A stretch of DNA of 39,978 bases, taken from Candidatus Limnocylindria bacterium. Lineage in GTDB: Bacteria > Chloroflexota > Limnocylindria > P2-11E. The notes beneath the pieces were generated by a model. That model saw nothing but the letters and a program-made list of their open reading frames with translations. It had not been told where the DNA came from and searched no databases. The translations under genes were made by a program, and so were the position numbers. The number at the start of each line of letters is the position of its first letter. Position 1 is the stretch's first letter. Below are positions 1 through 39,978 of the stretch, in pieces. The stretch spans positions 1 to 39,978 of the forward strand of contig JBIOUD010000150.1 in assembly GCA_044866725.1 (NCBI GenBank), given 5' to 3'.

Positions 1-444
1 CGTGTCCGCGATCGCGCGCGCGATCGCGTCCGCATCGAGGCCGATGACGGCGAGCATCCCGCCCGATGGATCCGCCTCCTGCATGAGCTCGCCGCGCTTT
101 CGCACAAGACGTGACGCGTCGGCGAGCGAGAGCGCACCGCCGGCGACGAGCGCGCTGAACTCGCCGAGTGAGAGGCCGAGAAGCGCCACGGGTCCAGCGA
201 GCGGCCCCGCCTCCTGCGCCGCACGCAGTGCCGCGATCGACGCGGTGAGGAGCGCGGGCTGCGTGTTCGCGGTCTGATCGAGCTCGGCCTGCGGTCCGTC
301 CCACGCGAGCTTCTTCAGATCGAGCGAGATCGCCTCGGAGGCTTCGTCGAACGCGTGCATCGCGCTCGCGTATCGCTCAGCGAGCTCGCGGCCCATGCCG
401 ACGACCTGTGATCCCTGTCCGGGGAAGAGCCACGCGACGCCCAT
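1..444 (-). CDS. fabD: Malonyl-CoA:ACP transacylase, N-terminal 148 codons (runs off window start)
   Basis: Absent from the ORF track because it has no stop in the window. Minus-strand translation from ATG 444-442 gives MGVAWLFPGQGSQVVGMGRELAERY...NTQPALLTASIAALRA...LLGLSLGEFSALVAGG...RKRGELMQEA. This contains the GQGSQ and G-x-S-L-G-E acyltransferase motifs and stays in frame to base 1. Confidence 0.85.
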   Translation of the reverse strand, partial: MGVAWLFPGQGSQVVGMGRELAERYASAMHAFDEASEAISLDLKKLAWDGPQAELDQTANTQPALLTASIAALRAAQEAGPLAGPVALLGLSLGEFSALVAGGALSLADASRLVRKRGELMQEADPSGGMLAVIGLDADAIARAIADT

Positions 445-480
445 GGAGCGGGGAGTCTAGTCGGAGCGGGGAGTCTAGTC
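445..480. repeat. Perfect 18-bp tandem duplication (ggagcggggagtctagtc x2)
   Basis: Read directly: 445-462 and 463-480 are identical. The second copy contains the TAG stop (475-477 complement) of the methyltransferase. The first copy abuts the fabD ATG. Confidence 0.95.
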
Positions 481-1950
481 CGGGACGAGGAGCGCTCGGA
501 TCAGGCAGTCGCGGACGAAAGACGTCACGAGGGGACGGACCTCGGAGATCGGCCGTTCCATCGCCGTCGCGAAACGTTCGATCGTCGAAGCGACGGACGA
601 CTCCGCCGCGAGCAAGTCGAAGATCACCGCGCCCGCCTGCGTGAGCTCACGATCGAGCGCGACGCTCGGCGACGCGAAGCGGATCGACCGCACGTCTGCG
701 TCACGCGACGCGCCGGGCGTACGCTCGATATTCATCATCGCCCCCTCGCGTGGACGAACGCGTGCGTTCGCGATCGCGTCATCGCCGGCCTCGGCGATGT
801 CGATCCCCCGGATGAAGGCGCGCGCTTCGTCCCACCGATCGGGAAAACGCGGGACGACGAGCGACATCGTCCAGCCCTCGTACGCGGCGTCCCCCGCTGC
901 GCGCGCGATGACCATCGTGTGCGTGACCTCGTCGATGTGCTCGCGGGCAAGATGCTCGCGGTAGCGCACCGCGCTCTCGCGATAGCGCGCGCCGAAAGTG
1001 GGATCGGCGAGCGCCGCGTAGCCGAGCGCCTGGCGATCGGTGCCGAGGCCGGGCTCGCTGAACACGACGACGTCGGGTCCATCGCCGAGCGCCGTGCGGA
1101 CGCGCTCGTGGACCGCGGCACGCGGACGCACGGGCGAGTCGAACAGCGCGAGCCCGATCCCCCGCGGACGGAGGTGCTCCGGGAGTCCCTCGAGGTAGCG
1201 GAACGCGAGCTCGTCGCCCTTGGTCCCACCGTGCAGGAAGGTGACGCCCGGCTCGTCGCCCGGCCTGGTGACATACGGCGGCTGCGCGACGATCCAATCG
1301 AAGCGCTGCCCGGTGACGGGTGCGAACATGTCGCCACCGCGGATCTCGATCTGGAGCTCGTTGAAGGCCGCGTTGAAGCGCGCCAGCTCGAGCGCGCGCT
1401 CGCTGATGTCCGTCGCGACGACGCGGTCCGCGCCCCTGCGCTTCGCCACGAGCGCGATCGATCCAGGCCCCGTCCCGACATCCAGCACACTTCCGCTGAT
1501 CGGCCGCGGCACCACGGCGAGCAGGTCGCCCGTGGTCGGTCCGGGCGTCATGACGGCCTCGGCTCCCGCCGCGTGGTCGTCGCACCAGATGAAGACGCCG
1601 TCGGCCGTGACCATGCGGAACGCCGACCGCAGCGACCCGTCCTCCTCGCGGAGGATGCCCGCATCGACGAGCCACGAGCGCAGCTGCTTTCCGAGCGCGC
1701 GATCGACGACGTCGGCCGGTACAGCGACCAGATGGAGGAATAGGAGGGCGAGACCGGCGGCGGGATGTGTATCGCGCCGGAGCGCCCACTCCACGAGCGG
1801 GACGCGCAGCTCTTCGGGCATGAACGTGCCGCCCTGCGTCTCGACCGGCAACGGAGTGCGGGTGTCGAACTTCGCGGCGAGGACGCGCCCGCGAAACTCG
1901 GCCGCGCGCTCGCGCGTCATCACGCCGAGACGCGAGAGATCACCGAGCAT
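475..1950 (-). CDS. Class I SAM-dependent methyltransferase (PrmC/HemK-like QPPY motif) with long N- and C-terminal extensions
   Basis: 491-aa ORF. It has the SAM motif VLDVGTGPGSIAL, the acidic loop VVATDIS and IVAQPPY (an NPPY-type motif). The C-terminal ~60 aa resemble a PqqD/RRE-like winged helix (see findings). Confidence 0.75.
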   Translation of the reverse strand: MLGDLSRLGVMTRERAAEFRGRVLAAKFDTRTPLPVETQGGTFMPEELRVPLVEWALRRDTHPAAGLALLFLHLVAVPADVVDRALGKQLRSWLVDAGILREEDGSLRSAFRMVTADGVFIWCDDHAAGAEAVMTPGPTTGDLLAVVPRPISGSVLDVGTGPGSIALVAKRRGADRVVATDISERALELARFNAAFNELQIEIRGGDMFAPVTGQRFDWIVAQPPYVTRPGDEPGVTFLHGGTKGDELAFRYLEGLPEHLRPRGIGLALFDSPVRPRAAVHERVRTALGDGPDVVVFSEPGLGTDRQALGYAALADPTFGARYRESAVRYREHLAREHIDEVTHTMVIARAAGDAAYEGWTMSLVVPRFPDRWDEARAFIRGIDIAEAGDDAIANARVRPREGAMMNIERTPGASRDADVRSIRFASPSVALDRELTQAGAVIFDLLAAESSVASTIERFATAMERPISEVRPLVTSFVRDCLIRALLVPD

Positions 1951-2033
1951 CGAAACTCCTTTGCTCAGTTGGCGACAGGTCGACCATGCGCTACGTTAGC
2001 CGTCGCCGTCGGGGGACGGAGGAGGTGGGATAG

Positions 2034-2783
2034 ATGGACAGCGCACGACCGGATCGTGACGCGCTCGAGATGGAGCTCGCGGAGCTCCGCACAAAGCTGA
2101 AGACGCAGGGGGATGAGCTCGACGCGCTTCGCGCGCAGCTCGCTCCGGCGAGCGGGCCGACGCGCCGCGATCTGCTCCGCGCAGGCGGACTCGTCGGGGC
2201 GGGTCTCGCGGCGCTCACGGTGGCGGGGGTCGCGGGCGCGACGCCGCAGCCTGCGGCTGCCATCGAAGGTCACAACCTTCGGATGAGGGGTGGCCTGTTC
2301 ATCTACCTCACGCTCAAGGGTCAGAAGCAGGGCGACATCAAGGGAAGCGTCACGCAAAAGGGTCGGGAGAACTCGATCCAGGTGCAGTACCTCCAGAGCA
2401 AGATCGTGAGCCCGCGTGATGCCGCGTCCGGCCTGCCGACGGGCAAGCGCCAGCACGAGCCGCTCGTGTGGCGGAAGACCGTCGACAAGAGCACCCCGCT
2501 CCTCCTGAGCGCGCTCGTGAACAACGAGAACATCACCGAGGCCCACTTCAAGTTCTGGAAGCCGTCGCTGACGGGTGCGGAGACCCAGTACTTCACGATC
2601 GATCTCACCAACGCGAGCCTGGCAAGCTCCGACCTGTACCACCCGGACTCCTTCGACTCGACGGCCCCGTCCGCCGGCTCGAGCGACCTCGAGGAATGGT
2701 CGTTCACGTACCAGAAGATCAGATGGACCTTCACCGACGGCGGCATCACTGCCGAGGACGACTGGGAGTCGCCGGTCGTCTAG
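2034..2783 (+). CDS. Hcp/TssD-family (T6SS tube fold) protein with an N-terminal coiled-coil-like segment and a twin-arginine signal
   Basis: A strong SD (ggaggaggtggg, 2018-2029) precedes ATG 2034. The Tat-like signal is TRRDLLRAGGLVGAGLAALTVAGVAGA-T. Residues ~86-249 follow the Hcp pattern (GLPTGKRQHEPLVWRKTVDKSTPLLLSALVNNENITEAHFKFWKP...ETQYFTIDLTNASL...WSFTYQKIRWTFTDGGITAEDDW). The alternative internal start ATG 2283 would give a signal-less 166-aa Hcp. In the 83 upstream codons, 66 end in G/C by my count, which supports the long form. Confidence 0.8.
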   Translation: MDSARPDRDALEMELAELRTKLKTQGDELDALRAQLAPASGPTRRDLLRAGGLVGAGLAALTVAGVAGATPQPAAAIEGHNLRMRGGLFIYLTLKGQKQGDIKGSVTQKGRENSIQVQYLQSKIVSPRDAASGLPTGKRQHEPLVWRKTVDKSTPLLLSALVNNENITEAHFKFWKPSLTGAETQYFTIDLTNASLASSDLYHPDSFDSTAPSAGSSDLEEWSFTYQKIRWTFTDGGITAEDDWESPVV

Positions 2784-2820
2784 CCCGCGCCTTTTCGTGA
2801 CAGTTCGCAATGGGTGGAAG

Positions 2821-5800
2821 GTGAGGGCTCTCGTCCTGAAGATCGGTACGCGCGCGCAACAGAGAGGCATCGCGGCGATCGTCGTCGCGTTCCTCATCGT
2901 CGGCATCGCCGTCGCTCCGGCGGAGTCGGCCGCGGCGACGCGCAACCGCGGGTACTGGATCGCTGGACAGAACGCCCAGGTCTTCGCCTTCGGCGACGGC
3001 TCCGTCCATCCGCAGATCGACCTCCGTCTCGTGCGCGCCCAGATCGTCGACATGGCTGCGCATCCGGATGGGCGAGGCTACTGGCTCCTCGGCCAGGACG
3101 GCGCTGTGTACCCGCACGGCGACGCGCGCGACTTCGGTCAGGGCGGCTTGAGCGATCAGAGCGCGGTCGCGATCGCGTCGACACCGACCGGCGACGGCTA
3201 CTACATCGCGAGCGACAAGGGCGGCGTGAAGGCCTTCGGCGATGCGGTGGACCGCGGTTCGCTGGACAAGAAGGACCTGAGGAAGAGGATCGTCGACATC
3301 GCGGTCACGCCGAGCGGCAACGGCTACTGGCTCGTGGACGAGAGCGGACACATGAATGTCTTTGGCGACGCCGGCCTTTTCGGCTCCCTCGACGGGAAGA
3401 AGATCGTCGCGATGGCCTCGACGCCAAGCGGCAATGGCTACTGGCTCGTCGACGACGGCGGGCAGGTGTGGACCTTCGGTGGCGCGTTCGTGCTGGGCTC
3501 CCTCAACGACCCCGCCAAGAAGGTCGTGGACATCACACCGACGCACACCGGCCGCGGCTACTGGATCGTCGACCGCGACGGTCTCGTGTTCGCATTCGGC
3601 GACGCCGTGCACTACGGCGAGCTCGCGACGGGCGACCTGAAGAATGGGCTCATCGTCGCGATCGTCTCGACGCCGTTCGTGAACCGCGCCCCGGTGGCGA
3701 CCACGGACAGCGTCGCGCTCGACGAGGACATGACGATCGACGTCGACGTGCTTGCGAACGACACCGATGAGGACGGCGATCCGCTCACCGCGACCGTGCT
3801 GACGCAGCCGGCGCACGGGGCCGCGACGCTGAACGGGGACGGCACGATCCGCTACGCGCCGGCGCAGGACTACAACGGCCCCGATTCCTTCACGTACACG
3901 GTCAGCGACCCGTTCGGCGGTAGCGCTGTCGGCACGGTCCACGTCACGGTGCGGCCGGTGAACGACGCGCCCGTTGCGACGGATGACACGTTCTCGACCG
4001 ACGAGGACGCGCCGCTCACGGGGTCGCTCGTCGCGAACGACACCGATGTCGACGGCGACCCGCTCACCGCCGTCCTCGAGACGCTTCCGGCACACGGAGG
4101 CGTCGTGCTCGGCACCGGTGGGGCATTCACTTACACGCCGGGGCCGGACTTCAACGGCGATGACTCATTCAGCTACCGCGCGTCGGACGGACTGCTCACG
4201 TCGAACATCGCGACCGTGCGCATTCACGTGAATCCGGTGAACGACGCACCGGTCGCTCAGCCTGACACCGCGTCGCTCGACGAGGACACCACGCTCACCG
4301 TGACGCCCCCGGGCGTCCTCTCGAACGACAGTGACGTCGATGGGGACGCGCTGCACGCCGTGCTCGCGAGCGGCGCGTCCCACGGCTCGCTCACGCTCGC
4401 GCCGAACGGCGGCTACACGTACACGCCGAACGCGAACTACAACGGCGCCGACGCGTTCACGTACCGCGCGAGCGACGGCGCGCTCGACTCGGGCAACGTG
4501 ACGGTCGCGCTCACGATCCGGCCGGTGAACGACGTGCCCGTCGCGGCGCTCGACACCTACAACGTCACCGAGGACACGGCGCTCGTTGTCGGCGCTCCCG
4601 GCGTCCTTGCGAACGACACCGACGTCGACGGCGACCCGCTGGCCGCCGAGCTCGTGACCGCCCCGACGCACGGCACGCTCACGCTCATGCCCGACGGCAG
4701 CTTCAGCTACGTGCCCGCGGCGAACTTCAACGGGACCGACGTGTTCGTCTACCGCGCGCGGGACGCCGTCTCCGCGTCGGCCGCCACGGCTGCCACGATC
4801 CACGTCGCGGCCGTGAACGACCCACCCGACACGACGGACGACGAGTACCGTGCGCTCGAGGAGACGACGCTCACTGTGGCCGCGCCCGGCGTGCTCGCGA
4901 ACGACAACGACGTCGACAGCCCGACGATGACGGCCACCCTCGGCACCGGTCCGGCGCACGGCGACCTCACGTTCGCGTCGGACGGGTCTTTCGAGTACGT
5001 GCCCGATGCGAACTTCTCCGGCACAGACACATTCACGTACGTCGCGACGGACGGCCTTCGCGCTTCGCGCGAGACCACGGTCGTCATCCTCGTCCAGGGC
5101 GTGAACGATGCTCCTGCGGCGCTGCCCGACGCGTACACGACGGATGAGGACACGTTGCTGCTCGTGGGTGCGCCCGGTGTCATGACGAACGACTCCGACC
5201 CGGACGGCGACACGCTCACCGTCCGACTGGCGGACCGGCCGCTCCACGGTGATGTCGCGCTGCTGCCCGACGGGACGCTCGAGTACATGCCCGACGCGAA
5301 CTTCAACGGCACCGACAGCTTCACGTACGACCTCAGCGATGGCGACGAGACGGTGTTCGGCACGACCGTGACGATCACGGTGACGGCGGTGACGGACCCT
5401 CCGACGGCGAGCGACGACTCATATGCGACGCGGGTCGGCGAGACGCTGTCGGTCGCGGCGCCCGGCGTGCTGGTGAACGACTTCAGCGACGGCGGCGACC
5501 TCACCGCGATCCTGGTGACGGGCCCGGCGCACGGGACGCTGACGCTGAACGGCAGCGGTTCCTTCACGTACACGACGAACCTGGCCGCGGCCGGAAGCGA
5601 CTCGTTCACCTACAAGGTCACCGATGGCGTGGCCGAGTCCGCGCCCGCGACGGTGCACGTCTCAGTGAGCGCGCAGAGTGGCGGTGGTGGCGGTGGCGGC
5701 GGGACGTTCGGCGGGTACGCGCAGCCGACGCTCGTCGTGTGGGACTTCGACAGCTTGAAGCTCGGTGGTGCCGGTGACCTCAAGACGAAGAAGGGCCAGG

Positions 5801-5910
5801 TCAAGAACGGGTACTACCTGCCCAACCGCGGCGAGCGCGGACGCGACTCGTTCGACTACGGCGGCCGCCACTACGAGGTCGACATCATCAGCGACATCTG
5901 GGGCGACTAG
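2821..5910 (+). CDS. Large secreted/surface repeat protein: signal peptide, ~6-blade GYW beta-propeller-like region, 7 tandem ~95-aa cadherin/VCBS-like repeats, Gly8 linker, unknown 68-aa C-terminal domain
   Basis: The ORF-track entry 2575..5910 overlaps the Hcp gene. In-frame GTG 2821 (preceded by gggtggaag) or GTG 2797 lies after the Hcp stop. The N-terminus RGIAAIVVAFLIVGIAVAPAESAAA looks like a signal or anchor. The VNDAPVA...DED..L.V...GVLANDTDVDGDPLTA...P.HG.L.L..DGSF.Y.P...FNG.D.F.Y...D unit repeats seven times. Confidence 0.85.
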   Translation: MRALVLKIGTRAQQRGIAAIVVAFLIVGIAVAPAESAAATRNRGYWIAGQNAQVFAFGDGSVHPQIDLRLVRAQIVDMAAHPDGRGYWLLGQDGAVYPHGDARDFGQGGLSDQSAVAIASTPTGDGYYIASDKGGVKAFGDAVDRGSLDKKDLRKRIVDIAVTPSGNGYWLVDESGHMNVFGDAGLFGSLDGKKIVAMASTPSGNGYWLVDDGGQVWTFGGAFVLGSLNDPAKKVVDITPTHTGRGYWIVDRDGLVFAFGDAVHYGELATGDLKNGLIVAIVSTPFVNRAPVATTDSVALDEDMTIDVDVLANDTDEDGDPLTATVLTQPAHGAATLNGDGTIRYAPAQDYNGPDSFTYTVSDPFGGSAVGTVHVTVRPVNDAPVATDDTFSTDEDAPLTGSLVANDTDVDGDPLTAVLETLPAHGGVVLGTGGAFTYTPGPDFNGDDSFSYRASDGLLTSNIATVRIHVNPVNDAPVAQPDTASLDEDTTLTVTPPGVLSNDSDVDGDALHAVLASGASHGSLTLAPNGGYTYTPNANYNGADAFTYRASDGALDSGNVTVALTIRPVNDVPVAALDTYNVTEDTALVVGAPGVLANDTDVDGDPLAAELVTAPTHGTLTLMPDGSFSYVPAANFNGTDVFVYRARDAVSASAATAATIHVAAVNDPPDTTDDEYRALEETTLTVAAPGVLANDNDVDSPTMTATLGTGPAHGDLTFASDGSFEYVPDANFSGTDTFTYVATDGLRASRETTVVILVQGVNDAPAALPDAYTTDEDTLLLVGAPGVMTNDSDPDGDTLTVRLADRPLHGDVALLPDGTLEYMPDANFNGTDSFTYDLSDGDETVFGTTVTITVTAVTDPPTASDDSYATRVGETLSVAAPGVLVNDFSDGGDLTAILVTGPAHGTLTLNGSGSFTYTTNLAAAGSDSFTYKVTDGVAESAPATVHVSVSAQSGGGGGGGGTFGGYAQPTLVVWDFDSLKLGGAGDLKTKKGQVKNGYYLPNRGERGRDSFDYGGRHYEVDIISDIWGD
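2941..3678 (+). repeat. Six protein-level ~41-45-aa repeats (G-x-GYW-[LI]-x-x-x-x-G-x-V-x-x-FGDA), beta-propeller-like
   Basis: The six repeats read RGYWIAGQNAQVFAFGDG, GRGYWLLGQDGAVYPHGDA, GDGYYIASDKGGVKAFGDA, GNGYWLVDESGHMNVFGDA, GNGYWLVDDGGQVWTFGGA and GRGYWIVDRDGLVFAFGDA. Confidence 0.75.
3679..5670 (+). repeat. Seven diverged in-frame coding tandem repeats of 279-288 bp (tandem-95 / cadherin-like Ig repeats)
   Basis: Repeat-initial GTG-AAC (VN[DR]AP, last one VTDPP) occurs at 3679, 3958, 4237, 4525, 4813, 5101 and 5389. The spacings are 279, 279, 288, 288, 288 and 288 bp. Confidence 0.9.
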
Positions 5911-5919
5911 CCCGGCACT

Positions 5920-5946
5920 GTGACGATCGCGTAACAAGCGCGTCAC
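5920..5946 (+). terminator. Candidate stem-loop after the giant gene
   Basis: The structure is gtgacg-at-cgc / gtaacaa / gcg-cgtcac, a 9-bp stem with a 2-nt bulge, 10 nt after TAG 5908-5910. No U-tract follows, so it is not a classical intrinsic terminator. Confidence 0.3.
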
Positions 5947-5986
5947 GAGGGCGCGACGCGGAACGACTTCTGCGCGACCGGCCGGC

Positions 5987-6253
5987 GTGAAGACGCAGTA
6001 CCTCTACGGACGTCCTTGGCCGGAGGCGATCGCCGGCGCCGTCTGCGGGTTCCAGATCGGCCTTGCGCTCGCGGTCGTACCGCAGCTCACGCGCCTCATC
6101 GAAGACCCCGTCACCGCACCGATCATCCTCGCGATGACCGCCGCCGCGGGTGCGGTCGCGTCGTGGTGGATCGCCGGACGGTCGATGGGCGTCGCGCGCA
6201 CGAAGCTCGAACGGCCGATGGCCCTCGACCGAGAGCGGCGCCGGGCGGCCTAG
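5987..6253 (+). CDS. Hypothetical small membrane protein (two predicted TM helices)
   Basis: 88-aa ORF with a GTG start. The hydrophobic segments are AIAGAVCGFQIGLALAVV and PIILAMTAAAGAVASWWIAG. I recognise no family. Confidence 0.45.
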   Translation: MKTQYLYGRPWPEAIAGAVCGFQIGLALAVVPQLTRLIEDPVTAPIILAMTAAAGAVASWWIAGRSMGVARTKLERPMALDRERRRAA

Positions 6254-6531
6254 CCTCGTCCACGCGGCGTCACGATGACGTCGCGGAACTCGGGGAAGTA
6301 GCGCTCGATCGTCGAGAGGCTGAACTCGCGCAGGATGCTGGTGTTCTCCTCGCGCGCGAGCAGGAACTCGATGGAGCGGCGCACGAGATCGCCCACGTCA
6401 CCGCCACCGAAGCGCTCGTGCTCGGCGCGCGTCACACGGACGCGATGCGAGGTCGTGCTCGCGGCGACGATGCGCACGTCGGCGATCCAGCCCTCGGTCT
6501 CTTTCCGGACCGTCAGTGTGACGGCCGCCAT
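6250..6531 (-). CDS. Hypothetical 93-aa protein translationally coupled to the BCCP-like gene
   Basis: ATG 6531-6529 overlaps the upstream TGA (6533-6531) as ATGA. The composition is balanced and not Arg/Pro-rich (MAAVTLTVRKETEGWIADVRIV...IEFLLAREENTSILREF). No family recognised. Confidence 0.6.
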   Translation of the reverse strand: MAAVTLTVRKETEGWIADVRIVAASTTSHRVRVTRAEHERFGGGDVGDLVRRSIEFLLAREENTSILREFSLSTIERYFPEFRDVIVTPRGRG

Positions 6532-6965
6532 CAGCGCAGCGCGATGACGAAGAGCGCCTGACCGTATTCGACCGGTGCGCCGGTGGTCACGAGGACCTCG
6601 CGGATCTCCCCGTCGGCCGGCGCCTTGACCTCAGAGATGTGTCCGAGCGTCTGGATGCCGCCGAGCACCTCGCCGCGCGTCACCGCGTCGCCCGGGCTCC
6701 ACGCGCGCGGCCCGTTGAAGATGCCGACAGTGCCGGCGTGCACGCGCTGGGTCTTTGGCGCTGACGCCTCCGCTTCAGCGGACGGCGTCCGCCGCGGAGA
6801 CACCGCCACGGCGGCTTCCCCGCCCTGCGGCGTGCGCACGACACCGCTGCGGCGCGACACCGTCACGGCGAACCCATCCGCCTGGACCTCGATGGTCGAC
6901 GCGGGCGAATCCGAGAGCAGCTTCATGAGGTCGTCGAGCAGCCCGAGGACGTGGTCGTCGCTCAC
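6531..6965 (-). CDS. Biotin-carboxyl-carrier-protein-like protein (biotinyl/lipoyl fold) lacking the biotinylated lysine
   Basis: The C-terminal AGTVGIFNGPRAWSPGDAVTRGEVLGGIQTLGHISEVKAPADGEIREVLVTTGAPVEYGQALFVI aligns without gaps to the AccB hairpin, with TLGH in place of AMKM. I chose GTG 6965 as the start because it forms a GTGA overlap with the accA stop. The track start 7001 would overlap accA by 40 nt. Confidence 0.75.
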   Translation of the reverse strand: MSDDHVLGLLDDLMKLLSDSPASTIEVQADGFAVTVSRRSGVVRTPQGGEAAVAVSPRRTPSAEAEASAPKTQRVHAGTVGIFNGPRAWSPGDAVTRGEVLGGIQTLGHISEVKAPADGEIREVLVTTGAPVEYGQALFVIALR

Positions 6966-7939
6966 CGGTCCAAGCCTGCCATGCGGCGCAGTCTGCGCCA
7001 CCAGGGGACCGGTGGCGGCGGCGCGACCGGCCCGCCGAGCTCGGTCAGGGTGCCGAAGCCGCGGAAGCGCTCGTACCTGGCGGAGAGGAGCTCGGTGACC
7101 GAGACGCGCTCGAACTTCGCAAGCTGCGCGACGAGCGCGGTCTTGATGGCCGACGCGGTCGCGTCGTGGTCGGTATGCGCGCCGCCGGCCGGCTCGGGGA
7201 TGAGCGCGTCGACGACACCGAGATCGAGGAGGTCGGGTCCGGCGAGACGCGCGGCCTTCGCGGCGCGCTCGGCTTCGGCCGGACTGCGCCCGAGGATCGA
7301 GGCGGACCCTTCAGGCGAGATCACCGAGTAGATCGCGTTCTGCATCGCGAGCACGACGTCGCCGATCGCGAGCGCGAGCGCGCCGCCCGATCCGCCTTCT
7401 CCGAGGATCACGACGACGATCGGCGTGCGTAGGCGAGTCATCGTGAAGATCGCCTTCGCGATCGCCTGGGCCTGCCCGCGTTCCTCGCCCTCGGGTCCGG
7501 GATACGCCCCAGGCGTGTCCACGAGCGTGATGAGTGGCAGGTGGAACTTCTCGGCGAGCTTGTACAGGCGGATCGCCTTGCGGTAGCCCTCGGGGTGCGG
7601 CATCCCGAAGTTGCGGTGGATGTTCTCCTCGGTCGATGCGCCCTTCTGCTCGCCCACGACGACGACCGGCCGTCCATCCAGCTCGGCGATCCCGCCCACG
7701 ATCGCCGGGTCGTCGCGGAAGCCGCGGTCGCCATGGATCTCCTGGAACCGGTCGAACACGCGAGTGATGACATCCAGCGCGTGCGGCCGCTTGATGTTCC
7801 GCGCCGCCTGCACCGCGTCCCACGCCGACGCGCGCGACGCGAGCTGCTGCGACGAGGTGATGAGGTTCGCGTCCTCGGGGATGTGCCCGTTCGAACCCGG
7901 AGTCGCGCGCGCGCCGACGATGCGGTCGAGCATGCCCAA
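6962..7939 (-). CDS. accA: Acetyl-CoA carboxylase carboxyltransferase alpha subunit
   Basis: Motifs seen: GMPHPEGYRKA, LITLVDTPGAYPG and ILGEGGSGGALA. The start is TTG 7939 (adjacent to the accD stop) or ATG 7933. Confidence 0.9.
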   Translation of the reverse strand: MGMLDRIVGARATPGSNGHIPEDANLITSSQQLASRASAWDAVQAARNIKRPHALDVITRVFDRFQEIHGDRGFRDDPAIVGGIAELDGRPVVVVGEQKGASTEENIHRNFGMPHPEGYRKAIRLYKLAEKFHLPLITLVDTPGAYPGPEGEERGQAQAIAKAIFTMTRLRTPIVVVILGEGGSGGALALAIGDVVLAMQNAIYSVISPEGSASILGRSPAEAERAAKAARLAGPDLLDLGVVDALIPEPAGGAHTDHDATASAIKTALVAQLAKFERVSVTELLSARYERFRGFGTLTELGGPVAPPPPVPWWRRLRRMAGLDR

Positions 7940-8791
7940 CTAGAGGCTCCAGCGCATGTCTTGCGACGCGGCGCGGAATGCGGTGAGGAAGAACGCGACG
8001 CGGTCGCGCAGCTGCGTGCGCGGCACGATCTGGTCGAGGAAGCCCTTCTCGAGCAGGAATTCGCTCTTCCCGAATCCCACCGGCAGCTTCTCGCCGACGG
8101 TGCCGCTGGTCACGCGCTCGCCCGAGAAGCGGATGAGCGCGCCAGGCTCCGCGAGGTTCAGGTCACCGAGCGACGCGTACGACGCGAGGACGCCTCCGGT
8201 CGTGGGGTCGGTGATGATGCTGACGTACGGGAGGCCGGCGTCGTCGAGGCGCGCGAGCGCCGAGACGATCTTCCCCATCTGCATGAGCGCAAGCGTGCCT
8301 TCCTGCATACGCGCGCCGCCCGACGCGGAGACGACCACGAGCGCACGTCGCTCGGCGAGCGCGCGCTCCGCGGCGCGGGTGATCTTCTCGCCGACGACGC
8401 TGCCCATCGAGCCGCCCATGAACTCGAAGTCCATGACCACGAGCTCTACCGGATTGCCGCCGATCGTGGCGCTCCCGGCGATGGCCGCGTCCTTCTCGCC
8501 GCTCTTCGCCTGCGCCGCGGCGATGCGCTCGGGGTACGGCTTGCTGTCGACGAAACCGAGCGGATCACCTGAGGAGAGCGCGCCGTCCTGCTCGCTGAAC
8601 GAGCCCTTATCGACGAGCAGCTCGATGCGCTCGCGCGCGCCCATCCGGAAGTGGTGCCCGCACTTCGAACAGACGCTCTGGTTCCGCACGAGCTGCTTGT
8701 TGAACAGCATCTCGTCGCAGGACGGGCACTTCGTCCAGAGGTGATCCGGGAATTCCTTCGGCTTGCGGCCGAAGGGCATGCGGAGCCTCAT
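7940..8791 (-). CDS. accD: Acetyl-CoA carboxylase carboxyltransferase beta subunit
   Basis: It has the N-terminal zinc ribbon CPSCDEMLF...CSKCGHH, then MGGSMGSVVGEK and SGGARMQEG. The start forms an ATGA overlap with the degV-like stop. An alternative ATG is at 8779. Confidence 0.9.
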   Translation of the reverse strand: MRLRMPFGRKPKEFPDHLWTKCPSCDEMLFNKQLVRNQSVCSKCGHHFRMGARERIELLVDKGSFSEQDGALSSGDPLGFVDSKPYPERIAAAQAKSGEKDAAIAGSATIGGNPVELVVMDFEFMGGSMGSVVGEKITRAAERALAERRALVVVSASGGARMQEGTLALMQMGKIVSALARLDDAGLPYVSIITDPTTGGVLASYASLGDLNLAEPGALIRFSGERVTSGTVGEKLPVGFGKSEFLLEKGFLDQIVPRTQLRDRVAFFLTAFRAASQDMRWSL

Positions 8792-9666
8792 CGCGGAGGT
8801 TCTCCGGCGTCACCGATTGGTTCTTGGTACCAGCAGAGGCCGATCACGCCCGGGCCCGCGCGCGCGCCGATGACCGGGCCGGCTTCTGCCGTCCAGTGTT
8901 CGAGGCAGTGGTACTTCTCCTGGACCCAGTCGGCGACGTCGCGCGCGCGCTCGGGCTCGTTCGTGTGGAGCGTGCACGCTCGGATACGCGATCCCGCGGG
9001 CACACGCTCGAGCACGATCTCTTTCATGCGAGCGACCGCCTTGTCGCGCGTGCGGATGCGTTCGATGGGATGGACCTTGCCGTCGGCGACGTCGAGGATC
9101 GGCTTCACCTGCAGCATCGAGCCGAACAGCGCCTGCGCGCCGGACACGCGGCCCGAACGCTTCAGGTACTCGAGCGTGTCGGCGACCGCGAGCAGCGGGA
9201 CCTTCCCGGCCATCTTCTTCGCGAGCGCGACGCCGTCCTGGAACGACCCACCCCTGGCGCGGAGGCGTCCGACGGCCGTCGCGATGAGCGAGATGCCGCC
9301 GGCGAGCGATCGCGTGTCGACGACCTCGACCTCGGCGGTCGGGACCGCCTGCGCCGTCGTCGCCGCAACGGAATAGGTCCCGGAGAGCTCGGTCGCGATC
9401 GTGAGGACCAGGAGCTTGTTGATGCCCTCTTTGATGATCCGGTCGTACACGTCGCGGCATTCGCCCATCGACGGCTGCGACGTCCCGGTGAGGACGCCCG
9501 GTGCCGCGATCTTGCGATAGAACTCGTCCGCGGTGAGGTCGACGTTCGCGGTGAACGTCTCTTTCCCGATGTCCACGTGCAGCGGAAGCCAACGGATGTC
9601 GAACTCGCGCTCGATCTCCTTCGTGAGGCACGCGGTGCCGTCGACCACGATCGCGAACCTATCCAT
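8788..9666 (-). CDS. DegV-family fatty-acid-binding protein
   Basis: The sequence IVVDGTACLTKEI...TGTSQPSMGE...GPGVIGLCW has the typical DegV layout, including the TSQPS motif. Confidence 0.85.
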   Translation of the reverse strand: MDRFAIVVDGTACLTKEIEREFDIRWLPLHVDIGKETFTANVDLTADEFYRKIAAPGVLTGTSQPSMGECRDVYDRIIKEGINKLLVLTIATELSGTYSVAATTAQAVPTAEVEVVDTRSLAGGISLIATAVGRLRARGGSFQDGVALAKKMAGKVPLLAVADTLEYLKRSGRVSGAQALFGSMLQVKPILDVADGKVHPIERIRTRDKAVARMKEIVLERVPAGSRIRACTLHTNEPERARDVADWVQEKYHCLEHWTAEAGPVIGARAGPGVIGLCWYQEPIGDAGEPPR

Positions 9667-10437
9667 CTATGCCCTCCTCACTTCGCCGCTGACCACGCGC
9701 TCGACGCCGGTCGCGGTGTGCACGAGGAGCGCGCCCTCGTCGTCGATCGCCGTCGCGGTCCCAGAGAACGGCGCGCGTCCGTCGATGCCGACCGTGACCG
9801 GCCGCCCGAGGATCGACGAGCGCGCGGTCCACGCGTCGCGTGACGCCGCGAACGTGCGCGCGTCGGCGACACGGTCGAGCTCACGCGTCACACGGTCGAG
9901 GAGCGCGAGCCGATCGACAGCCACGCCGGCGATCGCGAGCGACGTCGCGAGGCTCTGGATCTCCGGCGCGAGGTCCTCACGCCGTTGGTGCACGTTGATG
10001 CCGATGCCGAGCACGAGCGATCCTCCCCTTCCGTCCGACGTCCCATGTGCCAGAACGCCGGCGAGCTTTTGACCGTCCAGCTCGACGTCGTTCGGCCATT
10101 TTAGGAGGGCACCCTCGCAGCCGAGCCCGTCGAGCGCGCGCGCCACCGCGAGGCCCGCGAGCGCCGCGAACATCGCGGGCGCCACCGGCGCCGGGCGGAA
10201 GATCCACGACGCGAGCAGGCTCGTGCCCGCGGGCGCGACCCACGCGCGTCCGCGTGTGCCCTGACCGGCATCCTGCGCGTCCGCGACGACGACGCCGGCC
10301 GTCGCGCCGCCGGTCACGAGCTCGCGCGCACGGGTCTGCGTCGATCCGATGCGCTCGTGGTACTCGATGTCGCGGCCGAGCTCGCGCGCGATCGCTGAGC
10401 GCACCGCGGAACGAGCGAGGAGCGGGAGGCGGGGCAC
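9667..10437 (-). CDS. birA: Biotin-[acetyl-CoA-carboxylase] ligase (group I, no HTH domain)
   Basis: Motifs seen: GQGTRGRAW, KWPNDV and GIGINV. GTG start at 10437. The stop is immediately adjacent to the degV-like ATG. Confidence 0.85.
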   Translation of the reverse strand: MPRLPLLARSAVRSAIARELGRDIEYHERIGSTQTRARELVTGGATAGVVVADAQDAGQGTRGRAWVAPAGTSLLASWIFRPAPVAPAMFAALAGLAVARALDGLGCEGALLKWPNDVELDGQKLAGVLAHGTSDGRGGSLVLGIGINVHQRREDLAPEIQSLATSLAIAGVAVDRLALLDRVTRELDRVADARTFAASRDAWTARSSILGRPVTVGIDGRAPFSGTATAIDDEGALLVHTATGVERVVSGEVRRA

Positions 10438-10456
10438 GACTCAGCTGCCCACGGTC

Positions 10457-11344
10457 CTATGAATTGGTCACCTGCGCGCCGGCCGCGCGAGCCCGGAGCA
10501 CGCGCGCGCGGCCGCCGACACCGTGCTGCTCGGCCGTCTCCTCCATCGCGGAGACGACCCGCGGCGCGAGACGCACGGGCGCGATCGCGAGCACGCTCGG
10601 TCCGGCGCCGGAGAGCGCTGCACCGAACGCGCCCGCCCCGCGCGCCGCCGCGATGATCTCGCCGAGCGCCGGCACAAGGCGCGTGCGTGCGGGCTGATGG
10701 AGACGGTCGTTCATCGCGAGCGAGAGGAGCGTGCCGTCCGAGCGCAGCACCGCGGCGACAAGTGCGGCGGCGTGCGAGAGATTGAAGATCGCGTCGGCGC
10801 GGGACACGAGGTCGGGCAGTACACGGCGCGCGTCCTCAGTAGCGAGCGTGTTGTTTGGCACGAAGACGCAGAGCCTCCACATGCGCGGGAAGGCGATGCG
10901 CGTGGCGACGGGACCGCCCTCGTCGGGAAGCGCGAGCGTGAACGCGCCATAGAGCGCCGCGGCGACGTTGTCGGCGTGCCCCTCGACCTCGGTCGCGACA
11001 CGCAGCAGTGACCGGCGATCGAACGGCTCGCCGAGGAGCGCGTTCGCGGCGACCGCGCCGCCGACGATCGCCGCCGCGCTCGAGCCGAGACCGCGCGCGA
11101 TCGGGATCGTCGAGCGCTGCTCGACGTGTTGCGCGGCGATGTTCTGTCCGGCGGCCTTGCCGACCGCGCGCGCCGCGACCACGAAGAGGTTGTCCTCCCC
11201 AACCGGCAATCCGTCTCGGTCACCGCGGAAGCTCCATGTGCGAGCCGGGTGCATCTCGAACTCCGCGAGCAGCGGAAGCGCGACGGCGAACGAGTCGAAC
11301 CCTGGCCCGAGGTTCGCGCTGGACGCGGGGACGCGGATCCTCAC
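10457..11344 (-). CDS. thrB: Homoserine kinase
   Basis: The N-terminus is VRIRVPASSANLGPGFD and the GHMP motif is PIARGLGSSAAA. I trimmed the 562-aa track ORF to GTG 11344, which overlaps the thrC stop as GTGA. Confidence 0.85.
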   Translation of the reverse strand: MRIRVPASSANLGPGFDSFAVALPLLAEFEMHPARTWSFRGDRDGLPVGEDNLFVVAARAVGKAAGQNIAAQHVEQRSTIPIARGLGSSAAAIVGGAVAANALLGEPFDRRSLLRVATEVEGHADNVAAALYGAFTLALPDEGGPVATRIAFPRMWRLCVFVPNNTLATEDARRVLPDLVSRADAIFNLSHAAALVAAVLRSDGTLLSLAMNDRLHQPARTRLVPALGEIIAAARGAGAFGAALSGAGPSVLAIAPVRLAPRVVSAMEETAEQHGVGGRARVLRARAAGAQVTNS

Positions 11345-12390
11345 GCCATGGCGAGCGCGTCGCGGACGGCGGCGGCGGTCGCGTCGACCTCGATCTTCGG
11401 GGCGGACATCCCGACGTTCTCCTGATCTTTCAGGCCGTTGCCGGTGAGGACGCACACGACACGGCGCAGTCCCTTCGTCGCGCGCGCGCTCTTGCGCAGT
11501 CCGGCGAGCGATGCCGCGCTGGCGGGTTCGCAGAAGATGCCCTCCCGGCTGGCCACGTCGCGATATGCGGTCGCGATCTCGGCATCGCTCACCGCTTCGA
11601 TCGCCCCGCCCGACTCGTCTCTCGCGGCGACAGCGCTCTGCCACGACGCGGGGTCGCCGATACGGATCGCGGTCGCGAACGTGTGCGGGTCGTCGACCTT
11701 GTGGCCGCGCACGATCGGCGCAGCCCCCTCCGCCTGAAAGCCGTACATCTTCGGCCGCGAGCGCGCCATGCCCTTCGCCGCCGCCTCGACGAAGCCGCGC
11801 CAGTACGCGGTGATGTTCCCGGCGTTCCCGACCGGGATGAAGAGCCCATCCGGCGCGTCCCCGAGGGCCTCGCAGATCTCGAACGCCGCCGTTTTCTGAC
11901 CCTCGATGCGGTGCGGGTTCACGCTGTTCACGAGCGTGATCTCGCCGGACGCGCCGAGCTCGCGCACGACCGCGAGCGCCGCGTCGAACGCGCCCCGCAC
12001 CTGCACGATGCGCGCGCCGAAGGCCATCGCCTGCACGAGCTTTCCCTGCGCGACTTGCCCCGCGGGCAGCACGACCGTGCACGGGAGGCCCGCACGCGCC
12101 GCGTACGCCGCGGCGGACGCTGCGGTGTTCCCGGTGGACGCGCACAGCACCGCGCGCGAGCCCTCCTCCAGAGCCTTGGCAACGGCGACGACCATGCCGC
12201 GGTCCTTGAACGAGCCGGTCGGGTTCGCGCCCTCGACCTTGAGCCAGACCTCGTCGATGCCGAGCTCGCGCTCGAACGAACGCGCGCGGAGCAGGGGTGT
12301 GTCGCCCTCACCGAGCGTGATGCGTGGAGTGCGTTCCGTCACCGGAAGGTGCGCGGAATAACGCTCGATGAGCGACGTCTTTTTGGGCAC
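11341..12390 (-). CDS. thrC: Threonine synthase
   Basis: Motifs seen: GANPTGSFKDRG (PLP lysine), ASTGNTAAS and PVGNAGN. I preferred GTG 12390 (VPKKTSLIERY) over ATG 12438 because the latter overlaps the divergent transporter gene. Confidence 0.88.
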   Translation of the reverse strand: MPKKTSLIERYSAHLPVTERTPRITLGEGDTPLLRARSFERELGIDEVWLKVEGANPTGSFKDRGMVVAVAKALEEGSRAVLCASTGNTAASAAAYAARAGLPCTVVLPAGQVAQGKLVQAMAFGARIVQVRGAFDAALAVVRELGASGEITLVNSVNPHRIEGQKTAAFEICEALGDAPDGLFIPVGNAGNITAYWRGFVEAAAKGMARSRPKMYGFQAEGAAPIVRGHKVDDPHTFATAIRIGDPASWQSAVAARDESGGAIEAVSDAEIATAYRDVASREGIFCEPASAASLAGLRKSARATKGLRRVVCVLTGNGLKDQENVGMSAPKIEVDATAAAVRDALAMA

Positions 12391-12415
12391 GCGGGCATGG
12401 TACGCGGGTCCTAGG

Positions 12416-13528
12416 ATGGTCTCGCGAATGCGGCTCACTGAAGGCGACCATCGGATCCTGCGCGTCGTCGCCGTACTCCTCGCGATCTACCTCGCGATCC
12501 AGGTGTTCGCGCTGTTCTGGCAGACGATCGGCGCTATCGCGGACGTTCTGCTCATCTTCGTCGTCGCGTGGGCGATCGCATACCTGCTCGCGCCCCTCGT
12601 CGAGCGCATCGACATGCGCACACCGCTGGACCGCACGCTCTCGGTCGCGCTCGTGTACGTCGGCCTGGCCGTCGTGCTCGTCGTGCTGACGTCGATCGTC
12701 GTCGCGCCGCTGTCGCAGCAGCTCACCGACTTCGCGGCGCGCGCGCCTGAGTACGGCGATCGTGCCGCGCAGGCCGTGCTCGACGTGCAGACGACGCTGC
12801 AGAACATCGGCATGCGCGTCGACCTCGCCGAGCTGTACGGCACGCTGCCGCAGCGCATCGGCGAGATCGCCGGCGCCTATGCCACCGACATCCTCGGGGT
12901 CGTCTCGGCGACGGCCGGCGCGTTCTTCAACCTCACGCTCGTCCTCATCATCGCGTTCATCATGCTCATCGACGGCGACGCCCTGTGGCGGCGCTTCGTC
13001 CTGCGCCTGCCGCCGCAGCGCCGCCGCGAGGCCGAGCTCCTGCGCGAGAGCGCGGACCGCTCGTTCGGTGGGTTCATCCGCGGGTCGCTCCTGCTCGGCG
13101 TGATCTACGGCGTCGCGACGCTGGTGTACCTCACGATCTTCGGCGTCCCGTTCTCAGGCGTGCTCGCGATCGTGTCCGGGCTCACGGTCATCATCCCGTT
13201 CTTCGGCCCGATCATCGCGATGATCCCGGTGCTCGGTGTCACGGCCGTCGCCGCGGGCGATCGCCTGCTCTGGGTCTTCATCGCGACGATCGTCCTGCAG
13301 CAGATCGCGCTCAACGTCATCAGCCCGCGGATCATGTCCAAGAGCATCGGCATCCACCCGATCTTCGTGTTCTTCTCGCTGCTCCTCGGCGCGAAGGTCG
13401 CGGGGTTCTGGGGCGTCGTCCTCGCCATGCCGATCGCCGGGATCCTCAACGCGCTCATCGAGTACGCGTACACGGTGGGTACGGGCCGCGCGGCAGTGGA
13501 CGAGGAGCGCCTCGTCGAGGCGTCGTGA
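12416..13528 (+). CDS. AI-2E family (PerM/UPF0118) transporter
   Basis: Polytopic membrane protein with GFIRGSLLLGVIYG...IIPFFGPII...ISPRIMSKSIGIHP. The start is ATG 12416 or 12428. Track start 12368 would overlap thrC. Confidence 0.8.
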   Translation: MVSRMRLTEGDHRILRVVAVLLAIYLAIQVFALFWQTIGAIADVLLIFVVAWAIAYLLAPLVERIDMRTPLDRTLSVALVYVGLAVVLVVLTSIVVAPLSQQLTDFAARAPEYGDRAAQAVLDVQTTLQNIGMRVDLAELYGTLPQRIGEIAGAYATDILGVVSATAGAFFNLTLVLIIAFIMLIDGDALWRRFVLRLPPQRRREAELLRESADRSFGGFIRGSLLLGVIYGVATLVYLTIFGVPFSGVLAIVSGLTVIIPFFGPIIAMIPVLGVTAVAAGDRLLWVFIATIVLQQIALNVISPRIMSKSIGIHPIFVFFSLLLGAKVAGFWGVVLAMPIAGILNALIEYAYTVGTGRAAVDEERLVEAS

Positions 13529-13558
13529 GTAGCCGATCTCGATGAGTGGCGCACCCTA

Positions 13559-14353
13559 GTGCCACACATCCTCATCACGAACGACGACGGGATCGACGCC
13601 GACGCGCTCCCGCCGCTGGCTGAGGCGCTCTCGAAGGTCGGCTCCGTCGACCTCATCGTCCCCGAGCGCAACTGGAGCGGCGCGTCGCACTCCATCACGC
13701 TCTTCCGACCGGTCCGAGCGAGGCCGACGAAACTGCGCAACGGGCAGGCGGCGTACATGACCGACGGCTCGCCGACGGACTGCGTGCGCCTCGCGGCGCT
13801 CGGCTTCCTGCGCCACAAGCCGGACCTCATCGTGAGCGGCATCAACCGCGGCGCGAACATGGGCGACGACATCACCTACTCCGGCACGGTCGCCGCGGCG
13901 ATGGAGGGACTCCTCTCGAGCATCCCGTCCGTCGCGATCTCGATCGGCGCGTACGGCGGCGACATCGACTACGGACCCGCAGCGTCGTTCGCGGCGCTCC
14001 TCGCGGCGAACATCCTGGAGCACGGCCTCGCGAAGGACGCGCTCCTGAATGTCAACGTGCCGCCGCTGCCGCGCGAGCGGATCGCGGGCGTCGAGGTCAC
14101 GCGGCTGGGCAAGCGCACCTACCGCGATCGGCTCATCGAGCGGCTCGATCCGTTCGGCGATCCGTACTACTGGCTCAGCGGACCCGCGGTGACCGGCGAG
14201 GCCGAGCCGGGCACGGACGTCTATGCCGTCGCGAACGGACGCATCAGCGTCACGCCGATCATGCTCGACATGACCGACCACCGGCTCCGCGACGAGCTCG
14301 CGTCGTGGGACTGGGGCTGGTCCGCGCCGGTCGAGGTGAACGCGGCCGACTAG
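13559..14353 (+). CDS. surE: 5'/3'-nucleotidase SurE
   Basis: Motifs seen: ILITNDDGI, SGINRGANMG and YSGTVAAAMEG. GTG start. Confidence 0.9.
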   Translation: MPHILITNDDGIDADALPPLAEALSKVGSVDLIVPERNWSGASHSITLFRPVRARPTKLRNGQAAYMTDGSPTDCVRLAALGFLRHKPDLIVSGINRGANMGDDITYSGTVAAAMEGLLSSIPSVAISIGAYGGDIDYGPAASFAALLAANILEHGLAKDALLNVNVPPLPRERIAGVEVTRLGKRTYRDRLIERLDPFGDPYYWLSGPAVTGEAEPGTDVYAVANGRISVTPIMLDMTDHRLRDELASWDWGWSAPVEVNAAD

Positions 14354-15114
14354 CCCGGATACACGACCGGTCGCCCGTCCTCGAGCCGCACCTGCCAGCC
14401 ATCGCCGAACACGCTCGCGACACGTGACGTCGTGAGCACGTCCGCGGGAGCGCCGTCGGCGACGATGCGACCGTCAGCGAGGGCGATGACCCGATCGGCC
14501 AGCGCCGCGAGGTTGAGGTCGTGCACGATCGCGAGCACCGCGAGCCCGCGCTCGCGTGCCAGGCGACGCACGAGCCCGACCGTCGCGAGCTGGTGCGCCG
14601 GATCGAGATGCACCGTGGGCTCGTCCAGGAGCAGGACCGGCGTCTCCTGCGCGAGCGCCATCGCGAGGACGGCGCGCTGACGCTCGCCTCCGCTGATCTC
14701 GTCGACGCGGCGCTCGGCGAGCGCGACGAGCTCGAGTGCCTCGAGCGCGCGCATCACCGCGGCGACGTCGTCGCCCGAGCCGCGGCCGAGCGCGTCGAGG
14801 CGCGCGGTGCGGCCGAGCGCGACGATCTCGCGCACCGTGAACGGGAAGAGCGTCTCGAGCTCCTGCGGCACGACGGCGACGCGGCGTGCGATCTCGGCGC
14901 GCGCGAGCGACGCGAGCCCGTCGCTGCCGACACGCACCTCGCCGCTGCGCGGCCGAAGGAGTCCGGCGAGGACGCGGAGGAGCGTCGTCTTCCCCGCCCC
15001 GTTCGGTCCGACGACGGACACGACCGCACCTGGTTCCAGCGCGAGCGTGCAGTCATTCAACACATCGCGCGATCCGTAGCCCGCGGTCACCGCCGTCATG
15101 GCGAGCGCGCTCAT
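14350..15114 (-). CDS. ABC transporter ATP-binding protein (FecE/BtuD-type)
   Basis: Walker A is GPNGAGKTT, the signature is ISGGERQR and Walker B is VLLLDEPT. The start forms an ATGA overlap with the permease stop. Confidence 0.88.
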   Translation of the reverse strand: MSALAMTAVTAGYGSRDVLNDCTLALEPGAVVSVVGPNGAGKTTLLRVLAGLLRPRSGEVRVGSDGLASLARAEIARRVAVVPQELETLFPFTVREIVALGRTARLDALGRGSGDDVAAVMRALEALELVALAERRVDEISGGERQRAVLAMALAQETPVLLLDEPTVHLDPAHQLATVGLVRRLARERGLAVLAIVHDLNLAALADRVIALADGRIVADGAPADVLTTSRVASVFGDGWQVRLEDGRPVVYPG

Positions 15115-16109
15115 GGCACCGACCGCCGGCCACGCAGGAGGAGCGCGAGGAAGAAGGGTCCGCCGACCGCGCCCGTGATGACGCCCACCGGCAGCTCCGC
15201 CGGCGCGAGCGCCGTGCGCGCGCCGAGGTCCGCGAGCACGAGCGCCGCGGCGCCCGCGAGGAACGACGCCGCGATGAGCGGCCGATGCCGCGCGCCCAGG
15301 AGTCCGCGCATCGCGTGCGGCACGACGAGACCGACGAACGCGACCAGCCCGGCGAGCGCGACGGCGGCGCCCGTGAGCAGTGCGGTGACGACGAGCACGC
15401 CCTGGGTGGTGCGCTCCGTGTCGACGCCGAGGGTCGCCGCGGTCTCCTCGCCCAGCGCATACGCGTCGATCCGCGGCGCGAGAGCCAGCGCCCCCGCCGC
15501 CCCGACGAGCACGACCACGGCCGCCGCGACGAGCTCGGATGGGTCGCGCACCGAGATGCCGCCGACGAGCACGTCGAGGAGCGCGCGAAGTCGGAGCGAG
15601 AGCCGGTCGCTCGCGACGACGACGAGCGTCACCAGCGCGCCGGCGAACGCGGTCAGGACCACGCCCGCGAGGAGGATCGTCAGCACGGTGGTGCGTCCGC
15701 CTGCCCGCGCCATGCGCCAGACGAGCGCGACCGCGCCGAGGGCACCGACGAACGAGGCGAGCGGAATGAGGGTCGACGGACCCGCTGACCCGACGACCAC
15801 GAGCCCGACGACCGAACCGAGCGCGCCGCCGGCCGAGGCGCCGGTCACATAGGGATCCGCGAGCGGGTTGCGGAGGAGCCCCTGGAGTACCGCGCCGGCG
15901 ACGGCGAGCGCGCCGCCGACGAGCGCCGCCGCGAGGACGCGCGGCATGCGGAGGTCGCGGACGATCCTCGCCGTCACCGGGTCGCCGCCTCCCGTGAGCG
16001 ACGCGAGGACGTCGCCGATGGGCAGCGGGACCGCGCCGAACGCGATCCCCGCCGTCAGGCTGACGAGCAGCGCGACGGCGAGGATCGCGAACAGCGCGGC
16101 GGGTCTCAG
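15111..16109 (-). CDS. FecCD/BtuC-family ABC permease, probable CTG start
   Basis: The track ORF starts at GTG 15977. The 44 in-frame codons upstream encode LRPAALFAILAVALLVSLTAGIAFGAVPLPIGDVLASLTGGGDP, which is the conserved first TM helix and loop of this family. There is no ATG/GTG/TTG among them. CTG 16109 overlaps the upstream TGA as CTGA. Confidence 0.75.
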   Translation of the reverse strand: MRPAALFAILAVALLVSLTAGIAFGAVPLPIGDVLASLTGGGDPVTARIVRDLRMPRVLAAALVGGALAVAGAVLQGLLRNPLADPYVTGASAGGALGSVVGLVVVGSAGPSTLIPLASFVGALGAVALVWRMARAGGRTTVLTILLAGVVLTAFAGALVTLVVVASDRLSLRLRALLDVLVGGISVRDPSELVAAAVVVLVGAAGALALAPRIDAYALGEETAATLGVDTERTTQGVLVVTALLTGAAVALAGLVAFVGLVVPHAMRGLLGARHRPLIAASFLAGAAALVLADLGARTALAPAELPVGVITGAVGGPFFLALLLRGRRSVP

Positions 16110-17056
16110 CGGTAGAGCTCCGGGTGCAGGAGCCTCGCGTAGGCCTCCGCCGCGTCGCCGACGCGAGGCCCGGGTCGCGACACGAGACTGTCCGCGATCG
16201 GGAAGACGCGTTTGTTCTTGACGGCGTTCACCCCCGACCAGCCGGGCCGCGTCGCGACCTGCTCCGGAGTGGTGCCGTAGTCGGCGTCGCCGAGAACGAT
16301 AACCTCGGGATCGGCGCGAACGATCTCCTCGAGGCTGAGCTGTGGGTAGGCGGAGCCGGTGTTCGCCGCGACGTTCACGCCACCGGCGATCGTGATGAGG
16401 TCATGGATGTACGAGCCCGGCCCGACGGTGAACGGCTTCGTCGGATCGCTCGCGTCGACCTCGTGGAACACGCGCGGCTTGACCGTCGACGTCGCGATCT
16501 TCTGCTTCACCTGAGACAGCTTCTCGTCGAGCGATCTCGCAAGCCTGTCACCGTCAGCGCCGACGGCCCTGCCGAGAAGGATCGACGAGCGCGCGACGTC
16601 ACCGATGCTCTGCGGGTCGACGACGAGCACCGGAACGCCCGCGCCGGCGATGCGCTCGATCGTGCCGTCGGAGAACTTCACGCTGATGACGAGGTCAGGC
16701 TTGAGCGCGACGACCTTCTCGACGTTCACCTTCACGCCGCCGATCTTCTCGATCTTCGCGGCGGCGGCTGGCTGGTCGGAGAAGTCGTCGACACCGACGA
16801 CGCGGTCGCCCGCGCCGAGGGCGAACAGGAACTCGGTGTTCGATGGCCCGATCGAGACGATGCGCGACGGCCGCGCGGCGATAGAGATGGCGCGTCCCTG
16901 GAAGTCGGTGAGCGTCGCGGGGAACGCGGGTGGCGCGACCGTCGCGGTCGAGCCTGCGGTCGTCGGAACGGGCGTGACGAGCGGAGAGGCGGCGGGGCCG
17001 CAGGCGGCGAAGAGGAAGAGGAGGACGCTGAGGATCGAGACGAGTCGCTGGGCCAT
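16106..17056 (-). CDS. ABC substrate-binding lipoprotein, BtuF / periplasmic-binding-protein-2 type
   Basis: The lipobox is LLFLFAAC-G. The body reads RIVSIGPSNTEFLFALGAGDRVVGV...KPDLVI...ADPEVIVL. I preferred ATG 17056 because it is preceded by aaagggg. GTG 17074 is an alternative. Confidence 0.82.
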   Translation of the reverse strand: MAQRLVSILSVLLFLFAACGPAASPLVTPVPTTAGSTATVAPPAFPATLTDFQGRAISIAARPSRIVSIGPSNTEFLFALGAGDRVVGVDDFSDQPAAAAKIEKIGGVKVNVEKVVALKPDLVISVKFSDGTIERIAGAGVPVLVVDPQSIGDVARSSILLGRAVGADGDRLARSLDEKLSQVKQKIATSTVKPRVFHEVDASDPTKPFTVGPGSYIHDLITIAGGVNVAANTGSAYPQLSLEEIVRADPEVIVLGDADYGTTPEQVATRPGWSGVNAVKNKRVFPIADSLVSRPGPRVGDAAEAYARLLHPELYR

Positions 17057-17059
17057 GTG

Positions 17060-17225
17060 GCGCACCCCTTTCACGCGAAGGTGTGGTAGCCGCGAGCGGT
17101 GAGCCCAGGCGACCCGAGTTGGAGCGTTCGCTCTTCACGGTGGCGCGACCCTGCCGGAATTGCACCGGCTTCGCTGGACGACCGCCTATTCAGTTGTGGG
17201 ACGCAAGGACGCTAACTCCGCGCGT
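17060..17225 (-). promoter_or_regulatory. Cobalamin (B12) riboswitch in the leader of the BtuF/C/D-like operon
   Basis: The minus strand at 17169-17133 reads GCCGGTGCAATTCCGGCAGGGTCGCGCCACCGTGAAG. This matches the conserved cobalamin-riboswitch core (GGTG..AAT.CC....C.G..C.CGCCAC.GT.AA). The B12-box region is only a partial match. The outer boundaries are approximate. Confidence 0.65.
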
Positions 17226-17240
17226 TGGACAGCCCGATGT

Positions 17241-17507
17241 TTACGCGGGGACGACGTGCTCGGTGGTGTACCGGACCGCTTCGGTGAGGTTGGACGCGAA
17301 GAGACGCTGCATGGTCATGATGTGCGCGCAAAGACCTGAGGTATGGAAGTGGTCGCACTCGCAGGACCAGTCATCGCCTTTGAGGGAGACGCGATGCGTG
17401 CCGTTGTCGCCGCGGAATCTGACCGCGAGGGTCTCGAAGGTGATGCGGTCGGGCTCTTCGGCGTAGCGCTTCGCCTTCTCGATCTTGGAGATGAGGCTCG
17501 AGTACAT
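17241..17507 (-). CDS. Small stand-alone SWIM-type zinc-finger protein
   Basis: WSCECDHFHTSGLCAHI fits the C-x-C-x(n)-C-x-H pattern. ATG 17507 has an excellent SD (ggtggaggag, 5 nt upstream). The track start GTG 17522 lies inside that SD. Confidence 0.65.
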   Translation of the reverse strand: MYSSLISKIEKAKRYAEEPDRITFETLAVRFRGDNGTHRVSLKGDDWSCECDHFHTSGLCAHIMTMQRLFASNLTEAVRYTTEHVVPA

Positions 17508-17581
17508 GAGCTCCTCCACCACTGCGCTTGTACCGGCTGGCGCCGGTCACGGCGATTCTAGGCTCGCCCTATTGTGGTCGC

Positions 17582-18775
17582 GTGAGTCCGAAAAACTCGC
17601 GGTTTTCCAGCCTGGTCGCCGAGGTGGTCAACGACCACGCCGAGCTGCTCAAGTTCTTCGGGACGTACGAGGAGCGCTCGCCCAAGGCCATCGCCGACTT
17701 CGTCGCGGGCAACCCGCAGGAGATGCCGCTCGCCGGGTTCGTCGCTGCGCTGGCGAAGTGGCTGCCGCCTACGAGCAAGGACCACTTCGCTTACAAGCAG
17801 AGCACGCCGGAAGCCGTGAAGGTCGTGGCCGACGTCCTCGCACGCGACCGCGGGATGCGCGTGGCGCACGAGGACGTCTTCATGACGAGCGGCGCCTTCC
17901 CGGCGCTCGCGCTCGCGCTGCGCGTGCTCTGCGATCCGGGCGACGAGGTCATCTACAACAGCCCGCCGTGGTTCTTCTACCGCGGGATGATCAAGTACAT
18001 CAGCGCGATCCCCGTTCGCGTCGACGTGAAGCCGGGCTCATGGGACCTCGACATCGACGCCATCGAGGGCGCGATCACGCCGAAGACGCGCGCGGTCATC
18101 GTGAACTCGCCGAACAACCCAAGCGGCCGGCTGTATCCCCGCGAGAACCTCGAGGCGCTGGCGCGCGTGTTGACCGCGGCCTCGGAGCGGTACGGCCGCA
18201 CGATCCACCTCATCTCGGACGAGTCGTACAGCCGCATCCTCTTCGACGGCCGCAAGTACATCAGCCCCGTCGATTCATACGCGCATTCTCTCCTTGTCTA
18301 CACGTACGGGAAGCAGCTCTTGACTCCCGGCGAGCGCATGGGCTACATCGCGCTGCCGCCCTCGATGCCGCTCGAGGACCGGCAGGTCCTGCGCGATCAG
18401 ATCCTCATGTCGCAGGTGCTCCTGGGCTGGCTCTTCCCGAACGCCGTGCTCCAGTACGCGATCGGCGACCTCGAGCCGCTCTCCATCGACCTCGCGCACC
18501 TGCAGAAGAAGCGCGACCGCGTCGCGAAGGGTCTGCGCGACGCCGGATATGACCTGAACGTGCCCGAGGGGACCTTCTACATCCTCGTGAAGTCACCGTG
18601 GGGGAAGCCCGGCGAGTTCGTCGAGCATCTTGCGGGGAAGGGCGTGCTCGTGCTGCCCGGATACACGTTCGAGATGCCCGAGTACTTCCGCATCTCGATC
18701 ACCGCCTCGATGGAGATGATCGAGAAGTCGCTGCCCGCGTTCGTCGCGGCGATCAAACAGCCCGCGCGGGTCTGA
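17582..18775 (+). CDS. Class I/II PLP-dependent aminotransferase
   Basis: Motifs seen: VIVNSPNNPSGR, ISDESYSRI and YTYGKQLLTPGERMGY (Schiff-base Lys context). The start is uncertain, either GTG 17582 or TTG 17528. Confidence 0.8.
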   Translation: MSPKNSRFSSLVAEVVNDHAELLKFFGTYEERSPKAIADFVAGNPQEMPLAGFVAALAKWLPPTSKDHFAYKQSTPEAVKVVADVLARDRGMRVAHEDVFMTSGAFPALALALRVLCDPGDEVIYNSPPWFFYRGMIKYISAIPVRVDVKPGSWDLDIDAIEGAITPKTRAVIVNSPNNPSGRLYPRENLEALARVLTAASERYGRTIHLISDESYSRILFDGRKYISPVDSYAHSLLVYTYGKQLLTPGERMGYIALPPSMPLEDRQVLRDQILMSQVLLGWLFPNAVLQYAIGDLEPLSIDLAHLQKKRDRVAKGLRDAGYDLNVPEGTFYILVKSPWGKPGEFVEHLAGKGVLVLPGYTFEMPEYFRISITASMEMIEKSLPAFVAAIKQPARV

Positions 18776-18799
18776 CGACCTCCGGACCTCTCGCCAGGT

Positions 18800-19159
18800 C
18801 TACGGCGACTTCGGGCGGACCGCGCCGCCGTTCGCGTCGAGCACGGTCCGACCGCCGAGCGGCGTCCTGAGCGTCACCGGGACATCGACGAGCGGCGCGC
18901 CGCCGCTCGACGGAGCACCGCGACAGGTGAGCGTCACAGTGAGCCGGACCGCGGTCGTCGACTCGTCGCCGACGACGCGATCGACGTCACAGGCTTGCGG
19001 CACGATCGCGGTGACGACGAGCCGCAGGCCGTCCGCGCTCGCGGCGTAGTCGACCAGCTCCGCGGCCGGGCCGCCCGAGCGGCCAGTCGCGAAGCCCATC
19101 GCGATGACGAGAACGGCGATGACGATCGCGAGGATCGCGAACAGCGGCGAGCGGCGCAC
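18800..19159 (-). CDS. Hypothetical membrane-anchored protein
   Basis: 119-aa ORF with an N-terminal TM (LFAILAIVIAVLVIAMGF) followed by a soluble domain with two Cys. No family recognised. Confidence 0.5.
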   Translation of the reverse strand: MRRSPLFAILAIVIAVLVIAMGFATGRSGGPAAELVDYAASADGLRLVVTAIVPQACDVDRVVGDESTTAVRLTVTLTCRGAPSSGGAPLVDVPVTLRTPLGGRTVLDANGGAVRPKSP

Positions 19160-19172
19160 GCGTCGAGCCTAG

Positions 19173-19189
19173 GTCCGCTACGAGCGGAC
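19173..19189 (-). terminator. Candidate hairpin between two small membrane-protein genes
   Basis: The structure is gtccgct-acg-agcggac, a perfect 7-bp stem, 3 nt after the TAA of the 19193 gene. The T-rich run (ttctt) lies on the plus side only, so its function is uncertain. Confidence 0.25.
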
Positions 19190-19192
19190 TTC

Positions 19193-19438
19193 TTAGCGGC
19201 GCTGCTTCAGCTCAGACCAACCGTGCCTGAGCGCGAGGTACCCGAACACCGCGAACATCGCGACTCCGACGAGCAGAGCCGCGCTGCCTGCGCTGAGCAG
19301 CTCTACGCCGCCATTGGTGCGCCCGGCCAGTCCGGCTGCGATGCCGCCGGTGGCGACGGCGGTCGCGTAGAACGCGAGGGCCAACCCGATGACCGCGAGA
19401 CCGATGTACTTGAAGATCCTTGGCAATGGCTTATTCAT
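19193..19438 (-). CDS. Hypothetical small membrane protein (2 TM)
   Basis: The sequence is MNKPLPRIFKYIGLAVIGLALAFYATAV...ALLVGVAMFAVFGYLAL. I chose ATG 19438 over the longer track ORF. Confidence 0.5.
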   Translation of the reverse strand: MNKPLPRIFKYIGLAVIGLALAFYATAVATGGIAAGLAGRTNGGVELLSAGSAALLVGVAMFAVFGYLALRHGWSELKQRR

Positions 19439-19535
19439 GGGCGTCGTTTGTAGGTGCGTGAGATCGTCGAGGCAATAGCCAAAGAGGCTATGCCGGGGTG
19501 CCATAACGGAACGGACACTTTGGCGTTCGGCGGAG

Positions 19536-20930
19536 CTAGCCGGCGACGGCGACGATGGCGGGATGACCGTGCGGCGCCTCCGCGGCGATCTGCTCGAGCC
19601 GCTCCTGTTCGATCCGCGCGAAGGCGTCGGCGACGGCCGGGTCGAACTGGGTGCCGCTGCAGCGCCGGACCTCTTCGCACGCCGCGGTGATGGTCATCGC
19701 GCGGCGGTACGGACGGTCGCTCGTCATCGCGTCGAACGAGTCCGCGACGGCGAAGATGCGTGCCCCGAGCGGGATCTGCTCGCCGGCGAGCCCGGCTGGG
19801 TAGCCCTTCCCATCCCAGCGCTCGTGGTGGTGGCGGACGATCTGCGCGACGTCGTGGAGGAACGGGATGCCCGACACGATGCGCGCGCCGAACTCGGGGT
19901 GGCGTTTCATGACGACCCACTCCGCGTCCGACAGCGCGGCGGGCTTGCGCAGGATGTTGTCCGGCACGCCGATCTTCCCGATGTCGTGCAGGAGAGCGCC
20001 ACGACGGAGGAGCTGGTTCGAGCCGGCGTCGGCGCCGATCTCTTCGATGAGTAGCTCCATGTACCGAAGGACGCGGTCGCTGTGGCCGCCGGTCTCGCTG
20101 TCACGCACGTCGAGCGCGTTCGCGAGCGCGCCGAGGGTCGCGTCGTACGTCTGGTCACGCTCGGCCACGGCGCGCGAGAGGTCACGCGACTGCGCGACGA
20201 TCCGCTTCGATGACCGGACGTAGACGCCACGGAGAACGAGCCAGAGGAGCGCGGCTGCCGCGAGGATGATCGCCGCGAGCATCCCCTGGATGCGCATGAG
20301 CGCGGCATCGATCGCGGACATGTCGCGCCAGACGACCGCCGCGCCGGTGACCTGACCGTTCTGCCGCACCGGGATCCACGCTTCAAGGGCGTTCAACTGG
20401 GCAAGGCCGGGTGGCACGCTCCCTGTCGCGTTCGCCGCGGACGAGTGGTGCGTGTTGAGCGAGGCGAAGCCGACGGCCGTGCCGGGGACACCGAGACGCG
20501 GATCGGCGATGATCGACGTGCGCTCCGAGGTGCGCATGTTCTTCAGCGCTTGATCGAGGCCTCGCTGCGACCATGGATCGATCCGTCGTCCGACCTCGGA
20601 CTGGTCGTACGAGAAGACGATCCGACCGGTCCGATCGAAGAACTGCGTCGCGACGATGTTGTAGACGGAGAAGTGGAAGGTCACGTCGCGAGTCAGGTCC
20701 TTCACCTCTTGCTCGGTCAGGCCGCGCTCAAAGACCTCGTCGCCGAACACCGTGCCGAAGTGGACCGAGACCGAGTCCTGCGTGAACCGTGTGGTCTCGT
20801 CGGCGACGTAGCGCGACAGGAGGTACGCGGTACCGACGGCGAGGACGATGGCGGTGAGGAACAGGATCGCGCCGAGCGCGATCGAGAAACGTGCCACCGG
20901 GCTCAGACCTTCACTCGTGAGCCTGCTCAT
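19536..20930 (-). CDS. Membrane-bound HD-GYP domain protein (putative c-di-GMP phosphodiesterase) with an extracytoplasmic sensor region
   Basis: Motifs seen: GGHSDRV, LLHDIGKIGVP and HHERWDGKGYPAG. Two TM segments flank a domain of about 215 aa. I trimmed the 656-aa track ORF to ATG 20930 (MSRLTSEGL). Confidence 0.85.
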   Translation of the reverse strand: MSRLTSEGLSPVARFSIALGAILFLTAIVLAVGTAYLLSRYVADETTRFTQDSVSVHFGTVFGDEVFERGLTEQEVKDLTRDVTFHFSVYNIVATQFFDRTGRIVFSYDQSEVGRRIDPWSQRGLDQALKNMRTSERTSIIADPRLGVPGTAVGFASLNTHHSSAANATGSVPPGLAQLNALEAWIPVRQNGQVTGAAVVWRDMSAIDAALMRIQGMLAAIILAAAALLWLVLRGVYVRSSKRIVAQSRDLSRAVAERDQTYDATLGALANALDVRDSETGGHSDRVLRYMELLIEEIGADAGSNQLLRRGALLHDIGKIGVPDNILRKPAALSDAEWVVMKRHPEFGARIVSGIPFLHDVAQIVRHHHERWDGKGYPAGLAGEQIPLGARIFAVADSFDAMTSDRPYRRAMTITAACEEVRRCSGTQFDPAVADAFARIEQERLEQIAAEAPHGHPAIVAVAG

Positions 20931-21054
20931 CCACACCCTCGCGGGGCCGCACCCCCGCCACGTCCTTCTTACGTACCGCCCGACCGCGAAGATGCTCGTC
21001 GGGCACTCATGCAGACGCCATAACCCGTACGGGGGCGTTGCGAGCCGGTATCTA

Positions 21055-21573
21055 TCAGGGGCGCGGCGGCTCGTAGGCGCGCCAGGCGTCGAGGCCGTGC
21101 GCGGTCGAAGGCCACGCGAGCTCCTCGAGCGGCGGCAGCTCTTCCCGCGGGAAGAAACGCGCTTCCGACGCTTCATCCGGGGCGACGCGAAGCTCCCCGG
21201 ACACGATGTGCGCGCGGTAGATGACGACGAGGATCGGGAATCCCTGACGCATCCACATCGCGAGGAGGCCGTCGAGCCCGACGGCGAAGCCCGTCTCCTC
21301 AGCCGTCTCGCGGATCGCGGCCTGCTCGACGGTCTCGTCCGCTTCGACCAGCCCGCCGGGGAGCGCCCAGTGCCCGTCGCGCGGCCCATAGTTGAGCCGC
21401 ACCAACAGCACTTGCCCGTCCTTCTCGACGATCGTGTTCGCGCCGATCTGCACGTGCATGAAGTCGGCGAAGCCGCACGTCGGGCATGTCGGCCGATCGC
21501 GACCATCGATGCGCGTCGGGACGAGGCGTGTGCCGTCGCGCGGGCAGAAGCCGAAACCGGCGCGGTGCTGCAA
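21055..21573 (-). CDS. NUDIX hydrolase with N-terminal zinc-ribbon-like segment
   Basis: The Nudix box is GGLVEADETVEQAAIRETAEETG. The N-terminus reads CPRDG...CPTCG. TTG start immediately after the upstream TAG. Confidence 0.85.
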   Translation of the reverse strand: MQHRAGFGFCPRDGTRLVPTRIDGRDRPTCPTCGFADFMHVQIGANTIVEKDGQVLLVRLNYGPRDGHWALPGGLVEADETVEQAAIRETAEETGFAVGLDGLLAMWMRQGFPILVVIYRAHIVSGELRVAPDEASEARFFPREELPPLEELAWPSTAHGLDAWRAYEPPRP

Positions 21574-22674
21574 CTAGGCCTTGGCCAGACGGTCCTTCAG
21601 GTAGTCGATCGACCTCACCTCGGACGGGTCCGCGCCGTTCAGGAGCGAGAGATAGAAGGACACGTAGTCCGTGAACATGACCATCTGCAGGACCTCCGAC
21701 AGCATGCTGCTGCCGGGGAACTTCAATGTCCTGTGCTGCACGTTCACGCGGTCGAGGAGCTCCGCGGTCACGTCGAAGCGGATGCGGTGCCGCGGGTTGT
21801 CGCGGTCGCTCCGCAGCAGGAGCACGGTGAGCGCCTCGCGCGCGACGGGCGGGTGCGGAAACCCGACGACGGCGTTGTGGTTGAGCTCGCTCATGATGTC
21901 GAAGGCCGACCAGTTCTTGCCGTTCTCGTTCCACTGGCCCTTCACGCGGCGCGCCATGACGCCCATCACCCCGGCGCCGTACGCGAAGATGATCCGACCG
22001 TAGAGCTCGACGGCCATGCGCTTCGCGTCGTTCGTGCGCGCGCCTTCGTGCACGCGCTCCTCGATCTTCGCGAGGTCGGCGAGCGCCGCGTCGATATCGG
22101 CCTGCAGGTCGCGGACGAATCCCATCTTCACGAGCGTCCCGAGGACGAGGCCGAGCGAGTACCCGAGGGCGGCGCGCGGCTGCGCTTTGTACGAGAACGT
22201 GACGACCGGGTAGTTCGCGGCCTTCGCGAGCTCGGAGAGCTTGCCGCCGGTGGTGAGCGCGAGCACCTTCGCGCCACGCTTGCGCGCGTCCTCGAACGCC
22301 GAGAGGCTCTCCTCGGTGTTCCCGGAGTAAGACGACGCGATGACGAGCGTGTCGCGGCCGACGAACGCCGGAAGACCGTAGTCGCGGTGGATGATCATCG
22401 GCACCTTCAGGTCGTCGGCGAGGAGCGCCGCCGCGAAGTCGCCGCCGATCGCCGAGCCGCCCATGCCGGCGAGGACGATGGAGCGGACGTCGGAGAAGGC
22501 CGGCGGGATCGTCGCACGCCGCCCGATCTCCCACGCGTCGCGGACCTGCTTTCCCAGGTCCTTGATCCGGTCGAGCATGTTGTCCTTATCGGCGGCGCGG
22601 ATGCTCTCGACGGTCTCGATGACCGCGGTATTCGCGTACGCGTGCTCACGGCGAACGACGCTTTCAGTCACCAT
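21574..22674 (-). CDS. Bifunctional phosphoglucose/phosphomannose isomerase (SIS domain)
   Basis: Motifs seen: LAGMGGSAIGG and ASSYSGNTEES, with a C-terminal PGI/PMI-type region. The start is ATG 22674 (MVTESV). Confidence 0.8.
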   Translation of the reverse strand: MVTESVVRREHAYANTAVIETVESIRAADKDNMLDRIKDLGKQVRDAWEIGRRATIPPAFSDVRSIVLAGMGGSAIGGDFAAALLADDLKVPMIIHRDYGLPAFVGRDTLVIASSYSGNTEESLSAFEDARKRGAKVLALTTGGKLSELAKAANYPVVTFSYKAQPRAALGYSLGLVLGTLVKMGFVRDLQADIDAALADLAKIEERVHEGARTNDAKRMAVELYGRIIFAYGAGVMGVMARRVKGQWNENGKNWSAFDIMSELNHNAVVGFPHPPVAREALTVLLLRSDRDNPRHRIRFDVTAELLDRVNVQHRTLKFPGSSMLSEVLQMVMFTDYVSFYLSLLNGADPSEVRSIDYLKDRLAKA

Positions 22675-24112
22675 CCACCATCCTCTGCCCGGCATCGAGC
22701 ATGGGCTTGAGCTCCTTCTGTGCGCGAGTCTCCGCGTACACGCGGACGAGCGGCTCCGTCCCGGAGAGACGCACGAGGAGCCACGAGCCGTCGTCGACGA
22801 AGAACTTCACGCCGTCCTTCGTATCGAGGAAGACCGTGTTCTTCACGCTGTGGCCCGCGATCTCGCGCGGCCGCTCGGCGTCGAGACGCTTCATGATGTC
22901 GATCTTTTTCTGCTGGTAGGTCGCGCCCTCCTGGTGGAGATCGCGCCGCAGATAGAAGGAGGGGCCGGCCATGTTCATGAGCTCGGCGATGAGCTGGCTC
23001 GGCTTCTTCTTCGTCTTCAGCATGAAGTCGAGGAAGAAGAGGTCGGCGACGATCCCGTCGCGCTCGGGCAGGTGCATCGCGAAGCCGAAGCCGCCGGACT
23101 CTTCCCCACCCATCATCGCGTCGGTCTCGACCATCTTCGGCGCGATGTACTTGAAGCCGACCGGCACCTCGTACACCTTCACGCCGTACTTCTCGCCGAG
23201 GCGGTCGACCATCGCGCTCATGTTCACCGTCTTCACCACGGGCTTCCGCAGCTTGCGCACCTCGAGGAGGTACCACATGAGCAGCGAATAGAGCGTGAGC
23301 GTCGTGACGAAGTTGCCCTTCTCGTCAGCGAGCCCGGCGCGGTCCGCGTCGCCGTCGACCGCGAGTCCGACGTCGGCGTTCTCCTTCGGAATGCGCGCGA
23401 GGAACTCGTCGATGTTCGGCGGGATCGGCTCGGGGTTCACGCCACCGAAGTACGGGTTGCGCTCGGCGTGCAGCTCGATGATCTTCGTCTTCCCGCCGCC
23501 GAGGAGGCGTGGGAAGTAGCCCGCCGCGCTGCCGAAGAGCGGCTCGCACACGATCGTGTAGCCCGCTCCCCTGAACGCCTCGAGGTCGAACAGCTGGCCC
23601 ACGCGCGCGAGATAGTCGGGCGCGGGGTCGAAGATCTCGACCAGGCCCTTGGCCTTCGCGTCGTCGAACTTCATCCGCTTCACCGTCTCTGGCCGGTCCT
23701 CGAGCGGATGGATGATCGCCTCGAGCTCCTTGATGACGGCCGGCGACGCGGCGGCGCCGGTCTCCTCCTTCACCTTGAAGCCGTTGTCGGTCCAGGGGTT
23801 GTGCGACGCGGTGATGACGATGCCGGCCTTGGCCTTCTTGCGCATCGTCGCGTACGAGAAGCTCTGCGTCGGTGACGCGGCGGACGCCAGAAAGACGTGG
23901 ATGCCGTGCGCCGCGACCACCTCGGCGGCGGCGGCGGCGAAGTGCTCCGAGCGGAAGCGCCGGTCGAAGCCGATGACGATGCCGCGATCCGCGCCGCCGG
24001 TCTTCTGGACCCACTCGGCGACGCTCTGAGCGCAGACTCGCACGGCGTCGAAGCTGTACGCGTCCGCGATGCCCGCCCGCCAGCCGTCAGTCCCGAACTG
24101 GATCCTGCTCAA
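22664..24112 (-). CDS. Phosphomannomutase/phosphoglucomutase (alpha-D-phosphohexomutase)
   Basis: Motifs seen: FGTDGWR, ITASHNP, LAVDGDADR and GGEESGG. I preferred TTG 24112 because it forms a TTGA overlap with the upstream stop. The track start TTG 24148 is an alternative. Confidence 0.85.
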   Translation of the reverse strand: MSRIQFGTDGWRAGIADAYSFDAVRVCAQSVAEWVQKTGGADRGIVIGFDRRFRSEHFAAAAAEVVAAHGIHVFLASAASPTQSFSYATMRKKAKAGIVITASHNPWTDNGFKVKEETGAAASPAVIKELEAIIHPLEDRPETVKRMKFDDAKAKGLVEIFDPAPDYLARVGQLFDLEAFRGAGYTIVCEPLFGSAAGYFPRLLGGGKTKIIELHAERNPYFGGVNPEPIPPNIDEFLARIPKENADVGLAVDGDADRAGLADEKGNFVTTLTLYSLLMWYLLEVRKLRKPVVKTVNMSAMVDRLGEKYGVKVYEVPVGFKYIAPKMVETDAMMGGEESGGFGFAMHLPERDGIVADLFFLDFMLKTKKKPSQLIAELMNMAGPSFYLRRDLHQEGATYQQKKIDIMKRLDAERPREIAGHSVKNTVFLDTKDGVKFFVDDGSWLLVRLSGTEPLVRVYAETRAQKELKPMLDAGQRMVDGD

Positions 24113-25077
24113 GAGACTCGTGCCCCCTCGCGCGATCGCGCTCGCCAATAGTCCAGCAGATCGCGGAGGGACGTCTCGAGGGGCGTGGTCGGCTCCCAGC
24201 CCGTTCGCTCGCGGAACCGCGACGAGTCGAGCGCGAGCGTGGCCGCGGTGCCCTGTCTCGTGCGGGCAGGGTCGAGCTCGGCGCGCAACGGTATGCGTGC
24301 CGACCGCATCAGCAGCGACAGGACGTGCTGGATCGTGACCGCACGACCGGTCCCGACATTGAAGACTTCGGCACCGGGGCCGCCGATCGCCACGGCGCGT
24401 GCGTACGCGTCGGCCATGTCACGCACATCCAAGAAGTCACGCCGAGCGTCGAGTGACCCGTGACGCACCACCGGTTCGGTCTGGCCCGCCTCCGCTTCGG
24501 CGATCTGCTTCGCGAACGCGGAGGCGACGAGGCCCGGATGCTGTCGCGGACCGATCTGGTTCGTCGGCCGCAAGACGACGACAGGTCGGCGTTCGCGGTC
24601 CCCGACCTCACGCGCGAGCGCCTCGGCCGCGACCTTCGTCGCCGCGTACGGATTCTCGGGATGTATCTCGGCCCGCTCGTGGACGGGGTTGGTCGTTGGC
24701 GAGCCGTACACCTCGGCGCTCGACGCGAGGACGAGCGACGCATCCGGTGCGGCGTCGAGCGCGCTCAGCAGCGCGGCTGTGCCAAGGACGTTCACGCGCA
24801 CCGCGCGCACGGGATCGCGCGCGGCCTCGGTCGGGATGGCCTGTCCCGCGAGGTGGACGACCGCATCGGGCTTCGCGTGGGTCAACGCGCGGCGCAGGTC
24901 TTCCACGGAGGTGATGTCGCCGTGATGGAGATGCAGGTCGTTCGCGACCGCCGCGAGATTCGGGTGCGGCGGATCCTCGAACGCGAGACCGTGCACCTCG
25001 TCGCCGACGGCGACGAGCCGTTCAGCCAGATGGCTGCCGGCGAATCCGGTGATGCCCGTGATGAAGACGCGGCGCAC
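24109..25077 (-). CDS. NAD-dependent NDP-sugar epimerase/dehydratase family protein
   Basis: The Rossmann motif is ITGITGFAGSHL and the catalytic motif is YAATK. GTG start. Confidence 0.85.
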   Translation of the reverse strand: MRRVFITGITGFAGSHLAERLVAVGDEVHGLAFEDPPHPNLAAVANDLHLHHGDITSVEDLRRALTHAKPDAVVHLAGQAIPTEAARDPVRAVRVNVLGTAALLSALDAAPDASLVLASSAEVYGSPTTNPVHERAEIHPENPYAATKVAAEALAREVGDRERRPVVVLRPTNQIGPRQHPGLVASAFAKQIAEAEAGQTEPVVRHGSLDARRDFLDVRDMADAYARAVAIGGPGAEVFNVGTGRAVTIQHVLSLLMRSARIPLRAELDPARTRQGTAATLALDSSRFRERTGWEPTTPLETSLRDLLDYWRARSREGARVS

Positions 25078-25121
25078 CGGAGAAGGCTACCCAACGCGCG
25101 GCGAGCGGCCCGATCGTTTGG

Positions 25122-27458
25122 CTATCCCGCCGCGGCGGGGACCGGCTCGGCCGCGAGTGGCAAGCGGATCGTGAACGTGCTGCCGCGCCCCTCAGCGCTC
25201 GTGACATCCACGCTCCCGCGATGCTGCTCGACGACCTGCCGAACGATGGCTAGGCCGACCCCACTCCCGGCGATGCGACCGGCGACGTTCGCGCCGCGCG
25301 TGAAGCGCTCGAAGATGCGCGCGCGGTCCGTCTCGGGGATGCCGATGCCCTCGTCGATGACATCGATGACCGCGGTGTCCCCGTGCTCGACACCGACGCG
25401 GACGCGCACCTTGCCATCGGGGCGGTTGTACTTGATCGCGTTGCCGACGAGGTTCGAGAGGGCGCGCTCGAGACGCGAGCGGTCCCACTCGCCGACGACC
25501 GGCCCATCAGCTTCGACCGAGAGCACCTGACCATGCGCGAGCTGCACCGACTCGGCCACGACCGTGCGCGCGAGGTCGACGAGGTCGAACCGCGTCGGCC
25601 GCACGCCGACGCTCGGATCGGCCTGGCGGCGTACGAGTTCCAGCAGCTCCTCGATGAAGGCGGTCATGCGAGCGACCGAGCCAAGGATCCTCGTGATGGC
25701 CGGCTCCGGCGAAGACTGTCCGTCCTCGCGCTGCTGCTTGCGCTGGACCATCTGAGCGGACGCGCTGATCACCGTGAGCGGCGTCTTCAACTCGTGCGCG
25801 ACCGCCGAGAGGAAGTCATCGCGCGTCCGCACGGACTGCTGCACTTCGTAGAAGAGACGCGCGTTCTCGACCGAGAGCGCGATCCGGCGCGCAAGCTGCT
25901 TCGCGAGGTCGAAGTCCTCCTCGGTGAAGTGGCGTCCAGACCCTGATGTCAGGAACGTGACCGCGCCAAGGATCCGGTCACCGACGAGGAGCGGCATCGC
26001 GATGAACGATCGCGGGCCGAGCTTGCGGTAGAGCTCCAGCTCGTCAGGATGGCGCGCGACGCCGGCGAGGAACTCATCGCTGATCCGGGTCATGAGCACG
26101 GGCGCGCCGCTCGTGATGGCCCGCGCGATCGGGCCGTGCGACTCCGCCGATGGCTGGGACGGCGGGAACCGCTCGTGGAGCTCGCGCGCGAGGTGCTCGA
26201 GCGCCGGGTCGGCCGTCGCGACCGCGGCGCGCGCGAGGACGCCTCCCTCCATGACGTCGACGACGCACCAGTCCGCGAACCCGGGCACGGCGACGCGAGA
26301 CGCGCGACGAAGGCTGTCCGCGTAATCGAGCGACGACGAGAGCGAGTCACCCGCGGCTGCGAGCAACCGGAGCTCGTCCTCGCGCCGGGCGACCGCACTC
26401 TGCATGGTGCGCATCGCCGTCGCGAGCCGTTCGACCTCGACTCCCCCGCCCTCGGACGTCGGGATCATCGGGCGCTCGCCGCGCGCGATCCCCGACGCGA
26501 CCTCGGAGAGCTCGAGGAGCGGGCGCGCGAGCCGCGTCGCGATGAAAGTCGCGATGAGGCCTGCCGCCGTGAGCGCCGCGATGACCGCGATGACGTCCGA
26601 CAGCAGCCGTGATGCGAGCTCAGCGTCAAGACCCGCGACCGGGCGCGCGATCGACATGACCCAGCCGGCTCGCGCGATGGGCACGAGCGCACCGAACTGC
26701 GGATCGCCGCCGAACGGCGTCGCGACGCCGTCGATCGGCACCGTCTTGCCGGCGAGCGCGTCCTTCACGCCGGGCGCGGCCGACACGTCGATCTCAGAGG
26801 TCGCCGGCTCTTTGCGCCCGGAGTCGTACACGACTCGCCCCGTTTCATCGATGAGGGCCAGACGCGCATCGGGCGGGTAGTCGGGCCGCAGGACTTCGAT
26901 GACCTTCTCGGGGTAGAAGGCGGTGACGACGTAGCCACGCGTCTGGCCGCTTGCGTTGCGGATCGGCTCGCCGAAGGCGACGGTGATCGCGGCGGACTGG
27001 AGCCCGGTGATCGACCCGCTCCACACCTTTGGCGCTCCTGACTTGAGCGCGACCATATACGGCCGGCTCGAGAGGTCGACGCCGACGCCCTCGCCGGTCC
27101 CGGTCGCGACGACCTTTCCCGATGTGTCGGTGATGAAGTACGCGCGGATCTCGGGGTACTGCTTCATCACGGAGCTCAGGAATTGGCCGAACGTCGCCTG
27201 GTCCAACGGCTGCGTCGATGCTCCGAGGAGGCCGGCGATCGCGAACGTCGAGTTCTCGAGGTCGCGAAGGAAGCTCTCGACGATCGCGGCGCCGTCGCGC
27301 GCGGCCGTCGTCGTGGACGCCGCCTCCGCGGCACGACGGTCGCGGAGCTGGTCGTTGTACGACAGCGCGACGACGACGACCAGCGGCAGCGCAAGCGCGC
27401 CGACGAGGATGATCAAGCGCTGCGCAAGCGTCAGCGGTCGGCGCAGGAGCGAACGCAT
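25122..27458 (-). CDS. Sensor histidine kinase (TM - Cache-like - TM - HAMP - GAF - HisKA - HATPase)
   Basis: The H-box is FLSAVAHELKTPL, the N-box is LVGNAIKYN, G1 is DEGIGI and G2 is GSGVGLAIV. The N-terminal TM is followed by an extracellular region of about 250 aa. Confidence 0.9.
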   Translation of the reverse strand: MRSLLRRPLTLAQRLIILVGALALPLVVVVALSYNDQLRDRRAAEAASTTTAARDGAAIVESFLRDLENSTFAIAGLLGASTQPLDQATFGQFLSSVMKQYPEIRAYFITDTSGKVVATGTGEGVGVDLSSRPYMVALKSGAPKVWSGSITGLQSAAITVAFGEPIRNASGQTRGYVVTAFYPEKVIEVLRPDYPPDARLALIDETGRVVYDSGRKEPATSEIDVSAAPGVKDALAGKTVPIDGVATPFGGDPQFGALVPIARAGWVMSIARPVAGLDAELASRLLSDVIAVIAALTAAGLIATFIATRLARPLLELSEVASGIARGERPMIPTSEGGGVEVERLATAMRTMQSAVARREDELRLLAAAGDSLSSSLDYADSLRRASRVAVPGFADWCVVDVMEGGVLARAAVATADPALEHLARELHERFPPSQPSAESHGPIARAITSGAPVLMTRISDEFLAGVARHPDELELYRKLGPRSFIAMPLLVGDRILGAVTFLTSGSGRHFTEEDFDLAKQLARRIALSVENARLFYEVQQSVRTRDDFLSAVAHELKTPLTVISASAQMVQRKQQREDGQSSPEPAITRILGSVARMTAFIEELLELVRRQADPSVGVRPTRFDLVDLARTVVAESVQLAHGQVLSVEADGPVVGEWDRSRLERALSNLVGNAIKYNRPDGKVRVRVGVEHGDTAVIDVIDEGIGIPETDRARIFERFTRGANVAGRIAGSGVGLAIVRQVVEQHRGSVDVTSAEGRGSTFTIRLPLAAEPVPAAAG

Positions 27459-27533
27459 CTCGACTCATTCTGCGGGCAGGCGCCGTAAAGAACGAGAGAG
27501 CTCGGTTGGTCCGCCGCTCGTTATCCTCGGCGC

Positions 27534-27908
27534 GTGCCGACTGGCCCGACACGACGTGTCCTCGTCGTAGACGATGAGCCACAGGTGCGCGCGACCGTGC
27601 GTGAAGCGCTCGCGCTGGAAGGCTATGAAGTCACGGAGGCGAGCAACGGAGCGGAGGCGCTCGCGCTGCTGCAAACGGCGCAGCCCGAGGCCATCGTCCT
27701 CGACCTCTGGATGCCGGTGATGGATGGCTGGACTTTCCGGCGCGCGCAGCTCGCGTCGCATCCGCAGATCCCGGTGATCGTCGTCTCCGCGCTCGACCTC
27801 TCGAGCGAACGTGTCGAAGAGTTGCGCGCCAGCGCGATCATCGGTAAGCCGTTCGACCTCGACACGCTCTACGCGGCCGTGGAGGACGTCCTCAAGAAAC
27901 GGGCCTAG
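27534..27908 (+). CDS. Single-domain CheY-like response regulator
   Basis: Motifs seen: VLVVDDE, LDLWMPVMDG and IIGKPF. There is no output domain. It is divergent from the kinase. Confidence 0.9.
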   Translation: MPTGPTRRVLVVDDEPQVRATVREALALEGYEVTEASNGAEALALLQTAQPEAIVLDLWMPVMDGWTFRRAQLASHPQIPVIVVSALDLSSERVEELRASAIIGKPFDLDTLYAAVEDVLKKRA

Positions 27909-28567
27909 CGCGCCGCGCGCGCGATGAGCATGCCGGCCTGGCGCGTGACCGGTAGAGCGAAGTCGAAGCGGTCGACCTGGCAGGCGAGCTCCGCATCACG
28001 CCGAGGGAACCAGTCGGGCCAGCCGCTCGCGAGGTGGTCGCCCGGTAGATAGATCGGCGGGATCACCGGTCGCTCACCTCGCATCAGGCCGGCGATGTAG
28101 TCAGCGCACGCGACGTCCTCGTTCCGTCCCGCATCGTTCGGACCCATCGCGACGATGGCCACCTCATCCGCGACGCCCGCGAGGTAGCGAGCCGTCGCGC
28201 CAGCGATCACGAGCGAGCCGAGCAGGATCGCGCGGGCGTTACTCGCGGCGACGACGCCCTGAGTGCCGGAGCTCGTCCGCTGGACGACGCGTCGGCCGCT
28301 GAGATCGAGCCGCTCGATGACCGACGGCGAGTTGCCCACGTCGAAGCCGGGGATGGGCTTGCCCTCGATCTCGCCGCTGAGGAAGAGCGACGCGTCGCCC
28401 TGTTTCATACGCAGCGCCTCCTCGTGGTCCGCGAGGAGCACGATCTCGCGCGCGCCGGCGGCAACGCAGAACGCCGCGGTCGTGAACGCGCGGAACACGT
28501 CGACGATGACGGCGTGCCCTTTCGCGTCCCGCGCACCCTCAAGACCGAGCGCGACGTGGACGTTCAA
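27905..28567 (-). CDS. 2-phosphosulfolactate phosphatase (ComB) family protein
   Basis: AVIVDVFRAFTTAA and VQRTSSGTQG are typical of the ComB family. The TTG start forms a TTGA overlap with the permease stop. Confidence 0.72.
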   Translation of the reverse strand: MNVHVALGLEGARDAKGHAVIVDVFRAFTTAAFCVAAGAREIVLLADHEEALRMKQGDASLFLSGEIEGKPIPGFDVGNSPSVIERLDLSGRRVVQRTSSGTQGVVAASNARAILLGSLVIAGATARYLAGVADEVAIVAMGPNDAGRNEDVACADYIAGLMRGERPVIPPIYLPGDHLASGWPDWFPRRDAELACQVDRFDFALPVTRQAGMLIARAAR

Positions 28568-30555
28568 CGCGTGCGCGTGACCTGGCCCGTCGCGAGGTCA
28601 TAGCGAAACGACGCGAACGCCGCCGCCGGCGCCTGTGGGGTCGTCGCGAGCTGCACGTAGTCGACACGAACGGACGGCGCGGCGTCGTTCATGACGAAGG
28701 CGTTCGCGGTCCACGCGGCATTTCCGGCCCGTGCCCAGCCGTCACGCACTTCGCGACCGCCGCCCCGCTCGACGACCTGGAAGGCGGCGGCGATGTCGAA
28801 CGCCTCGGGGAGCGCAGGTGGACGCGCGGAGATCTGGCCGACGTTCACGACCGTCTGAGTGCCGACGGAGACGTTCACCGAACGTCGGTCGTCTTGATCC
28901 AATCGTACGAAGCTGAACGACATCGACACCGGGCGATCCGCACCGAAGCCGGTCGAGAGAGGCGGCGCTTGTGCACGCCAGATCGCATTCGCACCGGTGA
29001 CCATCACGGGCCCGTTGAGCGCCGTCCGGGCCTGGATCCGAGCGAGCCCGAACAGATGCGCCTGTGCCGGCGGCGCGCCCGTGTTCGCGTCGATCGCCGC
29101 ATCGATCGTCGGTTGGCCCACGATCGAGCCGCTCGTGTAGAGAGCGCGGTACAGCGGGATGCCGAGCTCCGGCTCCTGCGTAAGCACGACCCGGACAAGC
29201 CACGTGCGCGTGTTGCTCCGAAAACCGCCACCGCCGACCCGCTCGGCACTCGCCAGCGCGTCCTGCCACGTCGCCTTCCACTCACCGAGCGGAGTGTCCC
29301 CGAGGATGAGTCCGTCCTCCTCGTCGCGCTTCGTCTCCATCGCGTTCTGGTCCCCGTCGGGGAACCCGACGCGGACGTAGGCCGTAACGCCGCTCGACTT
29401 GAAGTAGAAGTTGTACTTCTCCGGCCGCTCGAGCGCGTGCGAGTCGGAGCGCAGGCGCACGACCGCCGCAACGAGCGGTGCGCCGGGCTCGACCTTCGCG
29501 ACGGACTCACGCGCGAGGCGCAACGCGTCGTCGAAAGCCAGCGAGGTCGCGCGCGCCTGGCTCACGCCGAAGAACACTCCACTCGCGATCGCGACGGCGG
29601 CGAGGCTCCGGCCGAGCAGCCCAAGGCCCCGTGGCGAGAGCGAGAGACGCGAGAACGGGTCGGTGGCGTTGCGCACGCCCTCGCCCAGGAGGTTGAAGAC
29701 GAACACCGCGGCGCAGACGACGACCCCGGGGACGAACGCGACGTACTGGTTGCTGAAGGCGTACTGCTGCGCTCCGGCGAGCATCTGTCCCCACTCGGGC
29801 GCGCGGTCGCGTGCGGGAAGGATCGGCCGGTTCTGCGCGTCGACGAGGAACGCGCCGCCGGACATGAATACGCCGAGGAATCCGAGCTCGGCGAGAAGCA
29901 GAAGGGTCGAACCGGCCTCGAGCGAAAAGAGGCCGAAGAGCTGCGGAGCGAGGCCGCGAAGGACGTGACGCCGGAGCAGACCCGACGTTCGGGCGCCGAG
30001 CGCTCGCGCGGCTTCGACATATCCCGTCGCGCGGATGCGCACGACTTCGCTGCGCACGAACTGCGCACCCTCGGCCCAGCCGACGAGACCGAGCGCGAGC
30101 GTGAACCCGAGGACCGCGTGCTCCCGCAAGGCGACGGCGATGAGCAGGGCAAGGAGAAATTGAGGGATTCCCCCAACGGCGTTCGTGATCGTCGCGAGGC
30201 CACGGTCGACGACGCCACCGAACCATCCGCCGAGGACGCCAACGACGATCGCGAGCGACGCACGAATGAACAGCGCAAGCAGCACGACGGTGAAAGTGAG
30301 GCGGGCGCCGTAGAGAACGCGCGCGAGCTGATCGCGCCCGAGCGGGTCGGTGCCGAGGGGGTACCACTGATCAGGCGGCGAAGGCGGCACCGCGAACTTG
30401 CCGTCCGGGAAGAAGAGGACGATGCGTTGCGCGTTCGGGTCCCCGGCGGCGAGCTGCGGCCCGAACAGCGCGACCACCGCGAGCGCAAGTGCTCCAACAA
30501 GCCCGGCGACGAGCGCCGGGTTCGCGATGACTCGACGGAGGTCGTCGCGCGTCAT
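28564..30555 (-). CDS. DppC/OppC-type ABC permease fused to an extra TM helix and a ~330-aa C-terminal extracytoplasmic domain
   Basis: The permease core runs to residue 300 (PLGTDPLGRDQLARVLYGARL...FNLLGEGVRNATDP). It is followed by the TM LGLLGRSLAAVAIASGVFFGV and 332 further residues. I trimmed the 841-aa track ORF to ATG 30555, which forms an ATGA overlap. Confidence 0.8.
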   Translation of the reverse strand: MTRDDLRRVIANPALVAGLVGALALAVVALFGPQLAAGDPNAQRIVLFFPDGKFAVPPSPPDQWYPLGTDPLGRDQLARVLYGARLTFTVVLLALFIRASLAIVVGVLGGWFGGVVDRGLATITNAVGGIPQFLLALLIAVALREHAVLGFTLALGLVGWAEGAQFVRSEVVRIRATGYVEAARALGARTSGLLRRHVLRGLAPQLFGLFSLEAGSTLLLLAELGFLGVFMSGGAFLVDAQNRPILPARDRAPEWGQMLAGAQQYAFSNQYVAFVPGVVVCAAVFVFNLLGEGVRNATDPFSRLSLSPRGLGLLGRSLAAVAIASGVFFGVSQARATSLAFDDALRLARESVAKVEPGAPLVAAVVRLRSDSHALERPEKYNFYFKSSGVTAYVRVGFPDGDQNAMETKRDEEDGLILGDTPLGEWKATWQDALASAERVGGGGFRSNTRTWLVRVVLTQEPELGIPLYRALYTSGSIVGQPTIDAAIDANTGAPPAQAHLFGLARIQARTALNGPVMVTGANAIWRAQAPPLSTGFGADRPVSMSFSFVRLDQDDRRSVNVSVGTQTVVNVGQISARPPALPEAFDIAAAFQVVERGGGREVRDGWARAGNAAWTANAFVMNDAAPSVRVDYVQLATTPQAPAAAFASFRYDLATGQVTRTR

Positions 30556-31379
30556 CTCGCGGTCACCGCGATCGCGCGGGACGCGGCGGTGATGGCGAGG
30601 CCGAGGAGCGACGTCGTGAGTGCAAAGACCACGGCGGTGAGCGTCGCGAACGGGATGTCGCCCTTCGCGAGCGCGAGCACGAACCCGTAGCCCGCCCCGT
30701 TCCACGTGAACATGTACTCGACGATCGCGAGCGATGACAGGCTCGTCTTCGCGCCGAGCGCCAGGCCCGCCAGGATGGCTGGCGCGGCATTGCGCATCAC
30801 GTGGCGCGTCGCGATGAGGAGCGGACCGAGGCCCTTCGCGAGCGCGGTCACGACGTGCGGTGCGTGCTGCGCCTCGTCGAGCGCGGTCGCGGTGGTGCGG
30901 AACACGTATGCCGCAGGCCGCATCGCGAGCGCGATCGCCGGCAGGATGATGTGCGCGTCGAGCCCAAAGCCGCCGGACACCGGCGCGATGAGCTTCTGCG
31001 TCCGCAAGTACACGAACACGACGACGAGCTGCAGAAGCAGCGCCCAGAAGAAGGACGGCAGCGACGCGCCGACGGTGCCGACGGTCCACGCCGCGGCGCG
31101 GATGGAGCGCCGGCCCGTGAACGCGTACGCGACCCCGGCGAGGAGGCCGATCGCGATAGCGGCCGCGAGCGCGGCGGCGAGCAGGATCGCGCTCCGGCTC
31201 ACCGCCGTCCAGAGCGCCTCGGGGAGCGAGAGCCCGCGGAACGGCTCGCGGCCGACGAGGAGCAGGCCGAGGGTGAGATCGGTGAGCGGGGCGGCGTGGA
31301 TGCTCGCGTCAGTCAGCCAGACGATGAGGAGGACCGTGAGGAGGGTCGACGCGGTCCCGATGAGCAGGCGGCGGCGCAT
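30552..31379 (-). CDS. DppB/OppB-type ABC permease
   Basis: The sequence is MRRRLLIGTASTLLTVLLIV...ASLPSFFWALLLQLVVVF...VVTALAKGLG. I trimmed the track ORF to ATG 31379. Confidence 0.8.
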   Translation of the reverse strand: MRRRLLIGTASTLLTVLLIVWLTDASIHAAPLTDLTLGLLLVGREPFRGLSLPEALWTAVSRSAILLAAALAAAIAIGLLAGVAYAFTGRRSIRAAAWTVGTVGASLPSFFWALLLQLVVVFVYLRTQKLIAPVSGGFGLDAHIILPAIALAMRPAAYVFRTTATALDEAQHAPHVVTALAKGLGPLLIATRHVMRNAAPAILAGLALGAKTSLSSLAIVEYMFTWNGAGYGFVLALAKGDIPFATLTAVVFALTTSLLGLAITAASRAIAVTAR

Positions 31380-31387
31380 CGTCGTCT

Positions 31388-32569
31388 CTAGAGCACGGTC
31401 GCGGTGAACGGTCTGCGGCCCGTCTGGAACCGCTCGAGCGAGAGATCGGAGATGTCGAGCGCGCGCGCCTTTCCGTCGAGCATCTCCTCGACGATCAGGC
31501 GCGCGGTCGCCGGCGTGTGCATGAAGCCGTGCCCGCTGAATCCCGCCGCGATGTACAGGCCTTCGACGCCAGGCACCGCACCGACGATCGGGTGGTCGTC
31601 TGGCGTCATCTCGTAGTAGCAGGACCACGACGAGCGGATCTCCAGATCCGCGAACGCGGGGTGGCGCCACGCGGCGCGCGCCTTCACCCAGGGCTCCAGC
31701 GCTTGCGGCACCTCGAGCGGGGTGTACTCGCCGGGGTACGCCTTCGGCGGCGCACTCGGACCTTTCTCGATAGACCCGTCAGCGGTCAGGTTGGGCATCG
31801 CAAAACGGACCTGATTGGCTCTTGGGCGGAAGTGGAAGCCCGACTCCCACTCGATCGTCATCGGCGAACGGGAGAGCTGTGGGATCGGCTGCGACTCCAT
31901 GATCGAGCGCGCGTACGGCCAGATCGGCACGGTCACACCGGCCGTCGCCGCGAGCGGCGCGGTCCAGCACCCGGTCGCGAGGAGGACGCGATCCGCCGCG
32001 AGGACACCCTCGTCCGTCCGTACACCCGTCACGCGGTCGCCGTTCCGCACGACCTCGCGCACCGTGACCCCCTCGCGGATCTTCACGCCGCCGAGCGTCG
32101 CGAACGCGGCGAAGCCGGCGAGCGCCTGCAGCGGGTCGCCGTAGCCGTCCTCCGCGCCGAAGCGCCCTCCGGTGACGTCGTCGACGCGCATGCCCGGGAC
32201 GAGCTCGGCGATCTGGATGCGATCGACCATCTCGACATTCACGCCGACGCTCTCGTAGAGCGGCATCGGCTCGCGCAGCTGCGCGAGGCCCTCCTCGGTG
32301 TTCGCGATGAACAGGTAGCCGCGCTGACGGAAGTCGTGGCGCGCGGCGGTGAGGTCGTCGAAAGATCGCCAGAACGCGATCGCGAGCTTCGACATGCGGA
32401 CGTCCAGCTCGTCGACGAACTGCGTCCGGATGCCGCCAAGGCCGCCACGGCTCGTGCCGCTCCCGAGTTCGCCGCGCTCGAGCAGCGTGACGTCGGGCTC
32501 GCGCCGCTCCGCGAGGAAGTACGCGACCGCGGCGCCCACGACCCCGCCGCCGACGATGATCGTGCTCAC
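31388..32569 (-). CDS. FAD-dependent oxidoreductase (DAO / sarcosine-oxidase-beta-like)
   Basis: The dinucleotide fold is STIIVGGGVVGAAVAYFLA and the C-terminus has GFSGHGFMHTPA. GTG 32569 forms a GTGA overlap with the MBL gene stop. Confidence 0.85.
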   Translation of the reverse strand: MSTIIVGGGVVGAAVAYFLAERREPDVTLLERGELGSGTSRGGLGGIRTQFVDELDVRMSKLAIAFWRSFDDLTAARHDFRQRGYLFIANTEEGLAQLREPMPLYESVGVNVEMVDRIQIAELVPGMRVDDVTGGRFGAEDGYGDPLQALAGFAAFATLGGVKIREGVTVREVVRNGDRVTGVRTDEGVLAADRVLLATGCWTAPLAATAGVTVPIWPYARSIMESQPIPQLSRSPMTIEWESGFHFRPRANQVRFAMPNLTADGSIEKGPSAPPKAYPGEYTPLEVPQALEPWVKARAAWRHPAFADLEIRSSWSCYYEMTPDDHPIVGAVPGVEGLYIAAGFSGHGFMHTPATARLIVEEMLDGKARALDISDLSLERFQTGRRPFTATVL

Positions 32570-33396
32570 TCGATCTCCGTGAACCGGTAGCGGCCCTCTT
32601 CCTCCGTGATCCTGCCGAACCGAGGCACGTCGTGCGTGAAGGCGACGGCCCACTTCTCCTGGATCGCGCGCGGGAGGATGACCTTCTTCGCGGCGAGCGA
32701 ATCCAACGGGAAGAGGTCCTGCGACGGGATCCATGGAAGCGGCAGGTGGTGACGGTCGGGCATGAAGTCGGAGGAGAAGAAGAGCGTGTCTCGGCCGTCG
32801 GAGACGCGCACGGTCTGCGTCCCGCGGGTGTGACCCTGGATGCGGTCGAGGCGGATACCGGGCACGATCTCGACGGCCTCGTCAATGAGCTCGAGCTTCC
32901 CGGTCTCCTCGAGCGGCGCGAAGTCGTCGGGCAGGTACGAGGCACGCGTGCGCTCGTTCGGGCTGATCGCGTCGAGCCACTCGAGCCGCTGGAACACGTA
33001 GCTCGCGCGCGGGAACGTCGCGACGACGCGGTCGGACGCGCGATGGGTGTTCCCGCCGGCGTGATCGAAGTGGAGATGCGTATTGATGACGAGCGTGACC
33101 TCGTCGGGCCGCACGCCGCGCCGCGCGAGCTCGCCCAGCAGGCGCGGCGGCTCGTCGACGCCGAAGTTGCGCTTCTGCTTCTCGTTCAGCTTCGGGCCGG
33201 CGCCGGTCTCGACGAGAACGACGTTCGTCCCGTCGCGGATGAGCAGGCAGTTCATGTCCATCGCGACGCGGTTCAGCTCATCCGCGGGCTTCTGCTTCTC
33301 CCACAGCACCTTCGGCACGACGCCGAACATCGCGCCGCCGTCAAGGCGGAAGATGCCGTCGCTGAAGATCTCCACCTGGAAGCGCCCGATGCGCAC
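32566..33396 (-). CDS. MBL-fold metallo-hydrolase
   Basis: The metal motif is NTHLHFDHAGG, with downstream His/Asp ligands. GTG start. Confidence 0.85.
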   Translation of the reverse strand: MRIGRFQVEIFSDGIFRLDGGAMFGVVPKVLWEKQKPADELNRVAMDMNCLLIRDGTNVVLVETGAGPKLNEKQKRNFGVDEPPRLLGELARRGVRPDEVTLVINTHLHFDHAGGNTHRASDRVVATFPRASYVFQRLEWLDAISPNERTRASYLPDDFAPLEETGKLELIDEAVEIVPGIRLDRIQGHTRGTQTVRVSDGRDTLFFSSDFMPDRHHLPLPWIPSQDLFPLDSLAAKKVILPRAIQEKWAVAFTHDVPRFGRITEEEGRYRFTEIE

Positions 33397-33416
33397 GGAA
33401 GTCAGTATGGAGAGCC

Positions 33417-33824
33417 ATGGAGATGCGCGAATTCCGCGACGGCGACGGCGCCGCGCTGCGGGCGTTCTGGCAGACGTGCGGCATCAAGATCCGACCAGGT
33501 GACGATGACGCGGCGCTCGCGCGATTCGCTGCGCGCAATCCCGGGACCTTCCTGCTCGCCGTCGACGAACGCGGCATCGCCGGCTCCGCGCTCGGCGGCT
33601 GGGATGGCCGACGCGGCTGGCTCTATCACGTCGCGGTGCGGTCCGATCTCCGTCGTCACGGCGTCGGTGGCGAGCTCGTGCGCGCGATCGAGGAGCGGCT
33701 GCGAGCCGCAGGATGTCTGAAGATCAATCTCATCGTGTGGGACGACAACACCGGCGCGATGCGCTTTTGGGAATCCAGCGGCTACGCGCGCGCGACGACC
33801 GTCGAGTTCGAGAAACACCTATGA
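33417..33824 (+). CDS. GNAT family N-acetyltransferase
   Basis: The acetyl-CoA loop is HVAVRSDLRRHGVGGELV. 135 aa. Confidence 0.8.
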   Translation: MEMREFRDGDGAALRAFWQTCGIKIRPGDDDAALARFAARNPGTFLLAVDERGIAGSALGGWDGRRGWLYHVAVRSDLRRHGVGGELVRAIEERLRAAGCLKINLIVWDDNTGAMRFWESSGYARATTVEFEKHL

Positions 33825-34585
33825 GCGACGCGATCCGCAGGCAGTTCGGTCCAGCGGCGGAGGCGTACCTCGCGTCTGCGGTGCACGCGCAGGGCGAGGA
33901 CCTGGCCAACGTGGTCGCGTTCCTCGATCCCCAGCCGGACGAGACCGTGCTTGACCTCGGCTGCGGCGTCGGCCACACGCTGCGCCGCGTCGCGCCACGC
34001 GTCCGGCTCGCGATCGGCGCCGACGCGACGCCGGGCATGCTCGACGGCGCGCGCACGCTCATGGAGCGCGAGGGAATCACGAATGTCGCGCTCGTCGTCA
34101 CGATGGCCGAGGCGCTCCCTTTCCTCGATGCGTCGTTCGACGCGGTCAGCTGCCGGCTCGCGGCGCATCACTTCGCCGACGTGGAGCGGGCATTCGTGGA
34201 GGTCGCGCGCGTGCTGCGACCTGGCGGCCGGTTCGTGCTCTCCGACAACTACGCACCCGACGACGCCGCGCTGGACAGATGGATCAACGAGCTCGAGGCC
34301 GTCCGCGATCCGTCGCACGTGCGCGAGCACACGATCGCGCAGTGGCGCGAGCTTCTCGCGGGCGCGGGACTCGCCGTGACCGACGAGGCGCGCTCGGTCA
34401 CGCGACTCGAGACGGAGCCGTGGCTCGCGCGATCGCGCACGGCGGAACGCGAGGCCGAACGCGCGAGGCAGATGCTGCGCGAGGCGTCGCCCGCCGCACG
34501 CGAGGTCTTCGCCGTCGCGGACGGCACGTTCCAGCTGCTCAAGGTCGTCCTGCGGGCGACGACCGTAGCATCCGGCCGTGCCTGA
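33821..34585 (+). CDS. Class I SAM-dependent methyltransferase (Methyltransf_11-like)
   Basis: Motifs seen: VLDLGCGVGH, FDAVSCRLAAHH and LRPGGRFV. ATG 33821 forms an ATGA overlap with the GNAT stop. Confidence 0.85.
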   Translation: MSDAIRRQFGPAAEAYLASAVHAQGEDLANVVAFLDPQPDETVLDLGCGVGHTLRRVAPRVRLAIGADATPGMLDGARTLMEREGITNVALVVTMAEALPFLDASFDAVSCRLAAHHFADVERAFVEVARVLRPGGRFVLSDNYAPDDAALDRWINELEAVRDPSHVREHTIAQWRELLAGAGLAVTDEARSVTRLETEPWLARSRTAEREAERARQMLREASPAAREVFAVADGTFQLLKVVLRATTVASGRA

Positions 34586-35663
34586 CCGGCCGCTCCCGCT
34601 CACTGCGCGCGAGCCACCACGTGGTGCGCTCTGGGGTCCCGAGACCCTCGACCGGTCGGGCCTCGACATCCTGCGCGCGAGCATCGAGCACACGCTCCCG
34701 GATCCACCGCTCTCCCGCCTCACGGGCCTTCGGCTCACCGAGGCCGGTCTCGGTGTCGCCAGCGCCGCGATGCCCGCCAGCCTTTGGTGGCAATCCGGCG
34801 CGGGCGTGTTCCTCGCGGGCACGATCGCATTCGTCGCCGACCTGCCTCTCGGCGCCTCGGTCATGAGCGGCGCGCCACCGGGTACAGGCGTGAGCACGTC
34901 CGAACTCTCCGTGAGCTTCGTGCGGCCGGCGACGATCCGCAGCCAGTCGATCATCGGACGCGCGCGCCTCATTCACTCCACCCGATCGCTCGGGCTCGCC
35001 GAAGCCACGATCGAGGACGCGCGCGGGCGCCTGCTCGGCCACGCGACATCGCGGTGCGTCTTCGTCGCGCTGGACCCTCGCATGCTCCCGCCTCGGGTCG
35101 ACGCTGAGCCGCGCGGGGACACACCCGATCCATACCAGCGCGCGGTGGAAGGCGACGTCCGCGGTCAGACGTATTGGGACTCCACGGCGGGTGAGGCGTT
35201 CATGCGCGAAGTCGCCGCCGGTGAGTTCGTGCCGCCTGCGTTCCTGTTACTCGGTCTGCGCGCCATCGACGGGAGCGAAGGCAACGCGCGCCTTGCGGTC
35301 TCGACCACGGCGTGGCTGTGCAATGCCTTCGGTGTGGTGTATGGCGGGGTGATCGCGTTTCTCGCCGACGCCGCGATGACACTCGCGGTCGCGAGCACGG
35401 TGGCCGCCGCCACCGCGTACAGCCCGCTCGACATGAAGGTGCATTTCCTCCGTCCCGTGCGTCCTGGCGATGACGACCTCAGCGCCCACGCGACCGTCAT
35501 CCATCGGGGACGCACCATCGCCGTCGTGACGTGCGAGATCACCGACGCGCGCTCGCGGTTGGTCGCACTGGCGTCGGCGTCGGTGCTGATCCTTCCGGGC
35601 CGGCCCTGGGAGCGTCCGGTGCACGTCGCGGATGAGTTCACCCAGGACGCCGCCGGCGGGTGA
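34578..35663 (+). CDS. Double hot-dog PaaI/4HBT-family thioesterase
   Basis: There are two repeats of the hot-dog pattern (AGVFLAGTIAFVADLPLG... and NAFGVVYGGVIAFLADAAM...). GTG start 8 nt before the upstream stop. Confidence 0.72.
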   Translation: MPDRPLPLTAREPPRGALWGPETLDRSGLDILRASIEHTLPDPPLSRLTGLRLTEAGLGVASAAMPASLWWQSGAGVFLAGTIAFVADLPLGASVMSGAPPGTGVSTSELSVSFVRPATIRSQSIIGRARLIHSTRSLGLAEATIEDARGRLLGHATSRCVFVALDPRMLPPRVDAEPRGDTPDPYQRAVEGDVRGQTYWDSTAGEAFMREVAAGEFVPPAFLLLGLRAIDGSEGNARLAVSTTAWLCNAFGVVYGGVIAFLADAAMTLAVASTVAAATAYSPLDMKVHFLRPVRPGDDDLSAHATVIHRGRTIAVVTCEITDARSRLVALASASVLILPGRPWERPVHVADEFTQDAAGG

Positions 35664-36433
35664 GGCTCGCGGATCTCCCTGTCGTCCGACGCGTCCCGGT
35701 CGCGACCGCGGCGCAGATGGCCGAGGCCGATCGCATCGCGTCAGATGGGCTCGGGATCCCGCTCGACACGCTCATGGAGAACGCATCACGTCAGATCGCA
35801 GCGGTGACGCGCGTGTGCTTCGGCGATCTCTCGGGAAAGCAGGTCGTCGCGCTCGTCGGCAAGGGCAACAATGGCGGCGACGCGATGGGCGCGCTGCCCT
35901 ACCTGCGCGACGCGGGCGCGCTGGTCGAGGCGTACGCGATCGCGGCGCGCGACGAGCTCGGCGTGCTCCCGGGGATCCGTCACGACGCCCTCACGAAGGG
36001 CGGCATCGCCGTCCACGAGACCGGGCCCATGGAGGATCGCGCCATCGTGTGGCACCTTCAGCATGCTGACGTCGTCATCGACGGGCTCCTCGGGTACAGC
36101 GCTCTGAAACCGGCGCGCGGAGAGGTCGCTCGCCTCATCGTGCTCGCGACCGCGGCCGACGCTCCGAGGAATACGGTCGCGGTGGACCTGCCGTCGGGCC
36201 TTCATCCGGACCTCGGCGCGCGGCCCCTCGAGCGCGAAGGCGCCATCATGCACGTCGCGATCACGGCCACCCTCGCGCTTCCGAAGCCAGGCCTGCTGGT
36301 GAAGGCTGCCCGGCCTTACGTCGGAGAGGTCATCGTCGCGGACATCGGGATCCCCGATGAGGCATTCAAGCGTCTCGGCATCGAGACGCGCGGTCTGTTC
36401 TCGCGCGGAGACCTGGTGCGTGTCTCGCGCTAA
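35660..36433 (+). CDS. NAD(P)H-hydrate epimerase (YjeF N-terminal domain only)
   Basis: Motifs seen: VALVGKGNNGGDA and VIDGLLGYS. GTGA overlap with the thioesterase stop. There is no fused dehydratase domain. Confidence 0.8.
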   Translation: MRLADLPVVRRVPVATAAQMAEADRIASDGLGIPLDTLMENASRQIAAVTRVCFGDLSGKQVVALVGKGNNGGDAMGALPYLRDAGALVEAYAIAARDELGVLPGIRHDALTKGGIAVHETGPMEDRAIVWHLQHADVVIDGLLGYSALKPARGEVARLIVLATAADAPRNTVAVDLPSGLHPDLGARPLEREGAIMHVAITATLALPKPGLLVKAARPYVGEVIVADIGIPDEAFKRLGIETRGLFSRGDLVRVSR

Positions 36434-36452
36434 GCGGACCGATAATCCAGCG

Positions 36453-37301
36453 ATGCCATTACAAGGAAAGCGCGTCGCGTTCCTTGGCGGCGGAACGATG
36501 GCCGAGGCGATGATGCGCGGCCTGTTCGAGAAGCACCTCGTGCCGCCGTCGCACGTGCTCGTCACCGGCCCGCGCCGCGAGCGGCGGTCCGACCTCACGA
36601 AGCGCTTCGGTGTGAAGGCGCTCGCGTCGAACGCCGAGGCCGCAGCCGGCGCCCATATCGTCATCCTCTCGGTGAAGCCACAAGTCCTCCCGGCCGTGCT
36701 GCGCGAGCTCAAGGGGAAGCTGGACGACGAGCAGCTCGTCATCTCGATCGTGGCCGGCGCGACGATGGCGTCGCTTCGCGGCGGGCTCGGTCATGCGGCC
36801 GTCGTGCGCGCGATGCCGAACACGCCGGCGCAGATCGGCATGGGCGTGACCGCGTGGACCGCGACCGAGGCGGTGGGTCGCGAGCAGCGCGATCGCGCGA
36901 AGGCCATCCTCGGCGCGCTCGGCGAGGAGCTCGAGGTCGACGAGGAGAACCTCGTCGACATGGCGACCGCGCTCTCGGGCACCGGGCCGACGTATGTCTT
37001 CCTGCTCATGGAGGCGCTCGTCGACGCGGGCGTGCACCTCGGCTTCTCCCGCCGCGTCGCGGAAGAGCTCGTGCTGCGCACGGTCGAGGGATCCGCGGCG
37101 TTCGCGCGCCAGAGCGGCCGGCACCTCGCCGAGCTGCGGAACATGGTCACGTCCCCTGGCGGGACGAGCGCCGCCGCGATCTACGAGCTCGAGAAGGGCA
37201 CGATGCGCACGGTCCTGAGCCGCGCCGTGTACGCGGCGTACCGGCGCACGCGCGAGCTTGGCGCCGAGGCCGAGGCGCGCTCGAAGAAGGACGACGCGTG
37301 A
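36453..37301 (+). CDS. proC: Pyrroline-5-carboxylate reductase
   Basis: Motifs seen: VAFLGGGTMAEAM, VRAMPNTPAQIG and VTSPGGTSAAA. I trimmed the track ORF to ATG 36453. Confidence 0.9.
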   Translation: MPLQGKRVAFLGGGTMAEAMMRGLFEKHLVPPSHVLVTGPRRERRSDLTKRFGVKALASNAEAAAGAHIVILSVKPQVLPAVLRELKGKLDDEQLVISIVAGATMASLRGGLGHAAVVRAMPNTPAQIGMGVTAWTATEAVGREQRDRAKAILGALGEELEVDEENLVDMATALSGTGPTYVFLLMEALVDAGVHLGFSRRVAEELVLRTVEGSAAFARQSGRHLAELRNMVTSPGGTSAAAIYELEKGTMRTVLSRAVYAAYRRTRELGAEAEARSKKDDA

Positions 37302-37594
37302 TGCGCTGGATCGTCATCGCGGTCGCACTCCTCGCGGGCATCTGGCTCCTCGGGTACGACCAGCGCACCGACGACACCGGCGTCGAGGTCGCGCTCATCG
37401 TCGCGATCGCGCTCGCGCTCACCGCCGCGGCGCCGCGTGCCGCGCACGCGATCGCGCTCGGCGTCGGCCTCCCGATCGCGGCGAGCGCGGTGTGGAATGG
37501 GAGCTACGCCGGGGTCACGGCACAGCTCGTTGCGCTGGCGGGCGCGTGCATCGGGTACGTGATGCGGCGGGGAGTCGCGACGCAGACCGGCTAG
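37301..37594 (+). CDS. Hypothetical small membrane protein
   Basis: The sequence is MRWIVIAVALLAGIWLLGY...ALIVAIALALTAAA...VALAGACIGYV. The ATG overlaps the proC TGA (TGATG). Confidence 0.5.
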   Translation: MRWIVIAVALLAGIWLLGYDQRTDDTGVEVALIVAIALALTAAAPRAAHAIALGVGLPIAASAVWNGSYAGVTAQLVALAGACIGYVMRRGVATQTG

Positions 37595-38037
37595 GCGACC
37601 TGCGTGACCTCGAAGCGCTCGCCGGCCTTGCTGATATTCGCGACCGCGTCGACCGAGCTCTTCCACGTGACGCCGCCCGCGTTCAGCGCCTCGAACGTCT
37701 TCGCTGCAGAGACGCGCGGCCACATGAGCACGGTGTGCTCGTGCGGCGCGCCCTCTTTCAGAAAGCGCACGAGATCGTCGAGCGACTCGAGCACGACCGC
37801 GGCACCCGAGGACGTCCCCTCAGGTGCCCACTTCATCGGGCGCGGTGACCATGAGGCGATCCAGCTCGGCGCGGCACCGTCGTTGCCGACGACCGCGACG
37901 AGGGGTGTCGGACCGAATTCCCAGAGCCACGAGGCCGTCTCGGCGAGGGTCTCCGGGTCGGCGAGGGGACGCCATTCGGCGTCGGCCGGCGGGAGCTCCA
38001 CGACGTAGCGGTCGTAGGCGACCTGGCTCACCTGCAT
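37591..38037 (-). CDS. Hypothetical 148-aa cytoplasmic protein
   Basis: ATG start and balanced composition (MQVSQVAYDRYVVELPPADAEW...LDDLVRFLKEGAPHEHTVLMW). No family recognised. Confidence 0.55.
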   Translation of the reverse strand: MQVSQVAYDRYVVELPPADAEWRPLADPETLAETASWLWEFGPTPLVAVVGNDGAAPSWIASWSPRPMKWAPEGTSSGAAVVLESLDDLVRFLKEGAPHEHTVLMWPRVSAAKTFEALNAGGVTWKSSVDAVANISKAGERFEVTQVA

Positions 38038-38146
38038 TTTCGGCGTGATTATCTCCCTGGCCGCAAGGCTCGCGGCTCACCGAGATGGTCGGCGAGCGGT
38101 AGTACTTCGGTACTGGCAGTTGGCACGGCGGGAATCGGCTTCACGC

Positions 38147-38434
38147 ATGATCGCCGGTAGCGTCGTTGACGTGCAGCGCCTTTCCGATGAGGACGTCGAC
38201 CGAATCGCCAGCCGCGTCGCGGCGCGACTACTCGGGCAGATCGTGTTGATCGCGCTCGCCGCGGTCGCCGCGATCTGGGTGCTGCCATACATCGTGTTTG
38301 CCCTCCTCGGGTCCGTGGCAAAAGCGACGACGTCGCTGCCTCTCCCGGTCTCAGTGGCGATCCTCGCGACGATCCTGGCCGCGCCCGTCATCGCCCTGAT
38401 CCTGATGCGAACGCGACGAATTCGGGGCGGTTAG
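38147..38434 (+). CDS. Hypothetical small membrane protein
   Basis: The sequence is MIAGSVVDVQRLSDEDVDRIASRVAARLLGQIVLIALAAVAAIWVL...VSVAILATILAAPVIALIL. I preferred ATG 38147 over GTG 38045, which would leave only 7 nt to the divergent gene. Confidence 0.45.
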   Translation: MIAGSVVDVQRLSDEDVDRIASRVAARLLGQIVLIALAAVAAIWVLPYIVFALLGSVAKATTSLPLPVSVAILATILAAPVIALILMRTRRIRGG

Positions 38435-39321
38435 CCGCTCCTCCGGAGCCGAGGGTCGAGCGCGTCGCGCAGGGCGTCGCCGAGGAAGTTGAAGGCGAAC
38501 ACCGCGGTGAAGATCGCGATCCCGGGCCCGACGCTCATCCACCACTTCAGGTTCGGCAGGTAGCGCTGCGAGTAGTTGATGTCCTGTCCCCACGACGGCT
38601 CCGGCGGCTGCGCGCCAAGGCCGAGGAACGACAGGGCCGCTTCGGCGAGGATCGCGAAGGCCGTCGAAAGCGTCGCCTGCACGATGAGTGCGTTCATGAC
38701 GTTCGGGAAGATGTGGCGCAGCACGATGCGCAGCGGCGTCGCGCCGATGGTGCGCGCCGCGACGATGTATTCGCGAGCGCGCACCGCGAGCACCTGCCCG
38801 CGCGTGAGGCGCGCGTACGCGGGGATGGCGACGATGCCGATCGCGATCATCGCGTTCTCGATCTTCGGCCCGAGCGCTGAGGTGATGCCGATCGCGAGGA
38901 TGAGCGCGGGGAACGCGAGGAGCGCGTCGATGCCGCGCATGACGATGAGGTCCCACTTCCCGCCGAGGTAACCGGCGGCGAGACCGAGGGACGTGCCGAC
39001 GATGAGGCCGATCGACACGCTGATCGCGCCGACCCACAGTGAGATGCGCGCGCCCCAGATCACGCGCGAGAGGACGTCGCGACCGAGGTCGTCGGTGCCG
39101 AGCCAGTGCTGCGGTCCCGGCGGGATGAGCGCGCTCAGCACGTCGACCTTCTTCGGGTCGTACGGCGCGACGAACGGCGCGAAGATCGCGGCGAAGACCC
39201 AGGCGAGGATGATCGCACCGCCCACGATCATGCGCGGGTTGCGGCGCAGGAAGTACAGCGCCGAGCCGAGGCGATCGTCGCGCGTCCGGCCGAGCGCGAG
39301 CGGGACGGTCGCGCCCGCCAT
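38431..39321 (-). CDS. DppC/OppC-type ABC permease
   Basis: Motifs seen: HWLGTDDLGRDVLSRVIWGARISL and FNFLGDALRDALDPR. I trimmed the track ORF to ATG 39321, which forms a TGATG overlap. Confidence 0.85.
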   Translation of the reverse strand: MAGATVPLALGRTRDDRLGSALYFLRRNPRMIVGGAIILAWVFAAIFAPFVAPYDPKKVDVLSALIPPGPQHWLGTDDLGRDVLSRVIWGARISLWVGAISVSIGLIVGTSLGLAAGYLGGKWDLIVMRGIDALLAFPALILAIGITSALGPKIENAMIAIGIVAIPAYARLTRGQVLAVRAREYIVAARTIGATPLRIVLRHIFPNVMNALIVQATLSTAFAILAEAALSFLGLGAQPPEPSWGQDINYSQRYLPNLKWWMSVGPGIAIFTAVFAFNFLGDALRDALDPRLRRSG

Positions 39322-39978
39322 CAGGCCGTCACCGATTCGTACGAGATGCGCGGGTCGAGCCACGCATACAGGACGTCCACGAGCAGCGTGCTGAGCATGA
39401 ACGAGAGCGCGGACACGAGCACGACGCCCTGCACGACGGGGTAGTCGTGCGACGGGATCGCCTGCACGGCGAGCCGTCCCACGCCGGGCCACGAGAAGAT
39501 CGTCTCCGTGATCACGGCGCCTTCGATGATCGCCCCGATCTGGATGCCGATGAGCGTGACGACGGGGATGAGCGCGTTCTTCAGCGCGTGCCGCATGATG
39601 ACGACCCGCTCGCGAAGGCCCTTCGCGCGTGCGGTGCGCATGTACTCGTGGCCAAAGACCTCGAGCAGGCTCGAGCGCACCTGACGCAGGTTCAGCGCGA
39701 GGCTGGCCGTCGCGAGCGTCACCGCCGGCAGCACGAGGCGCCGGAGGTTCTCGCCGACGTCCTGTGTGATGGGCACGTAGCCGCCCGGCGGGAAGATGCG
39801 TCCGGGTATGACGTAGGCGAACAGGAGGATGAGGACGACGCCGAGGAAGAACGACGGGAACGACACGCCCATGAGCGTGATGCTCGTCGACAACAGGTCG
39901 ATCACGGAGTTGCGCTTGACCGCGGAGAGGATGCCGATGACGAGCGCGAGAGTGATCGAGATGGTCAGCGCCGCGAGC
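39321..39978 (-). CDS. DppB/OppB-type ABC permease (C-terminal part, runs off window end)
   Basis: The frame stays open beyond the track start. My translation upstream of 39905 gives LAALTISITLALVIGILSAVKRNS, then VIDLLSTSITLMGVSFPSFFLGVVLILLFAY...EYMRTARAKGL. Confidence 0.85.
   Translation of the reverse strand, partial: LAALTISITLALVIGILSAVKRNSVIDLLSTSITLMGVSFPSFFLGVVLILLFAYVIPGRIFPPGGYVPITQDVGENLRRLVLPAVTLATASLALNLRQVRSSLLEVFGHEYMRTARAKGLRERVVIMRHALKNALIPVVTLIGIQIGAIIEGAVITETIFSWPGVGRLAVQAIPSHDYPVVQGVVLVSALSFMLSTLLVDVLYAWLDPRISYESVTA

Follow-up and report, generated by a model that had tools for sequence, protein, structure and literature searches.

We describe a beta-barrel protein of the Hcp/TssD family that carries a conserved N-terminal leader and that, with moderate confidence, we interpret as being used outside any T6SS, as a protein that would be exported by Tat, cleaved, and placed at the cell surface as a ring working with an adhesin. 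The gene lies in a stretch of 39,978 nucleotides, the whole of which was analysed and is referred to here as the window. The host is, judging from its protein relatives, a soil-dwelling, Limnocylindria-like member of the Chloroflexota; named AccA relatives (78–83% identity) derive mostly from Limnocylindria/Chloroflexota MAGs. This assignment is based on MAG labels, two of which are discordant: one AccA match is labelled Candidatus Acidoferrales, and one relative of the window Hcp (P0067) is labelled Mycobacteriales. Scans of the window for Rfam families and tRNAs gave no taxonomic lead.

The open reading frame occupies positions 2034–2783 on the plus strand, from an ATG start to a TAG stop, and encodes 249 amino acids; both the coordinates and the sequence given for it in the initial annotation match. 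The strong Shine-Dalgarno sequence reported there ahead of the upstream start can be read directly from the DNA as GGAGGAGGTGGG at 2018–2029 (plus strand), preceding ATG 2034, and no comparable purine run or Shine-Dalgarno sequence was read upstream of the internal ATG 2283. A recount of the codons ending in G or C within the 83-codon N-terminal extension gave exactly the earlier figure (66/83). This extension could be aligned in 65 full-length homologues with 47–97% identity, and about 67 clusters of 245–272 aa each span 100% of the window protein. M1 is aligned in 63 of the 65 homologues, while the internal methionine M84, encoded by ATG 2283, is retained in only five. Comparison of the window gene with three loci yielded dN/dS values of 0.10, 0.19, and 0.28 for codons 1–83, and higher values of 0.27, 0.37, and 0.72 for the Hcp domain. 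These patterns indicate that the extension is translated and under purifying selection, so translation from ATG 2283, which the initial annotation had put forward as the counter-scenario to its own reading, fails as an alternative start.

Residues 90–246 (2301–2771, plus strand) are a true Hcp/TssD domain. The region matches Pfam T6SS_HCP (PF05638; E=9.7e-30, 103.9 bits vs. a cutoff of 23.5, residues 91–233) and TIGR03344 TssD (E=1.1e-39, 136.1 bits vs. a cutoff of 58.9, residues 90–246), i.e., both profiles score above their curated cutoffs. An AF2 model with pLDDT >90 across the domain retrieved EAEC Hcp1 as its best Foldseek match (4hkh; E=1e-17, TM 0.91), followed by 6a2v, 5mxn, 3he1, and 5urw; every one of the top 25 matches is an Hcp structure, and TM reaches 0.91–0.93. 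The family identity and the fold proposed from the bare sequence are thereby borne out. Canonical Hcp/TssD proteins, including EAEC Hcp1 (4HKH), V. cholerae Hcp (5MXN), and M. xanthus Hcp (5URW), belong to the same family, and the nearest canonical sequence relatives (P0072, L009, L014) are ~60% identical to the window Hcp over the whole barrel. The two groups agree at almost every conserved position, the SPRDxxSGLPTGKRQH loop included. Differences that consistently set the leader-bearing Hcps apart from canonical ones are very few: Y119, R147, D205, and a loop (199–220) that is usually 2–8 residues longer in the leader-bearing Hcps. Given the 60% identity of the mature core to Hcps that form tubes, and the few group-specific changes, hexameric rings or tubes appear plausible for the mature protein as well. 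A neighbour-joining tree of Hcp domains, in which signal-bearing and canonical forms interleave, neither supported nor refuted a single origin of the leader-bearing forms.

Canonical Hcps are ~162 aa long and lack a signal peptide; the sheath expels them, and their genes lie beside tssB, tssC, and other T6SS core genes. The window Hcp differs from them not only in its leader, its longer loop, and the three residues above but also in its surroundings and in a host phylum described as monoderm. Among the sizeable ORFs of the window, none matched a Pfam family of T6SS, CIS, or phage tails, and tblastn with TssB/C/E/F/G/ClpV returned nothing there, in agreement with the earlier remark that the 40 kb lack a T6SS. 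Pfam likewise gave no sheath, baseplate, spike, or tape-measure family for the window or for the neighbours of its relatives. The survey of Hcps with twin-arginine signals and their gene neighbours, suggested at the outset, gave the same picture: TssB/C/E/F/G/ClpV were found at none of 21 leader-Hcp loci (189 kb in all), compared with 6/6 checked canonical Hcp loci and 38/70 other Hcp loci of at least 12 kb. The closest leaderless Hcps (162 aa, ~60% identity) lie within T6SS clusters of Polyangiaceae, Fibrobacterota, and Bacteroidota. Two loci that had appeared as long matches, L009 and L014, were rejected as leader-bearing; the apparent extension was a tblastn run-on into non-coding DNA upstream, and both are ordinary 162-aa Hcps within T6SS clusters. 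A leader-pattern scan of 185,579 GTDB species genomes returned no member of the leader-bearing family, and a second scan of the same genomes returned canonical Hcps only, at no more than 60% identity.

These observations bear on the conventional explanation, in which an orphan hcp gene is translated from ATG 2283 into a signal-less 166-aa protein that serves a T6SS or contractile injection system elsewhere in the genome. The domain is indeed a full-score TssD, annotation pipelines label its relatives TssD, and orphan hcp genes are common among T6SS-positive genomes (PMC4793230). However, this explanation is contradicted by the poor conservation of M84, the absence of a Shine-Dalgarno sequence before it, the selection on an extension alignable across 65 sequences, and the lack of T6SS genes at every leader-Hcp locus. 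In addition, Chloroflexota have been described as monoderm (PMC12488501), and a systematic survey found monoderm genomes to be without diderm-type secretion systems (PMC4793230). We regard the orphan-gene explanation as largely refuted and give it hardly any credence.

The leader itself comprises 76 residues in the window Hcp and 76–89 residues across the leader-bearing family. Its n-region contains a predicted coiled coil at residues 7–36 (2052–2141, plus strand; AF2 helix, pLDDT ~85) with heptad a/d positions L11, L15, L18, L22, Q25, L29, L32, and L36; these sites are hydrophobic in 60–65 of the 65 homologues, Q25 is invariant, and dN/dS of the coil is 0.17–0.35. The twin-arginine motif T43-R-R-D-L-L-R49 follows (2160–2180, plus strand). 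Both the full pattern [ST]RRx[LVMF][LF][RK] and the TatP expression RR.[FGAVML][LITMVF] are matched in 65/65 homologues, and the arginine pair is invariant also in relatives only 37–45% identical to the window protein. Next comes a G/A-rich h-region at residues 50–69 (2181–2240, plus strand), modelled with the low pLDDT expected for a signal peptide; across the family the uncharged run after the arginines measures 18–28 residues with a mean Kyte-Doolittle hydropathy of 1.2–1.8. The c-region TPQPAAA (2241–2261, plus strand) ends in an A-x-A motif (74–76), after which signal peptidase is predicted to cut. Residues 42–76 show a dN/dS of 0.03 between the window and L002. Each leader element named in the initial annotation (heptads, TRRDLLR, hydrophobic segment) is thus present and conserved in the 65 homologues.

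Taken together, these motifs suggest that export depends on Tat. Tat signal peptides include those of Chloroflexota reductive dehalogenases and the uncleaved Rieske-type anchors, and the window Hcp resembles them in its S/T-R-R-x-F-L-K-like motif, its weakly hydrophobic G/A-rich h-region, and its A-x-A c-region. It differs in an n-region of ~42 residues that includes the heptad coiled coil, and a cofactor-binding reason for the use of Tat is not apparent. The signal had been called a textbook example; its invariant motif, h-region, and A-x-A uphold the assignment to Tat but not the adjective, as the arginines come late and Pfam TAT_signal (PF10518) scores 13.7 bits, below its cutoff of 22.7. 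The pair stands at residues 44–45 in the window Hcp and at 37–62 across the family, beyond the first ~35 residues within which the TATFIND rule needs it. In NCBIfam, no general Tat-signal model matched the window Hcp at E<=1, and the best Tat-related match was TIGR02811 (11.9 bits vs. a cutoff of 48.45, E=0.21). Neither tatA nor tatC is present in the 40-kb window.

The low score of the Tat model is one of two points in favour of passage through Sec, or of spontaneous insertion, in which the arginines would merely belong to a positively charged n-region and the chain would cross SecYEG unfolded. The other is that an ordinary Sec-like signal peptide, lacking the arginine pair, stands directly before the barrel in 72 of the 150 nearest Hcp cluster representatives, so the fold can evidently be exported without Tat. 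For the family studied here we nevertheless consider such a route quite unlikely, since the constraint on the arginines, retained in all homologues and in the distant relatives, goes far beyond the needs of a generic positive n-region, and the weak hydrophobicity of the h-region is that of Tat signals.

A cleavage site had been placed between A69 and T70 (A67-G-A69/T70). This candidate was rejected as it is not conserved among the 65 homologues, whereas A74-x-A76/I77 is found directly ahead of [IV]EG[HQN]N in 64/65. Cleavage at AAA/I is therefore likelier than at AGA/T, and a cut after A76 would leave a predicted mature protein of residues 77–249 (2262–2780). Alternatively, the leader may stay in place, with the G/A-rich segment (~23 residues, L47–A69) serving as an N-in signal anchor, the coil bundling the cytoplasmic tails, and the ring tethered outside as a platform or conduit-like assembly. 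An uncharged run of the observed length could span a bilayer, and uncleaved Tat-dependent N-terminal anchors exist, e.g., in Rieske proteins. A signal peptide that is to be discarded would hardly be expected to have a strictly conserved coil with an invariant glutamine in its core, whereas a lasting cytoplasmic oligomerisation domain would, and purifying selection is stronger on the leader as a whole than on the Hcp domain. These arguments are offset by the near-universal A-x-A behind prolines, by AxA-like motifs after the h-region in distant relatives also, and by the composition of the segment, which is weakly hydrophobic and Gly/Ala-rich and thus typical of a Tat h-region rather than of a stable anchor. 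Anchoring of this kind appears to us unlikely, if by no means negligible.

The gene belongs to a three-gene module that is absent from the initial annotation. Upstream and divergent lies a HemK/PrmC/MTQ2-like N-methyltransferase (475–1950, minus strand) with an MTS domain (Pfam, E=2e-14), a PrmA match, a weak DUF7059 match, and a QPPY motif; its matches to the NCBIfam HemK/PrmC families are all below curated cutoffs, and its PDB relatives include GenN (5u4t) and HemK (2b3t). Downstream, beginning 38 nt past the Hcp stop, a 1029-aa propeller/tandem-95 adhesin is encoded (2821–5910, plus strand). It consists of an N-terminal signal or anchor, ~7 'GYW...FGDA' beta-propeller-like blades, seven tandem-95/Big_9/cadherin-like repeats, a G8 linker (~5680–5703), and a last, degenerate repeat. 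The repeats match Pfam Big_9 and Cadherin_4/5 seven times and NF012211 (tandem-95, E=5e-150), and the protein is BapA/LapF-like. A single-sequence AF2 model of its N-terminal part resembles 7-bladed propellers, at a low-confidence pLDDT of 53.5 that supports the term 'beta-propeller-like' only. The C-terminal 70 residues were considered as a special Hcp-binding domain and rejected, as they look like the degenerate last tandem-95 repeat. A scan for promoters and terminators across 1700–6300 found none, and no terminator-like site separates the Hcp and adhesin genes.

The order of divergent methyltransferase, Hcp, and adhesin is kept in the 14 loci with flanking sequence (window, L002-4, L005, L008, L089-L095, L174), which represent 12 different contexts; in all of them the adhesin gene directly follows the Hcp gene, while the outer flanks of the module differ between loci. 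Among related organisms such synteny can persist by descent alone; it suggests a functional link of the Hcp to the adhesin and the methyltransferase. Neither adhesin nor methyltransferase accompanies two more distant relatives with a leader (P0273, P0382; 39% identity), and the adhesin link is consequently clade-specific rather than intrinsic to exported Hcps. The leader, the constant adhesin and methyltransferase neighbours of this clade, and the absence of T6SS genes beside it suggest that the Hcp fold has been adapted to another role, as an exported protein.

In the mechanism that we favour, the 249-aa precursor, with its leader of coiled coil (7–36), TRRDLLR (43–49), h-region (50–69), and PQP-AAA c-region (70–76), would fold in the cytoplasm, where the leucine-zipper-like coil may hold an oligomer. 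The Tat translocase would then carry the protein over the single cytoplasmic membrane and signal peptidase would cleave it after A76, so that a mature form of ~173 aa starting IEGHN... would reach the cell surface, probably as hexameric rings. In this clade, the ring would probably partner the presumably co-transcribed giant adhesin as scaffold, collar, or extracytoplasmic chaperone, and the divergent HemK-like N-methyltransferase may modify either the Hcp or the adhesin before export. An Hcp hexamer is ~85–90 Å wide, near or above the usually quoted size of Tat cargo, which makes export of a pre-formed ring doubtful; monomers may be exported instead.

Elements of this arrangement have counterparts in known systems. 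Specialised ('evolved') Hcps (Hcp-ET) carry a C-terminal toxin extension and still leave the cell through the T6SS. The window Hcp shares with them the combination of an Hcp barrel with an extra module that alters the protein's role, but its extension is N-terminal and, as an export leader, replaces the T6SS route. The neighbouring adhesin is similar to the BapA/LapF/tandem-95 adhesins in being repetitive, in having an N-terminal signal or anchor, and in being kept with small accessory genes. Bap/Lap adhesins of diderms rely on T1SS and LapG/LapD-type accessories, and none is known to have an Hcp-fold protein or a HemK-like methyltransferase as its partner.

Signal-like N-termini, counting Sec-type and Tat-type together, were assigned by a rough classifier to 87 of the 150 nearest Hcp cluster representatives, a large class that, like the module, does not figure in the initial annotation. 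Literature searches yielded no paper on Hcps with signal peptides, nor on Hcps in Chloroflexota or monoderms. The exported Hcp variant is real and apparently undescribed, and its function is inferred. A wider proposition, which we regard as possible but rather unlikely, is that exported Hcp rings form a widespread T6SS-independent class, overlooked because pipelines call every member 'TssD'. In the present clade, a zipper leader would gather the precursors, Tat would move the assembled or assembling ring, and outside the cell the ring would act as hub or chaperone of the adhesin. If true, a phage-tail or T6SS part would here have given rise to a cell-surface organelle of a new kind.

A bolder variant of the same proposition sees the rings as decoys for incoming T6SS effectors, with an exported ring in the wall capturing the attackers' Hcp-dependent effectors. 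The ring is 60% identical to Hcps of soil Myxococcota, Fibrobacterota, Bacteroidota, and Acidobacteriota, its closest leaderless relatives are T6SS Hcps, and with so few consistent differences its lumen may still bind cargo; the distant exported Hcps also have no module around them, as could be the case for a defence gene. A decoy would leave the tight adhesin and methyltransferase module of this clade unexplained, though, no defence-island neighbours were seen, and T6SS attack on monoderms is uncommon. We therefore hold a decoy role to be very improbable.

Hcp is a textbook signal-less protein. The standard assay of T6SS activity looks for it in culture supernatant, and its gene widely serves to mark T6SS in genomes and metagenomes. 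The present findings imply that some 'TssD' annotations do not signify a T6SS. The coiled coil before the twin-arginine motif offers an unusual and testable case of Tat handling oligomeric cargo, and the role of an extracytoplasmic Hcp ring becomes a concrete question, with adhesin scaffold, chaperone, and effector decoy as candidates. Carried by an Hcp that is 60% identical to canonical ones, has no T6SS genes nearby, and belongs to a host phylum that has been described as monoderm, a conserved leader under selection points to a second life of this fold outside the injection machine.

The C-terminal two thirds of the 249-codon ORF at 2034–2783 (+) are an Hcp. Pfam T6SS_HCP matched residues 91–233 over its whole model length (E=9.7e-30) and NCBIfam TIGR03344 (TssD) matched residues 90–246 at 136 bits (cutoff 58.9), and an AlphaFold2 model built on an input alignment of 86 sequences reached pLDDT >90 throughout residues 90–246. 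The top Foldseek matches in the PDB were exclusively Hcp structures, the best being EAEC Hcp1 (4hkh; E=1e-17, TM 0.91) and the others 6a2v, V. cholerae 5mxn, P. aeruginosa Hcp3 and Hcp1, and M. xanthus 5urw. The Hcp/TssD fold that the initial annotation had read from the sequence is thus confirmed, and both sequence and fold place the protein in the Hcp family; the system-level traits by which an Hcp counts as part of a T6SS are missing.

The ORF itself is as originally described, running from an ATG to a TAG with a strong Shine-Dalgarno sequence (GGAGGAGGTGGG) whose 3′ end lies 4 nt upstream of ATG 2034. On inspection, nothing comparable precedes the in-frame internal ATG 2283 (M84), the start that would have left an ordinary, leaderless Hcp. 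A recount gave exactly the 66 G/C-ending codons reported for codons 1–83, in a window of 69.5% G+C; long opposite-strand ORFs overlapping the gene are shadows of the kind common in high-GC DNA. Among 5.8 billion proteins searched, ~67 clusters of 245–272 aa had 100% query coverage and identity down to 47%, followed by ordinary 162-aa Hcps of ~60% identity that aligned across the barrel only. M1 was aligned in 63 of 65 full-length sequences and the methionine at M84 was retained in only 5, and in comparisons with three homologous loci the Nei-Gojobori dN/dS of codons 1–83 came to 0.10, 0.19 and 0.28 (0.27, 0.37 and 0.72 for the Hcp domain). Translation from 2283 is therefore rejected and, judged by this conservation, the N-terminal extension genuinely belongs to the protein and is under constraint, in line with the initial annotation, to which it looked coding.

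The leader opens with a coiled coil at residues 7–36, predicted as a single helix (pLDDT ~85) with a regular 3.5-heptad pattern; positions 11, 15, 18, 22, 29, 32 and 36 are hydrophobic in 60–65 of the 65 sequences, and position 25, in core register, is an invariant Gln. The twin-arginine motif TRRDLLR follows at residues 43–49 (family consensus [ST]RRx[LVMF][LF][RK]), and the TatP regular expression RR.[FGAVML][LITMVF] matches all 65 sequences. Next come a Gly/Ala-rich h-region, an uncharged run of 18–28 residues with a mean hydropathy of only 1.2–1.8, and a c-region in which PQP precedes an A-x-A at residues 74–76 (conserved in 64/65). Relatives 37–45% identical to the window protein share this plan of charged helical segment, invariant RR, G/A-rich segment and AxA-like motif. 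The heptad stretch, arginine motif and h-region of the proposed Tat signal therefore stand, but Pfam TAT_signal scores the leader at 13.7 bits, below its 22.7 cutoff, and the RR at residue 44 lies later than in typical Tat signals, so that we infer Tat export, strongly, from motifs rather than take it as demonstrated. Sec-dependent export is the second likeliest of the rival explanations. The AGA-T cleavage-like site suggested earlier is not conserved among homologues and the putative cut is therefore placed after A76, where signal-peptidase cleavage is likely; the foremost rival holds that the leader stays uncleaved and anchors the protein in the membrane. Cleavage after A76 would make the invariant E78-G79-x-N81, within residues 77–89 (2262–2300) and directly behind the A-x-A, the N-terminus of the predicted mature protein; canonical Hcp lacks a counterpart.

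The host is a member of the Chloroflexota: the top hit of the window AccA is its own contig, and most of its named relatives at 78–83% identity come from Candidatus Limnocylindria, Limnocylindrales or Chloroflexota MAGs, Limnocylindria being a class within Chloroflexota. A monoderm envelope has been described for this phylum (PMC12488501), and diderm-type secretion systems were absent from monoderm genomes in a systematic survey (PMC4793230). All sizeable ORFs of the window have housekeeping or transport functions (ACC subunits, BPL, DegV, SurE, ABC transporters, PGM, a histidine kinase and others), and Pfam found no T6SS, contractile-injection or phage-tail family in any of them, in agreement with the initial annotation. 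Queries with TssB, C, E, F, G and ClpV in tblastn matched none of 21 leader-bearing loci (189 kb in total), all 6 control loci and 38 of 70 other Hcp loci of at least 12 kb. The closest leaderless relatives (P0072, Planctomycetota-labelled MAG, uncultured bacterium) adjoin tssB and tssC and share their cluster with tssE, tssF, tssG and clpV. An ordinary orphan hcp is the last of the rivals and largely refuted, and an effector decoy ranks third. No leader-bearing Hcp was found among 185,579 GTDB species representatives; the ~67 clusters are metagenomic and the window is a contig deposited at NCBI, and carriers seem to be under-represented in collections of one genome per species.

In every locus of the clade of at least 47% identity that has flanking DNA (the window, L002–L004, L005, L008, L089–L095 and L174), the gene order is identical: a divergent HemK/PrmC-like methyltransferase upstream (475–1950, - in the window), the Hcp gene, and 23–100 nt downstream in the loci read an adhesin of 635–1098 aa (2821–5910, +). 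The outer genes differ between loci (FabD and ACC; PNPOx and DUF1015; hydrolase and HMGL; DUF892, Ice_binding and Glyoxalase), and thus the trio behaves as a unit; in the window no terminator-like site separates the Hcp and adhesin genes. The adhesin starts with a signal or anchor and contains propeller-like 'GYW...FGDA' blades together with tandem-95/Big_9/cadherin-like repeats. The methyltransferase is similar to N5-glutamine protein methyltransferases and to GenN, an aminoglycoside N-methyltransferase, with every match under its curated cutoff. At greater distance (39% identity), leader-bearing Hcp genes are solitary, with no adhesin, methyltransferase or T6SS genes beside them. A run of eight glycines at 5680–5703 is an adhesin linker ahead of the last, degenerate-looking repeat, and both this linker and the C-terminal segment are found again in the partners encoded at L002, L005, L092 and L093. 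A 43-aa ORF is called between methyltransferase and Hcp genes in L002 (9795–9926), L003 (3010–3141) and L004 (673–804); the corresponding region of the window has only 83 nt and no room for it. Directly downstream of the module lie separate BCCP, AccA and AccD genes of acetyl-CoA carboxylase (6531–8791, -), the BCCP and AccA ORFs overlapping by 40 nt as listed, beside biotin ligase and DegV genes.

The established features are an Hcp barrel behind a translated coiled-coil and Tat-like leader, in a conserved adhesin/methyltransferase module of a Chloroflexota host with T6SS genes absent nearby. The likeliest mechanism is as follows. The precursor would fold in the cytoplasm and cross the membrane via Tat, and removal of the leader after A76 would yield a mature protein of 173 aa that would assemble extracellularly into rings, presumably acting in this clade as scaffold or chaperone for the neighbouring adhesin. 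The zipper may bring several precursors together so that they are transported jointly, or may serve as a docking site for a cytoplasmic factor, and the methyltransferase may act ahead of export. The Tat size limit is probably reached or exceeded by an assembled Hcp hexamer, which makes it just as possible that monomers or small oligomers are exported.

HMMER, run exhaustively over 1.84 billion cluster representatives, found 3553 relatives, the best 150 of which were sorted by a simple classifier (Hcp-domain start, hydrophobic window, RR regex). In 72, the extension contained a Sec-like or TM segment, and A-x-A often stood immediately ahead of 'ALNAYM...'; 44 were canonical, 15 Tat-like, 11 giant or multidomain, and 8 had an extension without a hydrophobic segment. 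By this rough classification many Hcp domains carry Sec-type signal peptides of 20–35 residues whose A-x-A abuts the first barrel strand (P0251, P0274, P0277, P0282, P0287, P0292, P0295, P0298, P0311, P0325, P0411, P0452 and others). In P0246, P0261, P0263, P0313, P0406 (with Pfam Collagen recorded) and locus L175, Hcp follows a signal or TM segment and collagen-like GPxG repeats. No T6SS genes occur within 8 kb of P0452, the only Sec-type context read, or of P0246, whose gene is alone on its contig. Most of the giant proteins P0241–P0244 (3305–5355 aa), P0272 and P0281 have a signal-like N-terminus. Copies of the Hcp loop motif 'SPRDAASGLPTGKR.HKP' recur in all of them, by SPRD counts up to 19 in P0241 and 3–14 in the others. 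These repeats appear outside any Hcp barrel, which suggests that the loop motif may be a self-standing functional module. A literature search turned up no account of signal-bearing Hcps, nor of Hcp in Chloroflexota. Annotation pipelines label leader-bearing Hcps 'TssD', and the protein encoded at 2034–2783 bears on annotation and would surprise T6SS specialists.

Follow-up and report, generated by a model that had tools for sequence, protein, structure and literature searches.

A DppC-type permease with a seventh transmembrane helix and a predicted external four-module tail in a Limnocylindria bacterium

A soil Chloroflexota bacterium, Candidatus Limnocylindria bacterium (assembly GCA_044866725.1), encodes a DppC-type ABC permease that continues beyond its normal end into a seventh transmembrane helix (TM7) and a tail of about 330 residues, which is predicted to lie outside the cell and to fold into four small alpha/beta modules. 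The gene was found in a window of 39,978 nucleotides, the whole stretch of DNA analysed (contig JBIOUD010000150.1), and the extended-DppC design is conserved within one bacterial family. With moderate confidence, the tail is regarded as an external receptor or adaptor tethered to a permease pair that has no binding protein of its own and borrows its ATPases.

The permease domain

Based on sequence and predicted fold, residues 1-300 are assigned to the C-type importer permeases of the PepT family (Dpp/Opp/Nik). The Pfam domain BPD_transp_1 spans residues 102-298 (E 1.8e-17, 64.1 bits against a cut-off of 26.4), and OppC_N scores 23.4 bits, slightly below its cut-off of 23.9, and is detected in several homologues. 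The EAA loop at residues 179-204 reads YVEAARALG...H..R.L.P (Y179 to G187, H197, R200, L202, P204), with A182, A183, G187, H197, R200, L202, and P204 unchanged across 78 sequences. In Foldseek searches, the permease part matched 8Z1Y_B, 8J5T_C, 8WD9_C, and other chains with E values from 1.6e-11 to 3e-9, the target-normalised TM scores to E. coli DppC and M. tuberculosis OppC and DppC chains being 0.69-0.84. The corresponding PDB entries (8Z1V-8Z21, 8J5Q-8J5T, 8WD9-8WDB) are canonical PepT-family importers. The best NCBIfam match was NikC/Opp2C (E 1e-44; 153 bits, where the cut-offs are 358 and 300), and every match to an NCBIfam equivalog (NikC, DppC, OppC, GsiD, CntC, and others) stayed far below its cut-off, so that the extended DppC is assigned to none of these substrate classes.

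The end of the permease domain at residue 300, proposed in an earlier note made from the DNA sequence alone, agrees with three lines of evidence: the terminal motif FNLLGEGVRNATDP occupies residues 287-300, the Pfam match reaches 298, and all NCBIfam DppC, OppC, and NikC alignments end at 297-302. In DppC genes of normal length from this genome, the coding sequence stops 2-6 residues past a motif of this type. In the extended DppC, a conserved DPFS.LSLSPR linker leads into a hydrophobic segment, LGLLGRSLAAVAIASGVFFGV (residues 311-331), which is the Kyte-Doolittle peak (1.79) and is followed by a conserved A-R-(A/S)-T motif. A hydrophobic helix past the permease end with 332 further residues behind it had been described before, and this description is borne out by hydropathy, by the helix in the AF2 model, and by conservation, mean pairwise identity of TM7 within the family being 72%. 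The positions of all features are compiled in Table 1.

Table 1. Features of the extended DppC gene and its operon (positions refer to the window; H, helix; E, strand)
Feature	Residues	Position	Strand	Remarks
Metallo-beta-lactamase-fold hydrolase, YtnP-like lactonase family		32566..33396	-	first gene of the operon; Lactamase_B E 7e-17
FAD-dependent oxidoreductase, DAO family		31388..32569	-	Pfam DAO E 1e-63; sarcosine/glycine/D-amino-acid oxidase-like
Partner DppB-like permease		30552..31379	-	275 aa; BPD_transp_1 only, without BPD_transp_1_N (Pfam)
Whole extended DppC gene (P0001)		28564..30555	-	663 aa plus stop; DppC/NikC-type permease, TM7 and predicted external tail
PepT-family C-type ABC permease domain (assigned)	1-300	29656..30555	-	OppC_N helix, 6 TM, EAA coupling loop
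TM7	about 308-331	29563..29634	-	hydropathy peak 313-331, AF2 helix 308-327
Module 1	338-412	29320..29544	-	AF2 H341-355, E361-370, E380-386, E393-399, E407-409
Module 2	426-492	29080..29280	-	AF2 H430-448, E452-461, E466-475, E484-489; ends IDAAIDANTG
Module 3	494-578	28822..29076	-	AF2 H498-513, E517-527, E544-551, E558-564, E569-574
Module 4	584-663	28567..28806	-	AF2 H588-609, E615-623, E627-635, E647-653, E659-661; ends FRYDLATGQV
ComB-like 2-phosphosulfolactate phosphatase family protein		27905..28567	-	Pfam 2-ph_phosp E 2e-38; TTG start

Integrity and distribution of the gene

According to the open reading frame and its translation, positions 28564-30555 on the minus strand form a single gene encoding 663 aa. 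Its start overlaps the stop of the upstream DppB-like gene at an ATGA junction, and its stop overlaps the TTG start of the downstream ComB-like gene at a TTGA junction, the gene being translationally coupled on both sides. The GC3 value is 0.78-0.93 in one frame across the permease, TM7, and every module. The tail retrieved 87 clusters from JGI, ENA, NCBI, and Logan assemblies, all with identical architecture and 647-672 aa in length, and the best 120 of 280 clusters retrieved with the permease part have the same extended architecture. The more than 80 clusters sharing the 650-670 aa architecture are all labelled Limnocylindria/Chloroflexota. When other long architectures were sought with the permease part, the same orthologous group was the only one among the best 120 of 280 clusters. 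The tail itself is rare, with 64 matches in 1.84 billion representative proteins.

Thus, the reading of a single gene that combines a DppC-type permease, a seventh TM helix, and a tail of about 330 aa is upheld by the reading frame, the domain matches, the AF2 model, and the relatives. A frameshift or misassembly at about position 29655, which had been put forward as one way to refute this reading, is contradicted by the independent assemblies and by the continuous GC3 coding signal, and an artefact of this kind is excluded.

Topology of the tail

The C-terminus of normal DppC proteins is cytoplasmic, so TM7 would carry the tail to the outside. Across TM7, the net charge changes from +1.3 on the N-terminal side to -0.6 on the C-terminal side, which is a modest bias. 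Proteins with T9SS secretion tails contain 4-7 repeats that are distantly related to the modules, and a paralogue with the same TM7 design bears a PA domain and a Peptidase_M28 domain (E 5e-34). Together with the lipoprotein match described below, these observations make an external tail, as predicted from sequence, the best-supported topology, which is also the one expected in the earlier note from the flipping of the chain by the extra helix.

Fold and conservation of the tail modules

An AF2 model of the tail (residues 333-663) has a pLDDT of 92.2 and a pTM of 0.86 and contains four modules, each with a helix followed by 3-4 strands. The four helices coincide with the four module openings listed in the earlier note, and the sub-modules are real. 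The full-length AF2 model (pTM 0.52) is of a quality from which the position of the tail relative to the pore is not readable.

Within the tail, conservation is highest in module 1, which carries the invariant motif H373...K.NFYF...RVGFPD.DQNAME...D.EDG, whose polar residues (H373, D400, D402, N404, E407) look more like a functional site than like a spacer. Mean pairwise identity declines with distance from the membrane, from 80% in the permease to 74% in module 1, 53% in module 2, 47% in module 3, and 46.5% in module 4, modules 2-4 being fast-evolving. Modules 2 and 4 were aligned by hhalign with a probability of 87% (E 4e-6), and modules 1-2 are collinear with modules 3-4 (E 2.8e-4), while modules 1 and 3 have the order of helix and strands alone in common. 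Accordingly, by sequence comparison, the tail resembles a two-module unit that was duplicated.

No family was assigned to the tail by Pfam or NCBIfam, and searches of the PDB with the single tail sequence and with a profile gave no match at E <= 0.001. Foldseek with the tail alone against the PDB returned noise (MHC-I/CD1, porins, clamps, propellers; TM < 0.2). The sole match in the viral structure library BFVD was a phage lipoprotein of 158 aa over a two-module stretch (E 1.7e-3, TM 0.58). A common, already described permease accessory domain, which had been considered as an explanation of the tail, is excluded by these searches in Pfam, NCBIfam, and the PDB. The tail defines a new alpha/beta repeat module of very narrow distribution, the confidently predicted fold of which is without a PDB match.

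The earlier note had been reminded of PepSY domains (PF03413), which are found in M4 propeptides, in YpeB, and in PepSY_TM proteins. A module of about 60-80 aa with a predicted helix followed by 3-4 strands, a predicted extracytoplasmic setting, and a terminal ..D(A).TG.V motif, present in modules 2 and 4, are shared with PepSY, and the order of secondary structure elements predicted by AF2 fits in all four modules. Six of 12 diverse homologues match PF03413 below threshold and always in module 2; the best match reaches 19.7 bits (E 0.0011) against a gathering score of 24 and covers profile positions 2-55 of 60. The tail of the window itself gives no match to PF03413 even at E <= 10, no family member reaches the gathering score, and no PepSY structure was among the top Foldseek matches of the tail. 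The similarity holds below threshold for module 2 of part of the family, and a distant likeness of the tail to PepSY is weakly supported by sequence. M4 peptidases and canonical PepSY proteins of the same organism were also considered as possible associates, and neither was found in the genome assembly, which is 74% complete.

A receptor related to substrate-binding proteins (SBPs) was rejected as well, as the tail has no match to a Pfam SBP family, to the PDB by sequence or profile, or to an SBP structure in Foldseek. No PBP/SBP fold or sequence signal of a binding domain like those fused in GlnPQ and OpuA was found.

Operon and conserved neighborhood

The extended DppC is encoded together with a DppB-like partner and three enzymes (Table 1). 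The YtnP match of the metallo-beta-lactamase-fold hydrolase in NCBIfam (E 5e-61) lies under the cut-off. The DAO gene upstream of the permease pair is kept in loci L003, L030, L031, and L033 and is missing in L029 and L001; the Lactamase_B gene is syntenic in five of the six loci with sufficient flanks, and the ComB-like gene in L003, L029, L030, L031, and L033. In L001 all enzyme neighbors are missing, and hence these neighbors are not universal. Where present, the annotated functions point to small-molecule catabolism rather than to proteolysis. The DppB partners of the extended DppC are 275-283 aa long here and in L002, L003, and L028, and 301-326 aa in two gene calls of L001, while a canonical DppB in L003 has 320 aa and contains PF19300.

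No SBP_bac_5 gene and no Dpp-type ATPase gene were found in the operon or on the contig, which carries an unrelated FecCD-type system; the absence of a binding-protein gene from the operon, reported before, is thereby confirmed and extended to the contig. Likewise, no SBP gene was found in the flanks of L001 and L029-L033, and no peptidase gene in the operon or its syntenic copies. About 5 kb upstream there is a canonical Dpp operon, the synteny of which is conserved.

Paralogues in the same genome

The genome encodes four extended DppC genes including this one. SBP_bac_5 is found on the contig of none of these four and adjacent to all six DppC genes of normal length, in an assembly that is 74% complete and has several short contigs. 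In total, the genome encodes 11 SBP_bac_5 genes, and about 11 permease pairs share two DppDF pairs, on contigs C213 and C99; Dpp operons without ATPase genes are thus the norm in this genome. Orphan SBP_bac_5 genes are located on contigs C111, C77, and C91, and together with the canonical Dpp operon upstream they mean that a free binding protein could still serve the extended pair.

One extended paralogue, on contig C39, has modules 1-2 in common with the window protein, and its divergently oriented neighbor encodes an M13 endopeptidase. Another, on C233, follows the same design of DppC-type permease, extra TM helix, and large external domain, with a short DppB partner, neither SBP nor ATPase gene in the operon, and the same lineage. 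Its tail consists of PA and Peptidase_M28 domains with intact metal ligands and is conserved at 56-86%, whereas the tail of the window protein is a non-enzymatic-looking four-module repeat that evolves much faster (41-83%). An extended DppC of 809 aa in L001 (C118) was rejected as a further PA-M28 fusion, since its PA match is weak (E 0.0077) and it has no M28 match.

Comparison with known importers

Canonical PepT importers such as DppBCDF and OppBCDF of E. coli and OppABCD and DppABCD of M. tuberculosis share with the extended DppC the fold, BPD_transp_1, OppC_N, the EAA loop, and a DppB-type partner. Canonical DppC proteins end a few residues past the motif ...G(D/E)G(L/V)R(D/N)A.DP and work with a free SBP_bac_5, whereas the extended DppC has TM7, the tail, a shortened DppB, and no SBP or ATPase gene nearby.

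In GlnPQ and OpuA of L. lactis, substrate-binding domains of PBP fold are fused to the permease of amino-acid and osmoprotectant importers (PMC8025302, PMC7673798). With these systems the extended DppC shares a predicted extracytoplasmic domain tethered to the transmembrane domain of a type I importer, a single-membrane bacterium as host, and the lack of an SBP gene in the operon. In contrast to their bona fide PBP-fold domains, its tail has no SBP signal, and the permease belongs to the peptide/nickel family. In the literature searched, no Dpp or Opp permease with such a fusion was described, in accordance with the earlier note, and no paper was found on PepSY- or peptidase-fused ABC permeases or on the extended DppC of Limnocylindria. 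The fusion is not unique, as three more extended DppC genes are present in the same genome, one of them fused to an M28 peptidase.

Proposed function and alternatives

The role of the tail as a receptor or adaptor is inferred. The extended DppC is the C-type subunit of a PepT-family type I importer and has gained TM7, which would place the tail of 330 aa on the outer face of the cell's single membrane. The external part would form a rigid four-module assembly built from a duplicated two-module unit. Module 1, within about 10 residues of the membrane, would most likely pack on the external loops of DppB and DppC, with modules 2-4 exposed and evolving fast. As the EAA loop is intact and no ATPase gene accompanies the pair, DppD/F-type ATPases encoded elsewhere must be used. 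The tail would capture the substrate at the mouth of the transporter or hold there a partner protein by which it is generated or delivered, and would thus do the job of a free binding protein or alter the need for one; the M28 aminopeptidase occupies the equivalent position on the sister permease. A possible cargo is a small compound containing nitrogen, on which the hydrolase, flavin oxidase, and phosphatase of the same transcript would act. In this way, the extended design may replace the usual separate binding protein.

A different role, which we consider unlikely although it fares best among the alternatives, is that of a platform on which a secreted or surface peptidase would dock or be regulated. 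The tail would then not bind the transported substrate and would be a peptidase regulator in the classical PepSY sense, placing proteolysis beside uptake. The sub-threshold PepSY similarity of module 2, the PA-M28 aminopeptidase in the same position on the sister permease, and the M13 endopeptidase gene next to the C39 paralogue would fit such a platform. However, canonical PepSY proteins and M4 peptidases are missing from the 74% complete genome, the window tail lacks any PepSY match, and the operon and its syntenic copies contain enzymes suggestive of small-molecule catabolism and no peptidase gene.

It is rather improbable that the tail is a structural or envelope anchor (wall, S-layer, or oligomerisation) without a part in substrate selection, with the permease pair using free SBPs from elsewhere. 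Rapid divergence of modules 2-4 is reminiscent of surface-exposed scaffolds, related modules are repeated in large secreted proteins, and orphan SBP genes are available in the genome. Against an anchor, extended tails and neighboring SBP genes show strict complementarity within the genome, and the polar motif of module 1 is highly conserved and resembles a functional site.

A somewhat smaller chance still is given to cleavage, in which TM7 would serve as an internal signal sequence and the tail would be released at A-R-(A/S)|T to act as a protein that is free or associated with the wall; the gene of a binding or accessory protein would then in effect have been fused in frame to the permease. 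The invariant or nearly invariant residues A334, R335, and T337 right after TM7 resemble an AxA-like site, and the linker 330-337 is the part of the AF2 model with the lowest confidence. However, the hydrophobic stretch of about 20 residues is typical of a membrane anchor and not of a cleavable signal, the C39 and C233 paralogues have no such motif past their TM7, and the conservation of module 1 near the level of the permease suggests a fixed contact.

Finally, it is hardly credible that a distinct downstream gene was fused to the permease through a frameshift or misassembly, or that the tail is cytoplasmic: unusual length alone speaks for this, while architecture and length recur in the tail-found and permease-found clusters, the coding signal is continuous, TM7 is conserved across the family, AF2 gives a confident tail fold from the family alignment, and the relatives of the modules are secreted proteins, so that the artefact part is already refuted.

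Implications

To our knowledge, type I ABC importers depend on a binding protein of PBP fold, free or fused, and we know of fused receptors only in the amino-acid and osmoprotectant families. The peptide/nickel-family permease described here bears an unclassified external domain, unlike the known PBP-fold fusions, and three sister permeases also have external tails, one of them an aminopeptidase that looks functional. Should the tails take over or redirect the step normally performed by the binding protein, the view of how substrates are delivered to ABC importers would change, and a handle on nutrient scavenging by abundant, uncultured soil Chloroflexota would be gained. More speculatively, and on balance doubtful, Limnocylindria may have evolved binding-protein-independent importers of the peptide family, in which a non-PBP domain mounted on DppC via TM7 captures or generates the substrate over the pore and triggers shared ATPases. 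This domain would be the four-module PepSY-like receptor in the present case and an M28 aminopeptidase or another domain in the paralogues. If true, such importers would represent a new way to feed a type I ABC importer.

A DppC-type permease with a seventh helix and a four-module tail

The gene under study is a single ORF of 663 codons, whose ATG overlaps the stop codon of an upstream DppB-like permease gene (ATGA, 30552-30555) and whose own stop codon overlaps the TTG start of a gene for a ComB-like phosphatase (TTGA, 28564-28567). Pfam BPD_transp_1 covers residues 102-298 (E 1.8e-17), and the N-terminal helix of OppC is recognised at residues 4-43. The NCBIfam models NikC, Opp2C/4C, GsiD, DppC, OppC, and CntC align up to residues 297-302. 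All of these models score far below their equivalog cut-offs, and therefore the product is classed by sequence as a C-type permease of the peptide/nickel family to which no substrate can be assigned. In the structural model, this part matches the solved chains of E. coli DppC and M. tuberculosis OppC/DppC (E ~1e-11). The product is a bona fide membrane subunit of an ABC importer with an intact ATPase-coupling loop.

The motif FNLLGEGVRNATDP finishes at residue 300, and normal DppC genes in the window's genome stop 2-6 residues past the equivalent motif. Here, it is followed by the conserved linker DPFSRLSLSPR, a hydrophobic segment (TM7; hydropathy peak at 313-331, AlphaFold2 helix at 308-327) and 332 further residues, with a GC3 of 0.78-0.93 in the gene's frame across all parts of the gene. 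This conserved extra helix and the well-folded four-module domain beyond it bear out the earlier note, which had described a permease ending at residue 300, an extra hydrophobic helix and a 332-residue tail of about four sub-modules; the AlphaFold2 helices begin at the four sequences it listed.

Features of the window and of compared loci
Feature	Sequence	Position (strand)	Residues	Mean pairwise identity in family
MBL-fold hydrolase, operon	window	32566-33396		
DAO-family flavoprotein, operon	window	31388-32569		
Short DppB, operon	window	30552-31379		
Extended DppC, gene under study	window	28564-30555 (-)	1-663	
Permease part	window		1-300	80%
Linker and TM7	window			72%
AxA-like motif	window	29545-29562	332-337	
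M1, helix to last strand	window		341-409	74%
M1 polar motif	window	29335-29448	370-407	
M2, helix to last strand	window		430-489	53%
M3, helix to last strand	window		498-574	47%
M4, helix to last strand	window		588-661	46.5%
ComB-like phosphatase, operon	window	27905-28567		
Histidine kinase (-) and response regulator (+)	window	25122-27908		
Canonical DppB/DppC pair	window	38437-39974 (-)		
Pair with Cys-rich tail	L028 (C39)	3950-6780 plus 1465-3600		
Permease with M28 domain	L034 (C233)	4438-6816 (-)	793 aa	
~810-aa type	L035 (C118)	about 1459-3924		
~810-aa type	L001	12096-14522		

Distribution of the fusion

A query with residues 305-663 retrieved 87 protein clusters from JGI, ENA, NCBI, and Logan assemblies with a tail identity of 41-83% and full-length members of 647-672 aa; members with a name belong to MAGs of Candidatus Limnocylindria or Chloroflexota and carry no annotation beyond "ABC transporter permease". 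The permease part retrieved 280 clusters, the best 120 of which have the same architecture. The possibility raised earlier that a frameshift or chimeric assembly had joined two genes is excluded by the architecture common to these 87 and 120 clusters. Among 201 sampled genomes of the class, the tail is present in 18 of 66 from the window's own GTDB family and in none of 134 from four other families.

Searched against 1.84 billion representative proteins, a profile built from eight tails retrieved no more than 64 at E <= 0.001. Matches that are neither orthologues nor fragments form three groups: permeases of 500-517 aa with modules M1-M2 only; permeases of ~660 aa in which M1-M2 precede a different domain, with one paralogue on contig C39 of the window's genome; and secreted proteins of 700-1475 aa with 4-7 module copies, most of them with a terminal type IX secretion sorting domain. 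Eight proteins (P0122, P0124, P0125, P0131-P0134, P0139; 700-1270 aa) carry 4-5 tandem copies of distant relatives of the two-module unit and terminate in a type IX secretion sorting domain (Por_Secre_tail/FlgD_ig). Their repeats are without Pfam annotation and are an unnamed secreted repeat family.

Structure and conservation of the tail

With a family alignment of 78-83 sequences as input, AlphaFold2 gave a pLDDT of 75 for the whole protein, and of 92.2 (pTM 0.86) for residues 333-663 alone. In every module, a long helix leads into three or four strands. M2 and M4 are related in profile-profile comparison (probability 87%, E 4e-6), and a collinear alignment of 101 columns links M1-M2 with M3-M4 (E 2.8e-4). 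This sequence kinship and the existence of permeases with M1-M2 only point to a probable origin of the tail by tandem duplication of a two-module unit.

Searches of PDB structures with the tail alone gave no real match (best E 0.01, TM < 0.2), the list consisting of MHC-like platforms, porins, clamps, and propellers, and PDB sequences were matched neither by single sequence nor by profile. The only match in a viral structure library is a 158-aa phage lipoprotein over a two-module stretch (E 1.7e-3, target TM 0.58).

The likeness to PepSY domains suggested by the earlier note holds only in part. The helix-strand-strand-strand order agrees with the PepSY pattern, as do the ending IDAAIDANTG of M2 and the ending FRYDLATGQV of M4. 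Six of 12 diverse homologous tails match PepSY (PF03413), all on M2 (best 19.7 bits, E 0.0011, profile positions 2-55 of 60), and a weak match also occurs in one distant multi-repeat secreted protein. All six matches lie under the 24-bit gathering score, the window's own tail has zero Pfam matches even at E <= 10, and neither a canonical PepSY domain nor an M4 peptidase was found in the window's genome, which is 74% complete. At the level of the fold, "PepSY-like" is thus a reasonable lead for M2 and M4 rather than an assignment to the family.

Compared with syntenic loci, the tail is 40-48%, the permease part 71-79% and the neighbouring enzymes 63-87% identical. M1 begins about ten residues past TM7 and contains almost every polar residue that is invariant in the tail (H373, K380, N382-F-Y-F, R395-V-G-F-P-D, D402, Q-N404-A-M-E407, D411, E413-D414-G). 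Its motif H..L..P.K.NFYF......RVGFPD.DQNAME, which is missing from the C39 paralogue, includes a D-x-D-x-N stretch reminiscent of calcium-binding loops. To judge from this pattern, M1 may sit firmly on the transporter's external face or may hold a functional site, possibly for a metal or ligand, and M2-M4 would lie exposed, with freedom to diverge.

Operon, binding proteins and ATPases

The operon runs from the MBL-fold hydrolase through the DAO flavoprotein, the short DppB and the extended DppC to the ComB-like phosphatase, with every junction tight. As stated before, it contains no binding-protein gene. Its order is conserved in the loci L003, L030, L031, and L033; L029 is without the flavoprotein, and in L001 the permease pair is in a different setting, adjoining two more extended pairs. 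Genes for SBP_bac_5 proteins or Dpp-type ATPases were not seen nearby in these six loci, with the one exception of L003, where a canonical SBP-DppB-DppC operon is located several kb upstream; parts of it are also visible in L029 and L033, again a few kb upstream. The same operon recurs at the right end of the window, where the contig end truncates its DppB/DppC pair and the SBP would fall beyond the window. The partner DppB has 275 aa (276-283 aa in L002, L003, and L028) and is without the BPD_transp_1_N region, which the 320-aa canonical DppB of L003 contains. A histidine kinase and a response regulator follow the operon, as at the equivalent place in L031 and L033; L029 has only the regulator and L003 and L030 have neither, so the two genes are only loosely linked to the permease operon.

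The window's 2.46-Mb assembly encodes just two DppD/F pairs (contigs C213 and C99) for its approximately eleven DppB/C pairs, and therefore borrowed ATPases are the rule in this genome. It has eleven SBP_bac_5 genes. Six normal-length DppC genes each adjoin an SBP gene (C36, C66, C99, C105, C117, C213), whereas none of the four extended DppC genes (C150, the gene under study, and C39, C118, C233) has an SBP_bac_5 match on its contig. This complementarity of four versus six is suggestive, coming from one genome with some short contigs and kin that are not independent. The rival that the tail is a purely structural envelope anchor, with free SBPs coming from elsewhere, has this suggestive pattern and the possible functional site in M1 against it.

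The other extended permeases differ in their tails. On C39, M1-M2 (31% identity) are followed by an unrelated ~180-aa Cys-rich domain without a Pfam match; this 661-aa DppC, paired with a 283-aa DppB, adjoins a divergently encoded neprilysin-type M13 peptidase. The C118 protein has a ~500-aa tail with only a weak PA signal (E 0.0077). It represents a third type of ~810 aa, whose tail looks in sequence like a degenerate PA/M28-like domain and whose DppB partner is encoded downstream, not upstream. The C233 protein combines a DppC-type permease and a seventh TM helix with external PA (E 3.6e-4) and Peptidase_M28 (E 5e-34) domains, and its zinc-ligand motifs HxD, DNASG, EEEG, NLDM, and SDH are intact. 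This permease-M28 architecture (PF00528+PF04389) occurs in >100 clusters from Limnocylindria/Chloroflexota, named only 'M28 family peptidase' by NCBI.

Topology and possible function

DppC topology, charge, secreted relatives and the M28 paralogue argue for a tail outside the cell. In the solved complexes matched by the model, DppC/OppC has its C-terminus in the cytoplasm, and therefore one more membrane pass would place the tail outside. Over 78 sequences, TM7 is preceded by a 19-residue stretch with a net charge of +1.3 and followed by one of equal length with -0.6. Proteins exported by type IX secretion contain distantly related modules, and the paralogue with the equivalent extra helix bears an M28 aminopeptidase together with a PA domain; M28 enzymes with a PA domain are usually secreted or located at the cell surface.

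On the likeliest reading, M1 would touch the transporter, and the whole tail would act as a tethered receptor or adaptor that replaces or alters the usual step of a free binding protein, with shared DppDF ATPases supplying the energy for the permease pair. The enzymes encoded in the operon (hydrolase, flavin oxidase, phosphatase) hint weakly at a small nitrogenous compound as substrate instead of bulk peptides. A rival role as a platform that keeps a peptidase at the transporter agrees with the hint of PepSY and with the M28 and M13 associations, but the window's operon has no evident peptidase partner. In another rival, signal peptidase frees the tail directly after TM7 at A334-R335-(A/S)336-T337, an AxA-like motif and potential type I signal-peptidase site; it is kept in the family and absent in the paralogues.

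With GlnPQ and OpuA (PMC8025302, PMC7673798), the protein would share only the general idea of tethering a receptor to a permease; a fused PBP-fold SBD, which defines those systems, is not what the tail is. The gene product works like the PepT-family permeases and is a member of them. Databases label it simply as a permease, and no description of a DppC-tail fusion was found in the literature searched. What is new in this ABC importer subunit is its external domain of narrow distribution, and the protein is one of a set of extended DppC permeases specific to the lineage.
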